Source: an uncultured Christensenella sp. (GTDB taxonomy: Bacteria; Bacillota; Clostridia; Christensenellales; UBA1242). From it: a stretch of DNA of 64,000 bases. Positions within the stretch are counted from its first letter, which is position 1. Every line of letters starts with the position of its first letter. This document shows, piece after piece, positions 1 to 64,000 of the stretch. The position numbers were made by a program, and so were the translations under genes. Below the pieces are notes generated by a model. That model did no database searches. It was not told where the DNA came from and worked only from the letters and a program-made list of their open reading frames with translations. Where the stretch lies: contig CASFHD010000002.1 of the NCBI GenBank assembly GCA_949294455.1, positions 20,724 to 84,723 of the forward strand. The letters run 5' to 3'.

Positions 1-714
1 GGACACTATTGCAAAAGAGTTGAAAGAGATGGTAAGTTTTATCTTTATAAACCAAAAGACCTTTCTAAAGACCAAACATATTTTTTGTGTGAAATTAGTC
101 AAGCACAACTTTCAAAGGTTATATTCCCCTTACAAGATTTATTAAAAACAGAAGTTCGTAAAATTGCTAGCGAAAATGGGTTGGTTACTGCTAATAAAAA
201 AGATAGCACAGGTATTTGTTTTATAGGAGAAAGAAATTTTAGAAAATTTTTAAAAGAATACATTCCTGCAAAACCTGGCTTGATTGTAGATACAAAGGGT
301 AATGTTTTGGGTGAACACGATGGTTGCGTCTATTACACAATTGGACAAAGAAAAGGATTAAATATTGGCGGAAAAAGTGGATATGCACAACGCAGATGGT
401 ATGTTGTTGATAAAGATGTGAAAACTAATAAGTTGATAGTGTCTTGTGGCGAAGGTAGCGAATTGTTTTCTAAATTTGTTGAAGTGTCGGATTTTAATTG
501 GATAACAGATGTCATTGATTTACCTTTTAATGCTTTTGCAAAACTCAGATACCGTGAACCAGATAAACCTTGCAAGGTAACTTTTAATAATGGGAAAATG
601 ATATTAGAATTTGATAGTCCTGAAAGGGCTGTTACAAAAGGTCAATTCGCTGTTTTATATGCAGAAGACGGAATGTGCTATGGCGGCGGAAAGATTACTA
701 ATTATTGGAAATAA
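1..714 (+). CDS. mnmA: tRNA 2-thiouridine(34) synthase MnmA, C-terminal part (5' end lies upstream of the window)
   Basis: The frame is open from nt 1 (GHYCKRVERDGKFYLYKPKDLSKDQTYFLC...). It carries the MnmA-type motifs DSTGICFIGERNFRKFL and YTIGQRKGLNIGG. Confidence 0.9.
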   Translation, partial: GHYCKRVERDGKFYLYKPKDLSKDQTYFLCEISQAQLSKVIFPLQDLLKTEVRKIASENGLVTANKKDSTGICFIGERNFRKFLKEYIPAKPGLIVDTKGNVLGEHDGCVYYTIGQRKGLNIGGKSGYAQRRWYVVDKDVKTNKLIVSCGEGSELFSKFVEVSDFNWITDVIDLPFNAFAKLRYREPDKPCKVTFNNGKMILEFDSPERAVTKGQFAVLYAEDGMCYGGGKITNYWK

Positions 715-731
715 TAGAATATATGTTCTAT

Positions 732-768
732 AAGTATTTGATTATTTTGTTCAAATACTTATTTTTTT
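732..768 (+). terminator. Rho-independent terminator after mnmA
   Basis: A 10-bp perfect stem aagtatttga/tcaaatactt with a 9-nt loop, followed by atttttttt. Confidence 0.7.
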
Positions 769-808
769 ATCATTTTATACAATATTTTAAAAAATTTGTC
801 GCAAAATG

Positions 809-837
809 TTGACATTATGTTCTAATTTTTCTATAAT
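809..837 (+). promoter_or_regulatory. Consensus sigma-A type promoter for the 861 ORF
   Basis: TTGACA (809-814), exactly 17 nt of spacer, then TATAAT (832-837). It lies ~24 nt upstream of the GGGGG RBS and ATG 861. Confidence 0.6.
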
Positions 838-860
838 TCGTATGTATTGAAGGGGGTATT

Positions 861-1325
861 ATGATTAACGAAATTGATGCAGAAGCATTAGTTACTGGTT
901 ATAAGTTTTTTGAAAGAACTTGTAAGGCTATTGATGGTTTTATTTATAATTTTGCTACTAATTTTGGTTCTGAAGAAACAGAAGAAATTGCTGATAAAAT
1001 CACCGATTTAATTGAAAGAAAAAACAAACTCATAAATTTGAAATTAGTTATTGATGAGTGTGTAAAAAAATTACCTATAAATTTAAGAGAAATAATTATT
1101 TTAAAAATGAAATACGTTTGTAGTGTAGAAAGTATGGCAAGTATTTTAAATGTTACTAAAAGAACGGTTTTTAGAAAAATAAAAAAGGCAATGTCTGCTT
1201 TGGCATACGAAATTAATAAAATGGAATACTCTAAAAAAATTGTAGAAATTATCTATAAAGAATGTTGGCTTGAACGAATTAAGGGACAAGTTATTAGAAG
1301 AAGGCATATAGAGGAGGTTGTTTAA
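861..1325 (+). CDS. Sigma-70 region-4-like HTH protein; ArpU/RinA-like phage late-gene activator candidate
   Basis: 154 aa. The C-terminal half, LPINLREIIILKMKYVCSVESMASILNVTKRTVFRKIKKAMSAL, has the layout of sigma region 4 / phage late activators. It sits just upstream of the terminase module and has a good RBS. Confidence 0.5.
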   Translation: MINEIDAEALVTGYKFFERTCKAIDGFIYNFATNFGSEETEEIADKITDLIERKNKLINLKLVIDECVKKLPINLREIIILKMKYVCSVESMASILNVTKRTVFRKIKKAMSALAYEINKMEYSKKIVEIIYKECWLERIKGQVIRRRHIEEVV

Positions 1326-2089
1326 AAGTCTTTTATTTCTTTTGATTTTTTGTTTTTACTTTTTAATATTTTTGATTGTTTTAATACCATAATGGTGAAA
1401 ACTAGTGCTGGAATTGATAATAAAATTATCACTACACTAGTTTTTTCATCGCCTAATTTTAAGGTTGTATCTGTATTTTTCTCTGTGTTCGGTTCAAACG
1501 AATCTATATATGTTACTATTTCAGTATTATCACTATATTCAGTCATATAGTCGCAACCATCACTATAACAATATCCTTTTATTATTTCATCACCGTAATA
1601 TTTAATGTAATACCAGGTAGTTGTTCTCAGTTCAATTACTGCTTCAGATTGAATGGTTCCGTAAAATTCTACATCTCTAGTATATAATGGCATATACATA
1701 ATTAAATTGCTGGCACCTGTACTAGCATACGGGGAAGTTCTAAGAGGTCTTGACACTTCAGAATATACTCTAAAACTTATATTATCTAAATAGGGATTTA
1801 TTGGAATGTTAGAAGTAAATTTTATATTGTTTAATTTAACATAGCCTGTCACGTCTTTGTATTCTACTTTTGCAAAATTTCCAACCGTTAAGGTTGCTTT
1901 CACAAAATATGTTTTTGGCAAAATAAACATTATATTAGATAGTTCGTTATCTTCTGTTGGGGTTTTATATAAATAAGTGTCATCAGTCATTACTCGAGCA
2001 TAGCAAAAATTTTCACTATAAGCGTAGGCTTCAATAGGACTAGAAAAAATTGTACTAAAAACTATAGTTATTATTAGAATTAATACCAT
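1322..2089 (-). CDS. Membrane-anchored protein with two SH3b-like repeats
   Basis: It has an N-terminal signal-like segment (MVLILIITIVFSTIFSS) and a C-terminal TM (VVIILLSIPALVFTIMVL) followed by a basic tail. Two segments show the pattern ARV..YLYKTP...VEYKDVTGYV / ..YYIKYYGDEIIKGYCY. Confidence 0.5.
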   Translation of the reverse strand: MVLILIITIVFSTIFSSPIEAYAYSENFCYARVMTDDTYLYKTPTEDNELSNIMFILPKTYFVKATLTVGNFAKVEYKDVTGYVKLNNIKFTSNIPINPYLDNISFRVYSEVSRPLRTSPYASTGASNLIMYMPLYTRDVEFYGTIQSEAVIELRTTTWYYIKYYGDEIIKGYCYSDGCDYMTEYSDNTEIVTYIDSFEPNTEKNTDTTLKLGDEKTSVVIILLSIPALVFTIMVLKQSKILKSKNKKSKEIKDF

Positions 2090-2171
2090 AAGTTAATTTT
2101 AACCTAAATATTTTTTTAGATTTTGACACCTATTGGTTTTTTTTGAAAAAAAGTGTTGTATATTCACAGAT

Positions 2172-3599
2172 ATGTACGAAGTCGTGCGAAAAATTCTGGA
2201 TATCGAAAGAGAACAAAAAATTCGTTTAAATAATAATAAACTACGATTATACAATAGTGGCGATAAAATTCATTTAAAACAAATTGAATTCCATAAAACA
2301 GATAAGAAAAATCGCTGGGTTTTTGGTGGAAACAGAAGCGGTAAAACAGAGTGTGGTGCCGTTGAAGTAGTTTACACTGCACGAGGTTGTCACCCTTATA
2401 GAAAGATACAAGGAGCAACTGAAGGTTGGGTGGTGTCTTTGACCTCTCAAGTACAGCGTGATGTCGCTCAAAAGAAAATATTGTATTATCTAAATCCTGA
2501 TTGGATTACTTCAATTGTGATGTCTAGTGGGAGAAAAGACAGTCCTCAAAATGGAATAATTGATTATATTTTAGTTAGAAATGTCTTTGGCAGTTTGTCT
2601 AGAATTGGTTTTAAAAATCAAGAACAAGGCAGAGAAAAGTTCCAAGGAACAAGTCTTGATTATGTTTGGTTTGATGAAGAACCTGTTTTAGATATTTATA
2701 TTGAATGTAAAATGCGATTGCTTGATAGAAATGGTTATATGTGGGGTACGATGACTCCGTTAAAAGGACTAACTTTTATTTATACAGATATTTATCTAAA
2801 CGAAAAAAATGACCCAAATATTTGGTATGAATTTATGCAATGGGACGACAATCCTTACATTTCTGTTGAAGCAAAAAAAATGCTTGAGAGCAGTTTGTCT
2901 TCAGATGAATTAAGAGCTAGAAAGTATGGCGAATTTATGAGTTTTGGAGGGCTTGTTTATAGTGAGTTTGATGAGCGGGTGAATGTAATTGAACCTTTTG
3001 ATATACCTATAGATTGGTATGATTTGGTGTCGATTGACCCGGGATTAAAAAATCCTCTTTCTTGTCATTTTTATGCAAGAGATTATGATGGTAATGTCTA
3101 TGTAGTGGCAGAACATTACGAATCAGATAAACCTATTGATTATCACGCTAAAAAAATTTTGGAAATCGCTGATAGATTAAACTGGCACAGGGGATTTAAT
3201 GGAAAATTGCAAGCACTTATAGACAGTGCGGCAAATCAGAGAACACTTGCAAGTGAAAAGTCTGTTACAATGCTTTTTGATGAATTAGGTATTAGTTGTA
3301 ACACTGATGTAAATAAAGACTTGTTTTCAGGAATTAATAAAGTTAAGTCTTACATTAGAACTAACGATGGAAAGAGACATTTATTTATCTTTAAAAGTTG
3401 CGTAAATATGATTCGAGAAATAAAAGGTTATTTTTGGGGCAATGATGATGCACCTATTAAAAAAGATGACCACGCAATGGACGAACTTAGATATTATTTA
3501 ATGTTTAGCAAATTAAAAGTAAAAAAAGTAGAAGACAATTCAACAGAAATTTCTAGGCATAAAGCAAGGCTTATAAACAGATTGAAAAAGTATGAATGA
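2172..3599 (+). CDS. terL: Phage terminase large subunit
   Basis: Walker A is GGNRSGKTECG and Walker B is LDYVWFDEEP. The C-terminal nuclease-type acidic motifs are VSIDPG, DSAANQ and DDHAMDELRY. The start is placed at ATG 2172, but the TTG at 2133 is possible. Confidence 0.85.
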   Translation: MYEVVRKILDIEREQKIRLNNNKLRLYNSGDKIHLKQIEFHKTDKKNRWVFGGNRSGKTECGAVEVVYTARGCHPYRKIQGATEGWVVSLTSQVQRDVAQKKILYYLNPDWITSIVMSSGRKDSPQNGIIDYILVRNVFGSLSRIGFKNQEQGREKFQGTSLDYVWFDEEPVLDIYIECKMRLLDRNGYMWGTMTPLKGLTFIYTDIYLNEKNDPNIWYEFMQWDDNPYISVEAKKMLESSLSSDELRARKYGEFMSFGGLVYSEFDERVNVIEPFDIPIDWYDLVSIDPGLKNPLSCHFYARDYDGNVYVVAEHYESDKPIDYHAKKILEIADRLNWHRGFNGKLQALIDSAANQRTLASEKSVTMLFDELGISCNTDVNKDLFSGINKVKSYIRTNDGKRHLFIFKSCVNMIREIKGYFWGNDDAPIKKDDHAMDELRYYLMFSKLKVKKVEDNSTEISRHKARLINRLKKYE

Positions 3600-3900
3600 T
3601 TTATTTGATATAAAAACTTTGGAAAGATTAAAAAAATTAGCAATGGGCGGAATAACTAAAGAGTTAAATAAAGAATTTGTTGCAGATAGTAATGGAATAT
3701 TAAAAATTGGCAAACAAAAAGAAGTTACAAAATTAACTCTTCCAGATGTCGATTTATTAAAATTTGTTTATTCAGTTTCACAAGAATTGAATATCAAAAA
3801 TATGTCAGATGAAGAACTTGAAAATGAAAAAAAGCGTTTAATTAAACAACTTTTACAGGAGGAAGAAAATGGAAATAGAAAAAGTGAGAATGAACATTAA
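3592..3900 (+). CDS. Hypothetical phage protein (102 aa, acidic C-terminus)
   Basis: The ATG overlaps the TerL stop by 8 nt, suggesting translational coupling. No motif was recognised. Confidence 0.5.
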   Translation: MNDLFDIKTLERLKKLAMGGITKELNKEFVADSNGILKIGKQKEVTKLTLPDVDLLKFVYSVSQELNIKNMSDEELENEKKRLIKQLLQEEENGNRKSENEH

Positions 3901-4090
3901 ATGTGATGGAAGCGGTTGTAAAAATTTGGCAACATATACAATTTTAAATAAAAAATTTGTATTTGATAGCAGCATTCATTTATGCGATGCTTGCTTAAAT
4001 GAATTGTATTCGATAATTGGGAAAATTGTAGTACCTAAAAATATTGAACCCATTTATAAATCAAAAGGAGTAAAAAATGAGAAAAACTAA
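3869..4090 (+). CDS. Hypothetical small 4-Cys (zinc-ribbon-like) phage protein
   Basis: A GGAGGA RBS precedes the ATG. Cys pairs CDGSGC ... CDAC are present. It overlaps both neighbouring genes. Confidence 0.45.
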   Translation: MEIEKVRMNIKCDGSGCKNLATYTILNKKFVFDSSIHLCDACLNELYSIIGKIVVPKNIEPIYKSKGVKNEKN

Positions 4091-5930
4091 ATATTTAGAG
4101 CAACTAGTTGAAAGCGTTGTCAATGATTTTAATTCAAGGCGTGAACAAAGAAGAAATCTTGAATCTCAATGGCAATTAAATATCAATTTTATGATAGGCA
4201 ATCAATATAGTTATATCGGAAATAATGGAAATATTTTTGATAGTGATAAACAGTATTTTTGGCAAGAAAGAGAAGTGTTTAATCATATTGCATCAAATAT
4301 AGAGGCACGAATTTGCAGAATTATAGATAAAATACCAACTCTTTCTGTGTTACCCGCTTCAAATGATATTGCAGATATTGAGAGCGCAAGGTTGTCTAAA
4401 GAAATTTTAGCAAGCGTTACAGATAGTATAGATTTAAAAGATATCGTTAGACACGCTGTAACTTGGTCAGAAATTACAGGAACTGCTTTTTATAAGATTT
4501 CTTGGAACGCAGATAAAGGCACAAATATAAGAATCAGCGATACAGAAAAAAGTGTTAAGATAGGTGATATTGATGTTACTGTTTGCTCTCCTTTTGAAGT
4601 GTTGCCTGATAATTTGAACATTGAAAACATTAGTGAATGTAAAAGTATCATTCACGCAAGAGCGTATAATGTCGATGATATAAAAACTATTTGGGGCAAA
4701 TCAGTAAAACCTGAAAAAGTGCGTGCATTTACTTTTGATAATATATCTACCTCTTTGGGTGGTTTGGGGTACAATGCCCATATAAATAAAGTAGCAAATG
4801 TTGAACTTCAAAATTCTGCTTTGATTATAGAAAGATATGAATTACCAAGCGAAGAATTTCCAAACGGAAGACTCACCATTGTGTGCTCTAACGAGTTGCT
4901 ATATGATGGAGAGTTGCCATATATTAATGCTGAAAATGGCGAGCGAACTTTTCCTTTTGTCAAACAAATTTCTAACTTTATGACAGGAAGTTTCTACGGA
5001 GTCAGTGTTATAGATAGAATGATTCCTATTCAAAGAGCTTATAACGCAGTAAGAAACAGAAAACACGAATACTTAAATAGAATTAGTATGGGTGTTTTAA
5101 CGGTTGAAGATGGTAGTGTGGACACTGATGCTTTGGAAGTTGATGGACTTTCTCCTGGTAAAGTTTTAGTTTACAGACAGGGCGGTAAGGCTCCTGAAAT
5201 TATGGAAGTCCCAGAAATGATAGGCGACTTTGCAACTGAAGAAGATAGACTTTTAGAAGAATTTAAAAATGTTTCTGGAATTTCTGACCTTGTTGAAACT
5301 TATAACAAGTATTCAAATTTATCTGGTACTGCACTAGAACTTATTTATGAACAAAATGAATTAAGACTATCTATGTCAATTTCTGAACTTAAAAAGTCAG
5401 TAAAACTGATAGGAAAACAAATTTTAAATCTTTATAAGCAATTTGCTGTTGTGCCAAGACTATTAAAGATTGCAGGAACGGAAGGCACCTTAAAAATGTA
5501 TTATTGGGATAATACGGAAATTTGTAGCGATGATGTAGTGATTGAAACACAATCAGATTTAGGGGATTCAATAACTACTAGGCGTGCAACTCTTATGGAA
5601 CTTATTAACAGTGGGCTATTGTATGATAAAAATGGAACATTTTCTGAATCTATGCGTAGAAAATGCCTTGATATGATAGGCTTTGGTTCTATCGAAACAA
5701 CGCAAGATATTAATGCTTTACATATAAATAAGGCAAAAGAAGAAAACTTAAAATTATCAAATGGAGATTCTGTACAAATTTTAGAAATTGATGACCATCA
5801 AATTCATATTGATGAACATACCGCACATATTCTGTCGCAAGAATTTAGAGCAAATGCTAGTGATTATACTATAGAAAAATTCTTGTTACATATTAGAGAA
5901 CATAAAAAATTGTTAAAAGGAGATAATTAA
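4077..5930 (+). CDS. Phage portal protein (by position and size)
   Basis: 617 aa, directly downstream of the terminase module and upstream of scaffold and capsid. The N-terminal segment SQWQLNINFMIGNQY is reminiscent of portal families as I recall them. No TM. Confidence 0.6.
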   Translation: MRKTKYLEQLVESVVNDFNSRREQRRNLESQWQLNINFMIGNQYSYIGNNGNIFDSDKQYFWQEREVFNHIASNIEARICRIIDKIPTLSVLPASNDIADIESARLSKEILASVTDSIDLKDIVRHAVTWSEITGTAFYKISWNADKGTNIRISDTEKSVKIGDIDVTVCSPFEVLPDNLNIENISECKSIIHARAYNVDDIKTIWGKSVKPEKVRAFTFDNISTSLGGLGYNAHINKVANVELQNSALIIERYELPSEEFPNGRLTIVCSNELLYDGELPYINAENGERTFPFVKQISNFMTGSFYGVSVIDRMIPIQRAYNAVRNRKHEYLNRISMGVLTVEDGSVDTDALEVDGLSPGKVLVYRQGGKAPEIMEVPEMIGDFATEEDRLLEEFKNVSGISDLVETYNKYSNLSGTALELIYEQNELRLSMSISELKKSVKLIGKQILNLYKQFAVVPRLLKIAGTEGTLKMYYWDNTEICSDDVVIETQSDLGDSITTRRATLMELINSGLLYDKNGTFSESMRRKCLDMIGFGSIETTQDINALHINKAKEENLKLSNGDSVQILEIDDHQIHIDEHTAHILSQEFRANASDYTIEKFLLHIREHKKLLKGDN

Positions 5931-6571
5931 TGGAAATTTCGGAACAACCACAATTAATGGACAATCTAGAAGATAAAAATTTAGACAGTGTAAAAGATGA
6001 TTTGTCTATGGAAAATGAAAAAATAGCAGGTCAAAGTGGCTCCGAAACTCTTGGCAAATTCAAATCAGTTGAAAGTCTATATAAGGCTTATAATGAATTA
6101 CAAAAAGAGTTTACAAAAAAAAGTCAAGAGTTAAGTGCGATTAAATCTAAACTCGATGATAAGGTAGAAACCCCAAAGAGTAAAGATGAATTAATCGACG
6201 AAAAAATTGAAGAATTTATAAAAAATTGCCCTAAAAGTGTAGTTTTTAAACAAAATTTTAAAGAAAATTTACAAAAAGATGAAAATTTTGACAGTAAAAA
6301 TTTATTTGAAATTTATGCAAACTTATTGGAAAATAATTCTAAATCTGCAGTTGAATATTCTGTCGATGAGAACTTTCTAAATGATTATATTTATTCAAAT
6401 GAAAAAATCAGAGAACATATCGTAAAAGATTACATTCAAAAAATTAAAAATATCACTCCTGTTAAGTTGTCAAATTCTAATCTTTCTTCAATTTCTATAC
6501 TTCCTCCAAATCAACCCAAAACGGTATCTGAGGCGGGCAAAATAGCAAAATCAATTATAAAACAAATTTAA
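5930..6571 (+). CDS. Scaffolding-like protein
   Basis: 213 aa, acidic and coiled-coil-rich. It lies between portal and capsid, and its ATG overlaps the portal TAA by 1 nt. Confidence 0.5.
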   Translation: MEISEQPQLMDNLEDKNLDSVKDDLSMENEKIAGQSGSETLGKFKSVESLYKAYNELQKEFTKKSQELSAIKSKLDDKVETPKSKDELIDEKIEEFIKNCPKSVVFKQNFKENLQKDENFDSKNLFEIYANLLENNSKSAVEYSVDENFLNDYIYSNEKIREHIVKDYIQKIKNITPVKLSNSNLSSISILPPNQPKTVSEAGKIAKSIIKQI

Positions 6572-6581
6572 GGAGATTTTT

Positions 6582-7781
6582 ATGGTAGATTTAACCTCTT
6601 GTCAAGCAGCTTTAAAAGACGCTTATCTCGTTGCTGCTTGTAATCAATTAAATACAATGGCAAATCCACTTTTGACTAAAATTAAACAGTCAACAGCTAA
6701 TGTATATGGTAAGCAAATTATTAAAATGGCACCTATTGGTTTGAATGGTGGCGTGGGTGCAGGTAGCGAAACAGGACTTTTGCCTACCGCAAATTCTAAT
6801 ACTTATGCAGAATTTAAAACAACTTTAAAAAATCTTTATGGTACTATTGAAATTTCTGATAAGGCAATCAGAGCTAGTGAAAGCAATTTGGGCGCATTTG
6901 TAAATTTATTGGACGCTGAAATGGAAGGTCTTTTGACTGCTTCTAAATTCAATCTTGGCAGAATGCTTTACGGAGATGGTTCTGGATTAGTTGCTACTGT
7001 TTCTAGTTATAGTAGTTCTACTCATACTGCTACTTTGGATAGTGTTAAAAATATTATGGAAGGTATGGTTTTAGATAGCTATTCTGAAGATACACTAGAC
7101 AATGCAGGCTTAAGAGTAAAATATGTTGACCGTGTTAATAAAACTGTTACTTTTGTGAGTGCTCCTAGTACTGATTTGGCAAGTAATGATAAATTATATG
7201 TTCAAGGTAGTAAAAATAATGAAATCACAGGTCTTGGTGCAATTTTTGGTTCTGGCACAACTTTATATGGGTTAAGCAAAACTGAGAATAAATGGTTGAC
7301 TCCTTACACTTCAAGTACAAGTCAAGAAATTTCTGATGATGTTATGTCTCAAGCTGTTGATTTCTTGGCAGAGTATTCAGCAAGTAATATTGATATGATT
7401 ACTTGTGGTAGCGCTGTTAAAAGAGCTTATCAAAACTATTTATCTTATTATAGAAGAAATGTAGATGTTATGGAATTGCAAGGCGGTTACAAAGCGCTGA
7501 CATTTAATGGTATTCCTGTAGTTACTGATAGATTTGTTGCTGATGATACTATGTATTTATTGGACACTTCAAAGTTTACTTTACATCAACTTTGTGATTG
7601 GGAGTGGATTGAAGGCGAAGGCGGAAAAATATTAAGACAAAAAGCGGGTTACCCAGCTTATACCGCAACTTTAGTTAAATATGCTGATTTGATTTGTGAA
7701 CAACCTAATGCTCAGGCTAAAATTTCAGGAATCAAAAGCAGTGTTACTAATCCTTTTACAACGGTAGTAGAGACTGCTTAA
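6582..7781 (+). CDS. Major capsid protein (by position, size and expression signals)
   Basis: 399 aa with an AAGGAG RBS. It follows the scaffold gene and is followed by a strong terminator. Rich in small residues, no TM. Confidence 0.65.
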   Translation: MVDLTSCQAALKDAYLVAACNQLNTMANPLLTKIKQSTANVYGKQIIKMAPIGLNGGVGAGSETGLLPTANSNTYAEFKTTLKNLYGTIEISDKAIRASESNLGAFVNLLDAEMEGLLTASKFNLGRMLYGDGSGLVATVSSYSSSTHTATLDSVKNIMEGMVLDSYSEDTLDNAGLRVKYVDRVNKTVTFVSAPSTDLASNDKLYVQGSKNNEITGLGAIFGSGTTLYGLSKTENKWLTPYTSSTSQEISDDVMSQAVDFLAEYSASNIDMITCGSAVKRAYQNYLSYYRRNVDVMELQGGYKALTFNGIPVVTDRFVADDTMYLLDTSKFTLHQLCDWEWIEGEGGKILRQKAGYPAYTATLVKYADLICEQPNAQAKISGIKSSVTNPFTTVVETA

Positions 7782-7795
7782 CGAAATAAATAATT

Positions 7796-7826
7796 AGAAG
7801 ATATTGTATCTTCTTTTTATTTTTAT
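7796..7826 (+). terminator. Rho-independent terminator/attenuator after the capsid gene
   Basis: Stem agaagata/tatcttct with loop ttg, followed by ttttatttttattt. Confidence 0.6.
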
Positions 7827-7885
7827 TTAAAAAAAATATAAATTTGTGTGTTTTTTACAATAAATTGCATAAAAATGGAGTAAAA

Positions 7886-8242
7886 ATGTTAAAAAAAATA
7901 AATTCTGATGTTTTTAATATATCTAATAGAATTAAAAAGATAAATAAAAACTTTTATCTTGTTTTTGATAGCAATAAAAATAAATTTGTATTATATAAAA
8001 AAAACAACATATTTAAAAGATATTTAGACGAGTATGTTTTGACTTTACCATTTGATTATTTAGATGATAGAAGTATTAAATATATTATAAATAGTGACTC
8101 AAAAAATCTACAAAAAATATTAGATGATATTGAAGAAAATAATAAAGTTATAGAAAAGAAAAATATTTTATTAACAAAAGAAAAAACTCAACAGAATCTT
8201 GAAGATTTATTGAAAAAATACACAAAACTAGGAGGGTTATGA
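7886..8242 (+). CDS. Hypothetical phage protein (118 aa)
   Basis: ATG 7886 is preceded by GGAG. Its stop overlaps the next ATG (ATGA). Confidence 0.5.
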   Translation: MLKKINSDVFNISNRIKKINKNFYLVFDSNKNKFVLYKKNNIFKRYLDEYVLTLPFDYLDDRSIKYIINSDSKNLQKILDDIEENNKVIEKKNILLTKEKTQQNLEDLLKKYTKLGGL

Positions 8243-8808
8243 ATTCGCTAGAAGTTATAAAAAAGGTTGCACGAATATTAAAAATACCTAATATTTACAA
8301 AAACGAAGATATTGATTCTATCACTGAGACTAATGAAACTGAAATATTGTCTTCTAATGAAGATCTTAATTTATGCTTTGATTTGTTAAAATTACAAATT
8401 AAAGAAATTGCTTCTAATGTCTGTGAAATTATTAAAAGCATTGTTTTGACACCAGAAAACAACAGAATCAGTTTAAATAATATTGGGAATTTTTTAAAAA
8501 TCAAAAAAATTGTATATGATAATCAATTGGTAAGTTTTAAAATTATAAATAATTATATTGTTTTGCCTATTGATAAAACTGTAGAAATTATATACTCTGA
8601 AGATGTACAACCATCTTCTCTTTTGGAAGATATAGATTACTTTAAAGGTGTATCTGATGATGTTTTGGTTTATGGTCTATGTTCTTATTACTCATTATCA
8701 TCTGGTTTGTTTGAAGAATATAACAACTTTCATTCTTTATATGAAGAAAAAATTAAAAATTGTAAAAATGTTAAAGTATTTTCATTAAAATTGAGGGATT
8801 GGGTATGA
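8239..8808 (+). CDS. Hypothetical phage structural protein (head-completion/adaptor candidate by position)
   Basis: 189 aa with ATGA overlaps at both ends. Confidence 0.45.
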   Translation: MNSLEVIKKVARILKIPNIYKNEDIDSITETNETEILSSNEDLNLCFDLLKLQIKEIASNVCEIIKSIVLTPENNRISLNNIGNFLKIKKIVYDNQLVSFKIINNYIVLPIDKTVEIIYSEDVQPSSLLEDIDYFKGVSDDVLVYGLCSYYSLSSGLFEEYNNFHSLYEEKIKNCKNVKVFSLKLRDWV

Positions 8809-10271
8809 GTTCGGCTAAATTTTCTAAAAAAAGATTAGTTTTCGATGATTTTTCAACAACCTTAATCAACGATGTTAATTATAATAAAAAGCATTTTGAA
8901 ACTACTAATATCTACAATATTAAATGTTGTGATGGGATTTTAAAAAATTGCAGTGGTATTAAAAAGGCTTGTGCTCCTTATACTTCTGATTATGGAAGCA
9001 ATGAGTCAGAATTTGAATATGATTCTTTGGGCTTAAATAAGTTTAGAAAACTCTATTATTTTAAAGAGTATTCTCTATATAATGCTTATAATAAATACAG
9101 GTTAATTGTCTTTGCTAATGATAATGAAATGTATGCTAATAGAATGTTTTTTAATTCTTTTGAATTTGCTAAAGTTCCTAATATGATTTTTTTTGAAGAA
9201 CCTAATGCTTTACGTTGTAAAATAGATGGAAAGTTTGCAACGCTTTTTGCTAGTTCTGATGATGATATGAGAGTTTGGGTGACTGATGAAACACCTTATT
9301 TTATTAACGAAATTTCTAAAATTAAAGATTTATGTTTCTTTGAAGATGTATTGTTTTGTATTAGAATGGGTGATGAGCAACAATTATGGTATACTTACAC
9401 TTTAGACATTAATGATATTGGAGGTACAAATTCAGGAAACATTGATTTATTTAACGACAGAGGCAGATGTGAAAAACTTATCGCTTTTAATGGAAGTTTG
9501 TTTGTCTTTAGAGAGTTTGGTATAACTAAAATTAGCGTTCTAGGTTCAAACAAATTTTCTATCACACATTTATTTGATTCAACTAGTACTATTTTTAAAG
9601 ATTCAGTCGCAGTATGCGGTAATAAAGTTATCTTTATGACTAAAGATGGATTATATTCATTCAATGGTGTTAGTGCTACTAAACTTGATTTAAAATTTAA
9701 TAATTTGCTTTTGGACGCAAGAAAAGAGGCAGTTGCTGCAACTATGCAAAATAAATATTTCCTTGCTTTTAGAACTGATTTTAATGATTCTGAACAAGTT
9801 GGCTGTGAAGCAAATAATGGATACATAAACAATGCTTTAATTATTATAGATATGGAAACTTATGACTTTGAATTGATTAGAGGCGTTGATATTAAGCATA
9901 TGCTTCCTGTTAAAGATGGCTATTTTGAAAGAATGTATTTTGTATTTAATACAGGTAATGTCGCTGATATTGGTCAACTTTGTGATGATAACACACTTTT
10001 CGGTCAAAATTTGAAAAAATCTTTATCCACTGACAAAATCTTTTCGGATAGTTTAAATAAAAAAACAATTAGAAAATTAAAAGTAGATGGTACTGCTGGA
10101 ACTATCGTAAAAGTGATTACTGAAAATGATAGTTATCCTTTCACTCTAAAAAAAGATGGTATAAATGAATTTTTTACGATTATTCCTTGTACTAATTTTA
10201 AATTTTGTATTGAAAGTAATAATAGTAGTTTATTAATTAACTTTATTGAAATTGAATGGCAAGAAAATTAA
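8805..10271 (+). CDS. Hypothetical large phage structural protein (488 aa)
   Basis: ATG 8805 overlaps the upstream stop (ATGA) and has a GAGGGA RBS. No TM and no recognisable motif. It is the largest post-capsid gene. Confidence 0.5.
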   Translation: MSSAKFSKKRLVFDDFSTTLINDVNYNKKHFETTNIYNIKCCDGILKNCSGIKKACAPYTSDYGSNESEFEYDSLGLNKFRKLYYFKEYSLYNAYNKYRLIVFANDNEMYANRMFFNSFEFAKVPNMIFFEEPNALRCKIDGKFATLFASSDDDMRVWVTDETPYFINEISKIKDLCFFEDVLFCIRMGDEQQLWYTYTLDINDIGGTNSGNIDLFNDRGRCEKLIAFNGSLFVFREFGITKISVLGSNKFSITHLFDSTSTIFKDSVAVCGNKVIFMTKDGLYSFNGVSATKLDLKFNNLLLDARKEAVAATMQNKYFLAFRTDFNDSEQVGCEANNGYINNALIIIDMETYDFELIRGVDIKHMLPVKDGYFERMYFVFNTGNVADIGQLCDDNTLFGQNLKKSLSTDKIFSDSLNKKTIRKLKVDGTAGTIVKVITENDSYPFTLKKDGINEFFTIIPCTNFKFCIESNNSSLLINFIEIEWQEN

Positions 10272-10287
10272 AAGGAGGTCATAATGT

Positions 10288-10914
10288 ATGAATAGACTAA
10301 AAAATTATAATTTTTGGCTTAGCATAATTAGTGCTGGCTTGCTTATTTGTCAAACTGTGTTTGATGTTAATTTTGATAGTGCTTATACCAATGAAATTAT
10401 TTCAGGAGTGCTAGGGTTATTTGTTGTGATTGGTATAATTAATGACCCTACAAAGTCTAATAGCAGTGAAGATGATAAATATAATAAAATAGTAGAAACT
10501 ATTAAATCTATATGTGATAATATTGAACTTTTAAAACAAAGCAATCAAAATATGGTTAATGAAGAAAATACATTATCAAATATTAATAATGATAATAATA
10601 TTAAAAATAATCTTGAAAATTTAGAAAATACTACCATTGACTTTTCAAATTTAAATTGTTCAAAAAAAGAAGAAATTTCAAACGAAAATGATGTTAGTAT
10701 TGATTCTATAAAAGACAAAACGGAAAATAATTCTAATGTTGATAATTTAGATAATGCTTTAACAAATCATGTTACTGATGAAAAGATAAATACGGACAAT
10801 TTAAAAAATATAAATAATGAAGATTCAAGTGATTCCTCTACAAACAATAATGATGTAAAAAATGAACAAAATTTAGACAATTTAATAGAAGGTGCTGTTT
10901 ATAATATACAGTAA
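10288..10914 (+). CDS. Holin, phi-LC3 (Phage_holin_1)-like, with a long N/D/S-rich C-terminal extension
   Basis: An AGGAGG RBS precedes it. The N-terminus RLKNYNFWLSIISAGLLICQTVF ... IISGVLGLFVVIGIINDPTKS matches the two-TM phi-LC3 holin pattern (..KN..FW....SA.LL..Q ... LGI..DPT). The rest is low-complexity. Confidence 0.6.
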   Translation: MNRLKNYNFWLSIISAGLLICQTVFDVNFDSAYTNEIISGVLGLFVVIGIINDPTKSNSSEDDKYNKIVETIKSICDNIELLKQSNQNMVNEENTLSNINNDNNIKNNLENLENTTIDFSNLNCSKKEEISNENDVSIDSIKDKTENNSNVDNLDNALTNHVTDEKINTDNLKNINNEDSSDSSTNNNDVKNEQNLDNLIEGAVYNIQ

Positions 10915-10955
10915 AAAGAAGAACTGCTAACTTTTGTGTTAGTAGTTCTTTTTTG
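10913..10955. terminator. Bidirectional terminator shared by the phage-like operon (+) and tRNA-Gln (-)
   Basis: A 13-bp stem aagaactgctaac/gttagtagttctt (one G.T pair) with loop ttttgt, flanked by an A-run upstream and a T-run downstream. Confidence 0.65.
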
Positions 10956-10962
10956 TTAACAT

Positions 10963-11037
10963 TGGCTGGGGTAGGTAGATTCGAACTACCGTATGCTGGA
11001 TTCAGAGACCAGAGCCTTACCGCTTGGCGATACCCCA
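10963..11037 (-). tRNA. tRNA-Gln (anticodon CTG)
   Basis: The reverse complement is TGGGGTATCGCCAAGCGGTAAGGC...CTGGT-CTCTGAA-TCCAG...GGTAGTTCGAATCTACC-TACCCCA-G-CCA. It folds as a cloverleaf with an encoded CCA and closely parallels E. coli tRNA-Gln2. Confidence 0.9.
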
Positions 11038-11350
11038 ATGACTTAATAATAGCATAAAATTTGTATTTTTGTCAATAAAAGATAAATGATTTAAGTTCTG
11101 TTTTTTGATTTGATATTTGTTAGTGAATTAATTATCGATGATTTTATTTTGTAATTCCGAATTTGATTTATTCTACATTAATACTAAATATATAAATAAG
11201 GTCAAATGTAAAATAAATGATAAAATATAAATTTAAATTGAATTAAATACTTTGAAATAAATTTAGTATATGATAAACTATTATAAATTACATTTATTTC
11301 TTTTATATATGTAAATTTAATTCGATTTTATATGCAATTTTGGGGGATTT

Positions 11351-12361
11351 ATGAAAAAGAAAATAATAAGTTTTTGTCTAATATTTGCTCTTATTATTCC
11401 TGCAGTACTTTTTCTATCAGCTTGTGGAAAAGAAAAAGGTTCAACAAAATTGGACAGAACAAACACTGCACAAATAGTTAGTGTTTATCAAGATTATGGA
11501 GCAAATCTTTATGCTGAAATGACAGGATTTGAACACGACAAATATGAACTCACTGGTTCTTCTCGTAATAATTTAACTCTTGAATTTTCAATAAATAATG
11601 GAGATTGGTTTGAATGTTATCCAGTACAACTTTTTTATGATGAAAGTGGCAAGGGTGTTTATCAAATACTATTTGCCACATATAACTATGGAGATAGTGA
11701 AGTTGATTCTTTCACAACAATGATGACAGGTCAAAATGTAGAGCCGGGAGAAATTTCTATATCTGCTCGTATTCCAGAATCAAACACATACAACGCAAGT
11801 GCAGGCACATCTCCTATCACCTACACATTAAAATCAAAAATTCAAACAATTGATGATAAGATAGGTGCGGGAGTTTGTGGATTTGGTGATCAAGGAACGT
11901 CAAATACCTATGAAGAAGAAAAATTTGTTTTTTATAATGATTCTTCAAATCCATATAACTTAAAAGTAGGAAAATTTTATTCACAAGCAAATGAAAGTGG
12001 TGGCTATGACCGTTTTGTAAGAGAATTAACAGAGGAAGAAAAAACTCAATTTTCTGAATTCGATTTGGAATATAAAGTTGTTAATTATACTTCAAAATAT
12101 ATAACAACTGTCGAAGGCAGTGAAGATGAAAATATAGACACTTTGGAAATAACTAGTGATGAAAATGATGCTATTTATTCCACAGAAGGCTGGACAGGTA
12201 GTTTAAGTTTAAGTGAAAGCAATCTTTGGATTTATAAAAATACTGGACATTATTACGAATATATGATTTTCCTCGTAAGGCTAAAAGCTACTGATGATAC
12301 TGTTCAATCAGAAGCTATGTGTCTTGAAGTTTATATTGGTAATGAAGAAATAACACAATAA
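11351..12361 (+). CDS. Hypothetical lipoprotein
   Basis: The signal peptide carries a lipobox (MKKKIISFCLIFALIIPAVLFLSAC). A GGGGGA RBS precedes it. No other motif was recognised. Confidence 0.7.
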   Translation: MKKKIISFCLIFALIIPAVLFLSACGKEKGSTKLDRTNTAQIVSVYQDYGANLYAEMTGFEHDKYELTGSSRNNLTLEFSINNGDWFECYPVQLFYDESGKGVYQILFATYNYGDSEVDSFTTMMTGQNVEPGEISISARIPESNTYNASAGTSPITYTLKSKIQTIDDKIGAGVCGFGDQGTSNTYEEEKFVFYNDSSNPYNLKVGKFYSQANESGGYDRFVRELTEEEKTQFSEFDLEYKVVNYTSKYITTVEGSEDENIDTLEITSDENDAIYSTEGWTGSLSLSESNLWIYKNTGHYYEYMIFLVRLKATDDTVQSEAMCLEVYIGNEEITQ

Positions 12362-12376
12362 AACATAAATTCAAAA

Positions 12377-12408
12377 ATCTCCTTGAAATTTCAAGGAGAT
12401 TATTCTTT
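12377..12408 (+). terminator. Rho-independent terminator after the lipoprotein gene
   Basis: A 10-bp perfect stem atctccttga/tcaaggagat with loop aatt, followed by a T-rich tail. Confidence 0.7.
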
Positions 12409-12773
12409 AATATTTTTATTTTCTATGATATAATCATACAATAAAAAATAGAAATCCAAGTATTGAGAGTTTAGAGAGAAAATATAGAAGGCACGAAGTT
12501 AGTTTTTTGCAGATTGAATAGAATTCTGGTCAAGATGTAGAAAATGTTATAGCAAATCATGGAAGTTACTATGTTTCTGCCGAAGATGAATAGCAAAAGA
12601 AAACAAATATTAAAGTTTTGTATAGAAATATTTATAAATTGCCACAGGAAGACAAGGATAGGGCATAGTAATATTATACGACATTAAATATATACACTCA
12701 TTACATAAGCGAAGCAGATAAAAGGCAAGCAATTAAATAAACAAATTATAATTTAATTAAACATTAAAGAAAA

Positions 12774-12808
12774 ATAAAAAAAGTTGTTTTTCAGCAACTT
12801 TTTTCTTA
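12774..12808. terminator. Bidirectional terminator-like hairpin downstream of tRNA-Lys
   Basis: The sequence is aaaaaaagttg-tttttcag-caacttttttc, a stem flanked by an A-run and a T-run. Confidence 0.5.
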
Positions 12809-12810
12809 AG

Positions 12811-12886
12811 TGGTGGACGATCGGGGACTCGAACCCCGGACCCACTGATTAAGAGTCAGTTGCTCTACCAACTGAGCTAATCGTCC
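12811..12886 (-). tRNA. tRNA-Lys (anticodon CTT)
   Basis: The reverse complement is GGACGATTAGCTCAGTTGGTAGAGCA-ACTGA-CTCTTAA-TCAGT-GGGTC-CGGGGTTCGAGTCCCCG-ATCGTCC-A-CCA. Confidence 0.92.
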
Positions 12887-13720
12887 ATATATTTTTAATA
12901 TTTATTATATTGATTATTTGCAACAATTCTACATTTTATCTTAATAATTTTGTCATTTTTATTGCCTAAGTTAATTGTTTATCAAATTTATTGTTTATAT
13001 TATTTGAGTTTATCATTGTTAGGTTTAACTAAAATTAATGCTATTTTAATATTGTCCCTTTATAATAATATAAAATCAATCTGCAAAATGAATAATATGT
13101 AAAAAGTATTGTATTTTATTTGCTACCTTTAAAGTTTATCATATTATATTTTTATTGTCAATAAATTTTTTTAAAAATATAATTTGACTTGTTTTTTGAA
13201 TTTTAAATATGTTTACATTTAAAAAAAATGACTTACTAATAAGTCTTTAATTTTAGTTTTGATTTAAAAGATTAAATTTGAGGTCATGTATTTTGTTAGA
13301 TTAAATTTTGATTTGTTGTTTTAGTTTTAAAGTTTAAATTTTGTTGATAAAACTATAATGATTGTTATTTGTATAAAAGTTTTTAAATTATTTTATATTT
13401 TAAAGTTAACAAACAATATACTTATTATATTGTTTACAACTAATTTTATGAACTTCATTTAAAATGAATTTATGTTTTTCATTTTTGTAAATGTTTAATA
13501 GTTTTCACTATTTTTATTATTAAATTTAATTAACAAGTTTACACAAGTTGTATTTGTTTATAAAAAATAATTGTTACAATGTTTTTATGAAATAATGATA
13601 TTTTTTTATAACTGATTTAATGTCGAATTAAAAATACTTTTTTTAATTATTAATTAATTGCATTTAAAACAGGGCTTATAAATAATTACATTGTAAAGAA
13701 CTTTTTGTACCTATTATTGT

Positions 13721-14353
13721 TTATAATTTAATTATATCAATATGTTCAGAATTGCTTACAAGTTTATTACTAATTGTATAATAATTTGCTAATTTATCAC
13801 TAGTAGTTAAAAATGTTTGACTGAAAGGATAAAAACATTGCAATAGTTCATTAATGGCAGATTGAATGATGGGGTCATTAGAAATTTTAAAAAAGATATA
13901 TGTAGGCATTACTTGTTTAAATTGATATAATGAAAGTAATTTGAATTCTGGTAGTTTCATAGATGATTTTCTGTTTATTAGTTCTTTCCAATCGTTATCC
14001 AAAAATAATTCGTGATTTTTTTCAATATCTTTTTTATTTATTTTTGTATATGGCTTATTTATAAAAGCATTGCAATTAGAACTTAATATATTTTTAGCAT
14101 AGATATTAGTTAAAATATCTTTAACCATTGTTTTAATGTAATAACTGCTTATATTTGAATTTAACATTTTATAAATGATTTTTATCAGCAGATTTTCGAA
14201 ATTTTCATCTATATCAATTTTAAGTGTTGTTTTTGATTGCTGTATCGAATTTTGTATAAAAACAAATTGATTATATGGAATATTTGTTATTATTTTATTA
14301 TTTTGTAATTCTGTGTTTGATAAAATAAATTTTAGTAAATTGTTGTTGTCCAT
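13721..14353 (-). CDS. Hypothetical protein (210 aa, N/I/K-rich)
   Basis: An intact ORF divergent from murG. No motif was recognised. Confidence 0.45.
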   Translation of the reverse strand: MDNNNLLKFILSNTELQNNKIITNIPYNQFVFIQNSIQQSKTTLKIDIDENFENLLIKIIYKMLNSNISSYYIKTMVKDILTNIYAKNILSSNCNAFINKPYTKINKKDIEKNHELFLDNDWKELINRKSSMKLPEFKLLSLYQFKQVMPTYIFFKISNDPIIQSAINELLQCFYPFSQTFLTTSDKLANYYTISNKLVSNSEHIDIIKL

Positions 14354-14439
14354 AATTTCTCCGATTATTAATTTAAAAAATCAATTTATCTTTGTAAATA
14401 TATTCGGCATAATTAGTCAAATTTAGCATAAGATATTGT

Positions 14440-15465
14440 ATGGAAAAAATAGTATTCACTGGCGGAGGAACATTAGGACACGTAAAGCCTTGTCTATCTG
14501 TTATAGAAGCGCTCGATAATAAAAAAGTGTATTTCATAGGTTCTAATGGAATAGAAAAAGATTATATAAAAAAGAAAAAAATTGAATATTATGAAATAGA
14601 AACAGTAAAGTTTATTCGTGGTAAATTTTTTGCTAATTTATTGATACCTTTTAAATTGATGAAATCTGTAAAGCAGGCAAAAGAAATTTTAAAAAAAATA
14701 AATCCTGATGTGGTCTTTTCAAAAGGGGGTTATGTGGCATTACCGGTTGTCATTGCAAGTAAAAAAATGAAAATCCCTGTTATAGCACACGAAAGCGATT
14801 CATCTTTTGGTTTGGCTAATAAAATAATTTTAAAGTATTGTAGTAAAATGTTAGTAAATTTTCCAAAATTAACAGATAAAAGTAAAAAGGTAGAATTAAT
14901 AGGACCTATTATTTCAAAAGAATTTTATAATATAACTGAACCTAAAGAAAAATTAGATTTAGATGAAAAAAAGCCTACAATTCTTATAATGGGTGGTAGT
15001 TTAGGGGCAAAAAGCATTAATGAAATAATTTATTCTTCTTTAGAAAAATTAAAAGATTACAATATCATTCATATTACGGGTAAAGGGAAATCTAAAAAAA
15101 TCAAACAAATTAATTACAATCAATTAGAATTTTCTTTTGATTTGGCAAACTTAATTGCTAAAAGTGATGTGGTTATATCTAGAGCAGGTGCAAATTCAAT
15201 TTTTGAATGTTTAATTTTGAAAAAACCTCTTATATTAATTCCTTTATCAAATTCATCATCTAGAGGAGATCAAATGGAAAATGCAAAATATTTTTTCGAA
15301 AAGGGCGTTGCAAGAATTTTATATGAAGAAAAATTGACGCCTAGCAATCTAATCGCATTTATAAATTCCACTATGGATATGCAAAAGTCTTTAATATCAA
15401 ATATTGAAAGGTTAAATTTAACATCTGGTGTAACTGCTATAACTGAAATTCTTAACAAAATTTGA
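14440..15465 (+). CDS. murG: Undecaprenyl-PP-MurNAc-pentapeptide GlcNAc transferase MurG
   Basis: MurG hallmarks present: KIVFTGGGTLGHVKP, GGSLGAKSIN, ISRAGANSIFE...KPLILIPL...GDQMENA. Confidence 0.85.
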   Translation: MEKIVFTGGGTLGHVKPCLSVIEALDNKKVYFIGSNGIEKDYIKKKKIEYYEIETVKFIRGKFFANLLIPFKLMKSVKQAKEILKKINPDVVFSKGGYVALPVVIASKKMKIPVIAHESDSSFGLANKIILKYCSKMLVNFPKLTDKSKKVELIGPIISKEFYNITEPKEKLDLDEKKPTILIMGGSLGAKSINEIIYSSLEKLKDYNIIHITGKGKSKKIKQINYNQLEFSFDLANLIAKSDVVISRAGANSIFECLILKKPLILIPLSNSSSRGDQMENAKYFFEKGVARILYEEKLTPSNLIAFINSTMDMQKSLISNIERLNLTSGVTAITEILNKI

Positions 15466-15561
15466 CAAATTACGAAAAAAAAACTATTGCTATTTTTAAT
15501 TGTTTATGATAGAATACAATTAGTAGCAAGTTTTTTTTAATTTGACAATTCAGGAGGCCAG

Positions 15562-16401
15562 GTGGTAAAAGATACTTTCCATCTATTTTTTAGGGAATTT
15601 TTTAGTTTTGTAGCGACACTTTTGTTTGCTATGATTCTATATATCTTTATTCTGCAATTCGTGCTGGTAAAGTTTGATAATGTTATTGTTGAACTTATGT
15701 CAAATAGCATTTTGAATGACCTTGAAGATGTCTTTTTAAATTTTACAAATTTAAGGTTTGACTCTGCTTACTTTAGTCTTCAAACAACTTTTCAAGATTT
15801 ACAAAAAATTGATATTGTTTCTTTGATTTTTCCTATTATGATTTTGCTTTTAGGATTTATTGTTTTGAGAGTATGCTTTTATCTATTGGAATATACAAGA
15901 ATTTATAGGCGTACCACTTTAAACGATAGGGATATAACTTTAAATGATTTTGCCAAATTTTTGGGTCAACAAATGTTACAAACTATAGTATCTAGTCTAT
16001 TTTTGTTTGCTATATTTTTGTTGTGCTATGAATTTGTGAAAATGATGGTTTTAAAAGGTTTTCCTAATGTATCAATTTTTATAGGACTTATACTATTAGT
16101 AATTATTATTATTTTCCTTAAAAATTTATTTAATTTGAGTTGGGGGTTCTCTATTATTTGTAATAAAGACGCAGGAATTAAGGAAATTTTTGGATTTACT
16201 AATAGAAATAGAAAAATTGATTCTAAATGCGTAACCGACAATTTGATTATCACAATATCTGAAGTACTAAGTTTCTTTGTTTTTATGATGTTGTTTGATT
16301 TTAGTGGCTTAGTTTTTGGTTTTGTAATATGCTTGCTTATAAATGTTTGTCAAAATGTTGTAAATTATTATAGAGTTAAGAATATTGATTATATAAAGTA
16401 A
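15562..16401 (+). CDS. Hypothetical polytopic membrane protein
   Basis: A GTG start lies 5 nt after AGGAGG. Several hydrophobic segments are present. Confidence 0.6.
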   Translation: MVKDTFHLFFREFFSFVATLLFAMILYIFILQFVLVKFDNVIVELMSNSILNDLEDVFLNFTNLRFDSAYFSLQTTFQDLQKIDIVSLIFPIMILLLGFIVLRVCFYLLEYTRIYRRTTLNDRDITLNDFAKFLGQQMLQTIVSSLFLFAIFLLCYEFVKMMVLKGFPNVSIFIGLILLVIIIIFLKNLFNLSWGFSIICNKDAGIKEIFGFTNRNRKIDSKCVTDNLIITISEVLSFFVFMMLFDFSGLVFGFVICLLINVCQNVVNYYRVKNIDYIK

Positions 16402-16429
16402 CGACTATAATAAAATTAAAAGGATATTT

Positions 16430-18196
16430 ATGGAAGAAATAATAAATGAATTTACAGATATTCAAAATAATGATTTGAATGAAATTAAAGAAATTGAATT
16501 GGAAAATTCAAAGGATTCTAAAAACAACTCTAAGTCTAGTAAAAAAATTGCAAACCTTAGAGTGTCTTTTTTAGGCGGTATTGGTGAAGTCGGCAAAAAT
16601 ATGACTGTTATCGAATATCTAAATGATATAATAGTTGTTGATGCTGGTCTAATGTTTCCTACTGATGATATGTTAGGTATTGATTTGGTTGTGCCTGATA
16701 TTACTTATTTAAAAGAAAACAAAGAAAAAATACGTGGATTTGTTATCACTCACGGGCACGAAGATCATATAGGTGGTTTGCCTTATGTTTTAAATGAAAT
16801 TAGTGCTCCTGTTTATGGCAGTAAACTTACTTGTGCTTTAATTCACAAAAAATTTGAAGAACATAAAAAAATCAGTTTTAAAACTAATGTTGTTAAACCT
16901 AATCAAAAAATTAAATTAGGTGTTTTTGAAATTGAATTTATTCATACTAACCATTCAATAGCAGGTGCTTTTGCTTTGGCTATAAAAACTCCGGTAGGCG
17001 TAATTATGCATACAGGTGATTATCATATTGATTTGACACCAGTAAATGGTGAGGTTATTGATTTTGCTAAATTCGCAGAATACGGAAACAGGGGAGTCCT
17101 TCTTTTGATGCAGGATAGTACTAACGCTGAGCGTCCAGGAATGAGTGTTAGTGAAAAAACTGTGGCTGTTACTATAAACAGGTTATTTGATGAGCATAAA
17201 GACAGTCGTATTATAGTGGCTACATTTGCTTCAAATGTTAACAGACTTCAAGAAATTATGAATATTGCTGAAAAACATAACAGAAAGGTTGCATTCACAG
17301 GTAGAAGTATGATTAATATGACAGATATTGCTTCAAAAGTTGGCGGTATGTCTATTAATAAAAACAATATTATAGATATTGATAAATTGAAAAATTATAA
17401 GGACAATGAGGTTTGTATAATTTCAACAGGTAGTCAGGGCGAAGCAATGAGTGCTCTTGTTAGAATGGCTAATGGAGATTTTAAAGGAATAGAAATAGGT
17501 GAAAACGACAGAATTATCTTCTCATCATCACCAATACCTGGAAATGAAAAATCTGTTTCTAACCTTATAAACAAGTTGTTATTAAGAGGGGCTAAAGTTA
17601 TTTGTAATGGGTTAGAGGCTGTACACGCTTCTGGACACGCCTATCGCGATGAATTAAAAATTATGTTTGCTTTAGTTAAACCTAAATATTTTATTCCTGT
17701 TCACGGTGAAGTTAAACACTTAATGGCTCATCAAGAAGTTGCTGAAAGTATGGGTATTGATAGGCATAATATTATTATTCCTATGAATGGTATGCGTGTT
17801 GATTTGAATAGAAATTATTTCAAAGTTGCAGCTACAGTGCCTTTTGGTAGTAGATTGATTGACGGTGCTGGAATAGGTGAACTTGATAGTAATGTTTTAA
17901 GAGAAAGAAAACAGTTATCAGAAGATGGTTTATGTATCGTAATGCTTTCTGTTAATACTAAATTGGGTATTTTAAATAAACCTGAAATCGTTTCACGCGG
18001 ATTTACTTATGTGGGTGAAGCATTGTCTTGGCTTGAAGAAGCAAAATCCGTTATTTTAGATTCTGCACAAGATGTCGATTTAAAGGGTAGAGATTATCAA
18101 ACTTTAAAGATGAATGTTAGAAAGTCGCTTACTAATTTCTTATTTAAAAAATTGAAAAGAAAACCTATGATTATCCCTATAATTGTAGAAAGTTAA
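16430..18196 (+). CDS. rnj: Ribonuclease J
   Basis: Metallo-beta-lactamase/beta-CASP motifs ITHGHEDHIGGLPY, HTGD and HASGH, with a 588-aa architecture typical of RNase J. Confidence 0.9.
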   Translation: MEEIINEFTDIQNNDLNEIKEIELENSKDSKNNSKSSKKIANLRVSFLGGIGEVGKNMTVIEYLNDIIVVDAGLMFPTDDMLGIDLVVPDITYLKENKEKIRGFVITHGHEDHIGGLPYVLNEISAPVYGSKLTCALIHKKFEEHKKISFKTNVVKPNQKIKLGVFEIEFIHTNHSIAGAFALAIKTPVGVIMHTGDYHIDLTPVNGEVIDFAKFAEYGNRGVLLLMQDSTNAERPGMSVSEKTVAVTINRLFDEHKDSRIIVATFASNVNRLQEIMNIAEKHNRKVAFTGRSMINMTDIASKVGGMSINKNNIIDIDKLKNYKDNEVCIISTGSQGEAMSALVRMANGDFKGIEIGENDRIIFSSSPIPGNEKSVSNLINKLLLRGAKVICNGLEAVHASGHAYRDELKIMFALVKPKYFIPVHGEVKHLMAHQEVAESMGIDRHNIIIPMNGMRVDLNRNYFKVAATVPFGSRLIDGAGIGELDSNVLRERKQLSEDGLCIVMLSVNTKLGILNKPEIVSRGFTYVGEALSWLEEAKSVILDSAQDVDLKGRDYQTLKMNVRKSLTNFLFKKLKRKPMIIPIIVES

Positions 18197-18200
18197 TTTC

Positions 18201-18225
18201 AAAAAAGTGCTATGCACTTTTTTTT
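18201..18225 (+). terminator. Rho-independent terminator after rnj
   Basis: The sequence is aaaaaagtgc-tat-gcactttttttt. Confidence 0.7.
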
Positions 18226-18453
18226 CTTGATAATTCTTTAATTGCGTGATATATTTGCTATTGTATACTAAGTTAAATCATAAATTATATTAAGTGTTTA
18301 AACCATTTTTTTATAATATCACATAAAATATTTTTTATAGATTTTATTTTCAATCAGTATGTTAAATTGTTAAAACATTGATATTAAAATAATTTATAAA
18401 ATGTGTTTAATCATAAAATGTATTTATGCTATAGAAAAATAAAAGAGGATATA

Positions 18454-19041
18454 ATGATAGAAGATATAAAAAATTTTGGGAAAAATAATAATATTCCTAT
18501 TACACTTGATGATACAATGAAATTTATAACTGATTATATTGATGAGTTCAAAATAAAAACTATTTTAGAAATAGGTACTGCTATTGCTTTTGGTAGCATA
18601 AATATGGCTAGTAGAAAATCAGTCGAAACTATAGATAGTGTAGAAATAAATGCTGATAGATTTAAAATTGCACAAGAAAATGTAGAAAAGTCTAATGTTA
18701 AAGAAAAAATATCTTTACATCTTATAGATGCTATGCAATATATTAAATCTTGTGATAAAAAATTCGATTTAATATATTTGGATGGACCAAAAGGACAATA
18801 TATAAATTATTATCCGATATTATTATCTTTATTAAATGACGGCGGAGTTATTATTGCTGACAACATTTATTTTCACGGAATGGTTTTAGGTAAAACGCCA
18901 ACACCTCATTCATTAAATTCAATGATAAGAAAACTTAGAGAATTTTATAATTTAATTTTAAATGACAAAAAAGTGAACACTAAAATTTACGATATTGGAG
19001 ATGGAGTCGCTTTAATAAAAAAGGTAGATTATAAAAATTAA
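18454..19041 (+). CDS. Class I SAM-dependent O-methyltransferase (YrrM/TrmR-like)
   Basis: Motifs LEIGTAIAFGSI, DLIYLDGPKGQY and GGVIIADNIYFHG. The start at ATG 18454 follows AAGAGGA. Confidence 0.75.
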   Translation: MIEDIKNFGKNNNIPITLDDTMKFITDYIDEFKIKTILEIGTAIAFGSINMASRKSVETIDSVEINADRFKIAQENVEKSNVKEKISLHLIDAMQYIKSCDKKFDLIYLDGPKGQYINYYPILLSLLNDGGVIIADNIYFHGMVLGKTPTPHSLNSMIRKLREFYNLILNDKKVNTKIYDIGDGVALIKKVDYKN

Positions 19042-19078
19042 TTATAGTTTTAGATGCGTATTAAAAAATAAGATTAAA

Positions 19079-19774
19079 TTATTCAAAGTATTCTGTAATT
19101 ATATTACAAGAATACTTTTTTGCTTTTTCTAACTCTGTTTTATTTGTTATCACCCAAGATAGTATTGGTTTATTTGTTTTGTTTGTATATTTGTTGGGTA
19201 GATTTTTGATATTATATGCTATAAAATTGGCTTTTGAGTAACTTAGTAACAATAATTTTTTTACTATTAATTTAAAAAGCCCTTTTTTTTCATCTTCAAA
19301 AAAACTTGATAATATTCCTAACGATAAATTTTTGTTTAATTTATATAACTTTCGTATGATTATTGGGTTGAATGATTGAATATAAATCTCACCTTTGTAG
19401 GACGATATAATTTGCTTTATTTTTTTTGCAAATTTTGAGTAATTTAATTTTGTTTTTAATTCTATTAATAATGGGACTTTCCCATTTATCAAGTTTAAAA
19501 CTTCAGTCAATGTTGGGATATATTCATTAGTGTTTGACAATCTGTATAGTTCATTTTCTTTTGATTTTAATTCTTCTATTTTTTTGTTGATACCGGTCAT
19601 TCTTATTAAATTGTAGTCGTGAAATACTAGAATTTCACCAGATTTTGTTAGATGAACATCTAATTCTATGCCGACATTCATTTCTATTGCTTTTTTGAAT
19701 GCTGGTATTGAATTTTCAGGATAAATATTATGCACGCCTCTATGCGCAAATGGTAGTTTGCAAATGTTATTCAT
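19079..19774 (-). CDS. Glycerophosphodiester phosphodiesterase family protein
   Basis: GDPD motifs FAHRGVHN..PENSIPAFKKAIE..GIELDVHLTKSGEILVFHD. No signal peptide. Confidence 0.8.
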   Translation of the reverse strand: MNNICKLPFAHRGVHNIYPENSIPAFKKAIEMNVGIELDVHLTKSGEILVFHDYNLIRMTGINKKIEELKSKENELYRLSNTNEYIPTLTEVLNLINGKVPLLIELKTKLNYSKFAKKIKQIISSYKGEIYIQSFNPIIIRKLYKLNKNLSLGILSSFFEDEKKGLFKLIVKKLLLLSYSKANFIAYNIKNLPNKYTNKTNKPILSWVITNKTELEKAKKYSCNIITEYFE

Positions 19775-20091
19775 ATTTTTATTATATAAATAAATAATTT
19801 TTTTGATACAAATTAATGTGTTTTTTGTGATTTTATAGTTTTTAGATTAATAAATTAAAATTTATTTTAGTATGCAATATTATATTTTAAATTACAGTAA
19901 ATTAATGTAATAAGTTTTAGATTGTTTTTTTATCAAATACGAATTAATTTAAAAATTATTTAAAGTAATCTAAATTATAAAGTATATTTAAATTGTTTAG
20001 TGTTATATATGTAAATATTTAATTTAATAAAGAAAACAAATCCTTGAAAAATAAATGTTTTTGTTGTATAATGAAATTATTGAGGTGTTTT

Positions 20092-21291
20092 ATGGAAGTA
20101 TTATCACCAGCAGGTGATTTTAATAAATTGAAAATTGCAATAAATTACGGCGCTGATGCTGTTTATTTCGCTGGCAACAAATTCGGTCTTAGAACTTTTG
20201 CTGGCAATTTTACTGACGATGAAATAGTTGAGGCAATCAAATTTGCTCATTCTAAAAATGTGAAATGTTACATAACTTGCAATATTTTAGCAAGGACTGA
20301 TGATTTTTCAGACCTTATTAAATATGTTAAGTTTTTGAATGAAAATAACGCCGATGCTGTAATCGTATCAGATATAGGGGTCTTTTTAGCAATAAGAAAA
20401 GCTGTTCCTGATATTGACATACACATTTCAACGCAATGTAACATTTTGAATGTAGAAACGGCAAAGTTTTTTGCTGATGCTGGTGCTAAACGACTTATTT
20501 TGGCAAGAGAACTAAGCCTCGAAGAAATTAAGAAAATCAAAGAGGCAGTGGGCAACAAAGTAGAAATTGAATGTTTTGTTCACGGTGCTATGTGTATTAG
20601 TTATTCTGGAAGATGCCTGCTTTCCAATTTTATGACGGGCAGAGACAGTAATAGGGGTGCTTGCGTACAATCTTGCAGGTGGAATTATGAAGTTAGAGAA
20701 GTATCTAGAGAATCCTCTTTCCCTGTTGAAGAAGATAAATTCGGAGCCTATATTTTTAATTCAAAAGATATGTGTATGATAGAACATATTAAAGATTTAT
20801 ATCTAGCAGGAATTGATAGTCTGAAAATTGAAGGCAGAATGAAAACAGAATATTATGTTGCAAATATTACGAATGCTTACAGAATGGCAGTCGATTTGGT
20901 AGAATCTAATAAATTAGTTAGTCAAAAAATTATATATGAAGTTTATAAGAGTTCACATAGAGAATATTGTACTGGTTTTTATTATTCTATGGCTGAAGAA
21001 AATATAAAAACTAGTACCCCTGTATCAGACTATGAATTTGTAGCAATGGTTCTTGACGATACAGATGAATCTGGTTATACTTTAGTAGAAATGAGAAATA
21101 GATTCAAATTGACAGACAAATTAGAATTATTATCACCTAAAAAAATAAAACCATTAAAACTAATTTCTATATTAAATGAATTGGGTGAAGAAATTGATGA
21201 TGTAAAATTAGTTCAATCTAAAGTGAGAATTAAAACTGATTGTAAATTAAAAAAACTTGACATTTTGCGAAGAAAAATTAAAAATAAATAA
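20092..21291 (+). CDS. Peptidase U32 family protein (YrrN/YrrO/TrhP-like)
   Basis: U32 signature ECFVHGAMCISYSGRCLLSN. The start at ATG 20092 follows GAGGTG and lies downstream of a TGtTATAAT -10 at 20063-20071. Confidence 0.8.
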   Translation: MEVLSPAGDFNKLKIAINYGADAVYFAGNKFGLRTFAGNFTDDEIVEAIKFAHSKNVKCYITCNILARTDDFSDLIKYVKFLNENNADAVIVSDIGVFLAIRKAVPDIDIHISTQCNILNVETAKFFADAGAKRLILARELSLEEIKKIKEAVGNKVEIECFVHGAMCISYSGRCLLSNFMTGRDSNRGACVQSCRWNYEVREVSRESSFPVEEDKFGAYIFNSKDMCMIEHIKDLYLAGIDSLKIEGRMKTEYYVANITNAYRMAVDLVESNKLVSQKIIYEVYKSSHREYCTGFYYSMAEENIKTSTPVSDYEFVAMVLDDTDESGYTLVEMRNRFKLTDKLELLSPKKIKPLKLISILNELGEEIDDVKLVQSKVRIKTDCKLKKLDILRRKIKNK

Positions 21292-21301
21292 AAGAGGAAT
21301 T

Positions 21302-22186
21302 ATGAAATTAATTTTAATTTATAACCCTACAACAAAAAATGGAAAAATAAAAAGGTATTTGCCACATATTGAAAAAAGGTTTAGACAAAGGTATTCAGTG
21401 GTCGATTTAGTTGCTTCAAAAGATGCAAAAGATATGGAAAATATTGCTATGAATGCAACTAAAGATTACGATGTTATCTGCGTTGCGGGCGGAGATGGTT
21501 CAATACATATTGTTGCAAATGGTATTTTGAAAAGCGGTAACAAAGCAAAACTTGCAATATTGCCTTTTGGAACTGTTAACGATGTTGCTAAAACATTGAA
21601 TATTCCAACAGATATTGATGGTGCTATCGATGTAATATTGAAAGGTTATGAAATTGATTATGATATGCTAAAAGTGAATGATGAATATATAACTTATTCA
21701 TTTGCAGGTGGTTTGTTTGTTACTTCTAGTTTTAAAACAAATCGGGCTTTTAAAAATGTTTTTGGCAAATTAGCGTATTATGCAAGTGGTTTTGCAGAAA
21801 TATTTAAAAAAAAATCAATACCTTTAACTATAACGGTAGAAGAAGAAAGATATCATGGTAAATATCTTTTAGCATTATGTTTGAATTCTCATTCAGTGGG
21901 TGGCTTTAAACTTAAAGATATGGGAAGTGTTAGCGATGGCAAAATGGATATTATATTAATAGAAAGAGGTAAATGTTATATAAAAGCATTATTAACTATT
22001 GCTATGCTATTTTTAAAGGGAGTATCTAGCGTTAAAGATAAAAAAAATGTAAGAGTAATTTCTTGCGAAAATGCTTTTATCGAAAATCATAGTAATTCCA
22101 CTTTTGCCATAGATGGCGAAGCATATAAGTTTTTGCAAAGGAATATTAAAGTTGATGATTCAATTACAATATTCTATGGGAAGTAA
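21302..22186 (+). CDS. Diacylglycerol/lipid kinase family protein (YegS/BmrU type)
   Basis: Motifs VAGGDGSIHIVANG and LPFGTVNDVAKTL. The start at ATG 21302 follows AAGAGGA. Confidence 0.8.
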   Translation: MKLILIYNPTTKNGKIKRYLPHIEKRFRQRYSVVDLVASKDAKDMENIAMNATKDYDVICVAGGDGSIHIVANGILKSGNKAKLAILPFGTVNDVAKTLNIPTDIDGAIDVILKGYEIDYDMLKVNDEYITYSFAGGLFVTSSFKTNRAFKNVFGKLAYYASGFAEIFKKKSIPLTITVEEERYHGKYLLALCLNSHSVGGFKLKDMGSVSDGKMDIILIERGKCYIKALLTIAMLFLKGVSSVKDKKNVRVISCENAFIENHSNSTFAIDGEAYKFLQRNIKVDDSITIFYGK

Positions 22187-22240
22187 TTGTATTTTCTACA
22201 AAATTATAAAAAATATATCATATTTTTTTTCAATTACCTA

Positions 22241-22268
22241 TTGACAACTAAAAAAAATATGATAGAAT
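22241..22268 (+). promoter_or_regulatory. Sigma-A type promoter of rnpB
   Basis: TTGACA (22241-22246), 16 nt of spacer, then TGaTAGAAT (extended -10, 22260-22268). It sits just upstream of the RNA 5' end. Confidence 0.55.
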
Positions 22269-22274
22269 GATAGC

Positions 22275-22642
22275 GTCAGCTTGGTCAGATGGTCGCAAAG
22301 GCATTGTTATGGTGCTTTTGAGGAAAGTCCGAGCTTCGCAGAGCAGGGTGCTTGTTAACTGCAAGTCTAGGTAACTAGAAGGAAAGTGCAACAGAAATAT
22401 ACCGCTATACCCCTAAGTGTTATACTTCATAGAGCATAGTAAGGATGAAAAGGCGAGGTAAGAGCTTCACCGCAGAATAGGTGACTATTCTGGTCCATGT
22501 AAACCCCACCTGAAGCAAGGTTAAAAGTATCGTTACGGGTCGCTCGCCTAGATACTTAAAAATACCGCTTGAACCTAGTGGCGACGCTAGGTCGAGATAG
22601 ATGACCATCAAATACAGAACTCGGCTTATAGACCAAACTGCC
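22275..22642 (+). ncRNA. rnpB: RNase P RNA (bacterial, Firmicute type B-like)
   Basis: Universally conserved GAGGAAAGTCCG is near the 5' end and ACAGAACTCGGCTTATAGACC near the 3' end. A P1 helix forms between gtcagcttggtc and gaccaaactgcc. G+C is locally elevated and a terminator follows. Confidence 0.85.
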
Positions 22643-22654
22643 ACCTAAATGCTT

Positions 22655-22679
22655 GCACCCGTAAGGGTGCTTTTTTTTT
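22655..22679 (+). terminator. Rho-independent terminator of rnpB
   Basis: GCACCC-GTAA-GGGTGC followed by T9. Confidence 0.8.
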
Positions 22680-22835
22680 GCAAAAAGCAAAAAGCAAAAA
22701 GCAAAAAACAAAAAGCAAAAACAAAATAAACAAAACTAAAAAAACATAAATGAACAAAGAAAATAAACATAAAAGCATATAATAAGAAGGTAATAAGATA
22801 AGTGAAAACCTAAACAAGAAAGATAAACAAATAGG
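22680..22835 (+). repeat. A-rich microsatellite: (GCAAAAA)n that decays into AAACAA(A)GAAA(A/G)ATAAACA-type units
   Basis: The region starts gcaaaaagcaaaaagcaaaaagcaaaaaacaaaaagcaaaaac. It continues with ...gaacaaagaaaataaacat... and ...aaacaagaaagataaacaaat. Confidence 0.6.
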
Positions 22836-23143
22836 TAAAAAAATAATTGTATTATGTTTAAAAAATGTAATAAGCATTAAAATCACAATCAATTCAAATT
22901 ATAGATGCGAAAAATAAATGAAATAAAAACTAAATATTAAAATATCTATAATATTATTTAAAATACTTTATATTGAAATTTGATATAATGTTTATAATAA
23001 ATATAGTCAAGAATAATAAAAAATGATGTAAGATAGACAAAGTTAATTTATTGTAATTAGATTTAAAATTGTATCAAAATTTATATAAAAACAAATTAAA
23101 TAAAATAAAGTTTAATAGATAATTTGATTAGTTCAAAAAAGGA

Positions 23144-23851
23144 TTATAAATATAATCCTATTTTTATTGCTTCATCTTTTAAAAGTTCAAGTGCTTTTTT
23201 TTCAATTCTTGATATGTATGAACGAGATAATCCTAAAATTAGAGCGACTTCCCGCTGAGGAAGTGCGGGTTTATTATTTAAACCATATCTATATGATATA
23301 ACTTGATATTCTCTTTCATCTAAAACTTGTTTCATCATTTTATCTATGTCATCAGTTAAAATTTGTGCGTTTACCACATTATCTGTTTGCTTTTCTTCAC
23401 TCTCAGGTATTATATCCATAAGAGTTACCTCATTTCCATCTTTATCACAAATTAATGCTTCTTCTAAACTTTGCGTTCGCATATGTTTTTTATTAGACCT
23501 AAGTAACATTAAAATTTCGTTTTCTATACATCTTGATGCATAAGTTGAAAGCAAAGTACCCTTTGAAGAATTAAAACTATCTATTGCTTTTATTAAGCCT
23601 ATAGAACCTACAGAAATTAGATCATCTGCATCTTCTGCTCCTGAATATTTTTTTACGATGTGTGATACTAGTCTTAAATTATGAGTAATTAATTTATCGC
23701 GGGCATTTTTGTCTGTGTCTTTTATCAACAATAATTTAGCTTCTTCATCTTTTGATAGTGGTTTAGGGAAACCGTGTGCTTCGCTGTCTTTTACAAATCC
23801 TGTAAAAAACATAACTTTTGACATAAAAACTGATGCACTTTCAAATATCAT
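23144..23851 (-). CDS. sigK: Sporulation sigma factor SigK (pro-sigma-K), uninterrupted
   Basis: The prosequence-type N-terminus ends in FVKDSEAHGFPKPLS. Also present are HNLRLVSHIVKKY, DLISVGSIGLIKAIDSF, YASRCIENEILM and SRSYISRIEKKAL. The VSHIVKKY and FP.PL features favour SigK over SigE. Confidence 0.75.
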   Translation of the reverse strand: MIFESASVFMSKVMFFTGFVKDSEAHGFPKPLSKDEEAKLLLIKDTDKNARDKLITHNLRLVSHIVKKYSGAEDADDLISVGSIGLIKAIDSFNSSKGTLLSTYASRCIENEILMLLRSNKKHMRTQSLEEALICDKDGNEVTLMDIIPESEEKQTDNVVNAQILTDDIDKMMKQVLDEREYQVISYRYGLNNKPALPQREVALILGLSRSYISRIEKKALELLKDEAIKIGLYL

Positions 23852-23983
23852 AAAACCTGCCTTTACAGATTAATATATGAAATAATATGTCGAATTTTGC
23901 CTGTCCTAATAGGTTAATTTTTTTTAACAAATTTTTATGTGCGGAATATTATGTTGTATGATTATAATTATCGTTTCTTTATA

Positions 23984-24008
23984 CATAACCAAAATTAAAT
24001 TGGTTATG
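23984..24008 (+). promoter_or_regulatory. Perfect 9-bp inverted repeat (5'-UTR stem-loop or operator) just upstream of the DUF11 operon RBS
   Basis: CATAACCAA-aattaaa-TTGGTTATG ends 4 nt before the AAGGAG RBS of ATG 24023. Confidence 0.4.
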
Positions 24009-24022
24009 TAAAAGGAGAAAAA

Positions 24023-25726
24023 ATGTCTTTAATATTAAGGTATTCCAATATAAGACGTGGAGGTATTACTTTTATAGGCAACACTCTAGGACTTAGCAAA
24101 AGACAAGACCTAAATCAATCTGGGACTTTAGGCTCAATTGGTGCTTTTACTAGTCTTAACAATGCTTTACAAGTAAATACTTTCCCTAATGGAACGACTT
24201 CAAATTATTTACTAAATGGCTCATCTGCCGTTTTGAATTTGCCTGTTGGAAGTACTGTTTTATATGCAGAACTCATTTGGGGTGGATTGTATAGGTCAAC
24301 GACAAATAATATTTTCAATTTGATAAATAATCCTATAACATTTACCACTCCGCTTGGTAGTAATTCGATAACTTCAGATATTGATACACGTCAAGATTTA
24401 TTGATACCAATTCAAGGCAATATATTAGGCTTTTATGTAAGAAGTGCAAATGTTACTAATCTTGTAGCAAATGCTCTTGCTGGTAACTATAGTGTTAGTG
24501 CTGTGCCTGCTTTAATAGAAGCCATAGAAAACACTACTAACTCTACTAATCACGCAGGTTGGACTTTGGCAGTTGTGTACGAAAATGCTTCTGAAGAATT
24601 AAAAAACTTATCGCTTTGGGCAGGTGGAGTTGTTGTAAATCCTAGTTCAGGTTCTACTGACATTACAATCACAGGTTTTATAACACCGCCTATACTTCCT
24701 ATTACAGGGAAAATTTTTGTGAGTGCCGGAGAGGGCGATGCGGTCTTGAGTGGGGACCAAATGTTGTTCGGAATAAATACTTCTAATTTATCAACTTTGT
24801 CTGGGCCTAATAACCCAGAAACAAACTTCTTTGCCTCTCAAATAAACGGTGATGATGGTTTAATAAATACTTCTGGAAGCTTTGGCACGAGAAATGCTAA
24901 TGCCTTCTTGGGTGGCAATACAACTGCTTGTAGGCAGGGTTGGGATATTACAACTGTAGATATTTCAAATAAATTAGTAGTAAATCAGTTTACTGCAGCA
25001 ATAAGATTTACAACGAATCAAGATTTATATGTGCCAAATGCACTTGCACTTCAAATAGAAAGTCTTGGAGCAAATTTGACTGCTACAAAAAGTGTGGATA
25101 AACAATTCGCAAAACTAGACGAAGAAATTGAATATACTATTTTAGTTGAAAATACGGGCAGTTTAAATGCTCAAAATGCTTTAGTTTTTGACGATTTTTC
25201 TTCCGAATTATCCCTTGTGGCAAACAGTATAACAGTTGATGGTGTAACTGTAGCAGATGTTTTTCCTATAAATTTAGGAACAATTTTGTCAAATCAATCT
25301 AAAACGGTAAAATTTAGAGTTAAAGTAAACTCTATACCAAATATTAATCCTATTTTGAATATTGCTAAAATAAATTATTCTTTCGAACCTTTCAAAGGAT
25401 TTGTTGTAAACTCATCAACTATTACAAATCAGGTATCAACTTTTATTATTAACCCAGATTTGAATATAACTAAATCTGTTGATAAAACCGTTGCAATAAA
25501 AGGCGATACTTTGACTTATAAATCATCAATAAAAAATATAGGTACTTTGCCTGTTTCAAATTTAACATTTACTGATATGATACCTACAGGAACAAACTTT
25601 TTGCCTTCAAGTGTTGTCATAAATGGAGTATTATATCCTTCATACAACCCTGAATTAGGCTTTTCATTACCTAATTTAGAACCAAACGAAGATGTAAATG
25701 TTGAATTTAAAGTAATAGTAATTTAA
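24023..25726 (+). CDS. DUF11 (conserved repeat domain, TIGR01451-type) protein, no signal peptide; candidate spore-surface protein
   Basis: A ~345-aa N-terminal domain (MSLILRYSNIRRGGITFIGNTLGLS...) is followed by two DUF11 repeats. Their pattern is TKSVDK..A..GD.L.Y...V.N.G.....N..F.D.IP.GT.F...SV. Confidence 0.7.
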   Translation: MSLILRYSNIRRGGITFIGNTLGLSKRQDLNQSGTLGSIGAFTSLNNALQVNTFPNGTTSNYLLNGSSAVLNLPVGSTVLYAELIWGGLYRSTTNNIFNLINNPITFTTPLGSNSITSDIDTRQDLLIPIQGNILGFYVRSANVTNLVANALAGNYSVSAVPALIEAIENTTNSTNHAGWTLAVVYENASEELKNLSLWAGGVVVNPSSGSTDITITGFITPPILPITGKIFVSAGEGDAVLSGDQMLFGINTSNLSTLSGPNNPETNFFASQINGDDGLINTSGSFGTRNANAFLGGNTTACRQGWDITTVDISNKLVVNQFTAAIRFTTNQDLYVPNALALQIESLGANLTATKSVDKQFAKLDEEIEYTILVENTGSLNAQNALVFDDFSSELSLVANSITVDGVTVADVFPINLGTILSNQSKTVKFRVKVNSIPNINPILNIAKINYSFEPFKGFVVNSSTITNQVSTFIINPDLNITKSVDKTVAIKGDTLTYKSSIKNIGTLPVSNLTFTDMIPTGTNFLPSSVVINGVLYPSYNPELGFSLPNLEPNEDVNVEFKVIVI

Positions 25727-25736
25727 GGAGATAATT

Positions 25737-26495
25737 ATGATTATAAATAATCTATCAAATGTCGTGTATAGTTATGTTTTGCCTGATGGTAATACTATAA
25801 CTGATACAAAAGATAGTAATGTAGTATCAACAGAAGTTTTAACTTACAATTTTTTGAAAGTAAAATCTTCTAATAAAACTTTTTTAAGAGAAGGTGAAAT
25901 AGCCGAGCAATCTGTTACACTAACTAATTCTTCAAGTCAAAATCTTACAAATTTATTTTTTAAAGATATTATGACTGATGGGGCTTCTCACGTAAGCGGT
26001 AGTGTAATTATAAATGGAATTAGTTATCCACTTTATGATTTAATAACAGGATTTTCACTTCCTAATATGAATCCAGGTGATGTAACAGAAGTAAAATATA
26101 ATGTTATAGCAAATAATCCTTTAACTCAAAATTTAGTAGTTAATCGTGCTAATATATCGTACATTGCTAATGAAACGAACTTTGCTGAAAATACAAATGA
26201 TGTAAATTTAATTGTTGTTTCATCTAGACTTTCTGTAATAAAACAAGTAGATAAATCTGTCGCAGTAAAAGGCGATATCTTGCATTATACAAATACTGTT
26301 TTAAATACGGGGACACTTGATAAAACTAATTTAACATTTAGAGATTTGATACCCGTTGGCACTAGTTTTGTCGTTGGAAGTGTAAAAATTAATTCAGTAC
26401 CACAACCAACATACAATCCGGAAACAGGATTCCCGTTGCCTGATTTGGCAGTCGGTGAAAACGCGATTGTAGAATTTGATGTGGAGGTGATTTAA
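25737..26495 (+). CDS. DUF11 repeat protein (two repeats), no signal peptide
   Basis: The repeat VIKQVDKSVAVKGDILHYTNTVLNTGTLDKTNLTFRDLIPVGTSFVVGSVKING... matches the DUF11 pattern. An AAGGAG RBS precedes it. Confidence 0.7.
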   Translation: MIINNLSNVVYSYVLPDGNTITDTKDSNVVSTEVLTYNFLKVKSSNKTFLREGEIAEQSVTLTNSSSQNLTNLFFKDIMTDGASHVSGSVIINGISYPLYDLITGFSLPNMNPGDVTEVKYNVIANNPLTQNLVVNRANISYIANETNFAENTNDVNLIVVSSRLSVIKQVDKSVAVKGDILHYTNTVLNTGTLDKTNLTFRDLIPVGTSFVVGSVKINSVPQPTYNPETGFPLPDLAVGENAIVEFDVEVI

Positions 26496-26803
26496 TGGAC
26501 GAAATCACAAATATTTCACAAGTCACTGATAATACAACTGACCCAGCTGAAGTAGTTAACAGTAATGTGGTGGTAACAAAAGTAAATGACCCTTTTATAC
26601 CTCCAAAACCTATTGTAAAAATTTATAACAATATTTGGTGTTGTTCAAGATGTAATTGTTGTCGTTTTAGAAAATTTTTCCATTATAAAAATCATTGCCG
26701 TATTATTAGAAAAAGATGGTGTAATAATCAAAATTATTTTAAAATTTCTATTATTAATAAAAACTGTAGAAGAAATACTTCAAACAGAACAAGTTCTAGA
26801 TAA
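26495..26803 (+). CDS. Small protein with a DUF11-like leading strand and a Cys/Arg/Asn-rich tail (reading frame after ~nt 26620 uncertain)
   Basis: The ATG overlaps the upstream TAA by 1 nt. The N-terminal 40 aa resemble the inter-repeat segments of the upstream proteins. A second frame is open across 26619-26806 (see findings). Confidence 0.4.
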   Translation: MDEITNISQVTDNTTDPAEVVNSNVVVTKVNDPFIPPKPIVKIYNNIWCCSRCNCCRFRKFFHYKNHCRIIRKRWCNNQNYFKISIINKNCRRNTSNRTSSR

Positions 26804-26829
26804 TTGAAAAATTTTAATAAAATATTTAA

Positions 26830-26861
26830 ACAAGCAATAAATTATATATTGCTTGTTTTTT
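26830..26861 (+). terminator. Rho-independent terminator of the DUF11 operon
   Basis: Stem acaagcaat/attgcttgt with a 9-nt loop, followed by ttttt. Confidence 0.7.
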
Positions 26862-26980
26862 AAAAAGCAAGAAAACAAACAAGAAAAATAAACAAAGAAA
26901 ATAAACAAAGAAAATAAACAAAGAAGATAAACAAGAAAACAAACAAGAAAAATAAACAAAGAAGATAAATAAAAGATGAA
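26862..26980 (+). repeat. Tandem ~13-bp A-rich repeat (about 8 units of AAACAA(A)GAA(A/G)AT) with a 64-bp higher-order duplication
   Basis: The units read aaacaagaaaaat, aaacaaagaaaat, aaacaaagaaaat, aaacaaagaagat, aaacaagaaaac, aaacaagaaaaat, aaacaaagaagat. Positions 26868-26905 are nearly identical to 26932-26969. Confidence 0.8.
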
Positions 26981-27324
26981 AAGAATATTAAAGATATAAA
27001 AACAAAATAAATACTGTTAAAAAAATATAAATAAAAAAATTTAATTAAAAATATATTAAAAATAAAATATATTATTTTTCAATAAATAATTATAAATAAA
27101 TTAAATTGTATAAAAAAATCAAAAAATATTTTAAATAATATTATTTTTTATAGAAATTTTTAAATTTTTCATTTATTTTATTAAATTTTATTTTTCAAGT
27201 ATTTAATTTTTTTAAATTATTAATATAATATTAATTTTTTTTATTTTTAATAGTAATATTCAAATTAAATTAAATTTGTTTTGAATGTAATAGTAATTAA
27301 ATCATATAAAAGTTGTGTTAAATT

Positions 27325-27358
27325 ATATAAAAAAAAGCCTAATTAAAATTAGACTTTT
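27325..27358 (-). terminator. Terminator-like hairpin downstream of tRNA-Leu
   Basis: On the minus strand: aaaagtctaatt-ttaa-ttaggctttttttt (one mismatch in the stem). Confidence 0.45.
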
Positions 27359-27364
27359 AGTATT

Positions 27365-27450
27365 TGGTGGCGGTGGTCGGGGTCGAACCGACACGAGGTT
27401 GCCCTCACTGGATTTTGAGTCCAGCGCGTCTGCCATTTCACCACACCGCC
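27365..27450 (-). tRNA. tRNA-Leu (anticodon CAA), long variable arm
   Basis: The reverse complement is GGCGGTGTGGTGAAATGGCAGACGCG-CTGGA-CTCAAAA-TCCAG-TGAGGGCAACCTCGTG-TCGGTTCGACCCCGA-CCACCGCC-A-CCA. Confidence 0.9.
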
Positions 27451-27751
27451 ATTAATTCTTTTATCTTATTCTTATGTAGTATAGTTGCATAATGGTTTAT
27501 AAAATAATATATATGTTGTTTATTAATTCATAACTATATTGGTTTTATAAAATCAATACCTTGATATTCTATCATAAGTCTTATTTTTTTGCAAGTGTTT
27601 AATGAAAAAACATTAATTTATTTGTTCTTTTGTTTTTTTTGCTTTGATATTTTTTTTGAAATATGTTAATATATTTCATATTTGTAATTAATTTGCTAAA
27701 AATAATTAACAATATAATTGTTTATATTAATTATACGAGAAAGAGGAACTT

Positions 27752-28696
27752 ATGGTAATGAAATTAAAAAAACGCCCGGTTATTATTGATACCGACCCTG
27801 GTGTTGATGATACTGCGGCTTTAATTTTATCATTTTTTGATGATGATTTTGATATTAAATTAATAACATCTGCAGGAGGAAATATTCACGTCAATGACAC
27901 GACTAATAACATTTTACATATTTTAGATAAATTTAATGTTAATATTCCTGTTGCAAAAGGTGCAGACAGACCTTTAAATAGAGAACCTATTAATGCTAAA
28001 GATGTTCATTCTGAAACGGGATTGGGTTTTTATTTACCAAAAAAATCTAAACGTAAAGTTTTGAAATTAGATGCTGTTGATGCTATGTATGAAACTATTA
28101 AAAAATATAAGGGTGAAATAACTATTTTGGCACTTGCTCCACATACTAACACAGCAAAACTTTTACTTAAATATCCTGATGCAGCCAAGATGATAAAAGA
28201 ATATATCTGTGAAGGTTGTTCGCCTTGGGGGTATAAAAATACTAAACCTAGAATTTCATTTAATATGTCTTATGACCCTGAAGCTTTTAAAGTTGTTTAT
28301 GATAGTGGTGTTAAAATCTCTATAGTTCCTAGTGAGATGGGTAGAGAACTTGCTAATTTTAATAAATCAGAAGTATATAAATTAAAAAAAATCAATGATA
28401 CAGGAAAATTACTTTTCAAAATGTATGATGCGTATTGGCAACGCGGATATAAAGATAAACGAATAGCCATGAATGATAGTTGTGTTTGTATGTATTTTAG
28501 ATTTCCTGAATTATTTAAGGTTAAAAAGACTAATATGGAGATAAACACAACTGATGCTCCTGGTAAAACAATAATGGATTTTTCTGAGTCTGGAAAAGTT
28601 GACTTTTTGTATGCTGTCAACAGAAAAAAGTTGCATAAAATATTTTTTAATGCTGTAAAAAAGTTAGGCTGTTATAAATTTGATGATGTTGATTAA
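27752..28696 (+). CDS. Nucleoside hydrolase (inosine/uridine-preferring family)
   Basis: N-terminal signature PVIIDTDPGVDDTAALIL (DxDxxxDD). The length and layout are typical of the IUNH family. Confidence 0.85.
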   Translation: MVMKLKKRPVIIDTDPGVDDTAALILSFFDDDFDIKLITSAGGNIHVNDTTNNILHILDKFNVNIPVAKGADRPLNREPINAKDVHSETGLGFYLPKKSKRKVLKLDAVDAMYETIKKYKGEITILALAPHTNTAKLLLKYPDAAKMIKEYICEGCSPWGYKNTKPRISFNMSYDPEAFKVVYDSGVKISIVPSEMGRELANFNKSEVYKLKKINDTGKLLFKMYDAYWQRGYKDKRIAMNDSCVCMYFRFPELFKVKKTNMEINTTDAPGKTIMDFSESGKVDFLYAVNRKKLHKIFFNAVKKLGCYKFDDVD

Positions 28697-28881
28697 TTTG
28701 TTTTAATATTATTTCGATTTTAAAATATTCTGATAGATTAAATCTCTTATTTAATTTAAAAAGTACAATCATTTGAAACACTTTAATGGCTAAACTTAAC
28801 CTAAAATTTGATATTCTTAAAAGATAATATAATATTAAAAAATAAATTATTTATTTTAATTTTTTAAATGGTGGAATTGAT

Positions 28882-31374
28882 TTGGAAAATTTATTAATTA
28901 TAGATGGTAATAGTATATTAAATAGGGCGTTTTATGCGCTCCCTCTTTTTAAATCTTTAGATGGTAGATTTGATAACGCTGTATTTGGCTTTACTAAAAT
29001 GCTATTAAACTTAATTACAACAAATAAGCCAGATTATATTTTAGTGGCATTCGATAAAGGTAAAAATACTTTTAGACATAGGCGTTATGCTGATTATAAA
29101 GCAGGTAGAATGAAAATGCCTGAAGAATTGAAAAGCCAATTTCAAATTTTAATGGATTTATTAGATGCTATGAAAATAAAGTGGCTTGAATTTGATGAAA
29201 TTGAAGCTGATGATATTATAGGTATCGCTTCTAAAAAATTTGATTGTCATAAAATAATTTTAAGCGGTGATAAAGATTTATGGCAGTTAATAGATGATGA
29301 CACTGAAGTTTGGTTTACAAAAAAAGGAATTTCTGAAGTTTTAGTTTTAAATAGATCATCTTTAATGGAAAATTATAATTTAACTCCTGAAATGGTTATA
29401 GAAAAAAAAGGTTTGATGGGGGATAGTTCTGACAACATTCCAGGTGTTAGCGGAATTGGAGAAAAAACTGCTCAATCTTTAATTGAAAAATATAAAACTC
29501 TTGAAAACATTTATTCAAACATTGATGAAATTTCAGGTAAACTCAAACAGAAATTACTAGAAGAAAAAGACATAGCTTACGAGTCGAGATTTTTGGCTAC
29601 TATTGTAAGAGATTATGACTTAAAGTTAACACTTGATGATTGCCGTTATGAATTCCCATTAAGTGAAGATGTATATAAAATCTTTGAAGGGTTAGATTTT
29701 AAAACAATACTATCAAAAAAGGAATATTTTATTTCTAAAAATCTAGAAGAAGAACAAGATGATGAAAAAAGCGAAAATATTGTTGAAATTCAATCTATTA
29801 ATGAATTAAAAATAAATGAATCTGTCGCTATACATTGGAGTGATAAGTTGCATTTTTGCACACTTGATGGTGATGAAAAAATATTAAGTAAAATTGATGA
29901 GATTGAACTAAAATTATTGAAAAAAATTTGTGAAAATTCTAAAATTTTAAAAATTGTATTTGATTCTAAAGAGTTTATGTATAAATTAAAGGAATTTTCT
30001 ATAAATTTAATAAATTTTTATGATGTTTCACTTGCAGTTTATATTTCTAATGAAACCGAAGCAAATTTGAATTTTTTTGATGTTTTAAAACTTTATAATT
30101 TAAAAAATGAAACCGCTTCAAATTTGATTATTATAAAAAATCTGTTAGACCCAAAATTAAAAGAAATGAATGCTTGGGATTTATTTGAAAATATTGAAAC
30201 AAAATTAGTACCTGTACTTTTTGATATGGAGTGTAATGGCATAAAGGTTGATATTGAAAAATTAGATGAAAATGAAAAAAAATATTTAGAAGAATTAAAT
30301 GAATTGGAAAGCAAAATTTATAACATAGTGGGAATTGAATTTAATATAAAATCACCAAAGCAACTTCAAGAAATTTTGTTTGAAAAATTGCATTTGCAAT
30401 ACAAGGGTAAAAAATCAACTTCAATAGAAGTATTAGAAGAAATCAAAAATCAACACGAAGTTGTTCCTTTAATCATAAGGCACAGAAAAGTAATGAAACT
30501 AATTTCAACTTATTTGACCGGATTAAAAGCATATATTGATAAGGACAATTTTATCCACACTACATTCTTACAAAAGTTGACTTCAACAGGACGACTTTCT
30601 TCTCGTGAACCAAACTTGCAAAACATTCCATCAAGAGATGATGAAAGTAAAAGAATTAGAGAAATTTTCATTTCAAGATTTAAAAATGGAAAGATTGTTT
30701 CAGCAGATTACAATCAAATTGAACTAAGATTAATGGCAGATATGTCGCAAGATGAAAATATGATAAATGCGTTTAATAGAGGTGAAGATATTCATTCTGA
30801 AACTGCTAGAAAAATATACAATAAAGTTGAAATTACGCCATTTGAAAGAAGAAGTGCAAAGGCTGTAAATTTTGGAATTATTTATGGTATTAGTGATTTT
30901 GGTTTATCAAATAATATTGGTGTTTCAAGAAGCGAAGCAAAAGATTTTATAAATAAATATTTTGAGATTTATCCAAAAGTAAAAACATTTATGGAAGAAA
31001 GTGTTGATTTTGCTAAAAAATATGGCTATGTAAAAACTATGTTTGGAAGAATCAGACATATCCCAGAAATAAATTCATCAAATTATACGGTGAGGCAGTT
31101 TGCAAGCAGGGTCGCTATGAATATGCCACTTCAAGGCACAGCTTCGGATATAATAAAAATGGCTATGATTAAAGTTTACAATTCGCTAAAAGAAAATAAT
31201 TTAAAAAGCAAGTTGATATTACAAATTCATGATGAATTAATTGTCGATGCTAGTTTAGACGAGGTAGAAATAGTGTCAAAAATCCTTTATGATTGTATGT
31301 ATGATATTGTTAAGTTAAAAGTCCATTTAAATGTAGATGTTTCTTATGGAAACAATTGGGCGGAGGCACATTAA
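28882..31374 (+). CDS. polA: DNA polymerase I
   Basis: The 5'-3' exonuclease N-terminus reads LIIDGNSILNRAFYA and GDSSDNIPGVSGIGEKTA. Pol motifs are DYNQIELRLMA, RRSAKAVNFGIIYG and QIHDEL. The start is TTG. No DxE ExoI motif is visible in the central domain. Confidence 0.9.
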   Translation: MENLLIIDGNSILNRAFYALPLFKSLDGRFDNAVFGFTKMLLNLITTNKPDYILVAFDKGKNTFRHRRYADYKAGRMKMPEELKSQFQILMDLLDAMKIKWLEFDEIEADDIIGIASKKFDCHKIILSGDKDLWQLIDDDTEVWFTKKGISEVLVLNRSSLMENYNLTPEMVIEKKGLMGDSSDNIPGVSGIGEKTAQSLIEKYKTLENIYSNIDEISGKLKQKLLEEKDIAYESRFLATIVRDYDLKLTLDDCRYEFPLSEDVYKIFEGLDFKTILSKKEYFISKNLEEEQDDEKSENIVEIQSINELKINESVAIHWSDKLHFCTLDGDEKILSKIDEIELKLLKKICENSKILKIVFDSKEFMYKLKEFSINLINFYDVSLAVYISNETEANLNFFDVLKLYNLKNETASNLIIIKNLLDPKLKEMNAWDLFENIETKLVPVLFDMECNGIKVDIEKLDENEKKYLEELNELESKIYNIVGIEFNIKSPKQLQEILFEKLHLQYKGKKSTSIEVLEEIKNQHEVVPLIIRHRKVMKLISTYLTGLKAYIDKDNFIHTTFLQKLTSTGRLSSREPNLQNIPSRDDESKRIREIFISRFKNGKIVSADYNQIELRLMADMSQDENMINAFNRGEDIHSETARKIYNKVEITPFERRSAKAVNFGIIYGISDFGLSNNIGVSRSEAKDFINKYFEIYPKVKTFMEESVDFAKKYGYVKTMFGRIRHIPEINSSNYTVRQFASRVAMNMPLQGTASDIIKMAMIKVYNSLKENNLKSKLILQIHDELIVDASLDEVEIVSKILYDCMYDIVKLKVHLNVDVSYGNNWAEAH

Positions 31375-32024
31375 TGAATAAAACAATGCGAATGATAAAA
31401 AATTATTTAGATATTGTCTGTAAAGATGCTAAATGTGAATTAAATTATCAGACTCCATATCAATTGTTAGTTGCTGTAATTTTATCCGCACAATGCACAG
31501 ATAAAAGAGTAAATATTGTAACGGGTTATCTTTTTAAAAAAGCAAAAAATCCTTTTGAAATGACTAAATTAAATTTAGAAGAACTTGAAAATATCATTAA
31601 ACCTTGTGGTTTGTATCACGCTAAGGCAAAGGCTATTTTAGAGATGTCAAACGATTTGATACAAAAGTATAATGGAAATTTGCCTGAAAAACGCGAAGAA
31701 TTAATGAAATTACGTGGTGTAGGCAGAAAGACTGCAAATGTAGTGTTATCAAATTGTTTTAATGGAGATGAAATAGCGGTGGATACACATATATTGCGTA
31801 TAGCAAAAAGGCTTAATTTAGTAACCGATAACGCAACACCTTATGAAACAGAAATGGCTCTTAGAAAAAATACAGAGCCATTGACAAGGACTAAAACACA
31901 TCATCAACTAATTAGTTTTGGACGGAACATTTGCACCGCTAGAAATCCTAAATGCGATATTTGTGAATTGAAAAATATCTGCAAATATTATAAAAAATCT
32001 AAAAAAAACATTCAAAATAGTTAA
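31374..32024 (+). CDS. nth: Endonuclease III
   Basis: HhH-GPD motif LMKLRGVGRKTANVVL and a C-terminal 4-Cys cluster CTARNPKCDICELKNIC. The ATG overlaps the polA TAA by 1 nt. Confidence 0.9.
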   Translation: MNKTMRMIKNYLDIVCKDAKCELNYQTPYQLLVAVILSAQCTDKRVNIVTGYLFKKAKNPFEMTKLNLEELENIIKPCGLYHAKAKAILEMSNDLIQKYNGNLPEKREELMKLRGVGRKTANVVLSNCFNGDEIAVDTHILRIAKRLNLVTDNATPYETEMALRKNTEPLTRTKTHHQLISFGRNICTARNPKCDICELKNICKYYKKSKKNIQNS

Positions 32025-32042
32025 AATTTTGTATTATTTAAT

Positions 32043-32069
32043 AAAAAAAAGTGCTTTTAGCACTTTTTT
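32043..32069. terminator. Bidirectional terminator between the convergent nth and 32115-32792 genes
   Basis: The sequence is aaaaaaaagtgc-tttta-gcactttttt. Confidence 0.7.
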
Positions 32070-32114
32070 GTTTGTTTTTAGCGATACGTTTTGGTATTTT
32101 ATTTGATTATTAAT

Positions 32115-32792
32115 TTATTGTTCTTGAGTATTGATTGAAGTATTTTTATGATTTTCAATTTGAGTTTTTAGTCTATTTATTTCTTTGCGTAATTCAATAT
32201 ATGAATCTTCTAATTCTTTTAATTTTTTAGTATTTTGTTCTAAATTGCCTTTCATAAGCTCATAATTGTTGTTGATAAGATAGACTTTAGATTGATTTGA
32301 TTCTTTTATAACAGGCTTATATGAAGATATTTCTACTTTTAATCTTTCTATTTCTTCTTTTGATTTTTGAATTAATATCTCGTTATCTTCAAGTTTTTCG
32401 CTCATTTGATTAATGCAAAATATCGTTCTATAATACTCAACATCATTTGAAATTTTAAGATATAGTTCTTCATTTATAACCCCACTAGGCTTTAATTTTT
32501 CTATAAAAATCTTAACTGCATTTTTTTCTTTTCCATTTGCTAATAACAGCGTGTGATTATAAATTGAATTTATTAAATCATATAATGTGTTTATATTATT
32601 TTTATCAAAAATGCGTTCTAATATATAAAATGTTTTTTCATCAGTTAAGTGGCTTGATGCGTTTATATCTATAAAATATCTATTTATTGTATAATTTACA
32701 GGTTCAGTAGGAGAATTAGACTTTCTAATATCTTCAATAATTTCACTTGTCCAAATCTTTGATTTTTGAGTCATTTTTTTAATTAATTCCAT
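32115..32792 (-). CDS. Hypothetical coiled-coil protein (225 aa)
   Basis: An intact ORF. The C-terminal half is heptad-like and K/E-rich. No motif was recognised. Confidence 0.5.
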   Translation of the reverse strand: MELIKKMTQKSKIWTSEIIEDIRKSNSPTEPVNYTINRYFIDINASSHLTDEKTFYILERIFDKNNINTLYDLINSIYNHTLLLANGKEKNAVKIFIEKLKPSGVINEELYLKISNDVEYYRTIFCINQMSEKLEDNEILIQKSKEEIERLKVEISSYKPVIKESNQSKVYLINNNYELMKGNLEQNTKKLKELEDSYIELRKEINRLKTQIENHKNTSINTQEQ

Positions 32793-33040
32793 AATATTTC
32801 CTTTTATTTTTAAATCACTTTTTTCAGTTTACTATAACATTCGAAATTTTGCAAGCGATTAAATTTAATAAAAATAAATTGTAATAAAATTAGTCGAATT
32901 AAAAGGTGATAACTCAAACTTTTTTTAATAATATTAACAAATAATTGTTAAAAATTATAAAACTATCTATAAAAATTAATAAATTTAATTAATTCTTTTT
33001 GTTAGATTGATTTTTTTATATATTGTGCTATAATAACATT

Positions 33041-34300
33041 ATGATTGATAAAGTTAAAATTAAGATTAAAGCCGGCAATGGCGGAAGTGGTAAAGTGAGT
33101 TTTAGACGCGATGGTATGAATGCTTTGGGAGGTCCAGACGGCGGAGACGGTGGAAATGGTGGAAGCATTATTTTTGTTGCTGATAAAAATTTGAATACTT
33201 TACAAAATTTTGAATTTGTTAAGAAATTTGAAGCAACAAATGGTCTTGCAGGGGGTTCAAATCATTGCAAAGGTAAAGATGGCATAGATAAAATAATTTA
33301 TGTACCTATAGGCACTGTTATAAAAGATAATAGTACGCACAAAGTTTTATGCGATTTATATGAAGATGGTCAAACCTATTTGGCACTAAAAGGCGGTAGG
33401 GGTGGCAAAGGTAATTCTTTTTTCAAAACTCCTACAAGGCGAGCTCCTAGTTTTTCTCAACTAGGTGAAGAATGTGATTGGTACACTGTTGAACTTGAAT
33501 TAAAACTCATTGCTGATGTCGCTTTGGTTGGAAAACCTAATGTAGGGAAAAGCACATTTTTGTCAGTTATATCAAACGCTAAACCTAAAATTGCTAATTA
33601 TGAGTTTACAACGCTTGAACCAAATCTAGGCGTAGTGAAAATGTATGGCGACAGTTTTGTTGTTGCGGATATACCAGGGCTTATTGAAGGTGCAAGTCTA
33701 GGAGCAGGATTGGGTCATGAGTTTTTAGCACATATTGAGCGAACTAGACTAGTTCTTCATATAATAGATGGTTCTTCTTATTACGGAAATGACCCAAAAG
33801 AAGACTATTTATTAATCTGTGAAGAATTGAAAAAATATAATAAGTCTTTAGCAAAGCGTCCTCAAATAGTAGTTTTAACTAAAATGGATTTAGTAGATGA
33901 CGTACAATCTGTAATTGACGATTTAAAGACTGTGGTAAAAGGTGATATATTTGCGATAAGTTCTATCACAAAAATGAATGTAGAAAATTTATTGAATGAA
34001 GTGTATAATAGACTTAAAAAATTACCAAAAAGAAAGCCTATAAAAGTAGAACAGACCGCTTTAAAAATTGAAGATAACTCATCACTTGACATTACTAAAG
34101 ATGATGATGGTGTTTATGTTGTAACTGGCGGATATATCAAAAATTTACAAAGGGGAATTGTGTTTAGTGACCCACAAAGTCTATCGTACTTTCAATATAA
34201 ATTAGAAGCAGATGGTGTGATGGATAAATTAAAAAAGGCGGGTGTAAAGCCTGGTGATACTTTAAAATTTGGAGATTTACAATTTGAATATTACGAATAA
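33041..34300 (+). CDS. obg: GTPase Obg/CgtA
   Basis: The N-terminus MIDKVKIKIKAGNGGSGKVSFRR..GGPDGGDGGNGGSIIF aligns with the B. subtilis Obg N-terminus. G motifs are GKPNVGKST and DIPGLIEGA. Confidence 0.9.
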   Translation: MIDKVKIKIKAGNGGSGKVSFRRDGMNALGGPDGGDGGNGGSIIFVADKNLNTLQNFEFVKKFEATNGLAGGSNHCKGKDGIDKIIYVPIGTVIKDNSTHKVLCDLYEDGQTYLALKGGRGGKGNSFFKTPTRRAPSFSQLGEECDWYTVELELKLIADVALVGKPNVGKSTFLSVISNAKPKIANYEFTTLEPNLGVVKMYGDSFVVADIPGLIEGASLGAGLGHEFLAHIERTRLVLHIIDGSSYYGNDPKEDYLLICEELKKYNKSLAKRPQIVVLTKMDLVDDVQSVIDDLKTVVKGDIFAISSITKMNVENLLNEVYNRLKKLPKRKPIKVEQTALKIEDNSSLDITKDDDGVYVVTGGYIKNLQRGIVFSDPQSLSYFQYKLEADGVMDKLKKAGVKPGDTLKFGDLQFEYYE

Positions 34301-34311
34301 TAGAGGTGATT

Positions 34312-34602
34312 ATGATAAATAGCAAAGAGCGAGCAAAATTAAGAAGTTTAGCACAAAGTCTAAAACCAGTTGTATGGGTAGGCAAAGATGGTTTTACAAA
34401 AGATGTATATGAAACTATCGGTAAAGAGTTATATGATAGAGAACTTATAAAGATTTCTCTAAATCCTAGTCAAGATAAACCAACAATGGACGAAATGGCT
34501 GAAATAGCAACAAAACTTTCGTGCGAAGTTGTTGCTTGTATTGGTAAAAAATTAATACTATATAAACAAAGTTCAAAGCAAGGTATAAACCATATCTTAT
34601 AA
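34312..34602 (+). CDS. yhbY: Ribosome-assembly RNA-binding protein YhbY (CRM domain)
   Basis: The sequence KERAKLRSLAQSLKPVVWVGKDGFT... is typical of YhbY. The start at ATG 34312 follows AGAGGTGA. Confidence 0.8.
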   Translation: MINSKERAKLRSLAQSLKPVVWVGKDGFTKDVYETIGKELYDRELIKISLNPSQDKPTMDEMAEIATKLSCEVVACIGKKLILYKQSSKQGINHIL

Positions 34603-34742
34603 AATATTTATTATACTAATACTTTTTAAATTTTTATAGCAATCACATATACACTTAATTGTTTTGTGGTATAGAATATACATTAAAAATAAAAAAATTA
34701 ATATGAAAAAAGTATTAGCAAAAAAAAACAAAAACAAATGAA

Positions 34743-36143
34743 TTAATTTTCATCTGTTTTTTTGTCATTTAATATACTATCTGCTTCATTATCGCTTATA
34801 TCTTTTACAGTTAATTTTACTTTATTTACTCGATTGTCTTCCACTTCAATTAATGTGAATGTCAATTCTACTTTTTTAGTTATGTAATTGTCGTTATCGT
34901 CCAAAATGTCGTCATTTGCAATGTAAGTTAAAATCATGCCTTGTTGTGGTAAATTTTCACTTAATTCATAAATAAAACCTGCTACTGTTGTGTACTCTGT
35001 TCTAGGCAAATGTTCTATTCCTAAGGTTTTAAATAAGTCACTAACTTCCGCTTCGCCATATATGATATATGTGTCTTCATCTACTAGTTCAATCGTTTTT
35101 ACTATATCTTCTGCATCATCGTGTTCATCGTAAATTTCACCAACCATTTCTTCTAAAGCATCTTCCATACAGACAAGTCCACTAGTACCTCCGTGTTCAT
35201 CTAAAACAATTGCCATATGTTTTTTGTTTTTTTGCATTGTTCTTATTAAGTCATCAACTTTTAAGTTTTCACTCACAAATAGTGGCTCGGTTAAAAGGTC
35301 GGTTAGTTTTATTTTTTTGTTATCAACTAAAGCATTAAATAAATCTTTTTGGTTAAGTATTCCAATTACTTTATCTTTATCTCCTTCATAAACAGGCAGT
35401 CTTGAATAATGCGTTTTTACAAATAATTGTTTAATCTTTTCAATTTGCTCTTCACTGTCCAAATTCTCTACAGCAACCATATCAACTCTCGATGTCATTA
35501 TATCATACGCTGTTTTGTCTTCTAAATTTAAAACACCTTGTATCATATCTGCATTAGATGAATCAATTACGCCTTCTTCTTGCATTGTATCTATGATTGT
35601 TTCTAATTCATCTTCTGTTACAGTTGGAGTATCACCTTGTTTAATTTTTTTAGTAAATAATTTTTGAATACCGCCAAATACAATACTAAGTGGGGCTAAT
35701 ATTTTCATTATAATAAACATTGCAGTAGAAAATCTAAGTGCTATTTTTTCTGGATTTCTTTTTGCAATAGACTTTGGAAGTATTTCTCCAAATGTCAATA
35801 TTATTATTGTCATTAAAACAGTGTTTACTAAATTTGCGACTGTTTGATTAATTATTAAATTTATGAACAGCGAAGCACAAATTGTAGTGTTTAAAATATT
35901 TACTAAATTATTTCCTATTAAAATAGTAACCAATGTTTTGTCAAAATTGTTCATTATATATAGTGCTTTTCTAGCACCTTTTACTTTTTCATCTGCTAAA
36001 TTTCGAATTCTTACAATGTTAGAAGTACTAAAAGCAGTTTCGCTCGCTGAAAAAAACGCTGAAAATATTAAAAGTATAATTATTGCCAAAATTTGTATGG
36101 CAGAACTAAAATTAAAACTAACACTCAGTAACGGGTCAGGCAT
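34743..36143 (-). CDS. Hemolysin-family/CNNM protein (DUF21-CBS pair-CorC_HlyC)
   Basis: An N-terminal 4-TM DUF21 (SASETAFS), a central CBS pair, and a C-terminal transporter-associated domain (GFIYELSENLPQQG). Confidence 0.85.
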   Translation of the reverse strand: MPDPLLSVSFNFSSAIQILAIIILLIFSAFFSASETAFSTSNIVRIRNLADEKVKGARKALYIMNNFDKTLVTILIGNNLVNILNTTICASLFINLIINQTVANLVNTVLMTIIILTFGEILPKSIAKRNPEKIALRFSTAMFIIMKILAPLSIVFGGIQKLFTKKIKQGDTPTVTEDELETIIDTMQEEGVIDSSNADMIQGVLNLEDKTAYDIMTSRVDMVAVENLDSEEQIEKIKQLFVKTHYSRLPVYEGDKDKVIGILNQKDLFNALVDNKKIKLTDLLTEPLFVSENLKVDDLIRTMQKNKKHMAIVLDEHGGTSGLVCMEDALEEMVGEIYDEHDDAEDIVKTIELVDEDTYIIYGEAEVSDLFKTLGIEHLPRTEYTTVAGFIYELSENLPQQGMILTYIANDDILDDNDNYITKKVELTFTLIEVEDNRVNKVKLTVKDISDNEADSILNDKKTDEN

Positions 36144-36631
36144 ATTTTCTCCTAAATAATAAAGTTATTATACCACAATAATTTTAATTTGTAAAGACAT
36201 ATTATATATTTAAAATTTTATTAGTCATTGTTAAAATAAAAAATTGCCTACATAATAAAATAACAAATTTATCAAATTTTAAAATTATTTAAAGTTTATA
36301 TTTCAACAGAATTTGTAGTAATTAATTATATTTGATAATATTAATGCTAATTTTAAGGTTGTGTCTTAGTGTTTTTATATTTAAAAGATAGTCGCTTAAT
36401 ATTAATTTGACAATTAATTGTTTGACTTTACTGTTGACAACTTTAAATATTTCATTTCTTTTTGTATTTTTTTGTTGCGTTCTTGTTATGTTAGTTTGTT
36501 TATTTCAAATTGATTATATCTAAAATAAAGATTAAATAATCTTTTTTGTTTTTCTGACAACATACAAACATATCACAATATGTTGAATGGTGGTAACTAT
36601 ATATAAATTTGTTTTATTATAAGTTTTTTAT

Positions 36632-36752
36632 TTTAGATTATAATTTGCGTTTAACTATACAATTTAGATTATCGTTTGGTTAAACTATACAACTAAAATT
36701 ATTGTATGCGTTTAATATACAATTTAAGTTATAATTTATTTTTAACTATCAA
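36632..36752 (+). repeat. Four tandem copies of a ~30-31-bp unit (TTTAGATTATAATTTGCGTTTAACTATACAA)
   Basis: Units start at 36632, 36663, 36693 and 36723, with a partial fifth at 36753. The conserved core is ..TTAT..T.TG.GTTTAA.TATACAA. Confidence 0.75.
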
Positions 36753-36891
36753 TTTAAAATATGATTTTCTAGTATGTTTTAAACTGTTATTTTATAGTTT
36801 TTGTTTTAACTTAGATTACAAGTCTTAATTTATAACTTAATTTAGTTATTACATATTTAATATTATATATAAAATTTAATATAAATACATC

Positions 36892-36919
36892 TTGACAAGT
36901 CTTTTTTTTATGTTATAAT
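36892..36919 (+). promoter_or_regulatory. Sigma-A type promoter of the nfeD-floA operon
   Basis: TTGACA (36892-36897), 16 nt of spacer, then TGtTATAAT (36911-36919). Confidence 0.55.
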
Positions 36920-36945
36920 TTTAAAAAGTGAATTTGGAGGGGAGT

Positions 36946-37542
36946 ATGATAAATGAACTTTTTAGTAGCATAGGTTGGTTAAGTGGCATTTTACTTGTCA
37001 TTGGTTTTGCTTGTAATTTTATAGAAGTTTTTAGAGGAAATTTTGGGCTCTCTGGCAAAATAGGTATTGTATTCATCATAGCAGGTATGGTTGCTTATAT
37101 CGCAGAAGGTAATTCTTATGTAAATGCTATGCTTATAGCTTTGGTTATATTCGTCATTTTAGCCGTTGCTATGTTAGTTATTATAATGCTTCAAAAATTA
37201 AATATTATCAAGGGTGTTTTAGCATTTCAGAGTGATGTTGATACTTCTGTCGACAATACAAAGCAGTCAAGTGATGATTCTATTGCTGTTAAACATAAAA
37301 AGAGTAAAAATAAAACAGACAATACTAAAAATTCAACTTTAGACACTCCTAATAAAATTGAAGAAAACATTGTTAATTTATTTGGAGTTGCTGTTACTGA
37401 TATTGGCTTGCAAGGTATAATTAAGATAAATAATATTAATTACAACGCAATCACTTTTGATAAAGATGATATAAAAGCTGGTTCTAAAATTCAAGTTACT
37501 ATGGTTCAAAATGGTTTGGCTGTAGTAAAGGCGGTGGCATAA
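36946..37542 (+). CDS. NfeD-family membrane protein (short form)
   Basis: N-terminal TM segments plus the C-terminal OB-like segment GVAVTDIGLQGIIKINNINYNAITFDKDDIKAGSKIQVTMVQNGLAVVK. It lies immediately upstream of floA, as in Bacillus. Confidence 0.7.
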   Translation: MINELFSSIGWLSGILLVIGFACNFIEVFRGNFGLSGKIGIVFIIAGMVAYIAEGNSYVNAMLIALVIFVILAVAMLVIIMLQKLNIIKGVLAFQSDVDTSVDNTKQSSDDSIAVKHKKSKNKTDNTKNSTLDTPNKIEENIVNLFGVAVTDIGLQGIIKINNINYNAITFDKDDIKAGSKIQVTMVQNGLAVVKAVA

Positions 37543-38630
37543 TGATAATTTTTGCAGTAATTCTATTTATTATTTTGGCAGGTATTATTGGGGTTATTGC
37601 TTTTTTGGTGCCTTTGAAAACTTATTTTAAGGCACTTTTTTCTAATGTACATATTCCTATGAAAGTTTTAGCAGGTATGAAAATGCGAAAAATTGATTTT
37701 GATGAAATCGTTTCGGTCTTTATTACTGCTAAAAAAAGTGGTCTAGATATTTCTTTAAATGAATTGGAGGCGCATTATTTAGCAAAAGGAAATATTTATA
37801 AATTGGTAAATGGGTTAATTCTTGCTAAAAACTTAAATGTATCTATTACCAAAGATACTGCAAAAGGTATTGACCTTGCTAAAAGAGATTTAATTGATAT
37901 TATAAAAACTTCTATAACACCAAAAATTGTGAAAACTAATACTATTTCAGCTATAAGTCAAGATTGTATGGAAATAAAAGCTAGTGCTGTGATAACTTTA
38001 AAATCAATTATTGCAAAAGAGTTTGATGGAGTAAATATTGATACTATTGCATCTCGTGCTGGGGAAGCAATTGTATCGTTCATAGGTAAATCAAACAATT
38101 ATCATCAAGTGCTAGAAAATCCTATTGGAATGTCTAATTATATTATGTCAAAAAATATAGGTGAAAATTCGTGTTATGAGGTGGTATCTGTAGATATTGA
38201 TAGTATCACTTTAGGTCAAAATATTGCTGAAAGTATGCGTATCAACGAAGCAGAAACTAATGCTAAAATCAATAAAGCAAAAGCAGAAGAAAAAAAGATA
38301 TTGGCTCAGATTAGAGAACAAGAGATGAAAGCTAAAACTCAAGAAATGAAAGCAATTTTACTCGCTAGTGAAAGTGAAGTTCACAAGGCGATGGCAAAGG
38401 CTTTTAAAGATGGACAAATGGGTGTTTTAGATTATTATAAACTTCAAAACATTATGGCAGACACTAATCTTAGGAATTCGCTATCAGGTAAAGATAATGA
38501 TAGTGATGACGATGATGATTTTGACCCATTCTCAAGATTTGGCTCTGGTAATCCTTTCAGAGGTAGTGGTTCTTCATCAAGAGGTGGGGTTCAAGTAATT
38601 CCTGATAAAATGGCAAATAGAATGAGGTAG
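37542..38630 (+). CDS. floA: Flotillin-like protein FloA (YqfA/UPF0365)
   Basis: Collinear similarity to B. subtilis FloA (…LEAHYLAKGNI..LVNGLILA…ITPKIV…NHHQVLENP…AKAEEKK…QEMKAKTQEMKA…). It has an extra D-rich/GS-rich C-terminal tail. Confidence 0.85.
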   Translation: MIIFAVILFIILAGIIGVIAFLVPLKTYFKALFSNVHIPMKVLAGMKMRKIDFDEIVSVFITAKKSGLDISLNELEAHYLAKGNIYKLVNGLILAKNLNVSITKDTAKGIDLAKRDLIDIIKTSITPKIVKTNTISAISQDCMEIKASAVITLKSIIAKEFDGVNIDTIASRAGEAIVSFIGKSNNYHQVLENPIGMSNYIMSKNIGENSCYEVVSVDIDSITLGQNIAESMRINEAETNAKINKAKAEEKKILAQIREQEMKAKTQEMKAILLASESEVHKAMAKAFKDGQMGVLDYYKLQNIMADTNLRNSLSGKDNDSDDDDDFDPFSRFGSGNPFRGSGSSSRGGVQVIPDKMANRMR

Positions 38631-38632
38631 TT

Positions 38633-38902
38633 ATGAATGATTTTTTATACCAAGAATTTAAGAATAATGACTTGTTTAAAAAATATGAAAAAAATGCTAA
38701 AATTCAGCCAATGCCTGTTCAATCAAAAGAAAAGGATAAAAAGTTAAGTGATTTTCAATTTAGACAAAATTTAGAGATGTTAAACAATTTAACAAAATCA
38801 AAAATGAAGCCAAACAAAAATTTCATAAATGATTTTAAAAGAATGTCAAATAGGAAAAAAGCACTTTTTCTTTATGCTATATTAGATAGACGCGATTATT
38901 AA
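38633..38902 (+). CDS. Hypothetical small basic protein co-transcribed with floA
   Basis: A GAGGTAG RBS precedes it. 89 aa, no motif recognised. Confidence 0.5.
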   Translation: MNDFLYQEFKNNDLFKKYEKNAKIQPMPVQSKEKDKKLSDFQFRQNLEMLNNLTKSKMKPNKNFINDFKRMSNRKKALFLYAILDRRDY

Positions 38903-39133
38903 TGTATTTGTATTTTAATTGATTGTTTAGATAAATTTTAATGCTTATCATTTTGTTTAGTATTTATTATAGTGTTTAGTATTTATTATAAATTAAAAAT
39001 CAAATAAAATAATCTTTTAATTCTGTTTGTTTGTGAATAATTCAAACTTTAAAATTATGAAATTGAAGATATATTAAGATATGTATATATTAATTACAAT
39101 CATATTTAATAGTTGAACTCATATAATTTTTAT

Positions 39134-39394
39134 ATGAGTTTTTTTAATAGTTTTGATGATAAAATGCTTGAAGAATTTGGTATAGGATTGCAAGATTTTA
39201 GATATATTGTAATTTCTAACAAACTTTTTTATTTAGAAGGTTTAACAAATGTTTCAAGTCTTGCTGATGATGAAATTGTTTTTTCTGTAAAAAGAAAGTC
39301 CTGTAAAGTAATGGGGTCTAATTTGAAAATTAAAAATTTAGATATGAATACTGCTTTAGTGTCGGGGAATATTGTAGGAGTTAGCGTTTTATGA
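39134..39394 (+). CDS. yqfC: Sporulation protein YqfC
   Basis: A small protein immediately upstream of and overlapping yqfD. The C-terminal pattern is V.G..L.I......E..V.G.I..V. The start is uncertain (ATG 39134 or TTG 39113). Confidence 0.6.
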   Translation: MSFFNSFDDKMLEEFGIGLQDFRYIVISNKLFYLEGLTNVSSLADDEIVFSVKRKSCKVMGSNLKIKNLDMNTALVSGNIVGVSVL

Positions 39395-40494
39395 CTTATT
39401 TAATAAGATTAAAAGTGTCTGGGCTGAATTTAGACAAGTTGTTAATGAGAATACAATCAAACAGTATTTCGACTTATGAAGTTAGAAAAATTAACGATAC
39501 AATTATTACATTTTCTATAAAAAACAAAGACTTAAAACAAGTTGAACATTTAATAAATGTTTTAAAGTTAAATTATGAAATTTTTGGGCTTAGGAAATTT
39601 GATAAATTTATTAAAAAATATTTTGGTATTTTACTTGGTGTTATTATATTTTTTTCATCTTTATATATTTATAATTTATTTATATGGGATATTAAAGTAT
39701 ATGGAAATCACTCATTGAATGACAGCGAAGTTATAAGCGTTTTAAAACAATCAGGCATTAAAACTTTAATGAGAAAAAATATTGATTCAGAAAATATCGA
39801 AACTATTTTAAAAAATAATTTTGACAAAATTGCAGATTGTAGCGTGGCAATACAGGGCACTACTATTGTGATAAATATATCAGAAAAACAAATTTTAGAA
39901 GATTTGAATTTTAAGCCTATTGTGGCAACTGCTTCAGGAGTTATTAAAGATTACACTTTGATTAGCGGGACAATGGCTGTTAAAGTGGGTGATGTTGTAA
40001 AATCAGGAGATATTTTGGTATATCCTTTTATTGAAAATCCAGATGGAGAACAAGTAGCTGTTAAGCCTATTTGTGAGATTAAATCTTTAGCAACGCTAAA
40101 TGAAACTATCAAAACTTATGAATCTGAAATTATTACTTACAGAACGGGAAATTCTTATAAAGAGTATGATGTCTATTTTGGTAATGTTAAGATTTTGCAA
40201 AATTCTCACAAAAAAGAATTTGCTATTTTTGAAACTAGTTGTTATACTGAAAATGTATTCGGCATATTACCTATTAGGCGAGAATATAAAGAATATTTCG
40301 AACTTAAAACAAAACTTGTTCAAAATGACTTGGAAAATTTAAAAGACAGTAAGTTAGAGCAAGTAAAGGCCTTAGCATTAAATAAATTGCCTAATAATGT
40401 AAACCTTATTTCAACAAATTGTTATAGTCTGATTATAGAAGGGGTTTTGTATTCTACAGCATCTATTGAATACGAATGTGTCATAAGTCAATAG
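39391..40494 (+). CDS. yqfD: Sporulation protein YqfD
   Basis: A single TM around aa 85-105 followed by IWDIKVYGN, typical of YqfD. It shows yqfC-yqfD synteny with an ATGA overlap. Confidence 0.75.
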   Translation: MTYLIRLKVSGLNLDKLLMRIQSNSISTYEVRKINDTIITFSIKNKDLKQVEHLINVLKLNYEIFGLRKFDKFIKKYFGILLGVIIFFSSLYIYNLFIWDIKVYGNHSLNDSEVISVLKQSGIKTLMRKNIDSENIETILKNNFDKIADCSVAIQGTTIVINISEKQILEDLNFKPIVATASGVIKDYTLISGTMAVKVGDVVKSGDILVYPFIENPDGEQVAVKPICEIKSLATLNETIKTYESEIITYRTGNSYKEYDVYFGNVKILQNSHKKEFAIFETSCYTENVFGILPIRREYKEYFELKTKLVQNDLENLKDSKLEQVKALALNKLPNNVNLISTNCYSLIIEGVLYSTASIEYECVISQ

Positions 40495-40502
40495 GAGGAA
40501 AA

Positions 40503-40988
40503 GTGTTAAGGATTTTTAAAAACTACAAAGAAACTAACAAATATCAGGATATTTTGAATAAAGTCTATTTTGAAGCAATAAGTAGGATTAATCAAAAGAC
40601 GGCGGATACAGATATCAATCTTTATTTTGTAACGCCTAAAGAAATTAAAAAAATTAATTCTAAAACAAGAAATATCAATGCTGTTACAGATGTATTAAGT
40701 TTTCCATATACTGATTTGAAAGTGGGCGTAGATTTTGATGTAAATAACTATGTCTTTGAGATAGATAAATCGAGTTCGGGCTTTTTGTTAGGCGAAATAT
40801 TTATATGTTTAAGGCGTGCAAAAAAGCAGGCAAAAATGTATGGACATAGTTTTGAAAGAGAGTTATGTTTTTTGTTAGTACACGGCATTCTGCATTTGCA
40901 CGGATATGACCATATTGATAAAAGTGATGAAGAACAAATGATTAAAATGCAAAATGTTATTTTGAATAAATTGAATATTACGAGGTAA
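40503..40988 (+). CDS. ybeY: rRNA maturation endoribonuclease YbeY
   Basis: Zinc motif HGILHLHGYDH. The GTG start at 40503 lies 5 nt after AGGAGG. Confidence 0.85.
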   Translation: MLRIFKNYKETNKYQDILNKVYFEAISRINQKTADTDINLYFVTPKEIKKINSKTRNINAVTDVLSFPYTDLKVGVDFDVNNYVFEIDKSSSGFLLGEIFICLRRAKKQAKMYGHSFERELCFLLVHGILHLHGYDHIDKSDEEQMIKMQNVILNKLNITR

Positions 40989-40990
40989 AA

Positions 40991-41887
40991 ATGAGTTTCC
41001 GTTCAGGATTTGTATGCGTTTTAGGTGAAACTAACGCAGGTAAATCTACATTAATTAATAAAATCATAGGTCAAAAAATAGCAATAGTTAGTCCAAAATC
41101 TCAAACTACAAGGGATAATTTAATTGCTGTTTATAATGACGAAGATAGTCAAATAGTTTTTACAGACACTCCTGGCTATCACAAAATTAAGAATAAAATT
41201 GATGAGTATATGTATACTAATATTGATAGGGCTAGCAAAGATACAGATGTTATAATATATCTTTTAAGTGCTAAAAAATCGCTCGTTTCTCAATTTGAAA
41301 TGTTGGAAAAATACAATAAAAAAAATAAAGCGAAAAAGATTATTGTAGTTTCTAAAATTGATGAAAGCAGTTTTGAAAAATTGTATCCAGAACTTGACAA
41401 ACTATCAAAAGTAACAAATTTCGACATACTTCCTGTAAGCAGTAAAAATGGTAAAAATATTGATATTCTGATTAATATGATAAAACAATCTTTGCCAGAG
41501 TATGAATCTTGTATGCGATATTATGATGTTGATTTTTTGACAGATAAAAATATTAGAGAATTATCTCGTGAAATCATTAGAGAGCAGGCGCTTTTATTGT
41601 ATGATGATGAAATTCCTCACGGCATAGCGGTCGAAATTGATAAGTTTGAAGAAACAAATAATTTAACTTCTATTTATGCTACCATATATGTCGAAAAAGA
41701 AAATCACAAAGTAATTTTATTGGGTAAAAATGGCGAAAAAATAAAAAAATTGTCTATTAATTGCCGAAATGAAATTGAGAGATTAATTGATGCTAAAGTA
41801 TATTTAGAACTATTTGTAAAAGTAAAAGCAAATTGGAGAGATGACAAAATTGCACTGATAGATTTGGGTTACAAAGAAGAAAGTTAG
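40991..41887 (+). CDS. era: GTPase Era
   Basis: GETNAGKSTLIN, SPKSQTTR, DTPG and a C-terminal KH domain. It shows synteny with ybeY and recO. Confidence 0.9.
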   Translation: MSFRSGFVCVLGETNAGKSTLINKIIGQKIAIVSPKSQTTRDNLIAVYNDEDSQIVFTDTPGYHKIKNKIDEYMYTNIDRASKDTDVIIYLLSAKKSLVSQFEMLEKYNKKNKAKKIIVVSKIDESSFEKLYPELDKLSKVTNFDILPVSSKNGKNIDILINMIKQSLPEYESCMRYYDVDFLTDKNIRELSREIIREQALLLYDDEIPHGIAVEIDKFEETNNLTSIYATIYVEKENHKVILLGKNGEKIKKLSINCRNEIERLIDAKVYLELFVKVKANWRDDKIALIDLGYKEES

Positions 41888-41895
41888 GAGGGGTT

Positions 41896-42258
41896 ATGGC
41901 TGAAAATTTAGATATTTTGAAAATCATTTATAGGATTGATGATATGGCTAATTATTATGATTTTATTTCATTAAAAGATGATGCAAATTTTAATAATTTT
42001 ACAAATCCACAAAATGTTTTGAAACAAATCTTTTATTTGACAGGTAGTCCTTCAATCTATTTGGTTGAAAAAAATCTAAACAATTCTAAAAGTTTACCTA
42101 AAAATTTACAAGGCTTGGCAGAACAAGTCGAAGGTGCTAAAAATTTAGAAGATGTTTTAAATGCAGTTGAAAAGATACAAGGTCTTCCACCATATATATA
42201 TCTTGCTGAATTGAATGGTAATTATGTTAATGAAAATAATAATGTTTATGGGTTATAA
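41896..42258 (+). CDS. Hypothetical protein (120 aa) between era and recO
   Basis: A strong AGGAGGGG RBS precedes it. No motif was recognised. Confidence 0.55.
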   Translation: MAENLDILKIIYRIDDMANYYDFISLKDDANFNNFTNPQNVLKQIFYLTGSPSIYLVEKNLNNSKSLPKNLQGLAEQVEGAKNLEDVLNAVEKIQGLPPYIYLAELNGNYVNENNNVYGL

Positions 42259-42921
42259 ATGGAACAAAAGATAAAAGGAATAATTATATCAACATCTGAT
42301 TATGGCGAGAGTGATAAACTCGCCCTTTGTTTTTCTTACGAATTGGGCATTATTCATTTGAAGTTTAGAGGTGTTAAAAAAGAAAAAGCGAAATTTAAAG
42401 CGGTTTGTCAGCCTTTTGTTTTTGCTGAATTTGTGCTTTCTTCTCATAAAGATTATTCTGTTGTAACCTCTTGTGATATAATTGAAAATTTTTCTAATAT
42501 TACGCTTGATTTAGAAAAAAGTAATTGTGCTTTTATCATTTTTGATATTATTAAGTCAATTATTTATAAAAATAATCCAGAAGAAAATTTGTTTATATTA
42601 ACTTTAAAGACATTAAAAAGCATAGAACAATCAAACCAATATGATTGTGTTGTTTTATTTATACTAAATTTTCTTAATATGCAGGGGGTTGGATTAAATG
42701 TTGACTTAAATGGTGTGATTTATTTAGATTTGACAACAGGAAATTTCACAAATGATTCATCAAGTGGAAATGTTTTAATAGAAAAAGAGGTTTATAAAAA
42801 TTTATCAAAATTGAATCTTACAAAAGATGAATTTTTAGAAGTCATAAAATTGTTGGGAAATATAATTTATATAAAATTTGATGTTGTTTTAAAATCAATC
42901 AAATGTTATTTGTCAATGTAA
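42259..42921 (+). CDS. recO: DNA repair protein RecO
   Basis: The N-terminal OB-fold pattern is GIIISTSDYGESDKLALCFS...LKFRGVKK..AKFKA..QPFVFAEFVL. Its position after era matches Bacillus. Confidence 0.8.
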   Translation: MEQKIKGIIISTSDYGESDKLALCFSYELGIIHLKFRGVKKEKAKFKAVCQPFVFAEFVLSSHKDYSVVTSCDIIENFSNITLDLEKSNCAFIIFDIIKSIIYKNNPEENLFILTLKTLKSIEQSNQYDCVVLFILNFLNMQGVGLNVDLNGVIYLDLTTGNFTNDSSSGNVLIEKEVYKNLSKLNLTKDEFLEVIKLLGNIIYIKFDVVLKSIKCYLSM

Positions 42922-42936
42922 AAGTTTAAAAAAATA

Positions 42937-42965
42937 TTGACAAAACAATTTTTAACTGTTAAAAT
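42937..42965 (+). promoter_or_regulatory. Sigma-A type promoter of rpsU
   Basis: TTGACA (42937-42942), 17 nt of spacer including TGt (extended -10), then TAAAAT (42960-42965). Confidence 0.55.
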
Positions 42966-43018
42966 AATAACACATATAAGGTGTTTGCCTTAAATTTGGT
43001 TTAAAAGTGGGTGAGTTT

Positions 43019-43204
43019 GTGAGTACAGTTAGAGTTGGTGAAAATGAATCTTTGGAATCAGCACTTAAAAGATTTAAAAGAAAATGCCAAAAAGATGGTA
43101 TCATCGGCGACTTAAGAAAAAAAGAAGCCTATGTTAAACCAAGCGTGGCAAAGAAAGTAAAAAGCGAAAACGCCAGAAAAAGATTGGCAAAAAAAGGTAG
43201 ATAA
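43019..43204 (+). CDS. rpsU: 30S ribosomal protein S21
   Basis: The sequence [25 protein letters not shown]...[22 protein letters not shown] aligns with S21. The start is GTG 43019 (or GTG 43007). Confidence 0.85.
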
Positions 43205-43205
43205 T

Positions 43206-43232
43206 AACACTCTTAATTGAGTGTTTTTTTTC
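43206..43232 (+). terminator. Rho-independent terminator after rpsU
   Basis: aacactc-ttaatt-gagtgtt followed by a T-run. Confidence 0.75.
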
Positions 43233-43268
43233 GCCTTGACTTTAATGATTAATTAATAAAATATAAGA

Positions 43269-43950
43269 ATGGAAAATTATAATTTTAGAATGCATTTTAA
43301 TCATCTTTTATTTGATGAAGAAATTGCACTTGTTTCTTTTAAAAATTTATTAGATGGAGACAAAACATTGTTAAATATTAATATGATGTCAATTTTTCGC
43401 TTGAAGAAATAAAAGATATTAAAAGGTACAAAACAAATTAAAAGATATTATATATGCTGGATATTTATTATATGGTTTAAATTTTTTAACAAATGATAGT
43501 TTAAAATATAGTTTTATAAAAAAATATGTGTGAATTGGTATGTAACTTTATAAGTCTATACATTTAACTGAGATTAATCAAAACAATTTAAAAAAAATTT
43601 GCAAAATTGATGAAGAAAATTTAATAGATTTTTTTGTAAGGATTTTGCAGACACTACCGAATATAATTTAGATGCAGATTTCAGACTAAAAGTTGGGAAT
43701 GTTTTAGATACTCTTAACAGAAAAAATGATAATCTTGCAAAAACAATAAACACAAAAATTATTTCAACCCTTGGTGAAAACTTGATTTTAACAAGAATAA
43801 AAGATGTTTTAAGTGCGGGAAATCTTATTTTTGGAACTGATTTTTTTGATGTTTCTAATAAAATTTTAGACTTTTTACAAAAATATTTTCCTTCTGCTAT
43901 TTTTTCAAATTTTCAATGTTTTGATTGTTCTGAAGATAAAATTCTTTAGA
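43269..43950 (+). pseudogene. Degraded gene of unknown function (multiple frameshifts/stops)
   Basis: ATG 43269 opens a 47-codon ORF (MENYNFRMHFNHLLFDEEIALVSF...). At least five further protein-like open segments follow in shifting + frames. The last (…DTLNRKNDNLAKTINTKIISTLGENLILTRIKDVLSAGNLIFGTDFFDV…) is ~90 codons with no start codon. Confidence 0.45.
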
Positions 43951-44286
43951 TTAATAGTTTGAAACTTGTTTTTCTGTTCGACTTTTTTCTCGCTCGTATT
44001 GGTCTTTCATTTGCTTGTATTTTGCTGTTAATGACATTATATACTTTTGCCTATCTGTTGTATTTAGTTTTGAATATAGTGTTTTATCTACTAATTCTAA
44101 TATTGGATTTAAAACTATTTTATTTTGATTAAGTAGGTTTATAACTTTTTTATATAAAGCTAAATCTTCTTTTGAAAAATTAGCTTGCTTGTATGTAATT
44201 TGTTGTGTTTCACTTTTTACCCCGTAATTTCTGAGTCTTTTTTTTGCTTCTAATGCTGCCTGTGATATAGCACTTCTTTTTTTCAT
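43951..44286 (-). CDS. Hypothetical small basic protein (111 aa)
   Basis: An intact ORF preceded by an AAAGGAG RBS. No motif was recognised. Confidence 0.5.
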   Translation of the reverse strand: MKKRSAISQAALEAKKRLRNYGVKSETQQITYKQANFSKEDLALYKKVINLLNQNKIVLNPILELVDKTLYSKLNTTDRQKYIMSLTAKYKQMKDQYEREKSRTEKQVSNY

Positions 44287-44469
44287 AATTTGCTCCTTTT
44301 TCTACATATAAATTTTACATTTTTTTCAAATATTTGTAAAAATTTTTAATGGCTGAAATATGTCTTTTATTGTTCCTTGATGGATTTTTTTGTCGAATAT
44401 ACATTCAAAATTAGTCCGTTTTTATTGGATTTAATTTGTGTTATTTGATATAATATTTGCGGAGAATTT

Positions 44470-46704
44470 ATGGATTACAGTGAAATACTAAACAGCGAAC
44501 AATTTGAAGCTTTAAAATATATTAATGGACCTATTTTAATATCGGCAGGAGCGGGCAGTGGTAAAACAAGAGTCTTAACTTACAGAATCGCTTTTTTAAT
44601 TGATAAGTGTAATATAAATGCTAGGAATATTTTAGCGATAACTTTCACAAATAAAGCGGCTAACGAAATGAAAGAAAGAATATGCAAAATAGCACCATCA
44701 GGAGAACAAGTTTTAGTTTCTACTTTTCATAGTTTTTGCGCTAAAATGCTACGAACATATAGTAGTTTTTTAAAAGATTATAATGAAAATTTTTCTATAT
44801 ATTCTGAACAGGATACGACAAAAATTTATAAAAAACTTTTTGAAAAATATGGGATAGATACAGAAGATGACAAACAAAAATTTAAAAAATTTGTATCAAC
44901 AATCAAGAACGATAACTTGAATGTTTCAGAGTTTGTTTCTATTAATAAATTCTATCATAAAATAGATAATTTTAAGTCTTTTTATCTTGATTATAATAAA
45001 GAATTAAAAACAAATAATGCTATGGATTTTGATGATTTAATTTTAAATTTTTATAATCTATTAAAGTCTAATAGTGAAGTTTTGAACTCGGTTCAAGAGC
45101 ATTTTAAATATATACATGTTGATGAGTTTCAAGATACAAACAGATTGCAATATGAACTTGTAAAAATAATGGCATCTAAATATCAGAACATTTTAATAGT
45201 TGGTGATGAAGATCAGTCAATTTATTCGTGGAGAGGAGCAAATATTGACAATTTATTCAATTTCACAAAAGATTTTTCAAATTGCAAAATATTAAAGTTG
45301 GAAAGAAATTATCGCTCTACTAAAAATATTTTAAAGCGTGCAAATATGCTTATAAAAAACAATTCAAATCGACTAGATAAACAATTATATACAGAAAATG
45401 AAGAAGGTAGTGAAATATCTTATACAAGTTTAACGACTGAAGCAGATGAAGCAGATTTCGTGATAAGAAAAATAAATATGCTTTTAAACTCAGGCGTACC
45501 ACATAAGGAAATAGCAATTTTAATGCGATTAAACGCATTGTCTCGTCCATTTGAAGATAGACTTTTAGCGTATAATATTCCATATAGAATATACGGCGGA
45601 TTCAAATTTTACGAACGCGCTGAAATAAAAAATGTTTTAGCATATTTAGTAGCAGTTGCAAATCCACTTGACAATAACAATATTGCAAGAATTATAAATT
45701 TCCCAAAACGAAAAATAGGCGAAGCTAGCATAAAAAAAATGGAAGAAGTAGCATCACAATATTCTGTGTGTTTAAAAACTGTCATTTTGGGTTGTGAAAA
45801 CTTTCCTGAACTTCCAAATTCACTTAAACAAAAACTAATGCCTTTAAAAACTTTGCTTGAAAATATAGATATGAAAGCAAAAGAATTAAATATTTATGAT
45901 TTGTTTGATTATATTATAAAAAATGCAAATATTTTAGAAAGTTTTGATAAACACGATGAACAAGACAAAGAAAGGTTATTAAATATAAATTCACTTTTTA
46001 AGTCGATTTATGATTATAATCTAAATAATCCTGATGCGACACTCAAAGATTATTTGGAAAGTGTATCACTTACAACTGATATGGATAAAGATGATTCGGA
46101 CGGTATAACTATAGCTTCTGTACACGCTGCTAAAGGTCTTGAATTTGATGCTGTGTTTGTTGTAGGAATGGAAGATAAAATTTTCCCTTTGTATAGGTAT
46201 GAAGGCGAAGATGATATGGAAGAAGAAAGAAGACTTATGTATGTTGCAATCACTAGGGCTAAAAAATATCTGTTTTTAACTTCGTGCGAAACTAGATTTT
46301 TATATGGTAAAAGAGATTTGACACTCAAAAGTAGATTTTTAAAGGAAATTGATATATTGCCACAAAAAATAAATTTCTATAATAGCGAATACTCTAATGC
46401 TTATAATAATTCGTATGGTGGCAGACATTCAAATCCTTTAAACGATAATACAAAACATAAATTTTCATCACCAGACAATATATCATCTTTTTCTAATTCA
46501 ACATCTACGAGTACATCTGTTAGTAAAAATAATTTTAGTAAAGACAAAATTACTGTGGGCGCAATGGTTAGACACCCAAGATTTGGTTCAGGTGTTATAA
46601 CGGATATTTCTACTTACAACTCTAACCATTGTGTCGAAATAGATTTTGGAGTGTTCGGGAAGAAAACATTGAGTTTGGATTTTGCTCCTATCACATTTAT
46701 GTAA
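44470..46704 (+). CDS. pcrA: ATP-dependent DNA helicase PcrA (UvrD family)
   Basis: Helicase motifs AGAGSGKTRVLTYR, DEFQDTN, VGDEDQSIYSWRGA and YRS. The C-terminal Tudor-like segment is GAMVRHPRFGSGVI. It shows pcrA-ligA synteny. Confidence 0.9.
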   Translation: MDYSEILNSEQFEALKYINGPILISAGAGSGKTRVLTYRIAFLIDKCNINARNILAITFTNKAANEMKERICKIAPSGEQVLVSTFHSFCAKMLRTYSSFLKDYNENFSIYSEQDTTKIYKKLFEKYGIDTEDDKQKFKKFVSTIKNDNLNVSEFVSINKFYHKIDNFKSFYLDYNKELKTNNAMDFDDLILNFYNLLKSNSEVLNSVQEHFKYIHVDEFQDTNRLQYELVKIMASKYQNILIVGDEDQSIYSWRGANIDNLFNFTKDFSNCKILKLERNYRSTKNILKRANMLIKNNSNRLDKQLYTENEEGSEISYTSLTTEADEADFVIRKINMLLNSGVPHKEIAILMRLNALSRPFEDRLLAYNIPYRIYGGFKFYERAEIKNVLAYLVAVANPLDNNNIARIINFPKRKIGEASIKKMEEVASQYSVCLKTVILGCENFPELPNSLKQKLMPLKTLLENIDMKAKELNIYDLFDYIIKNANILESFDKHDEQDKERLLNINSLFKSIYDYNLNNPDATLKDYLESVSLTTDMDKDDSDGITIASVHAAKGLEFDAVFVVGMEDKIFPLYRYEGEDDMEEERRLMYVAITRAKKYLFLTSCETRFLYGKRDLTLKSRFLKEIDILPQKINFYNSEYSNAYNNSYGGRHSNPLNDNTKHKFSSPDNISSFSNSTSTSTSVSKNNFSKDKITVGAMVRHPRFGSGVITDISTYNSNHCVEIDFGVFGKKTLSLDFAPITFM

Positions 46705-46888
46705 TTTAAGTTTTTATAATTTTATAATTATAATTTAAAATTTTACATAATAATTTTTAGTTGCTTTATAAATAAAAATAGAAAACTAAAAAATAAATAA
46801 AGATTAAAATTTAATAAAAAATTTAAAAAAACTTGCAAAATAACTTAAAATTTCATTAAATTTTGAAATTTTTGTAAAATATTTATAA

Positions 46889-48862
<1,974 letters not shown>

Positions 48863-49336
48863 TTTTGGTATTCATTATTTATATAATTTTGTAAATTTTA
48901 ACTGTTTAGAATTAAATTATTTTTGTTTTTTGTATGAGTTTCGTTTGGTGTTTGTCTTTGTAATTTTATAATTGATTTTGTTTTGTTATTTTGTATTAAC
49001 GAATTTAATTTTGTGTTTTTTATGTATTAATTTAATTATTCAAAATTCTTCTTTTAATATCTTCATAATTTAATTACATTAGGTTAATATTAATCACATT
49101 AATTTGTGTATATTATTTTTATGATTAATTTAAAATAAGGATTTTTAAAAATCGTTTTTATATAAACATTATTAAAATTTATTAAAAAATTGTAAAATAA
49201 TGGTAAAAAATCAACAAAATATGCTTTATTTTTGTAAATTTTATAAAAATTTTGGTATTTTTGTTGTATTTTTTTATAATTTACAAAATTTGTTTGACTT
49301 AAATTATATAAAAAGTTTATTATATTTATATATAAA

Positions 49337-50434
49337 TTGGGGACATTGGGCAAAGTGAAAAATATTTCGGTTATATTTGATATTGGCTCATCTAAAATCA
49401 GAATTGTTGCGGTAAAAAATTCAAATGACGAGTCAAAGATTTTATATTATAATGAAGTCGCCTATGAAGGATTTTATGACGGCGAATTTTTTGAAAGCGA
49501 AGAACTTCAAACTTATTTTGAAAATTTATATGCAGGTCTAAAAAATATTATAAAAAATGTACCTAGTGTCTGCTTTGTTGGATTGCCTAATGAATTCTTA
49601 TATCTAGAATGTAAAAAAATAACAAAAAAATTCTCATCTCCTACGAAACTCAGTAATTTAGAAATTTTGGATTTATACAAAGTAGATGACAAGAGATTGA
49701 TAGATAATTATGAACTTATAAGTTTTAGTGCTATGCGTTACAATATAGATGGTAAAGATTGCATTCGACCATTAAATCTTATTGCTAAAACTATTCAACT
49801 TGAAGCTTCTTTTATATATGCTAAATCACACATCGTAACGCTTATTAAAAATATTTTTAAAAATGTTGGTTTTGAAAAAGTTGAATTTTTATGTACGACT
49901 TTAGGTATAGGTTTCTTAAAAGACTTATCTATAAAACCTAAAATTATAGTCGATGTAGGTCATCTTACAACTAATGTTGCAGTTATAAAAGGTGAAGGTG
50001 CTATGCTTTTATCTGGGTTTTCTTTAGGTGCAGGTCATATTACTGAAGAAATTATGGACAAGTGTAAACTAAATTATGAGCAAGCAGAACTTATAAAGAA
50101 AAAAGTTTTATTAACTCTTAGTGAAAATTCTGATGAATGTTACATAATTCAGACTCCAACGCATAATTTTAGTTGCGGTATTTCGCTCGTTAACAAAATT
50201 GTTTTGGAAGTTTTAGAAAATATTTCTAATATTTTGAGTGAATTGCTTGTAGATTTTGATGAAATTGATATAAACTTAGTAGGAGATGGTATTTCTAAAT
50301 TTAAGGATATTGATAAAGTTTTATCAAGCATTTTAAATCGCAAGGTTAAAATACTAAACATTGACAAGGCGATTTATAAAGCATATCCTGCTAGCATCTG
50401 TGGGCTTATCGAACTTGTAAAAGATATTGTTTAA
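49337..50434 (+). CDS. ftsA: Cell-division protein FtsA-like (actin-fold ATPase), short form
   Basis: Actin-fold phosphate motifs IFDIGSSKIRIVAV and VDVGHLTTNVAVI. It lies immediately upstream of ftsZ. The start is uncertain (TTG 49337 or GTG 49355). Confidence 0.65.
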   Translation: MGTLGKVKNISVIFDIGSSKIRIVAVKNSNDESKILYYNEVAYEGFYDGEFFESEELQTYFENLYAGLKNIIKNVPSVCFVGLPNEFLYLECKKITKKFSSPTKLSNLEILDLYKVDDKRLIDNYELISFSAMRYNIDGKDCIRPLNLIAKTIQLEASFIYAKSHIVTLIKNIFKNVGFEKVEFLCTTLGIGFLKDLSIKPKIIVDVGHLTTNVAVIKGEGAMLLSGFSLGAGHITEEIMDKCKLNYEQAELIKKKVLLTLSENSDECYIIQTPTHNFSCGISLVNKIVLEVLENISNILSELLVDFDEIDINLVGDGISKFKDIDKVLSSILNRKVKILNIDKAIYKAYPASICGLIELVKDIV

Positions 50435-50443
50435 GGAGAGTTT

Positions 50444-51625
50444 ATGGTAGAAGATAACGTTTGTAAAATTAAAGTTTTAGGAGTCGGTGGTGCTGGAAAT
50501 AATGCCGTTAATCGTATGATTGAAGCAAAAATTTCTGGGGCTGAATTTATTGCAATTAATACTGATAAGCAAGTGCTTATGATGAGCAATGCTGATTCTA
50601 TATTGCAAATTGGTAAAGAATGTACAAAAGGGCTTGGTGCTGGTGCTAGACCTGAAACGGGAAAACAGGCGGCGGAAGAAAGTAAGCACGAAATAGAAGA
50701 TATCTTGAAAGATACCAATTTAGTATTCATAACTGCTGGTATGGGCGGTGGAACGGGAACAGGCGCTGCTCCTGTTATTGCTGATATTGCAAAAAGTATG
50801 GGTATTTTGACAGTTGCTGTAGTAACTAAACCTTTTGCTTTTGAGGGTCCTAAGAGAAAGAAAAACGCAGATGAAGGTTTAGAAGAATTGAGAAAACACG
50901 TTGATACTTTAGTAATTATTCCTAATGATAAACTTTATCGAATTTTGAAAAAAGATACTCCTGCCCTAGAAGCGTTGAGATTTGCTGATGATGTTTTAAG
51001 ACAAGGTATTCAAGGCGTTAGTGAACTTATTACTAAACCAAGTCTTATTAATCTTGATTTTGCTGATGTACAAACTATTATGAAAGATAAAGGACTTGCT
51101 CATATGGGAATAGGTAAGGGAAAGGGCGACAATAAAACTATTGAAGCCGTTAGACAAGCAGTTACTTCCCAATTACTTGAAACCTCTATAGAAGGGGCTA
51201 CAGGTATTTTGATTAATATTTCTGGTGGCAGAGATTTAACTTTAAGTGAAATTTATGAAGCAGTTGATTTGGTCAGAGAAGTTGCAGATGATGATTGTAA
51301 CATAATCTTTGGTGCAAGCATTACTAATGATGTTACAAATGAGGTGGATATTACTGTTATTGCTACTGGTTTTGATTTGAAAAAACAAGATGAACCACAA
51401 GATAATATGTTTGAAAACAACGGGAAAAATTTTAACTCATTCAATGACGCTGAACAAACTGAAAATGACTCGTCTTCTGATTCAGATGAAGATGACGATG
51501 ATGATGACGACTTTGACGAAGATGATGAAGAAGAACAAACAGAAGAAGATATTTCAATTAAACCAAAAGAAGTTGAAGTTAAGAAACATAAAATACCTAA
51601 GTTTTTGCGTAAATTTAGAAAATAG
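50444..51625 (+). CDS. ftsZ: Cell-division protein FtsZ
   Basis: KVLGVGGAGNNAVNRM and the tubulin signature GGGTGTGAAPVIA. It has an acidic linker and a C-terminal peptide IPKFLRKF. Confidence 0.95.
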   Translation: MVEDNVCKIKVLGVGGAGNNAVNRMIEAKISGAEFIAINTDKQVLMMSNADSILQIGKECTKGLGAGARPETGKQAAEESKHEIEDILKDTNLVFITAGMGGGTGTGAAPVIADIAKSMGILTVAVVTKPFAFEGPKRKKNADEGLEELRKHVDTLVIIPNDKLYRILKKDTPALEALRFADDVLRQGIQGVSELITKPSLINLDFADVQTIMKDKGLAHMGIGKGKGDNKTIEAVRQAVTSQLLETSIEGATGILINISGGRDLTLSEIYEAVDLVREVADDDCNIIFGASITNDVTNEVDITVIATGFDLKKQDEPQDNMFENNGKNFNSFNDAEQTENDSSSDSDEDDDDDDDFDEDDEEEQTEEDISIKPKEVEVKKHKIPKFLRKFRK

Positions 51626-52095
51626 GCTTTTTGAAATTTATTATAAATACGGCATTAAAATATTTGCATTAATATTTGAATAAATTAATAACATTTCAAA
51701 AATTATAATCTAACTTAATGTATTAATTGTATTTGTAAAAGAAATTATTAATATTATCAAATATTAACAACCTAATTTTACTATTTAAATTTTACCTAAT
51801 TTTTATTATTTTAAATATTATCTAATTGATTAATGTTTAATTAAAAGATAAAGTTGTAATATCGAGTGGTATTACAATGTTGGGTAAAACTCTAATAAAG
51901 AACTTGTATTTTTTAAAATTATTTTATATATAAATTGCACGATTTAAAATCAATGATTCTAAAATTAATATATAGTTTATTTAAAATAAATTAATTAATA
52001 TATTATTAGTAATTTTTAGTATTTCAATTGATAAATTTACATATTTTTGATGATAAAAAACACATTAATTTGCTTTAATGTGTTTTTTTGTTGAA

Positions 52096-53055
<960 letters not shown>

Positions 53056-53212
53056 TTAAAATGTGTTTCTTATTTTAAAGTCATAAGCAAATGACAAAAA
53101 TTTTTATTATGTGAGTTTTTACTAAATTTTAAGCATGAATATCTTATTATAAAACTATTATAAAAATTGACTTATAAATTTATTTATCTTATAATTTAAT
53201 AGAGGTGAGTAT

Positions 53213-55879
53213 ATGTTAGAATTAGAAAACATATCAAAAGTTTATAAAATGCCTGAAAACGAAGTTGTGGCTTTAAATAATTTAAGTATTATTTTTAGAA
53301 ACAAGGAATTCGTTTCTATTTTGGGACCATCAGGTTGCGGAAAAACTACCACATTAAATATTGTTGGTGGCCTTGATAAATATTCATCTGGAGAATTAAA
53401 AATTAATGGTATTAGTACCAAAGACTACAAAGATAAGGATTGGGATAATTATAGAAATCATAAAGTGGGCTTTGTATTTCAAAGTTATAATTTAATTCCT
53501 CATCAGACAGTTGGGCAAAACATTGAACTATCGCTAATATTAGGTGGACTTTCTAAATCTCAAAGAAAACAAAAGGTGTTAGATGTTTTGAAAAAAGTGG
53601 GTCTTGAGGATAAATATCATTCAAAACCTAATCAGTTATCTGGTGGTCAAATGCAAAGAGTTTCAATTGCTCGTGCGCTTATAAACGACCCAGAAATTGT
53701 TTTGGCAGATGAACCAACAGGTGCATTGGATAGCAAAACAAGTCTTCAAATTATGGACCTTTTAAAAGAAGTGAGCAAAGATAGATTGGTTATTATGGTA
53801 ACACATAATCCTGAACTTGCGGATAATTATTCTACGCGTATTGTTAAATTGCAAGATGGAAAACTTGTAAGCGATTCTAATCCTGTAACAGAAAAAGAGT
53901 ATTTAGAACTTAAAAAAGAAGATGAAAAAATTTTAAATAGCAATATTGTAGAAATAAAAGACAAAAAGGGAAATGTCAAAAAAAAGAAGATTAAAGAGAA
54001 AACCTCTATGTCGTTACTTACTGCACTTTCGCTTAGTTTTAAAAACCTTTTATCAAAAAAGGGTAGAACTATCTTGGTGTCTTTTGCAGGAAGTATCGGC
54101 ATAATTGGTATATCTTTAGTTTTGGCTCTATCTAGTGGTTTTCAGTCGTATATAGACAAAGTTGAAGAAGACACACTTACTACTTATCCTATTGAAATTT
54201 CAGCAAAAGGAATGGATATGACTAGCATTATGATGAGTGCTATGATGTCCTCAGTTAGTCAGACTGGAAAGGCTGATGATGACGCAGTGTATTCTAGTGA
54301 TGTGTTGACAAGTATGATGGGAGATATTTCTAGACAATTAAGTATAAATGACACACAAGGATTTTATAATTATTTACAGAATCCAAACAACTTTGACAAA
54401 ATTAAAGATTATGTAAATGATATTCAATATACATATAATTTGCCTTTAAGCATAACTACACAAAACGGCAAAGTTGTTGAACCTAATTCAACTGCAATTA
54501 TGGACATAATTGTCAATTATTCTGTCGCATATTTAGAAAGCAAAGCAAATGTAACTGTTGAGGACGATGGAATAATTTACACTATTACATCAAATGATTC
54601 GACTGATTTTACTGTAACAGATTCTTATTTAGGTGGTTATGCTGAAACTTTAAAAAATACAGGAGAATGTAAAATCCCTGTAAATGAGTTTGCAAATATA
54701 GTCTCTGGCGTTATTGGTGTTGACAGCACAAGTATGACTGCTCTTTTACAAAGCAGTATGTCATATACAAGTGAAATGCTTTCAAATGATGAACTAATAA
54801 AATCGCAGTATGAAATTTTAAGCGGGGAGTGGAACAACTCGGCTAATGAAATAGTTTTGGTTTTAGACGATGAAGGTAGGTTAAGCGACTATTATATGTA
54901 TGCTTTAGGTTTTGTTGATAAACAAGAATTAAAAGATATGTTAAAAAGTCAATTCACTGATGAACCTTATAGCCTTAGAGTAGATTTTGAAAATATCATA
55001 GGTCAAAGTTATAAAATTAATATACCTACAGATTATTATTTTGAAGATAATGATGGAATTTTACAAGATATTAGAAAAGTAGAAGATTTTTCAAATTTCC
55101 CACACGAATTGCAATATTACTTATCAGAAGTATCTAACAATGCAGAAATTGTTACTATTACAGGTATTGTTAGAATAAAAGAAACTACTACAAATGGGGC
55201 TTTAAAAGAAGGCTTGAATTATTCAAAAGATTTAACAGAAAAGTTAATACAAAAATATAATAATTCATCTGCTGTGCAATCTAATATAGAAGGTATTTCT
55301 TTAATAAAAATAGATACACCTGCTAGTATCAATATTTATATAAAAGATTTTGAATGTCGTGAAGCTGTGATAAATTTTATCAATGATTACAACAAAAACG
55401 CAGAAGAAGGCAAACAAATTTCTTATAATGATTTAGTGGGTACTATAATGTCTTCTGTGACGACTATAATTAATGCTATAACTTATGTTTTAGTAGGTTT
55501 TGTATCGGTTTCTTTAGTTGTCTCTTCAATTATGATTGGCATTATTACCTATATTTCAGTTTTGGAAAGAACAAAAGAAATTGGTGTCCTTCGCTCAATA
55601 GGTGCATCTAAGCGAGATATAAAACATGTATTTAGTTCAGAGGCTTTAATCATTGGTTTGACGGCGGGTGTATTGGGTATTGCAGTTACTTTGTTGTTGT
55701 GTATTCCTATTAATTTAATTTTAAAATCATTCACTGGAATATCAGGCGTTGCATCTTTGCCTGTTTTGGCTGGTATAATATTAATCTTAATAAGTATGGC
55801 TTTGACTTTCATAGCAGGGCTTATTCCTGCAAAAATTGCTAGCAAAAAAGACCCTGTTGTAGCTTTACGCTCAGAATAA
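53213..55879 (+). CDS. Fused ABC transporter ATP-binding protein/FtsX-family permease (MacB-type)
   Basis: The N-terminal ATPase has GPSGCGKTT, LSGGQMQRVSIARAL and ADEPTGALD. It is followed by one TM, a ~440-aa extracytoplasmic region and a C-terminal 3-TM FtsX domain. Confidence 0.85.
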   Translation: MLELENISKVYKMPENEVVALNNLSIIFRNKEFVSILGPSGCGKTTTLNIVGGLDKYSSGELKINGISTKDYKDKDWDNYRNHKVGFVFQSYNLIPHQTVGQNIELSLILGGLSKSQRKQKVLDVLKKVGLEDKYHSKPNQLSGGQMQRVSIARALINDPEIVLADEPTGALDSKTSLQIMDLLKEVSKDRLVIMVTHNPELADNYSTRIVKLQDGKLVSDSNPVTEKEYLELKKEDEKILNSNIVEIKDKKGNVKKKKIKEKTSMSLLTALSLSFKNLLSKKGRTILVSFAGSIGIIGISLVLALSSGFQSYIDKVEEDTLTTYPIEISAKGMDMTSIMMSAMMSSVSQTGKADDDAVYSSDVLTSMMGDISRQLSINDTQGFYNYLQNPNNFDKIKDYVNDIQYTYNLPLSITTQNGKVVEPNSTAIMDIIVNYSVAYLESKANVTVEDDGIIYTITSNDSTDFTVTDSYLGGYAETLKNTGECKIPVNEFANIVSGVIGVDSTSMTALLQSSMSYTSEMLSNDELIKSQYEILSGEWNNSANEIVLVLDDEGRLSDYYMYALGFVDKQELKDMLKSQFTDEPYSLRVDFENIIGQSYKINIPTDYYFEDNDGILQDIRKVEDFSNFPHELQYYLSEVSNNAEIVTITGIVRIKETTTNGALKEGLNYSKDLTEKLIQKYNNSSAVQSNIEGISLIKIDTPASINIYIKDFECREAVINFINDYNKNAEEGKQISYNDLVGTIMSSVTTIINAITYVLVGFVSVSLVVSSIMIGIITYISVLERTKEIGVLRSIGASKRDIKHVFSSEALIIGLTAGVLGIAVTLLLCIPINLILKSFTGISGVASLPVLAGIILILISMALTFIAGLIPAKIASKKDPVVALRSE

Positions 55880-55911
55880 TGTGAAAAATTTAACCTATTA
55901 ACCTATTAATA

Positions 55912-55940
55912 TTGACATTTTCTTATGCTTTATGTAAAAT
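55912..55940 (+). promoter_or_regulatory. Sigma-A type promoter of the ThyX-like gene
   Basis: TTGACA (55912-55917), 17 nt of spacer, then TAAAAT (55935-55940). It is preceded by the tandem direct repeat AACCTATTA-ACCTATTA. Confidence 0.5.
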
Positions 55941-55969
55941 GAAACAACAATTTGCTTAAGGAGAATTTT

Positions 55970-57187
55970 ATGTCAGATAATCTAGGTATGAAATTGATAA
56001 TTATAGGTCACACAAACGAATCTAATGAAATTAAAAAAGAAGATATTTTATTGTTCTCTGGGCGAAATGCGGGAATTTGCTATATGAAAGATAACTGGAA
56101 TATGCTTTCAGGCGAATCTCAAGAAAAAACACTAAAACGAGCAAAAAATAATTTAATTAATCAACATCATAGCGTTTACGACCATTATGTTATTAATATG
56201 GTTTTTGAAGGAATTCCAAAGTTTTTGGCAATGATTTTAAATAATCAAGGATTATATGCTACAAGTGAAAAATCCGCTCGATATACCAAAATGGAATTAC
56301 AGGGAAGGGAAAAAGAAATTTATGATAAATGGTTGAAAATATTTTTGGATTTAATAAACAAGAAATATCCAAAAAATGAATATAATAATTGCGCTTATTG
56401 GGGAAAAACTGATGAGGCTAATGATAACAAAAGAGTAAAATTAGCACAAGAAAATGCAAGATATTTAACTAGTGTTTTTACACCAACAACAATGTCTCAT
56501 ACTATAAATATTAGACAATTAAACTATGTATATAACGAATTAAAAAATCTTTTAGATAGTGATTCAAGTTCACGCTTAATTGAAAAATCAAGACCTTATG
56601 TTGAAAAATTAATTCATTTGATAGAAGAAAATAATCTTGTAATTAATGGGCTAGATGCCAGCGCAAAAAGTGAAACTATTAAATTTTTTGATGCAAGAAA
56701 TTATCAGCCAACTAAAATATATGATGATATATACCAAACTTATTATAATGGTAGTTTGGCACAACTAGCACAAGCTCAAAGACATAGAACTATTAATTAC
56801 AGAATTAAAGAATTAGATAATGATATGTATTTTGTACCACCAATTTTAAGAGATAATGAAAAACTTGTAAAAGAATTTTTACAAGATTTATATGAACTAG
56901 AAAATATCATTCCACAAGCAACTATGGTTGAAATAAGAGAAAGTGGAAGTCTAGATAATTTATTGTTGAAACTAAAAGAAAGAAAATGCTCGTATGCTCA
57001 ATTAGAAATTAATGACCAATCACAAGAACTTATAAAAGAATATCATAATGCATTAAAAAAAGATAATCATCCACGGGCAAATGAAATTGAAAAATATACT
57101 TATGGTGCAAGATGTACTTTTCCTGATTATACTTGCCCTTCACCTTGCGGTTTTAAAGAAGGCGTTCAAATGACAAGAGAAATTTAA
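55970..57187 (+). CDS. ThyX-like (flavin-dependent thymidylate synthase family) protein, double-length and divergent
   Basis: ThyX-like motifs QHHSVYDH, SEKSARY and ENARYL...T...NIRQL are in the first half. RHR (QAQRHRTINY) and ...SYAQLEI are in the second half. The start at ATG 55970 follows AAGGAG. Confidence 0.5.
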   Translation: MSDNLGMKLIIIGHTNESNEIKKEDILLFSGRNAGICYMKDNWNMLSGESQEKTLKRAKNNLINQHHSVYDHYVINMVFEGIPKFLAMILNNQGLYATSEKSARYTKMELQGREKEIYDKWLKIFLDLINKKYPKNEYNNCAYWGKTDEANDNKRVKLAQENARYLTSVFTPTTMSHTINIRQLNYVYNELKNLLDSDSSSRLIEKSRPYVEKLIHLIEENNLVINGLDASAKSETIKFFDARNYQPTKIYDDIYQTYYNGSLAQLAQAQRHRTINYRIKELDNDMYFVPPILRDNEKLVKEFLQDLYELENIIPQATMVEIRESGSLDNLLLKLKERKCSYAQLEINDQSQELIKEYHNALKKDNHPRANEIEKYTYGARCTFPDYTCPSPCGFKEGVQMTREI

Positions 57188-57208
57188 TTAAAAATTTTAA
57201 AAAGATAC

Positions 57209-57238
57209 TTGCATTAGTGATATTTATGTGATATAATT
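57209..57238 (+). promoter_or_regulatory. Sigma-A type promoter of rplS
   Basis: TTGCAT (57209-57214), 18 nt of spacer including TGtGA, then TATAAT (57233-57238). Confidence 0.45.
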
Positions 57239-57315
57239 TCAAAGTCTTAAAATATGCTCCGCTCTTATCCTATGGTCTATGGATATGCAAGAACATATTT
57301 GACAATGGAGGATTT

Positions 57316-57660
57316 ATGAATATTATTGACCAAATTAACAAAGAAGGAATGAAACAATCTGTTCCTGACTTTAACATCGGTGATACAGTTAAAGTTATGT
57401 ATCGTATTAAAGAAGGCGATAAAGAAAGATTACAAGCCTATGAAGGTGTAGTAATTTCTAAAGAAGGTTCTTCTATAAATGAAAGATTCACTGTTAGAAG
57501 AGTTTCTTATGGCATAGGTGTTGAAAGAACTTTCCCTTTGCACTCACCTAGAGTTGAAAGCATTACCGTTACTAGAAAAGGTAAAGCAAGACGCGCAAAA
57601 TTGTATTATGTTCGCGACTTGTCTGGTAAGGCTGCAAAAGTAAAAGAAAGAAAAGAGTAA
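57316..57660 (+). CDS. rplS: 50S ribosomal protein L19
   Basis: The sequence [33 protein letters not shown]...[21 protein letters not shown] is typical of L19. Confidence 0.92.
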
Positions 57661-57666
57661 TTAATT

Positions 57667-57688
57667 CGGGCTTTGCCCGTTTTTTTTT
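57667..57688 (+). terminator. Rho-independent terminator after rplS
   Basis: CGGGC-ttt-GCCCG followed by T9. Confidence 0.8.
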
Positions 57689-57821
57689 ATTTACTTAAGA
57701 TTCAATGGATTAATTCAATATTTATATGCTATATAATAAAAATGAATTAATTATGTAAATATATTTGTTTTCTTTAAAAAAAGATGATAATATTATAATG
57801 ATATTTATTTAAGGGGGAAAA

Positions 57822-58898
57822 ATGGCAAAGTTAAATATTGTGCAATATGGTTGCGGAAAGATGAGCGTTTACACTATGCGCTATGTCTTTGAAAAGGGTG
57901 CAAAAATTGTTGGCGCTTTCGATGTTGATAAAAATATAGTGGGAAAAGATATCGCTGAAATTATGGGCGAAAAAAAGGCTAGAGGAGTGGTCGTTCAAAA
58001 TGCTAAAGAATTTGAAAATTTCTTAAAAGCAAATGCTGTAGATTGTGTAATTGTTACTACTAGAAGTTTATTTAGCGAGGTTGAAGATGCTTTATTTACT
58101 TGTGCGAAGTGTGGCGTGAATGCTATCACTACTTGTGAAGAAGCATTATTCCCTCAAAATAGTAATCCTAAGGCTTTTGATAGAATCAACAAAATGGCTA
58201 AAAAGACAGGTGCTACAATCTGCGGTACAGGTTATCAAGATGTATTCTGGGGAAATTTAATAACTGCTATTGCTGGTGCTACTCATAAAATCACAAGAAT
58301 AATAGGTAAATCTAGTTATAATGTTGAAGATTATGGCGTTGCCTTGGCTGAAGCGCACGGTGCAGGATTAGATTTAGAAACTTTTGACAAAAAGGTTGCA
58401 TCTTTAGATAGAATTTCTGATAAGGCTAGACAAAAGTTAATTGATAATGGTAAATTTGCACCTTCTTATATGTGGAATGTAAATGGTTGGCTTGCTAGTC
58501 AATTAGGACTAACTGTTATTTCTCAATCACAAAAATGTGTGCCACAAATTGCTAAAAAGGCAATTAAGAGTACAACACTTAATATGAATATACCAAAAGG
58601 GAATGCAACAGGAATGAGCGCTGTAGTTACCACTACTACTAAAGAAGGTATTGAGATAATTAGTGAATGTATTGGTAAAGTTTACGCTCCTGATGAATTT
58701 GATTCTAACGAATGGACAGTAGAGGGTGAACCTAATACAACAATTACAGTAAATCGTCCAGCAACAGTTGAACTTACTTGTGCTACAATTGTAAACAGAA
58801 TTCCTGAAGTTATTAAAGCTCCTGCTGGATATTATACAACTGAAAAAATGCCTGTAAATACTTATAAAGTAAAGGCTTTAGATAAATATGTTAAATAA
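57822..58898 (+). CDS. DapB-N-like NAD(P)-binding oxidoreductase; possibly of the 2,4-diaminopentanoate/amine dehydrogenase family
   Basis: An N-terminal Rossmann-like segment (NIVQYGCGKMSVYTMRY...AKIVGAFDVD) and a ~350-aa size. The family assignment is from memory of the overall layout only. Confidence 0.4.
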   Translation: MAKLNIVQYGCGKMSVYTMRYVFEKGAKIVGAFDVDKNIVGKDIAEIMGEKKARGVVVQNAKEFENFLKANAVDCVIVTTRSLFSEVEDALFTCAKCGVNAITTCEEALFPQNSNPKAFDRINKMAKKTGATICGTGYQDVFWGNLITAIAGATHKITRIIGKSSYNVEDYGVALAEAHGAGLDLETFDKKVASLDRISDKARQKLIDNGKFAPSYMWNVNGWLASQLGLTVISQSQKCVPQIAKKAIKSTTLNMNIPKGNATGMSAVVTTTTKEGIEIISECIGKVYAPDEFDSNEWTVEGEPNTTITVNRPATVELTCATIVNRIPEVIKAPAGYYTTEKMPVNTYKVKALDKYVK

Positions 58899-58903
58899 AA
58901 ATT

Positions 58904-58931
58904 AAGAACCTTTTTATAAGGTTCTTTTTTC
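58904..58931 (+). terminator. Rho-independent terminator
   Basis: aagaacctt-tttat-aaggttctt followed by ttttt. Confidence 0.75.
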
Positions 58932-59247
58932 ATTTTTAAATCAATTCAATAAAATTAGATTTTTTAAAAGTTGTAACAATTTTAATACATTTTTAATTTG
59001 ATTTTTTTAATAGTATAAGATACATATTTAACTTTGAGTTTAAAGCTGTTTTAAGTTTTTTTTATATTGATTTCAAAAAGTTTATATTTATTTAAAACTT
59101 TTATTTTTAATTCCTTAAGTACTGCTTTTTTGAATTTTATTACAATTTTAATTGTGGTAATATAAATTTTAAAAGCAACTAAAAACTTAATTCAAATATA
59201 ATTTTTATAAAAGTAACTAACAAACCTTTAAATTAAAGATTTAAAAT

Positions 59248-59323
59248 TGGAGCTGATGATGGGACTCGAACCCATGACCTGATGATTACGAATCATCTGC
59301 TCTACCAACTGAGCCACACCAGC
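59248..59323 (-). tRNA. tRNA-Thr (anticodon CGT)
   Basis: The reverse complement is GCTGGTGTGGCTCAGTTGGTAGAGCA-GATGA-TTCGTAA-TCATC-AGGTC-ATGGGTTCGAGTCCCAT-CATCAGC-T-CCA. Confidence 0.92.
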
Positions 59324-59926
59324 ATGTTTTTATTATAAATCAATTTTGTTATTTAGTCAATTAATCAATTGTATTGCTATGAAATTTAGTTAAAATCTAT
59401 TAATTCAAATTATTTTTCGATTTTTTAATTTTTTTATATACTTAAAACTAACTTTTGTCATTTTTAGATATTGATTAATTAATGTTTTTTTCGTTTGATA
59501 TAGAAATTTAAAATTCTATTTAATATGTTTTTTTGATTTGTGTAATATTTATTATTTTTGATTTTATGTTAAATGCTCTTATTTGTTCGTGATATTGATT
59601 TTAATTTTGTTATTATATTAATAGTGTTTTTTAATTTGTAATGATAATTATCGTTTTTTGATTTTTATATTGAATTGTTTATTAGATTTGTGATAACAAA
59701 GTTTTAATTTTATTTTATATATTGAATATAGTTTTTTGTTTTGAGATAATGATTATTATTTATGTTTTTTATTATGTATTAAATTATTATATAACATAAA
59801 TGCTGATTATTTAGCGTTAATTTAATATAAAGAATTTTATTTAAAGGTTTAATTTTTGTTTTATTTTATTTGCGAATTTTATTATATTTTGGTAAACTTA
59901 TCTTAATTAATCATTTAGGAATTTTT

Positions 59927-62900
59927 ATGGTAAGTTTTAAAGAAATTGATATTTTGGGGTTTAAAAGTTTTGCTGATCACACTAACATTAAATTTGATGG
60001 TGGTATTACAGCAATTGTAGGACCAAATGGTTGCGGAAAAAGTAATGTTTCTGATGCGATTCGTTGGGTACTAGGTGAACAAAGGGGTAAAAGTCTTCGT
60101 GGCAATTCTATGCAAGATGTCATTTTTGCTGGAACTGAAAAGAGAAAGAGACTGTCATATTGTGAAGTATCAATAGTTTTTGATAATACTAAAAAGTGGT
60201 TTAATTCAGAACACGATGAAATTAAAATAACTCGTAAACTTTACAGAAGTGGCGAAAGCGAATATTTAATTAATGACAAAACTTGCAGGCTAAAAGACAT
60301 AACTGACATCTTGTATGACAGTGGTATTGGTCGTGATGGTTACTCTTTTATAGGGCAGGGTAAAGTCGAAGAAATCATTTCATCAAAGCCAGAAGACAGG
60401 CGTACAATTTTTGAAGATGCGGCAGGTATTTCAAAATTTAAAGCAAGAAAAGTTGAAAGTGAAAGGCGACTTGAACACACTCGTGATAACATAAATAGAC
60501 TTAATGATATTTTGTCAGAAGTGTCAAGAAGACTTGGACCTTTAAAAAAGCAGAGTGAAGATGCAAAATTATATTTAGGTTATAGGGATAGTCTAAAAGA
60601 TTTAGAGATTAATGCTTATGTTTATAGTTATGATAATGCGTCAACTCAAAAAGAAGAAATAACCATTAGAAAACAAGGTTTTCAAGACAATTTAAAAATG
60701 CGTCAAAACGAACTTGACAATCTTCAAATACGTTATGAGCGTAATATGACTGAAATAAGTCGAGTAGATATGCAACTAAATAACTTACACGATGAAATTT
60801 TGGCACTAAACATTGACCTTGAAAAACGACAAGGCGAAAGCAACCTTTACAATGAGCGTATGAAGTTTATTAGCGAACAGCGAGATAAACTTGTTCACTC
60901 TTTATCTGAATTAAACAATGACATACTTGATAAAAAAGAATCATACAACACTTCTTTAAAAAAGCGTGAAGAACTTGAAAATAAACTTGTTGCATTGCGT
61001 GCAAAAAGTGATAAGTTGCAAGACGAGTATTTGCAAATTGTAGATAGTATTACAATAAGTGAAGAAAAGGTGCAAGAAAATCAAAAAGCGATGTTTGAAA
61101 ACCTTTCAAAACTAACTGATATAAAATCAAATTTGTCTTCTATGTTTGCAAAAAGAGATAGTTTAAATCAACTTGGCGTATCTTTACAAGAAAAGAAAAA
61201 GTCATTGATTGAAAATATTTCTCAAGTTGAAAGCGAATTAAACGCAGAAAAAGAAAAATTGTCTTCTGTCAAAGAAAAATTGACTAGTCTAGAATCTACA
61301 ATGTCTTCTAACAAATCTAAACTGAGTGCTGAAGAAAATGACTTAAATGACTTAAATAACAGAATCTATTCATTAAAAACTAGCATTACAAACGATATAA
61401 ACAGAAAAAATATTTTGGTAAATTTGCAACAGGATTATGAAGGATATCAATATGCGGTAAAAAGACTTTTGCAAGATTCTAAAAAAGATTCTGCTTTGAA
61501 CCGCTCAATAAAGGGCGTAATAGGAAATATTATAACTGTAAAAGAAATGTATCAAACTGCTATTGAAGTAGCACTAGGCGCCAGCATTCAGTATGTTGTA
61601 ACTTCTAATGAAGATGATGCTAAACTTTTAATCAGTTATTTAAAAGAAGCAAAATTGGGTAGAGCGACCTTTCTTCCTATGACTAGCATAAAGCCTAGAA
61701 GTTTATCAAAACAAGATGAAAAATATCTGTCTTATAAAGGTGTTTTAGGCGTTGCTAGTGACCTTATTGATTTTGATGAAAAATTTAGAACAATTATCAA
61801 TAGTTTGTTGGGTTCAACTGTGATAGTAGATAATCTTGACAATGCTGTAGCAGTAGCAAGAGTTAGTGGTTTTAGTTTTAAAATTGTAACATTAGAAGGT
61901 GATGTTTTAAATCCGCAGGGAAGTATGTCTGGCGGTAGTAAAAAGGCTAAGGAAAGTTCACTGTTATCAAAAGATGCTGAAATCAAATCTCTAGAGGCAA
62001 ATATTGAAAAGAACAAGTCTATACTTCAAAATATGGAACTTGATTATGATAAAACAAAGGTTACAATTACAAAATTAAAAGAATTAATTGATGGACTTAA
62101 TTATTCTTTGCAAGATACTAATGCAGAATATTCTTCAGCCAACACTAAAATGCAGGCAATACAAAAGAATCTTGACTATTTGAATCAGGATTATAAAGCG
62201 TTAGAAATTGATATAAATAACAATACATATATTTTAAAAGAGTTAAATGAAAAAATTTCAAGTGTCGGAAGCATTGAAACAGATATTGCCGAAAAGCGTG
62301 AGGCGGCGGATATAAATATTCAAAGTCGTGAATCAATGTATTCAGAATTAAAGAAAAAGCGTGAAAGTTACAATGACGAAATGACAAAATTGAAAGTCGA
62401 AATTGCAAGTAGCGAACAATTATTGCAATCTTTAATTTATGATATAGATAGATTTAAAGGCGAAATAGATGAAAAATCTCATTTAGTTGAAGTTCAAAAT
62501 TCTGACCTTGAAAAGATTAACAACAATATTGAAATGTTAAATTCATCTATAAAAGAAATTACAAATGACGCTGACACTCAAGCAATTAAAGAAAAATTAG
62601 AGAAAAAACAAGCAGAATTAGGCTCATTTGACGAACACAAAAAAGCAATAATGCACGAAATAGATGACATTAAAGTTGACAGAGAAACTTTGATGGAAGA
62701 TGTTACAAGACTAAATAACAGAATCTATCAAGAAGAAACAAAACTTCAAAAGGTTGACCTTGACCTAGAGAGTATGCAAGAAAAAATTTATGAGGAATAC
62801 AAACTAACTTATAGCGAATGTAAACCTTTTGCAAAAGAAGAATTTGATTACAAAGAAGGTATGATTGAAATTTCAAAATTAAAATCAAAAATAAATGCTT

Positions 62901-63526
62901 TAGGTTACATAAATGTTTCTGCAATAGATGAATATGCAAGTGAAGGTGCAAGATTTGAAGAAATGTCAACCCAAATGGACGACTTGAAAAAATCAGAAGA
63001 AGATTTGGTTAAAATAATAAATGACCTTTCAACTGAAATGGTTACAAAATTTAATACTGAATTTACAAAAATTAATGAAAACTTTACAAAAGTCTTTAAA
63101 GAATTATTTGGAGGCGGTAATGCACGACTTGAACTTTTGGAAAGCGAAGATCCTTTACAAGCAGGTGTAGAAATTATTGCACAACCACCGGGAAAAAGTT
63201 TAAGGACAATTACTCTTATGTCAGGTGGAGAAAAGGCAATGACTGCCATCGCTATTCTATTTGCAATTTTAAGATTGAAACCTATGCCATTCTGTCTTTT
63301 GGACGAAATTGAAGCAGCTTTAGATGATGCTAATGTTGACAGATATGCTAGTTATTTGCAAAGATTTAGTGAAGTTACACAGTTCATTGTTATTACTCAC
63401 AGAAAACCTACTATGGAAAGAGCAGATAACCTTTATGGTGTAACAATGGAAGAAAAGGGTGTTAGTAAAGTGGTTTCAGTTAAACTTGCTGATGCTGTTA
63501 AAAATTCTTCTGAAGAACAAAAATAA
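59927..63526 (+). CDS. smc: Chromosome segregation protein SMC
   Basis: The N-terminus has FKSFADHT...IVGPNGCGKSNVSDAIRWVLGEQ. It continues with long coiled coils, a hinge, and the C-terminal motifs LSGGEKAMTAIAILFAI and LDEIEAALD. The start is placed at ATG 59927. Confidence 0.92.
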   Translation: MVSFKEIDILGFKSFADHTNIKFDGGITAIVGPNGCGKSNVSDAIRWVLGEQRGKSLRGNSMQDVIFAGTEKRKRLSYCEVSIVFDNTKKWFNSEHDEIKITRKLYRSGESEYLINDKTCRLKDITDILYDSGIGRDGYSFIGQGKVEEIISSKPEDRRTIFEDAAGISKFKARKVESERRLEHTRDNINRLNDILSEVSRRLGPLKKQSEDAKLYLGYRDSLKDLEINAYVYSYDNASTQKEEITIRKQGFQDNLKMRQNELDNLQIRYERNMTEISRVDMQLNNLHDEILALNIDLEKRQGESNLYNERMKFISEQRDKLVHSLSELNNDILDKKESYNTSLKKREELENKLVALRAKSDKLQDEYLQIVDSITISEEKVQENQKAMFENLSKLTDIKSNLSSMFAKRDSLNQLGVSLQEKKKSLIENISQVESELNAEKEKLSSVKEKLTSLESTMSSNKSKLSAEENDLNDLNNRIYSLKTSITNDINRKNILVNLQQDYEGYQYAVKRLLQDSKKDSALNRSIKGVIGNIITVKEMYQTAIEVALGASIQYVVTSNEDDAKLLISYLKEAKLGRATFLPMTSIKPRSLSKQDEKYLSYKGVLGVASDLIDFDEKFRTIINSLLGSTVIVDNLDNAVAVARVSGFSFKIVTLEGDVLNPQGSMSGGSKKAKESSLLSKDAEIKSLEANIEKNKSILQNMELDYDKTKVTITKLKELIDGLNYSLQDTNAEYSSANTKMQAIQKNLDYLNQDYKALEIDINNNTYILKELNEKISSVGSIETDIAEKREAADINIQSRESMYSELKKKRESYNDEMTKLKVEIASSEQLLQSLIYDIDRFKGEIDEKSHLVEVQNSDLEKINNNIEMLNSSIKEITNDADTQAIKEKLEKKQAELGSFDEHKKAIMHEIDDIKVDRETLMEDVTRLNNRIYQEETKLQKVDLDLESMQEKIYEEYKLTYSECKPFAKEEFDYKEGMIEISKLKSKINALGYINVSAIDEYASEGARFEEMSTQMDDLKKSEEDLVKIINDLSTEMVTKFNTEFTKINENFTKVFKELFGGGNARLELLESEDPLQAGVEIIAQPPGKSLRTITLMSGGEKAMTAIAILFAILRLKPMPFCLLDEIEAALDDANVDRYASYLQRFSEVTQFIVITHRKPTMERADNLYGVTMEEKGVSKVVSVKLADAVKNSSEEQK

Positions 63527-63551
63527 AAGAGTGCTTTTCACTCTTTTTTTA
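63526..63551 (+). terminator. Rho-independent terminator after smc
   Basis: aaagagtg-ctttt-cactcttt followed by a T-run. Confidence 0.75.
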
Positions 63552-64000
63552 TGCAAACTAATTCTCTGTTAGCATATTTTTTGTTAATTTATTATTTTCA
63601 TTTTTAAATTTGTTTTAAAATATAGTTTATTTTAGAATTTTTTTGCTTATTTTATAGATTACATTTTTATATACTAATTCATATTATACAAAAATTTCAT
63701 ATTATTTTTATCTATGTAATCATTTTGAATATTTTTATAGGTATATTAAACTTTATCGTTAATTTTTTTATTCTATAATTAACGTATTCTAAGACAACTT
63801 GATATTTTTTTATATAAGTTTTAAATAATACTGTTATAGAATTTAACATTTAGTATTCGATTTTTTAATTATTATATTTAATGTAAAAATATATTTATAA
63901 AAGTTAAAATATTATTTTATGTTCTATTTTTGTTTTTGATTTTAAATTTGCTATATAATTTAAAGTATCAATATGTTTTATACAAATTATAGTTGAATTT

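Follow-up and report, generated by a model that had tools for sequence, protein, structure and literature searches.

The window analysed here, a 64,000-nt stretch of contig CASFHD010000002.1 (GCA_949294455.1, positions 20,724-84,723) from an uncultured Christensenella sp. of the family UBA1242, carries at 2172-10914 an operon of ten ORFs, all on the same strand. A previous reading of this DNA, made without database searches, had described them as joined by translational-coupling overlaps, and the ORF list and the sequence bear this out, with an ATG at 3592 lying 8 nt inside the end of the large terminase gene, a TAATG at 5930 and ATGA overlaps at 8239 and 8805. Including two genes located upstream, the module codes, in order, for a sigma-region-4 regulator, a divergent SH3 membrane protein, a large terminase (TerL), a small-terminase (TerS)-like protein, a Zn-ribbon protein, a portal, a putative scaffold, a capsid, a 118-aa protein, a predicted adaptor, a predicted nozzle and a holin. 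The GC content of the interval is similar to that of its flanks, in agreement with the earlier description of its base composition.

The regulator (861-1325, + strand) is a protein of 154 aa of the sigma-70 region-4 type (PF08281 Sigma70_r4_2, 2.4e-6; phrog_36 'transcriptional regulator', 1.5e-13) that aligns with ECF sigma models over their C-terminal half only, has a weak match to PRK06930 'positive control sigma-like factor' and is collinear in relatives at 26-42% identity, and it is a candidate activator of the structural operon. It is preceded by a sigma-70-type promoter, TTGACA-17-TATAAT (809-837, + strand; consensus match 12/12), and relatives have TTGACT-17-TAtAAT at the same place. 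Approximately 75 nt upstream of the -35 element, not over the promoter, lies a candidate LexA (Cheo)-type box, TAGAATATATGTTCTA (715-730; core GAAT-N4-GTTC at 717-728), whose core deviates at one position and which is enclosed by the mnmA stop codon and a terminator-like hairpin, points that weigh against the mechanism proposed below. This hairpin with its T-run (732-768, + strand; dG -13.1, z -4.3 over 714-770), found between mnmA and the regulator promoter, is probably the mnmA terminator. Of 58 loci, 53 have a LexA-type box with at most one mismatch to GAAC-N4-GTTC upstream of the regulator, the copy being perfect in 22, and in most loci it is located about 137 nt 5' of the regulator start codon; the background density of such boxes is 0.22 per kb. 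The consensus in relatives, TA[G/A]AACAnnnGTTCGA, and the recurrence of the box at this position are consistent with LexA binding and with SOS control of the regulator.

The gene on the opposite strand, always found between the regulator and TerL in the loci compared, codes for a 255-aa SH3b membrane protein that combines a signal peptide with a TM segment at its C terminus (1322-2089, - strand; PF08239 SH3_3 at 2.7e-4, below the family cut-off) and has a dN/dS of ~0.2. The regulator gene and this one, both conserved (861-2089), fall within the interval covered by the sequence-only reading, which mentioned neither. The intergenic region between this gene and TerL (2090-2171, + strand) is itself conserved, with a TTGACA-like box at 2123-2128 and a second box, GTGTTGTATATT, at 2153-2164 by the TerL start. 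Alignment of this spacer from 16 species (alignment A7) gave the consensus TTTTGGTGTAAATTA with an invariant TG.CA, and the spacing of the boxes is not sigma-A-like; the region is a candidate dedicated late promoter.

TerL (2172-3599, + strand; PF03237; phrog_2, 1.9e-28) contains both the ATPase and the nuclease, and its profile matches the solved TerL 5oe8 (7e-12) and the P22 gp2 nuclease 4dkw (3e-4). Its Walker A (GGNRSGKT), Walker B (DYVWFDEE) and nuclease Asp residues, already noted as intact from the sequence, are invariant in 20 species, and its dN/dS is ~0.055. The ORF that follows (3592-3900, + strand) encodes a short protein of 102 aa for which the window's own copy alone was below threshold in the PHROG search. 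Among its 18 orthologues (alignment A10), however, 8 matched phrog_309 'terminase small subunit' (best 1.4e-8) and 4 matched phrog_23444. The absence of a small terminase had been claimed previously; these matches make that claim probably wrong, and the element probably does encode one. Next to it, a Zn-ribbon protein of 73 aa (3869-4090, + strand) has four cysteines, C12, C17, C39 and C42, that are invariant in 18 species (alignment A9), and its identity among close relatives is 48-63%.

The portal protein (4077-5930, + strand) was identified by its matches to PF16510 P22_portal (1.1e-20) and phrog_156 (3.9e-34). The ORF at 5930-6571 (+ strand) had no family match in Pfam or PHROG, and it is taken as the putative scaffolding protein from its composition and its position between the portal and capsid genes in all loci. 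The major capsid protein (6582-7781, + strand) has the HK97 fold and is of the podovirus type (NF033394 capsid_maj_Podo, 7e-78; phrog_14242, 1.8e-55; PF17236 SU10_MCP), with no N4-gp56 match. The strong ribosome-binding site proposed for this gene is present (AAGGAG); what had been called its own terminator is a weaker hairpin with a T-run (7796-7825, + strand; dG -10.8, z -3.5), which a strict terminator scan did not report and which is possibly an attenuating terminator. This hairpin is not conserved, since the spacer between the capsid gene and the next gene is only 10-50 nt in relatives. It is followed by the gene for the conserved 118-aa protein (7886-8242, + strand), which is collinear in relatives and had no PDB, PHROG or Pfam match.

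The description of the operon as tail-less was wrong. The AF2 model of the 488-aa protein encoded at 8805-10271 (+ strand; pLDDT 85, pTM 0.85) identifies it with high confidence as a podovirus tail nozzle or hub of the P22 gp10 and T7 gp12 class, with Foldseek matches to the Pa223 tail (9nwi_Y, 2e-19, TM 0.69), VP1 (8zkk_O, 1.6e-16, TM 0.71) and P22 gp10 (8eap_D, 7e-14), as well as to GP4, Pan3, SU10 and T7 gp12. For the 189-aa protein encoded at 8239-8808 (+ strand), a model built from 4 sequences (pLDDT 70, pTM 0.53) had as its best Foldseek matches adaptor-sized chains of podovirus portal-tail complexes (KHP30, 3e-5; LME-1, crAss001, SU10, Pa223 and N4), and in BFVD it matched entries annotated as Tail tubular protein A, Gp11 or Head to tail adaptor. 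We assign it with moderate confidence to the gp11-type head-to-tail adaptors (T7 gp11, 'tail tubular protein A' class). The same reading had also guessed, conditionally, that these two proteins could be adaptor and tail knob, and the structure searches bear that guess out.

The last gene of the operon codes for a holin with a long low-complexity C-terminal tail (10288-10914, + strand; PF04531, 8e-6; phrog_297, 1.5e-10) and a dN/dS of 0.44. Its identification as a holin stood, but its assignment to the phiLC3 type did not reach that family's cut-off (TIGR01598, 8e-8). Downstream, at 10915-10954, there is a strong hairpin with runs of A and T on either side (dG -21.6 kcal/mol, z -7.3; 0 of 200 shuffles as good), as expected for the bidirectional terminator proposed at this place, though it too went unreported by the strict scan. 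It is adjacent to tRNA-Gln(ctg) (10963-11037, - strand), a conserved right-hand neighbour that is found 3' of the holin in most close relatives, intact and in either orientation. A search for att-like repeats of the tRNA around the element was negative, as stated before, and tRNA-Gln as an att site was ruled out for lack of such a repeat.

The ORF list and family profile searches also confirmed that genes for an integrase, repressor, replication functions, protease, tape measure, fibre or endolysin are absent from the interval. Within the operon, nothing was recognised as a tail fibre, receptor-binding protein, needle or plug, ejection protein or endolysin, and the same classes were missing among the scanned ORFs of the window, a scan that did not include several smaller ORFs. 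Adsorption, DNA delivery and cell-wall breakdown are consequently left without identified genes.

A gene set incomplete for a phage that adjoins a tRNA gene could be a defective prophage remnant drifting neutrally and without function, as the earlier suggestion of a decayed prophage stump implied. Comparison with related genomes makes this very improbable. Capsid relatives are encoded in 522 species-representative genomes, and 48 species-level genomes that span the 12-gene module have it in the same gene order; in 47 of them all core ORFs are intact, i.e. every one has at least 80% of its full length. On the upstream side, spoIIGA-sigE, a sigma gene, a deacetylase gene and SSB are kept in approximately 50 loci, distant ones included, and tRNA-Gln, tRNA-Lys, MurG and RNase J recur downstream. 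The element had been described as fixed between mnmA and tRNA-Gln; the tRNA-Gln side is common to most close relatives, but the mnmA side is peculiar to the species of the window, the place of mnmA being taken in relatives by the spoIIGA-sigE, sigma, deacetylase and SSB genes. Across species, the sequence identity of the element's proteins rises and falls with that of the host proteins encoded on either side (rho 0.53-0.85, p down to 6e-13), showing that the element co-diverges with its host. The structural genes are under purifying selection, with dN/dS of 0.06-0.12 against the sister genome L001 (dS 0.09-0.55) and medians over many pairs of 0.05-0.30, where dS is near saturation in most species pairs. 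These results, together with the invariant catalytic residues, the conserved regulatory motifs and retention in genomes below 1 Mb, reject neutral decay, and recent independent insertions of one phage are excluded by the conserved flanks and by a capsid divergence of 60-79%.

The element is instead derived from a short-tailed phage and is not a decaying prophage. It has passed down with the chromosome and been maintained intact in hundreds of species of gut Christensenellales, some of them with genomes below 1 Mb. Its adaptor and nozzle folds match those of podovirus tail machines (P22 gp4/gp10, T7 gp11/gp12, SU10, Pa223 and VP1), and the order capsid, adaptor, nozzle is that of P22; unlike here, these machines include a needle or plug, tailspikes, fibres and internal ejection proteins, and identity is only 9-18%. 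Among deposited phages, those closest in TerL, portal and capsid, at only 23-30% identity, are Microbacterium phage Shocker and Arthrobacter phages Jasmine, Brad and Adat. Their genes run in the same order (TerL, two small ORFs, portal, scaffold-position gene, capsid), but they are full phages of ~45 kb that also carry lysis cassettes and large tail proteins. The profile of the nozzle had no significant match to Shocker gp33 (E 0.043), and IMG/VR matches were to the same module on short contigs.

A small gene set of head and connector proteins, adjoining a tRNA gene and with no fibre or endolysin gene in the interval, would also suit a helper-dependent satellite of the capsid-forming PICI (cf-PICI) type, making its own heads and neck and obtaining fibres, lysis or replication functions from a co-resident phage. 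The cf-PICIs are likewise small chromosomal elements with their own terminase, portal, capsid and connector proteins, but they have an integrase, att sites, and replication and regulatory modules, and they use the tails of helper siphoviruses. The element has no integrase, excisionase, primase, replication gene or att repeat, it occupies an identical chromosomal neighbourhood in dozens of species in co-divergence with host genes, the adjoining tRNA is intact in either orientation, and some species have a split or interrupted locus, all of which makes a satellite improbable. A satellite that borrows tails, one of the domesticated forms proposed earlier, is further contradicted by the element's own adaptor and nozzle, while the GTA-like form proposed beside it fits. 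The disrupted loci themselves, in some species split with no TerL nearby (L061) and in others interrupted by a 1120-aa ORF (L070), support domestication, since such arrangements would be intolerable for a phage and tolerable for a gene set run by the host.

The system closest by published description is operon I of FpGTA from Faecalibacterium prausnitzii, which makes ~40 nm particles with 8.4-8.9 kb of host DNA (PMC12946183, Nat Commun 2026). Both are chromosomal operons of ~10 kb and ten ORFs from gut Clostridia lineages, have no integrase and code for a short TerS (a probable one here), TerL, portal, a scaffold-position gene, capsid, two small genes and a nozzle matching P22 gp10 (PDB 8eap), and FpGTA is near-ubiquitous in its own host genus. 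They differ in that the FpGTA capsid is named 'N4-gp56 family', its TerS is located upstream of TerL rather than downstream, and its holin, endolysin and fibres are encoded by a second operon at a distance of 125 kb, whereas here the holin is within the operon and no second operon was found within the 64-kb window. For FpGTA there is no description of a regulator, SH3 gene or LexA-type box like those found here. Unlike the element, FpGTA is backed by electron microscopy, proteomics and packaged DNA. RcGTA-type elements of Alphaproteobacteria are also inherited vertically, under purifying selection and without integrase or replication genes, and with them the element would also share a TerS without a DNA-binding domain, host regulation, genes that can be dispersed over several loci and release by lysis; however, they have a siphovirus-like long tail, unrelated gene families and control by CtrA, GafA and quorum sensing. 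PBSX of Bacillus subtilis is a chromosomal defective-phage element of a Firmicute, induced by DNA damage, with a late operon driven by the sigma-like positive factor Xpf, comparable to the weak PRK06930 match here; its particles contain host DNA packaged at random and leave the cell with the help of a holin. Unlike the element, PBSX is ~28 kb, with a contractile myovirus tail, bacteriocin action and an Xre repressor, and it shows no sequence relationship to the structural genes here beyond a weak TerL family match (TIGR01547, 8e-5, below cut-off).

Based on these results, we consider the interval 715-10954 to be a domesticated, vertically inherited, podovirus-type GTA-like element, with a probability of roughly 0.6. 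In the mechanism that we propose, the regulator, which has a sigma-70 region-4 domain only, would be expressed from its own consensus promoter downstream of the conserved LexA-type box and would turn on a non-sigma-A promoter in the spacer 5' of TerL. The ten-gene operon would then supply a minimal podovirus-like particle, with a packaging motor made of the TerS-like protein and TerL, a head of portal, scaffold and capsid and a stub tail of gp11-type adaptor and gp10/gp12-type nozzle, the Zn-ribbon and 118-aa proteins being supplied along with them. The motor would fill heads with pieces of the host chromosome, as expected of an element that has no replication, excision or pac-specific functions, and the holin would lyse the producing cell and release the particles.

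Conservation and selection would suit equally well a particle made for something other than gene transfer, namely a host-controlled 'altruistic lysis' or killer device, with possible roles in the release of DNA or nutrients, as a PBSX-like bacteriocin or in cargo delivery to partner cells of reduced-genome hosts. That no fibres, ejection proteins or endolysin were found in the operon or among the scanned ORFs favours this explanation, as does the fact that PBSX packages DNA and yet acts as a bacteriocin (PMC12946183), and hosts of this type have been proposed to be partner-dependent (PMC12306168). Nevertheless, TerL, with its invariant ATPase and nuclease residues, and the TerS-like protein are under strong constraint, which points to DNA packaging as a selected activity, and a stub tail with no contractile or piercing apparatus suits killing poorly. 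We therefore regard a non-transfer particle as a serious but distinctly less probable explanation, and GTA-like particle production as the most likely function.

GTA-like packaging of 4-7 kb has been reported in Christensenellaceae MAGs, where the locus was not found (PMC12946183). Onthoplasma and HGM11372 belong to UBA1242, a family among the hosts in which genomes are mostly below 1 Mb (PMC12306168), and two of the loci compared here (L051 and L055) come from MAGs of that study. The maintenance of ~10 kb of phage genes in genomes this small argues for a function, and as a GTA-like element these genes would form particles, package host DNA at random and may deliver it to recipient cells.

The phage-derived module at 715-10954 comprises 12 genes, against the ten counted in the operon by an earlier, sequence-only reading of this DNA. 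The first encodes a 154-aa regulator (861-1325, + strand) whose sole recognisable domain is sigma-70 region 4 (PF08281, E 2.4e-6). It also matches phrog_36, a 'transcriptional regulator' family (1.5e-13), and weakly a 'positive control sigma-like factor', with the NCBIfam sigma models matched over its C-terminal half only. The product of the second gene, on the opposite strand (1322-2089), is a membrane protein of 255 aa that has an SH3b domain and a signal peptide. The other ten ORFs form an operon at 2172-10914 (+ strand), which is followed by tRNA-Gln(ctg) at 10963-11037; the start/stop overlaps described for this operon and the AAGGAG site before its capsid gene are present, and family searches confirmed TerL, portal, capsid and holin. 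What the earlier reading affirmed thus largely holds; two of the absences that it listed do not, or probably do not. In the NCBIfam scan the capsid matched NF033394 capsid_maj_Podo alone (262 bits), with no N4-gp56 match at E up to 0.01.

The same reading had called the operon tail-less, and structure searches showed this to be wrong. The predicted model of the 488-aa product of 8805-10271 (pLDDT 85, pTM 0.85) is a beta-propeller joined to a beta-sandwich, and every one of its best structural matches is a nozzle or hub protein of a podovirus tail, with TM scores of 0.6-0.7 and E values down to 2e-19 (Pa223, E 2e-19, TM 0.69; VP1, TM 0.71; P22 gp10, 7e-14; further matches to GP4, Pan3, SU10 and T7 gp12). 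The model of the 189-aa product of 8239-8808, built from a 4-sequence alignment, is of moderate confidence (pLDDT 70). The model is matched best by chains of adaptor size from the portal-tail complexes of podoviruses (KHP30, LME-1, crAss001, SU10, Pa223, N4), the top one at a TM score of about 0.5 and E 3e-5, and its BFVD matches carry the names 'Tail tubular protein A', 'Gp11' or 'Head to tail adaptor'. The capsid gene is therefore followed by a podovirus tail core composed of a gp11-type adaptor, predicted at moderate confidence, and a gp10/gp12-type beta-propeller nozzle. Structure searches alone were informative here: profile searches of the 488-aa, 189-aa and 118-aa families and of the capsid against PDB sequences were empty, and hhalign of the nozzle and adaptor profiles against gp33 and gp32 of Microbacterium phage Shocker was not significant.

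The claim that a small terminase is missing is probably mistaken as well. The 102-aa ORF at 3592-3900 has no family match by itself in the window copy; among 18 orthologues, eight match phrog_309 and four match phrog_23444, both of them 'terminase small subunit' families. The regulator was also considered for this role and rejected, since it has its own promoter, an opposite-strand gene separates it from TerL and the 102-aa ORF is a better candidate. A 73-aa Zn-ribbon protein (3869-4090) carries four invariant cysteines. Among the ORFs left without an identity by the sequence-only reading, the adaptor and nozzle were placed by structure and the TerS-like gene through its orthologues; the 118-aa family gave no PHROG match. 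The operon has genes for a packaging motor, a head and the core of a stub tail, probably including one for a small terminase.

What accompanies these genes in an autonomous phage was also sought. As had been stated, integrase, repressor, replication and tail-fibre genes are absent from the interval, and there is no att-like repeat of the tRNA; more broadly, neither strand of 715-10954 carries replication, integration or excision genes. The operon contains no fibres or spikes, needle, ejection proteins or endolysin, and no fibre, receptor-binding or ejection genes were identified among the scanned ORFs of the window, the remainder of which are housekeeping genes, including MurG, RNase J, PolA, Obg, Era, RecO, PcrA, LigA, SMC and YqfD. 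A functional temperate podovirus prophage was rejected on these grounds, as it would call for an integrase with att sites, a repressor switch, a replication module and a tail complete with receptor-binding proteins. A capsid-forming PICI or satellite that borrows tails, an option raised earlier, found no support either. Such an element would have an integrase, att sites, a replication initiator, derepression in response to a helper and variable chromosomal sites; here integrase, att sites and replication genes are lacking, and the position is fixed, with the same neighbourhood across species.

Searches for phage relatives led back to chromosomes. Among deposited phages, identity was no higher than 23-30%, with no match at all for the nozzle. 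The 'viral' matches in IMG/VR, including the contigs L081-L099 of our set of fetched relative loci, are the same chromosomal module on short contigs. Short contigs of this kind that carry this capsid are thus chromosomal host genes and not phages. One longer IMG/VR contig labelled 'viral' (L100, IMGVR_UViG_3300023371_000131, 55 kb; positions 1-10835) has no more than a truncated capsid gene, at its end; YpsA, a type I restriction-modification system and an S24 peptidase resembling LexA come next. This contig was rejected as a phage and is host DNA. L102 was rejected as a free phage relative, its capsid gene being different and shorter.

More than 6,400 close relatives of the capsid exist in the databases; the 120 best share 71-79% identity with it and in many cases lie on contigs of hundreds of kb. 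A relative is encoded in 522 species when one genome is taken per GTDB species. The whole module keeps one gene order in the best 80 loci: regulator, SH3 gene (opposite strand), TerL, TerS-like, Zn-ribbon, portal, scaffold, capsid, 118-aa protein, adaptor, nozzle and holin. Identity to the window copy is 60-77% for the capsid, 59-68% for TerL, 44-61% for the portal and 23-46% for the tail and accessory proteins. Some loci depart from this order. A distant clade has a DUF7934 gene of about 300 aa between nozzle and holin (L061 13780-14685, L070 13686-14555, L073 14936-15886; Pfam E 1e-35 to 1e-43), and L073 has an additional 392-aa ORF without matches; these genes may represent additional parts for the tail or for lysis, lost from the lineage of the window. 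In L070 (3555-6917), and also in L076 and L092, a 1120-aa ORF of no clear family lies between TerL and the TerS-like gene. In L061 the 7 kb or so flanking the module on each side contain no TerL, which indicates that the locus is split in that species; its upstream genes are PGI, a pseudouridine synthase and Tex.

The flanks are conserved too. Directly upstream of the module in L105-L108 (positions 1-4300) and in about 50 other loci, distant ones included, lie spoIIGA (Peptidase_U4)-sigE on the minus strand, a gene for a sigma factor of 256 aa, a small ORF, a polysaccharide deacetylase gene and a long SSB gene. On this side the window stands apart, with mnmA in place of these genes, so its left junction has been rearranged right at the LexA-type box. 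A sporulation role was considered because of the spoIIGA-sigE neighbours in relatives and set aside, adjacency being its sole support. Elsewhere in the window there are a SigE-like sigma factor (23144-23851, - strand), 50% identical to the sigE fragment of L105, and the stage IV sporulation protein YqfD (39391-40494, + strand), which fit the reported retention of sporulation genes in the reduced genomes of UBA1242, the GTDB family of the host (PMC12306168). Two adjacent DUF11-repeat proteins (24023-26495, + strand) resemble surface proteins and are unrelated to the element.

Downstream, the neighbours are tRNA-Gln(ctg), in either orientation, tRNA-Lys, MurG and RNase J. The tRNA-Gln(ctg) gene adjoining the holin lies on the + or - strand depending on the species (L005, L014, L019, L031, L042, L049 and L054 compared with the window); it has been inverted locally with its position kept. 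The stretch from holin to MurG is the variable part of the neighbourhood. Between the two tRNA genes the window encodes a 336-aa lipoprotein with no family match (11351-12361, + strand), for which tblastn found matches in three fetched loci only (the sister genome L001, 95%; L023, 73%; L003, 55%) and whose dN/dS against L001 is 0.26.

The view of the locus as the decayed stump of a prophage is not sustained by the state of the genes. All core ORFs retain at least 80% of full length in 47 of the 48 species whose contig spans the module, and dN/dS against L001 is 0.06-0.12 for portal, scaffold, capsid, 118-aa protein, adaptor and nozzle (dS 0.09-0.55), with 0.44 for the holin. Over many more divergent pairs, in which dS is close to saturation, the medians are 0.05-0.30, and the Walker A, Walker B and nuclease aspartates of TerL are invariant. 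The capsid gene (6582-7781) has a median dS of 1.09, compared with 1.6-1.8 for TerL, portal and nozzle in the same genome pairs, which may reflect codon-usage selection on a highly expressed gene. The identity of an element protein rises and falls with that of the host proteins beside it (Spearman rho 0.53-0.85). Taken together, distribution, conserved flanks, co-divergence and selection show that the module stems from one old acquisition and has evolved since as host genes do, and domestication followed by vertical inheritance is very probable. Phage-like structural genes in a chromosome, inherited vertically under purifying selection, are among the marks of a gene transfer agent (GTA), as is the lack of genes to replicate, integrate or excise itself; by definition a GTA also packages host DNA essentially at random, in pieces shorter than its own gene set, and delivers it to recipients. 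The earlier suggestion of a domesticated, GTA-like particle-forming module is supported by the same conservation, co-divergence and dN/dS values.

Expression may be under host control, the element having the sigma-region-4 regulator and a conserved candidate operator. A putative LexA-type box, a candidate LexA target (TAGAACAnnnGTTCGA), occurs as TA[G/A]AACAnnnGTTCGA upstream of the regulator start in 53 of 58 loci, at about -137 in most, against a background density of 0.22 per kb; the window copy (715-730) has one core mismatch. The regulator gene is preceded by a sigma-70-type promoter that agrees with the consensus at 12 of 12 positions, and the box lies about 75 nt upstream of its -35 element. 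DNA damage would then control the regulator, which in turn would activate the operon, as in PBSX. Because the position of the box is atypical for a LexA operator, the predicted LexA step is tentative. In the spacer between the SH3 gene and TerL there are a conserved TTGACA-like box and a conserved TTTTGGTGTAAATTA box adjoining the TerL start, with a spacing unlike that of a sigma-A promoter. At the other end of this spacer, in a 16-species alignment, a conserved ATTTTAACATAA (2087-2105) adjoins the start codon of the SH3 gene. Its minus-strand reading, TTATGTTAAAAT, resembles an extended -10 element that lies only 5-7 nt ahead of the ATG, and there is no Shine-Dalgarno sequence; this suggests an SH3 mRNA that is leaderless or nearly so. 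Folding bore out the terminator noted between holin and tRNA-Gln, a strong hairpin (dG -21.6, z -7.3). The terminator ascribed to the capsid gene has a hairpin, although a weaker one (dG -10.8, z -3.5). A strict consensus terminator scan reported neither, as both have few G-C pairs.

To our knowledge, GTAs are well characterised almost only in Alphaproteobacteria, and the Faecalibacterium agent FpGTA, published in 2026, is the first podovirus-like GTA of a gut commensal. FpGTA, the closest system described so far, has an operon of ten ORFs spanning about 10 kb and comprising TerS, TerL, portal, a scaffold-position gene, capsid and a nozzle matching P22 gp10, and its particles of about 40 nm contain 8.4-8.9 kb of host DNA (PMC12946183). 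The element likewise has a ten-gene podovirus-type operon with a TerS-like gene, TerL, portal, scaffold, capsid and a P22 gp10-like nozzle. However, TerS lies on opposite sides of TerL in the two systems, and the capsids are set apart indirectly, by family name, as the FpGTA capsid (RCH50849.1) is named N4-gp56 family and that of the element is capsid_maj_Podo. FpGTA has its fibres, receptor-binding protein, holin and endolysin in a second operon (PMC12946183), whereas the element has its holin in the main operon, and no such second operon was found among the scanned ORFs of the window. Relative to FpGTA, the element adds the regulator, the SH3 gene and the LexA-type box. PBSX and RcGTA are analogous in function, with structural genes that are unrelated to those of the element. 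From gene content and this precedent, we consider a GTA-like element that would package and transfer host DNA the best overall explanation, with a probability of roughly 0.6.

The loci are labelled Clostridia, Christensenella or Candidatus Onthoplasma (Christensenellales) at NCBI. A 2025 study placed Onthoplasma and HGM11372 in UBA1242, whose genomes are mostly below 1 Mb and lack most biosynthetic pathways, with sporulation genes unexpectedly kept; the word 'phage' does not appear in that paper (PMC12306168). Two of its MAGs are among our loci (L051, L055), and the HGM11372 locus (L037) is a single 858,737-bp contig. The 10-kb module takes up about 1% of such a genome and is intact in nearly every species, which is hard to explain for a module without function. 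GTA-like packaging of 4-7 kb has been reported in Christensenellaceae MAGs (HGM11616, QANA01), where the locus was not identified (PMC12946183). A bolder reading, which we consider less likely than not, is that the module is an ancient, order-wide podovirus-type GTA of Christensenellales with a LexA-controlled sigma-like activator. It would be kept even in the obligately partner-dependent UBA1242 (<1 Mb) as particle-mediated recombination offsets mutational decay, and it or its relatives would also be the locus behind the 4-7 kb Christensenellaceae packaging in human faecal virus-like particles.

The interest of the element lies in its breadth and in its retention in reduced genomes. With it, the minimal architecture of FpGTA would be known with a second capsid family, in at least 522 species genomes, and it is a candidate locus for the GTA-like packaging seen in Christensenellales. 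Bacteria whose genomes are among the smallest free-standing ones of Firmicutes keep it intact, and under selection, which makes it a natural test case for the selection of GTA-type exchange in genome maintenance.
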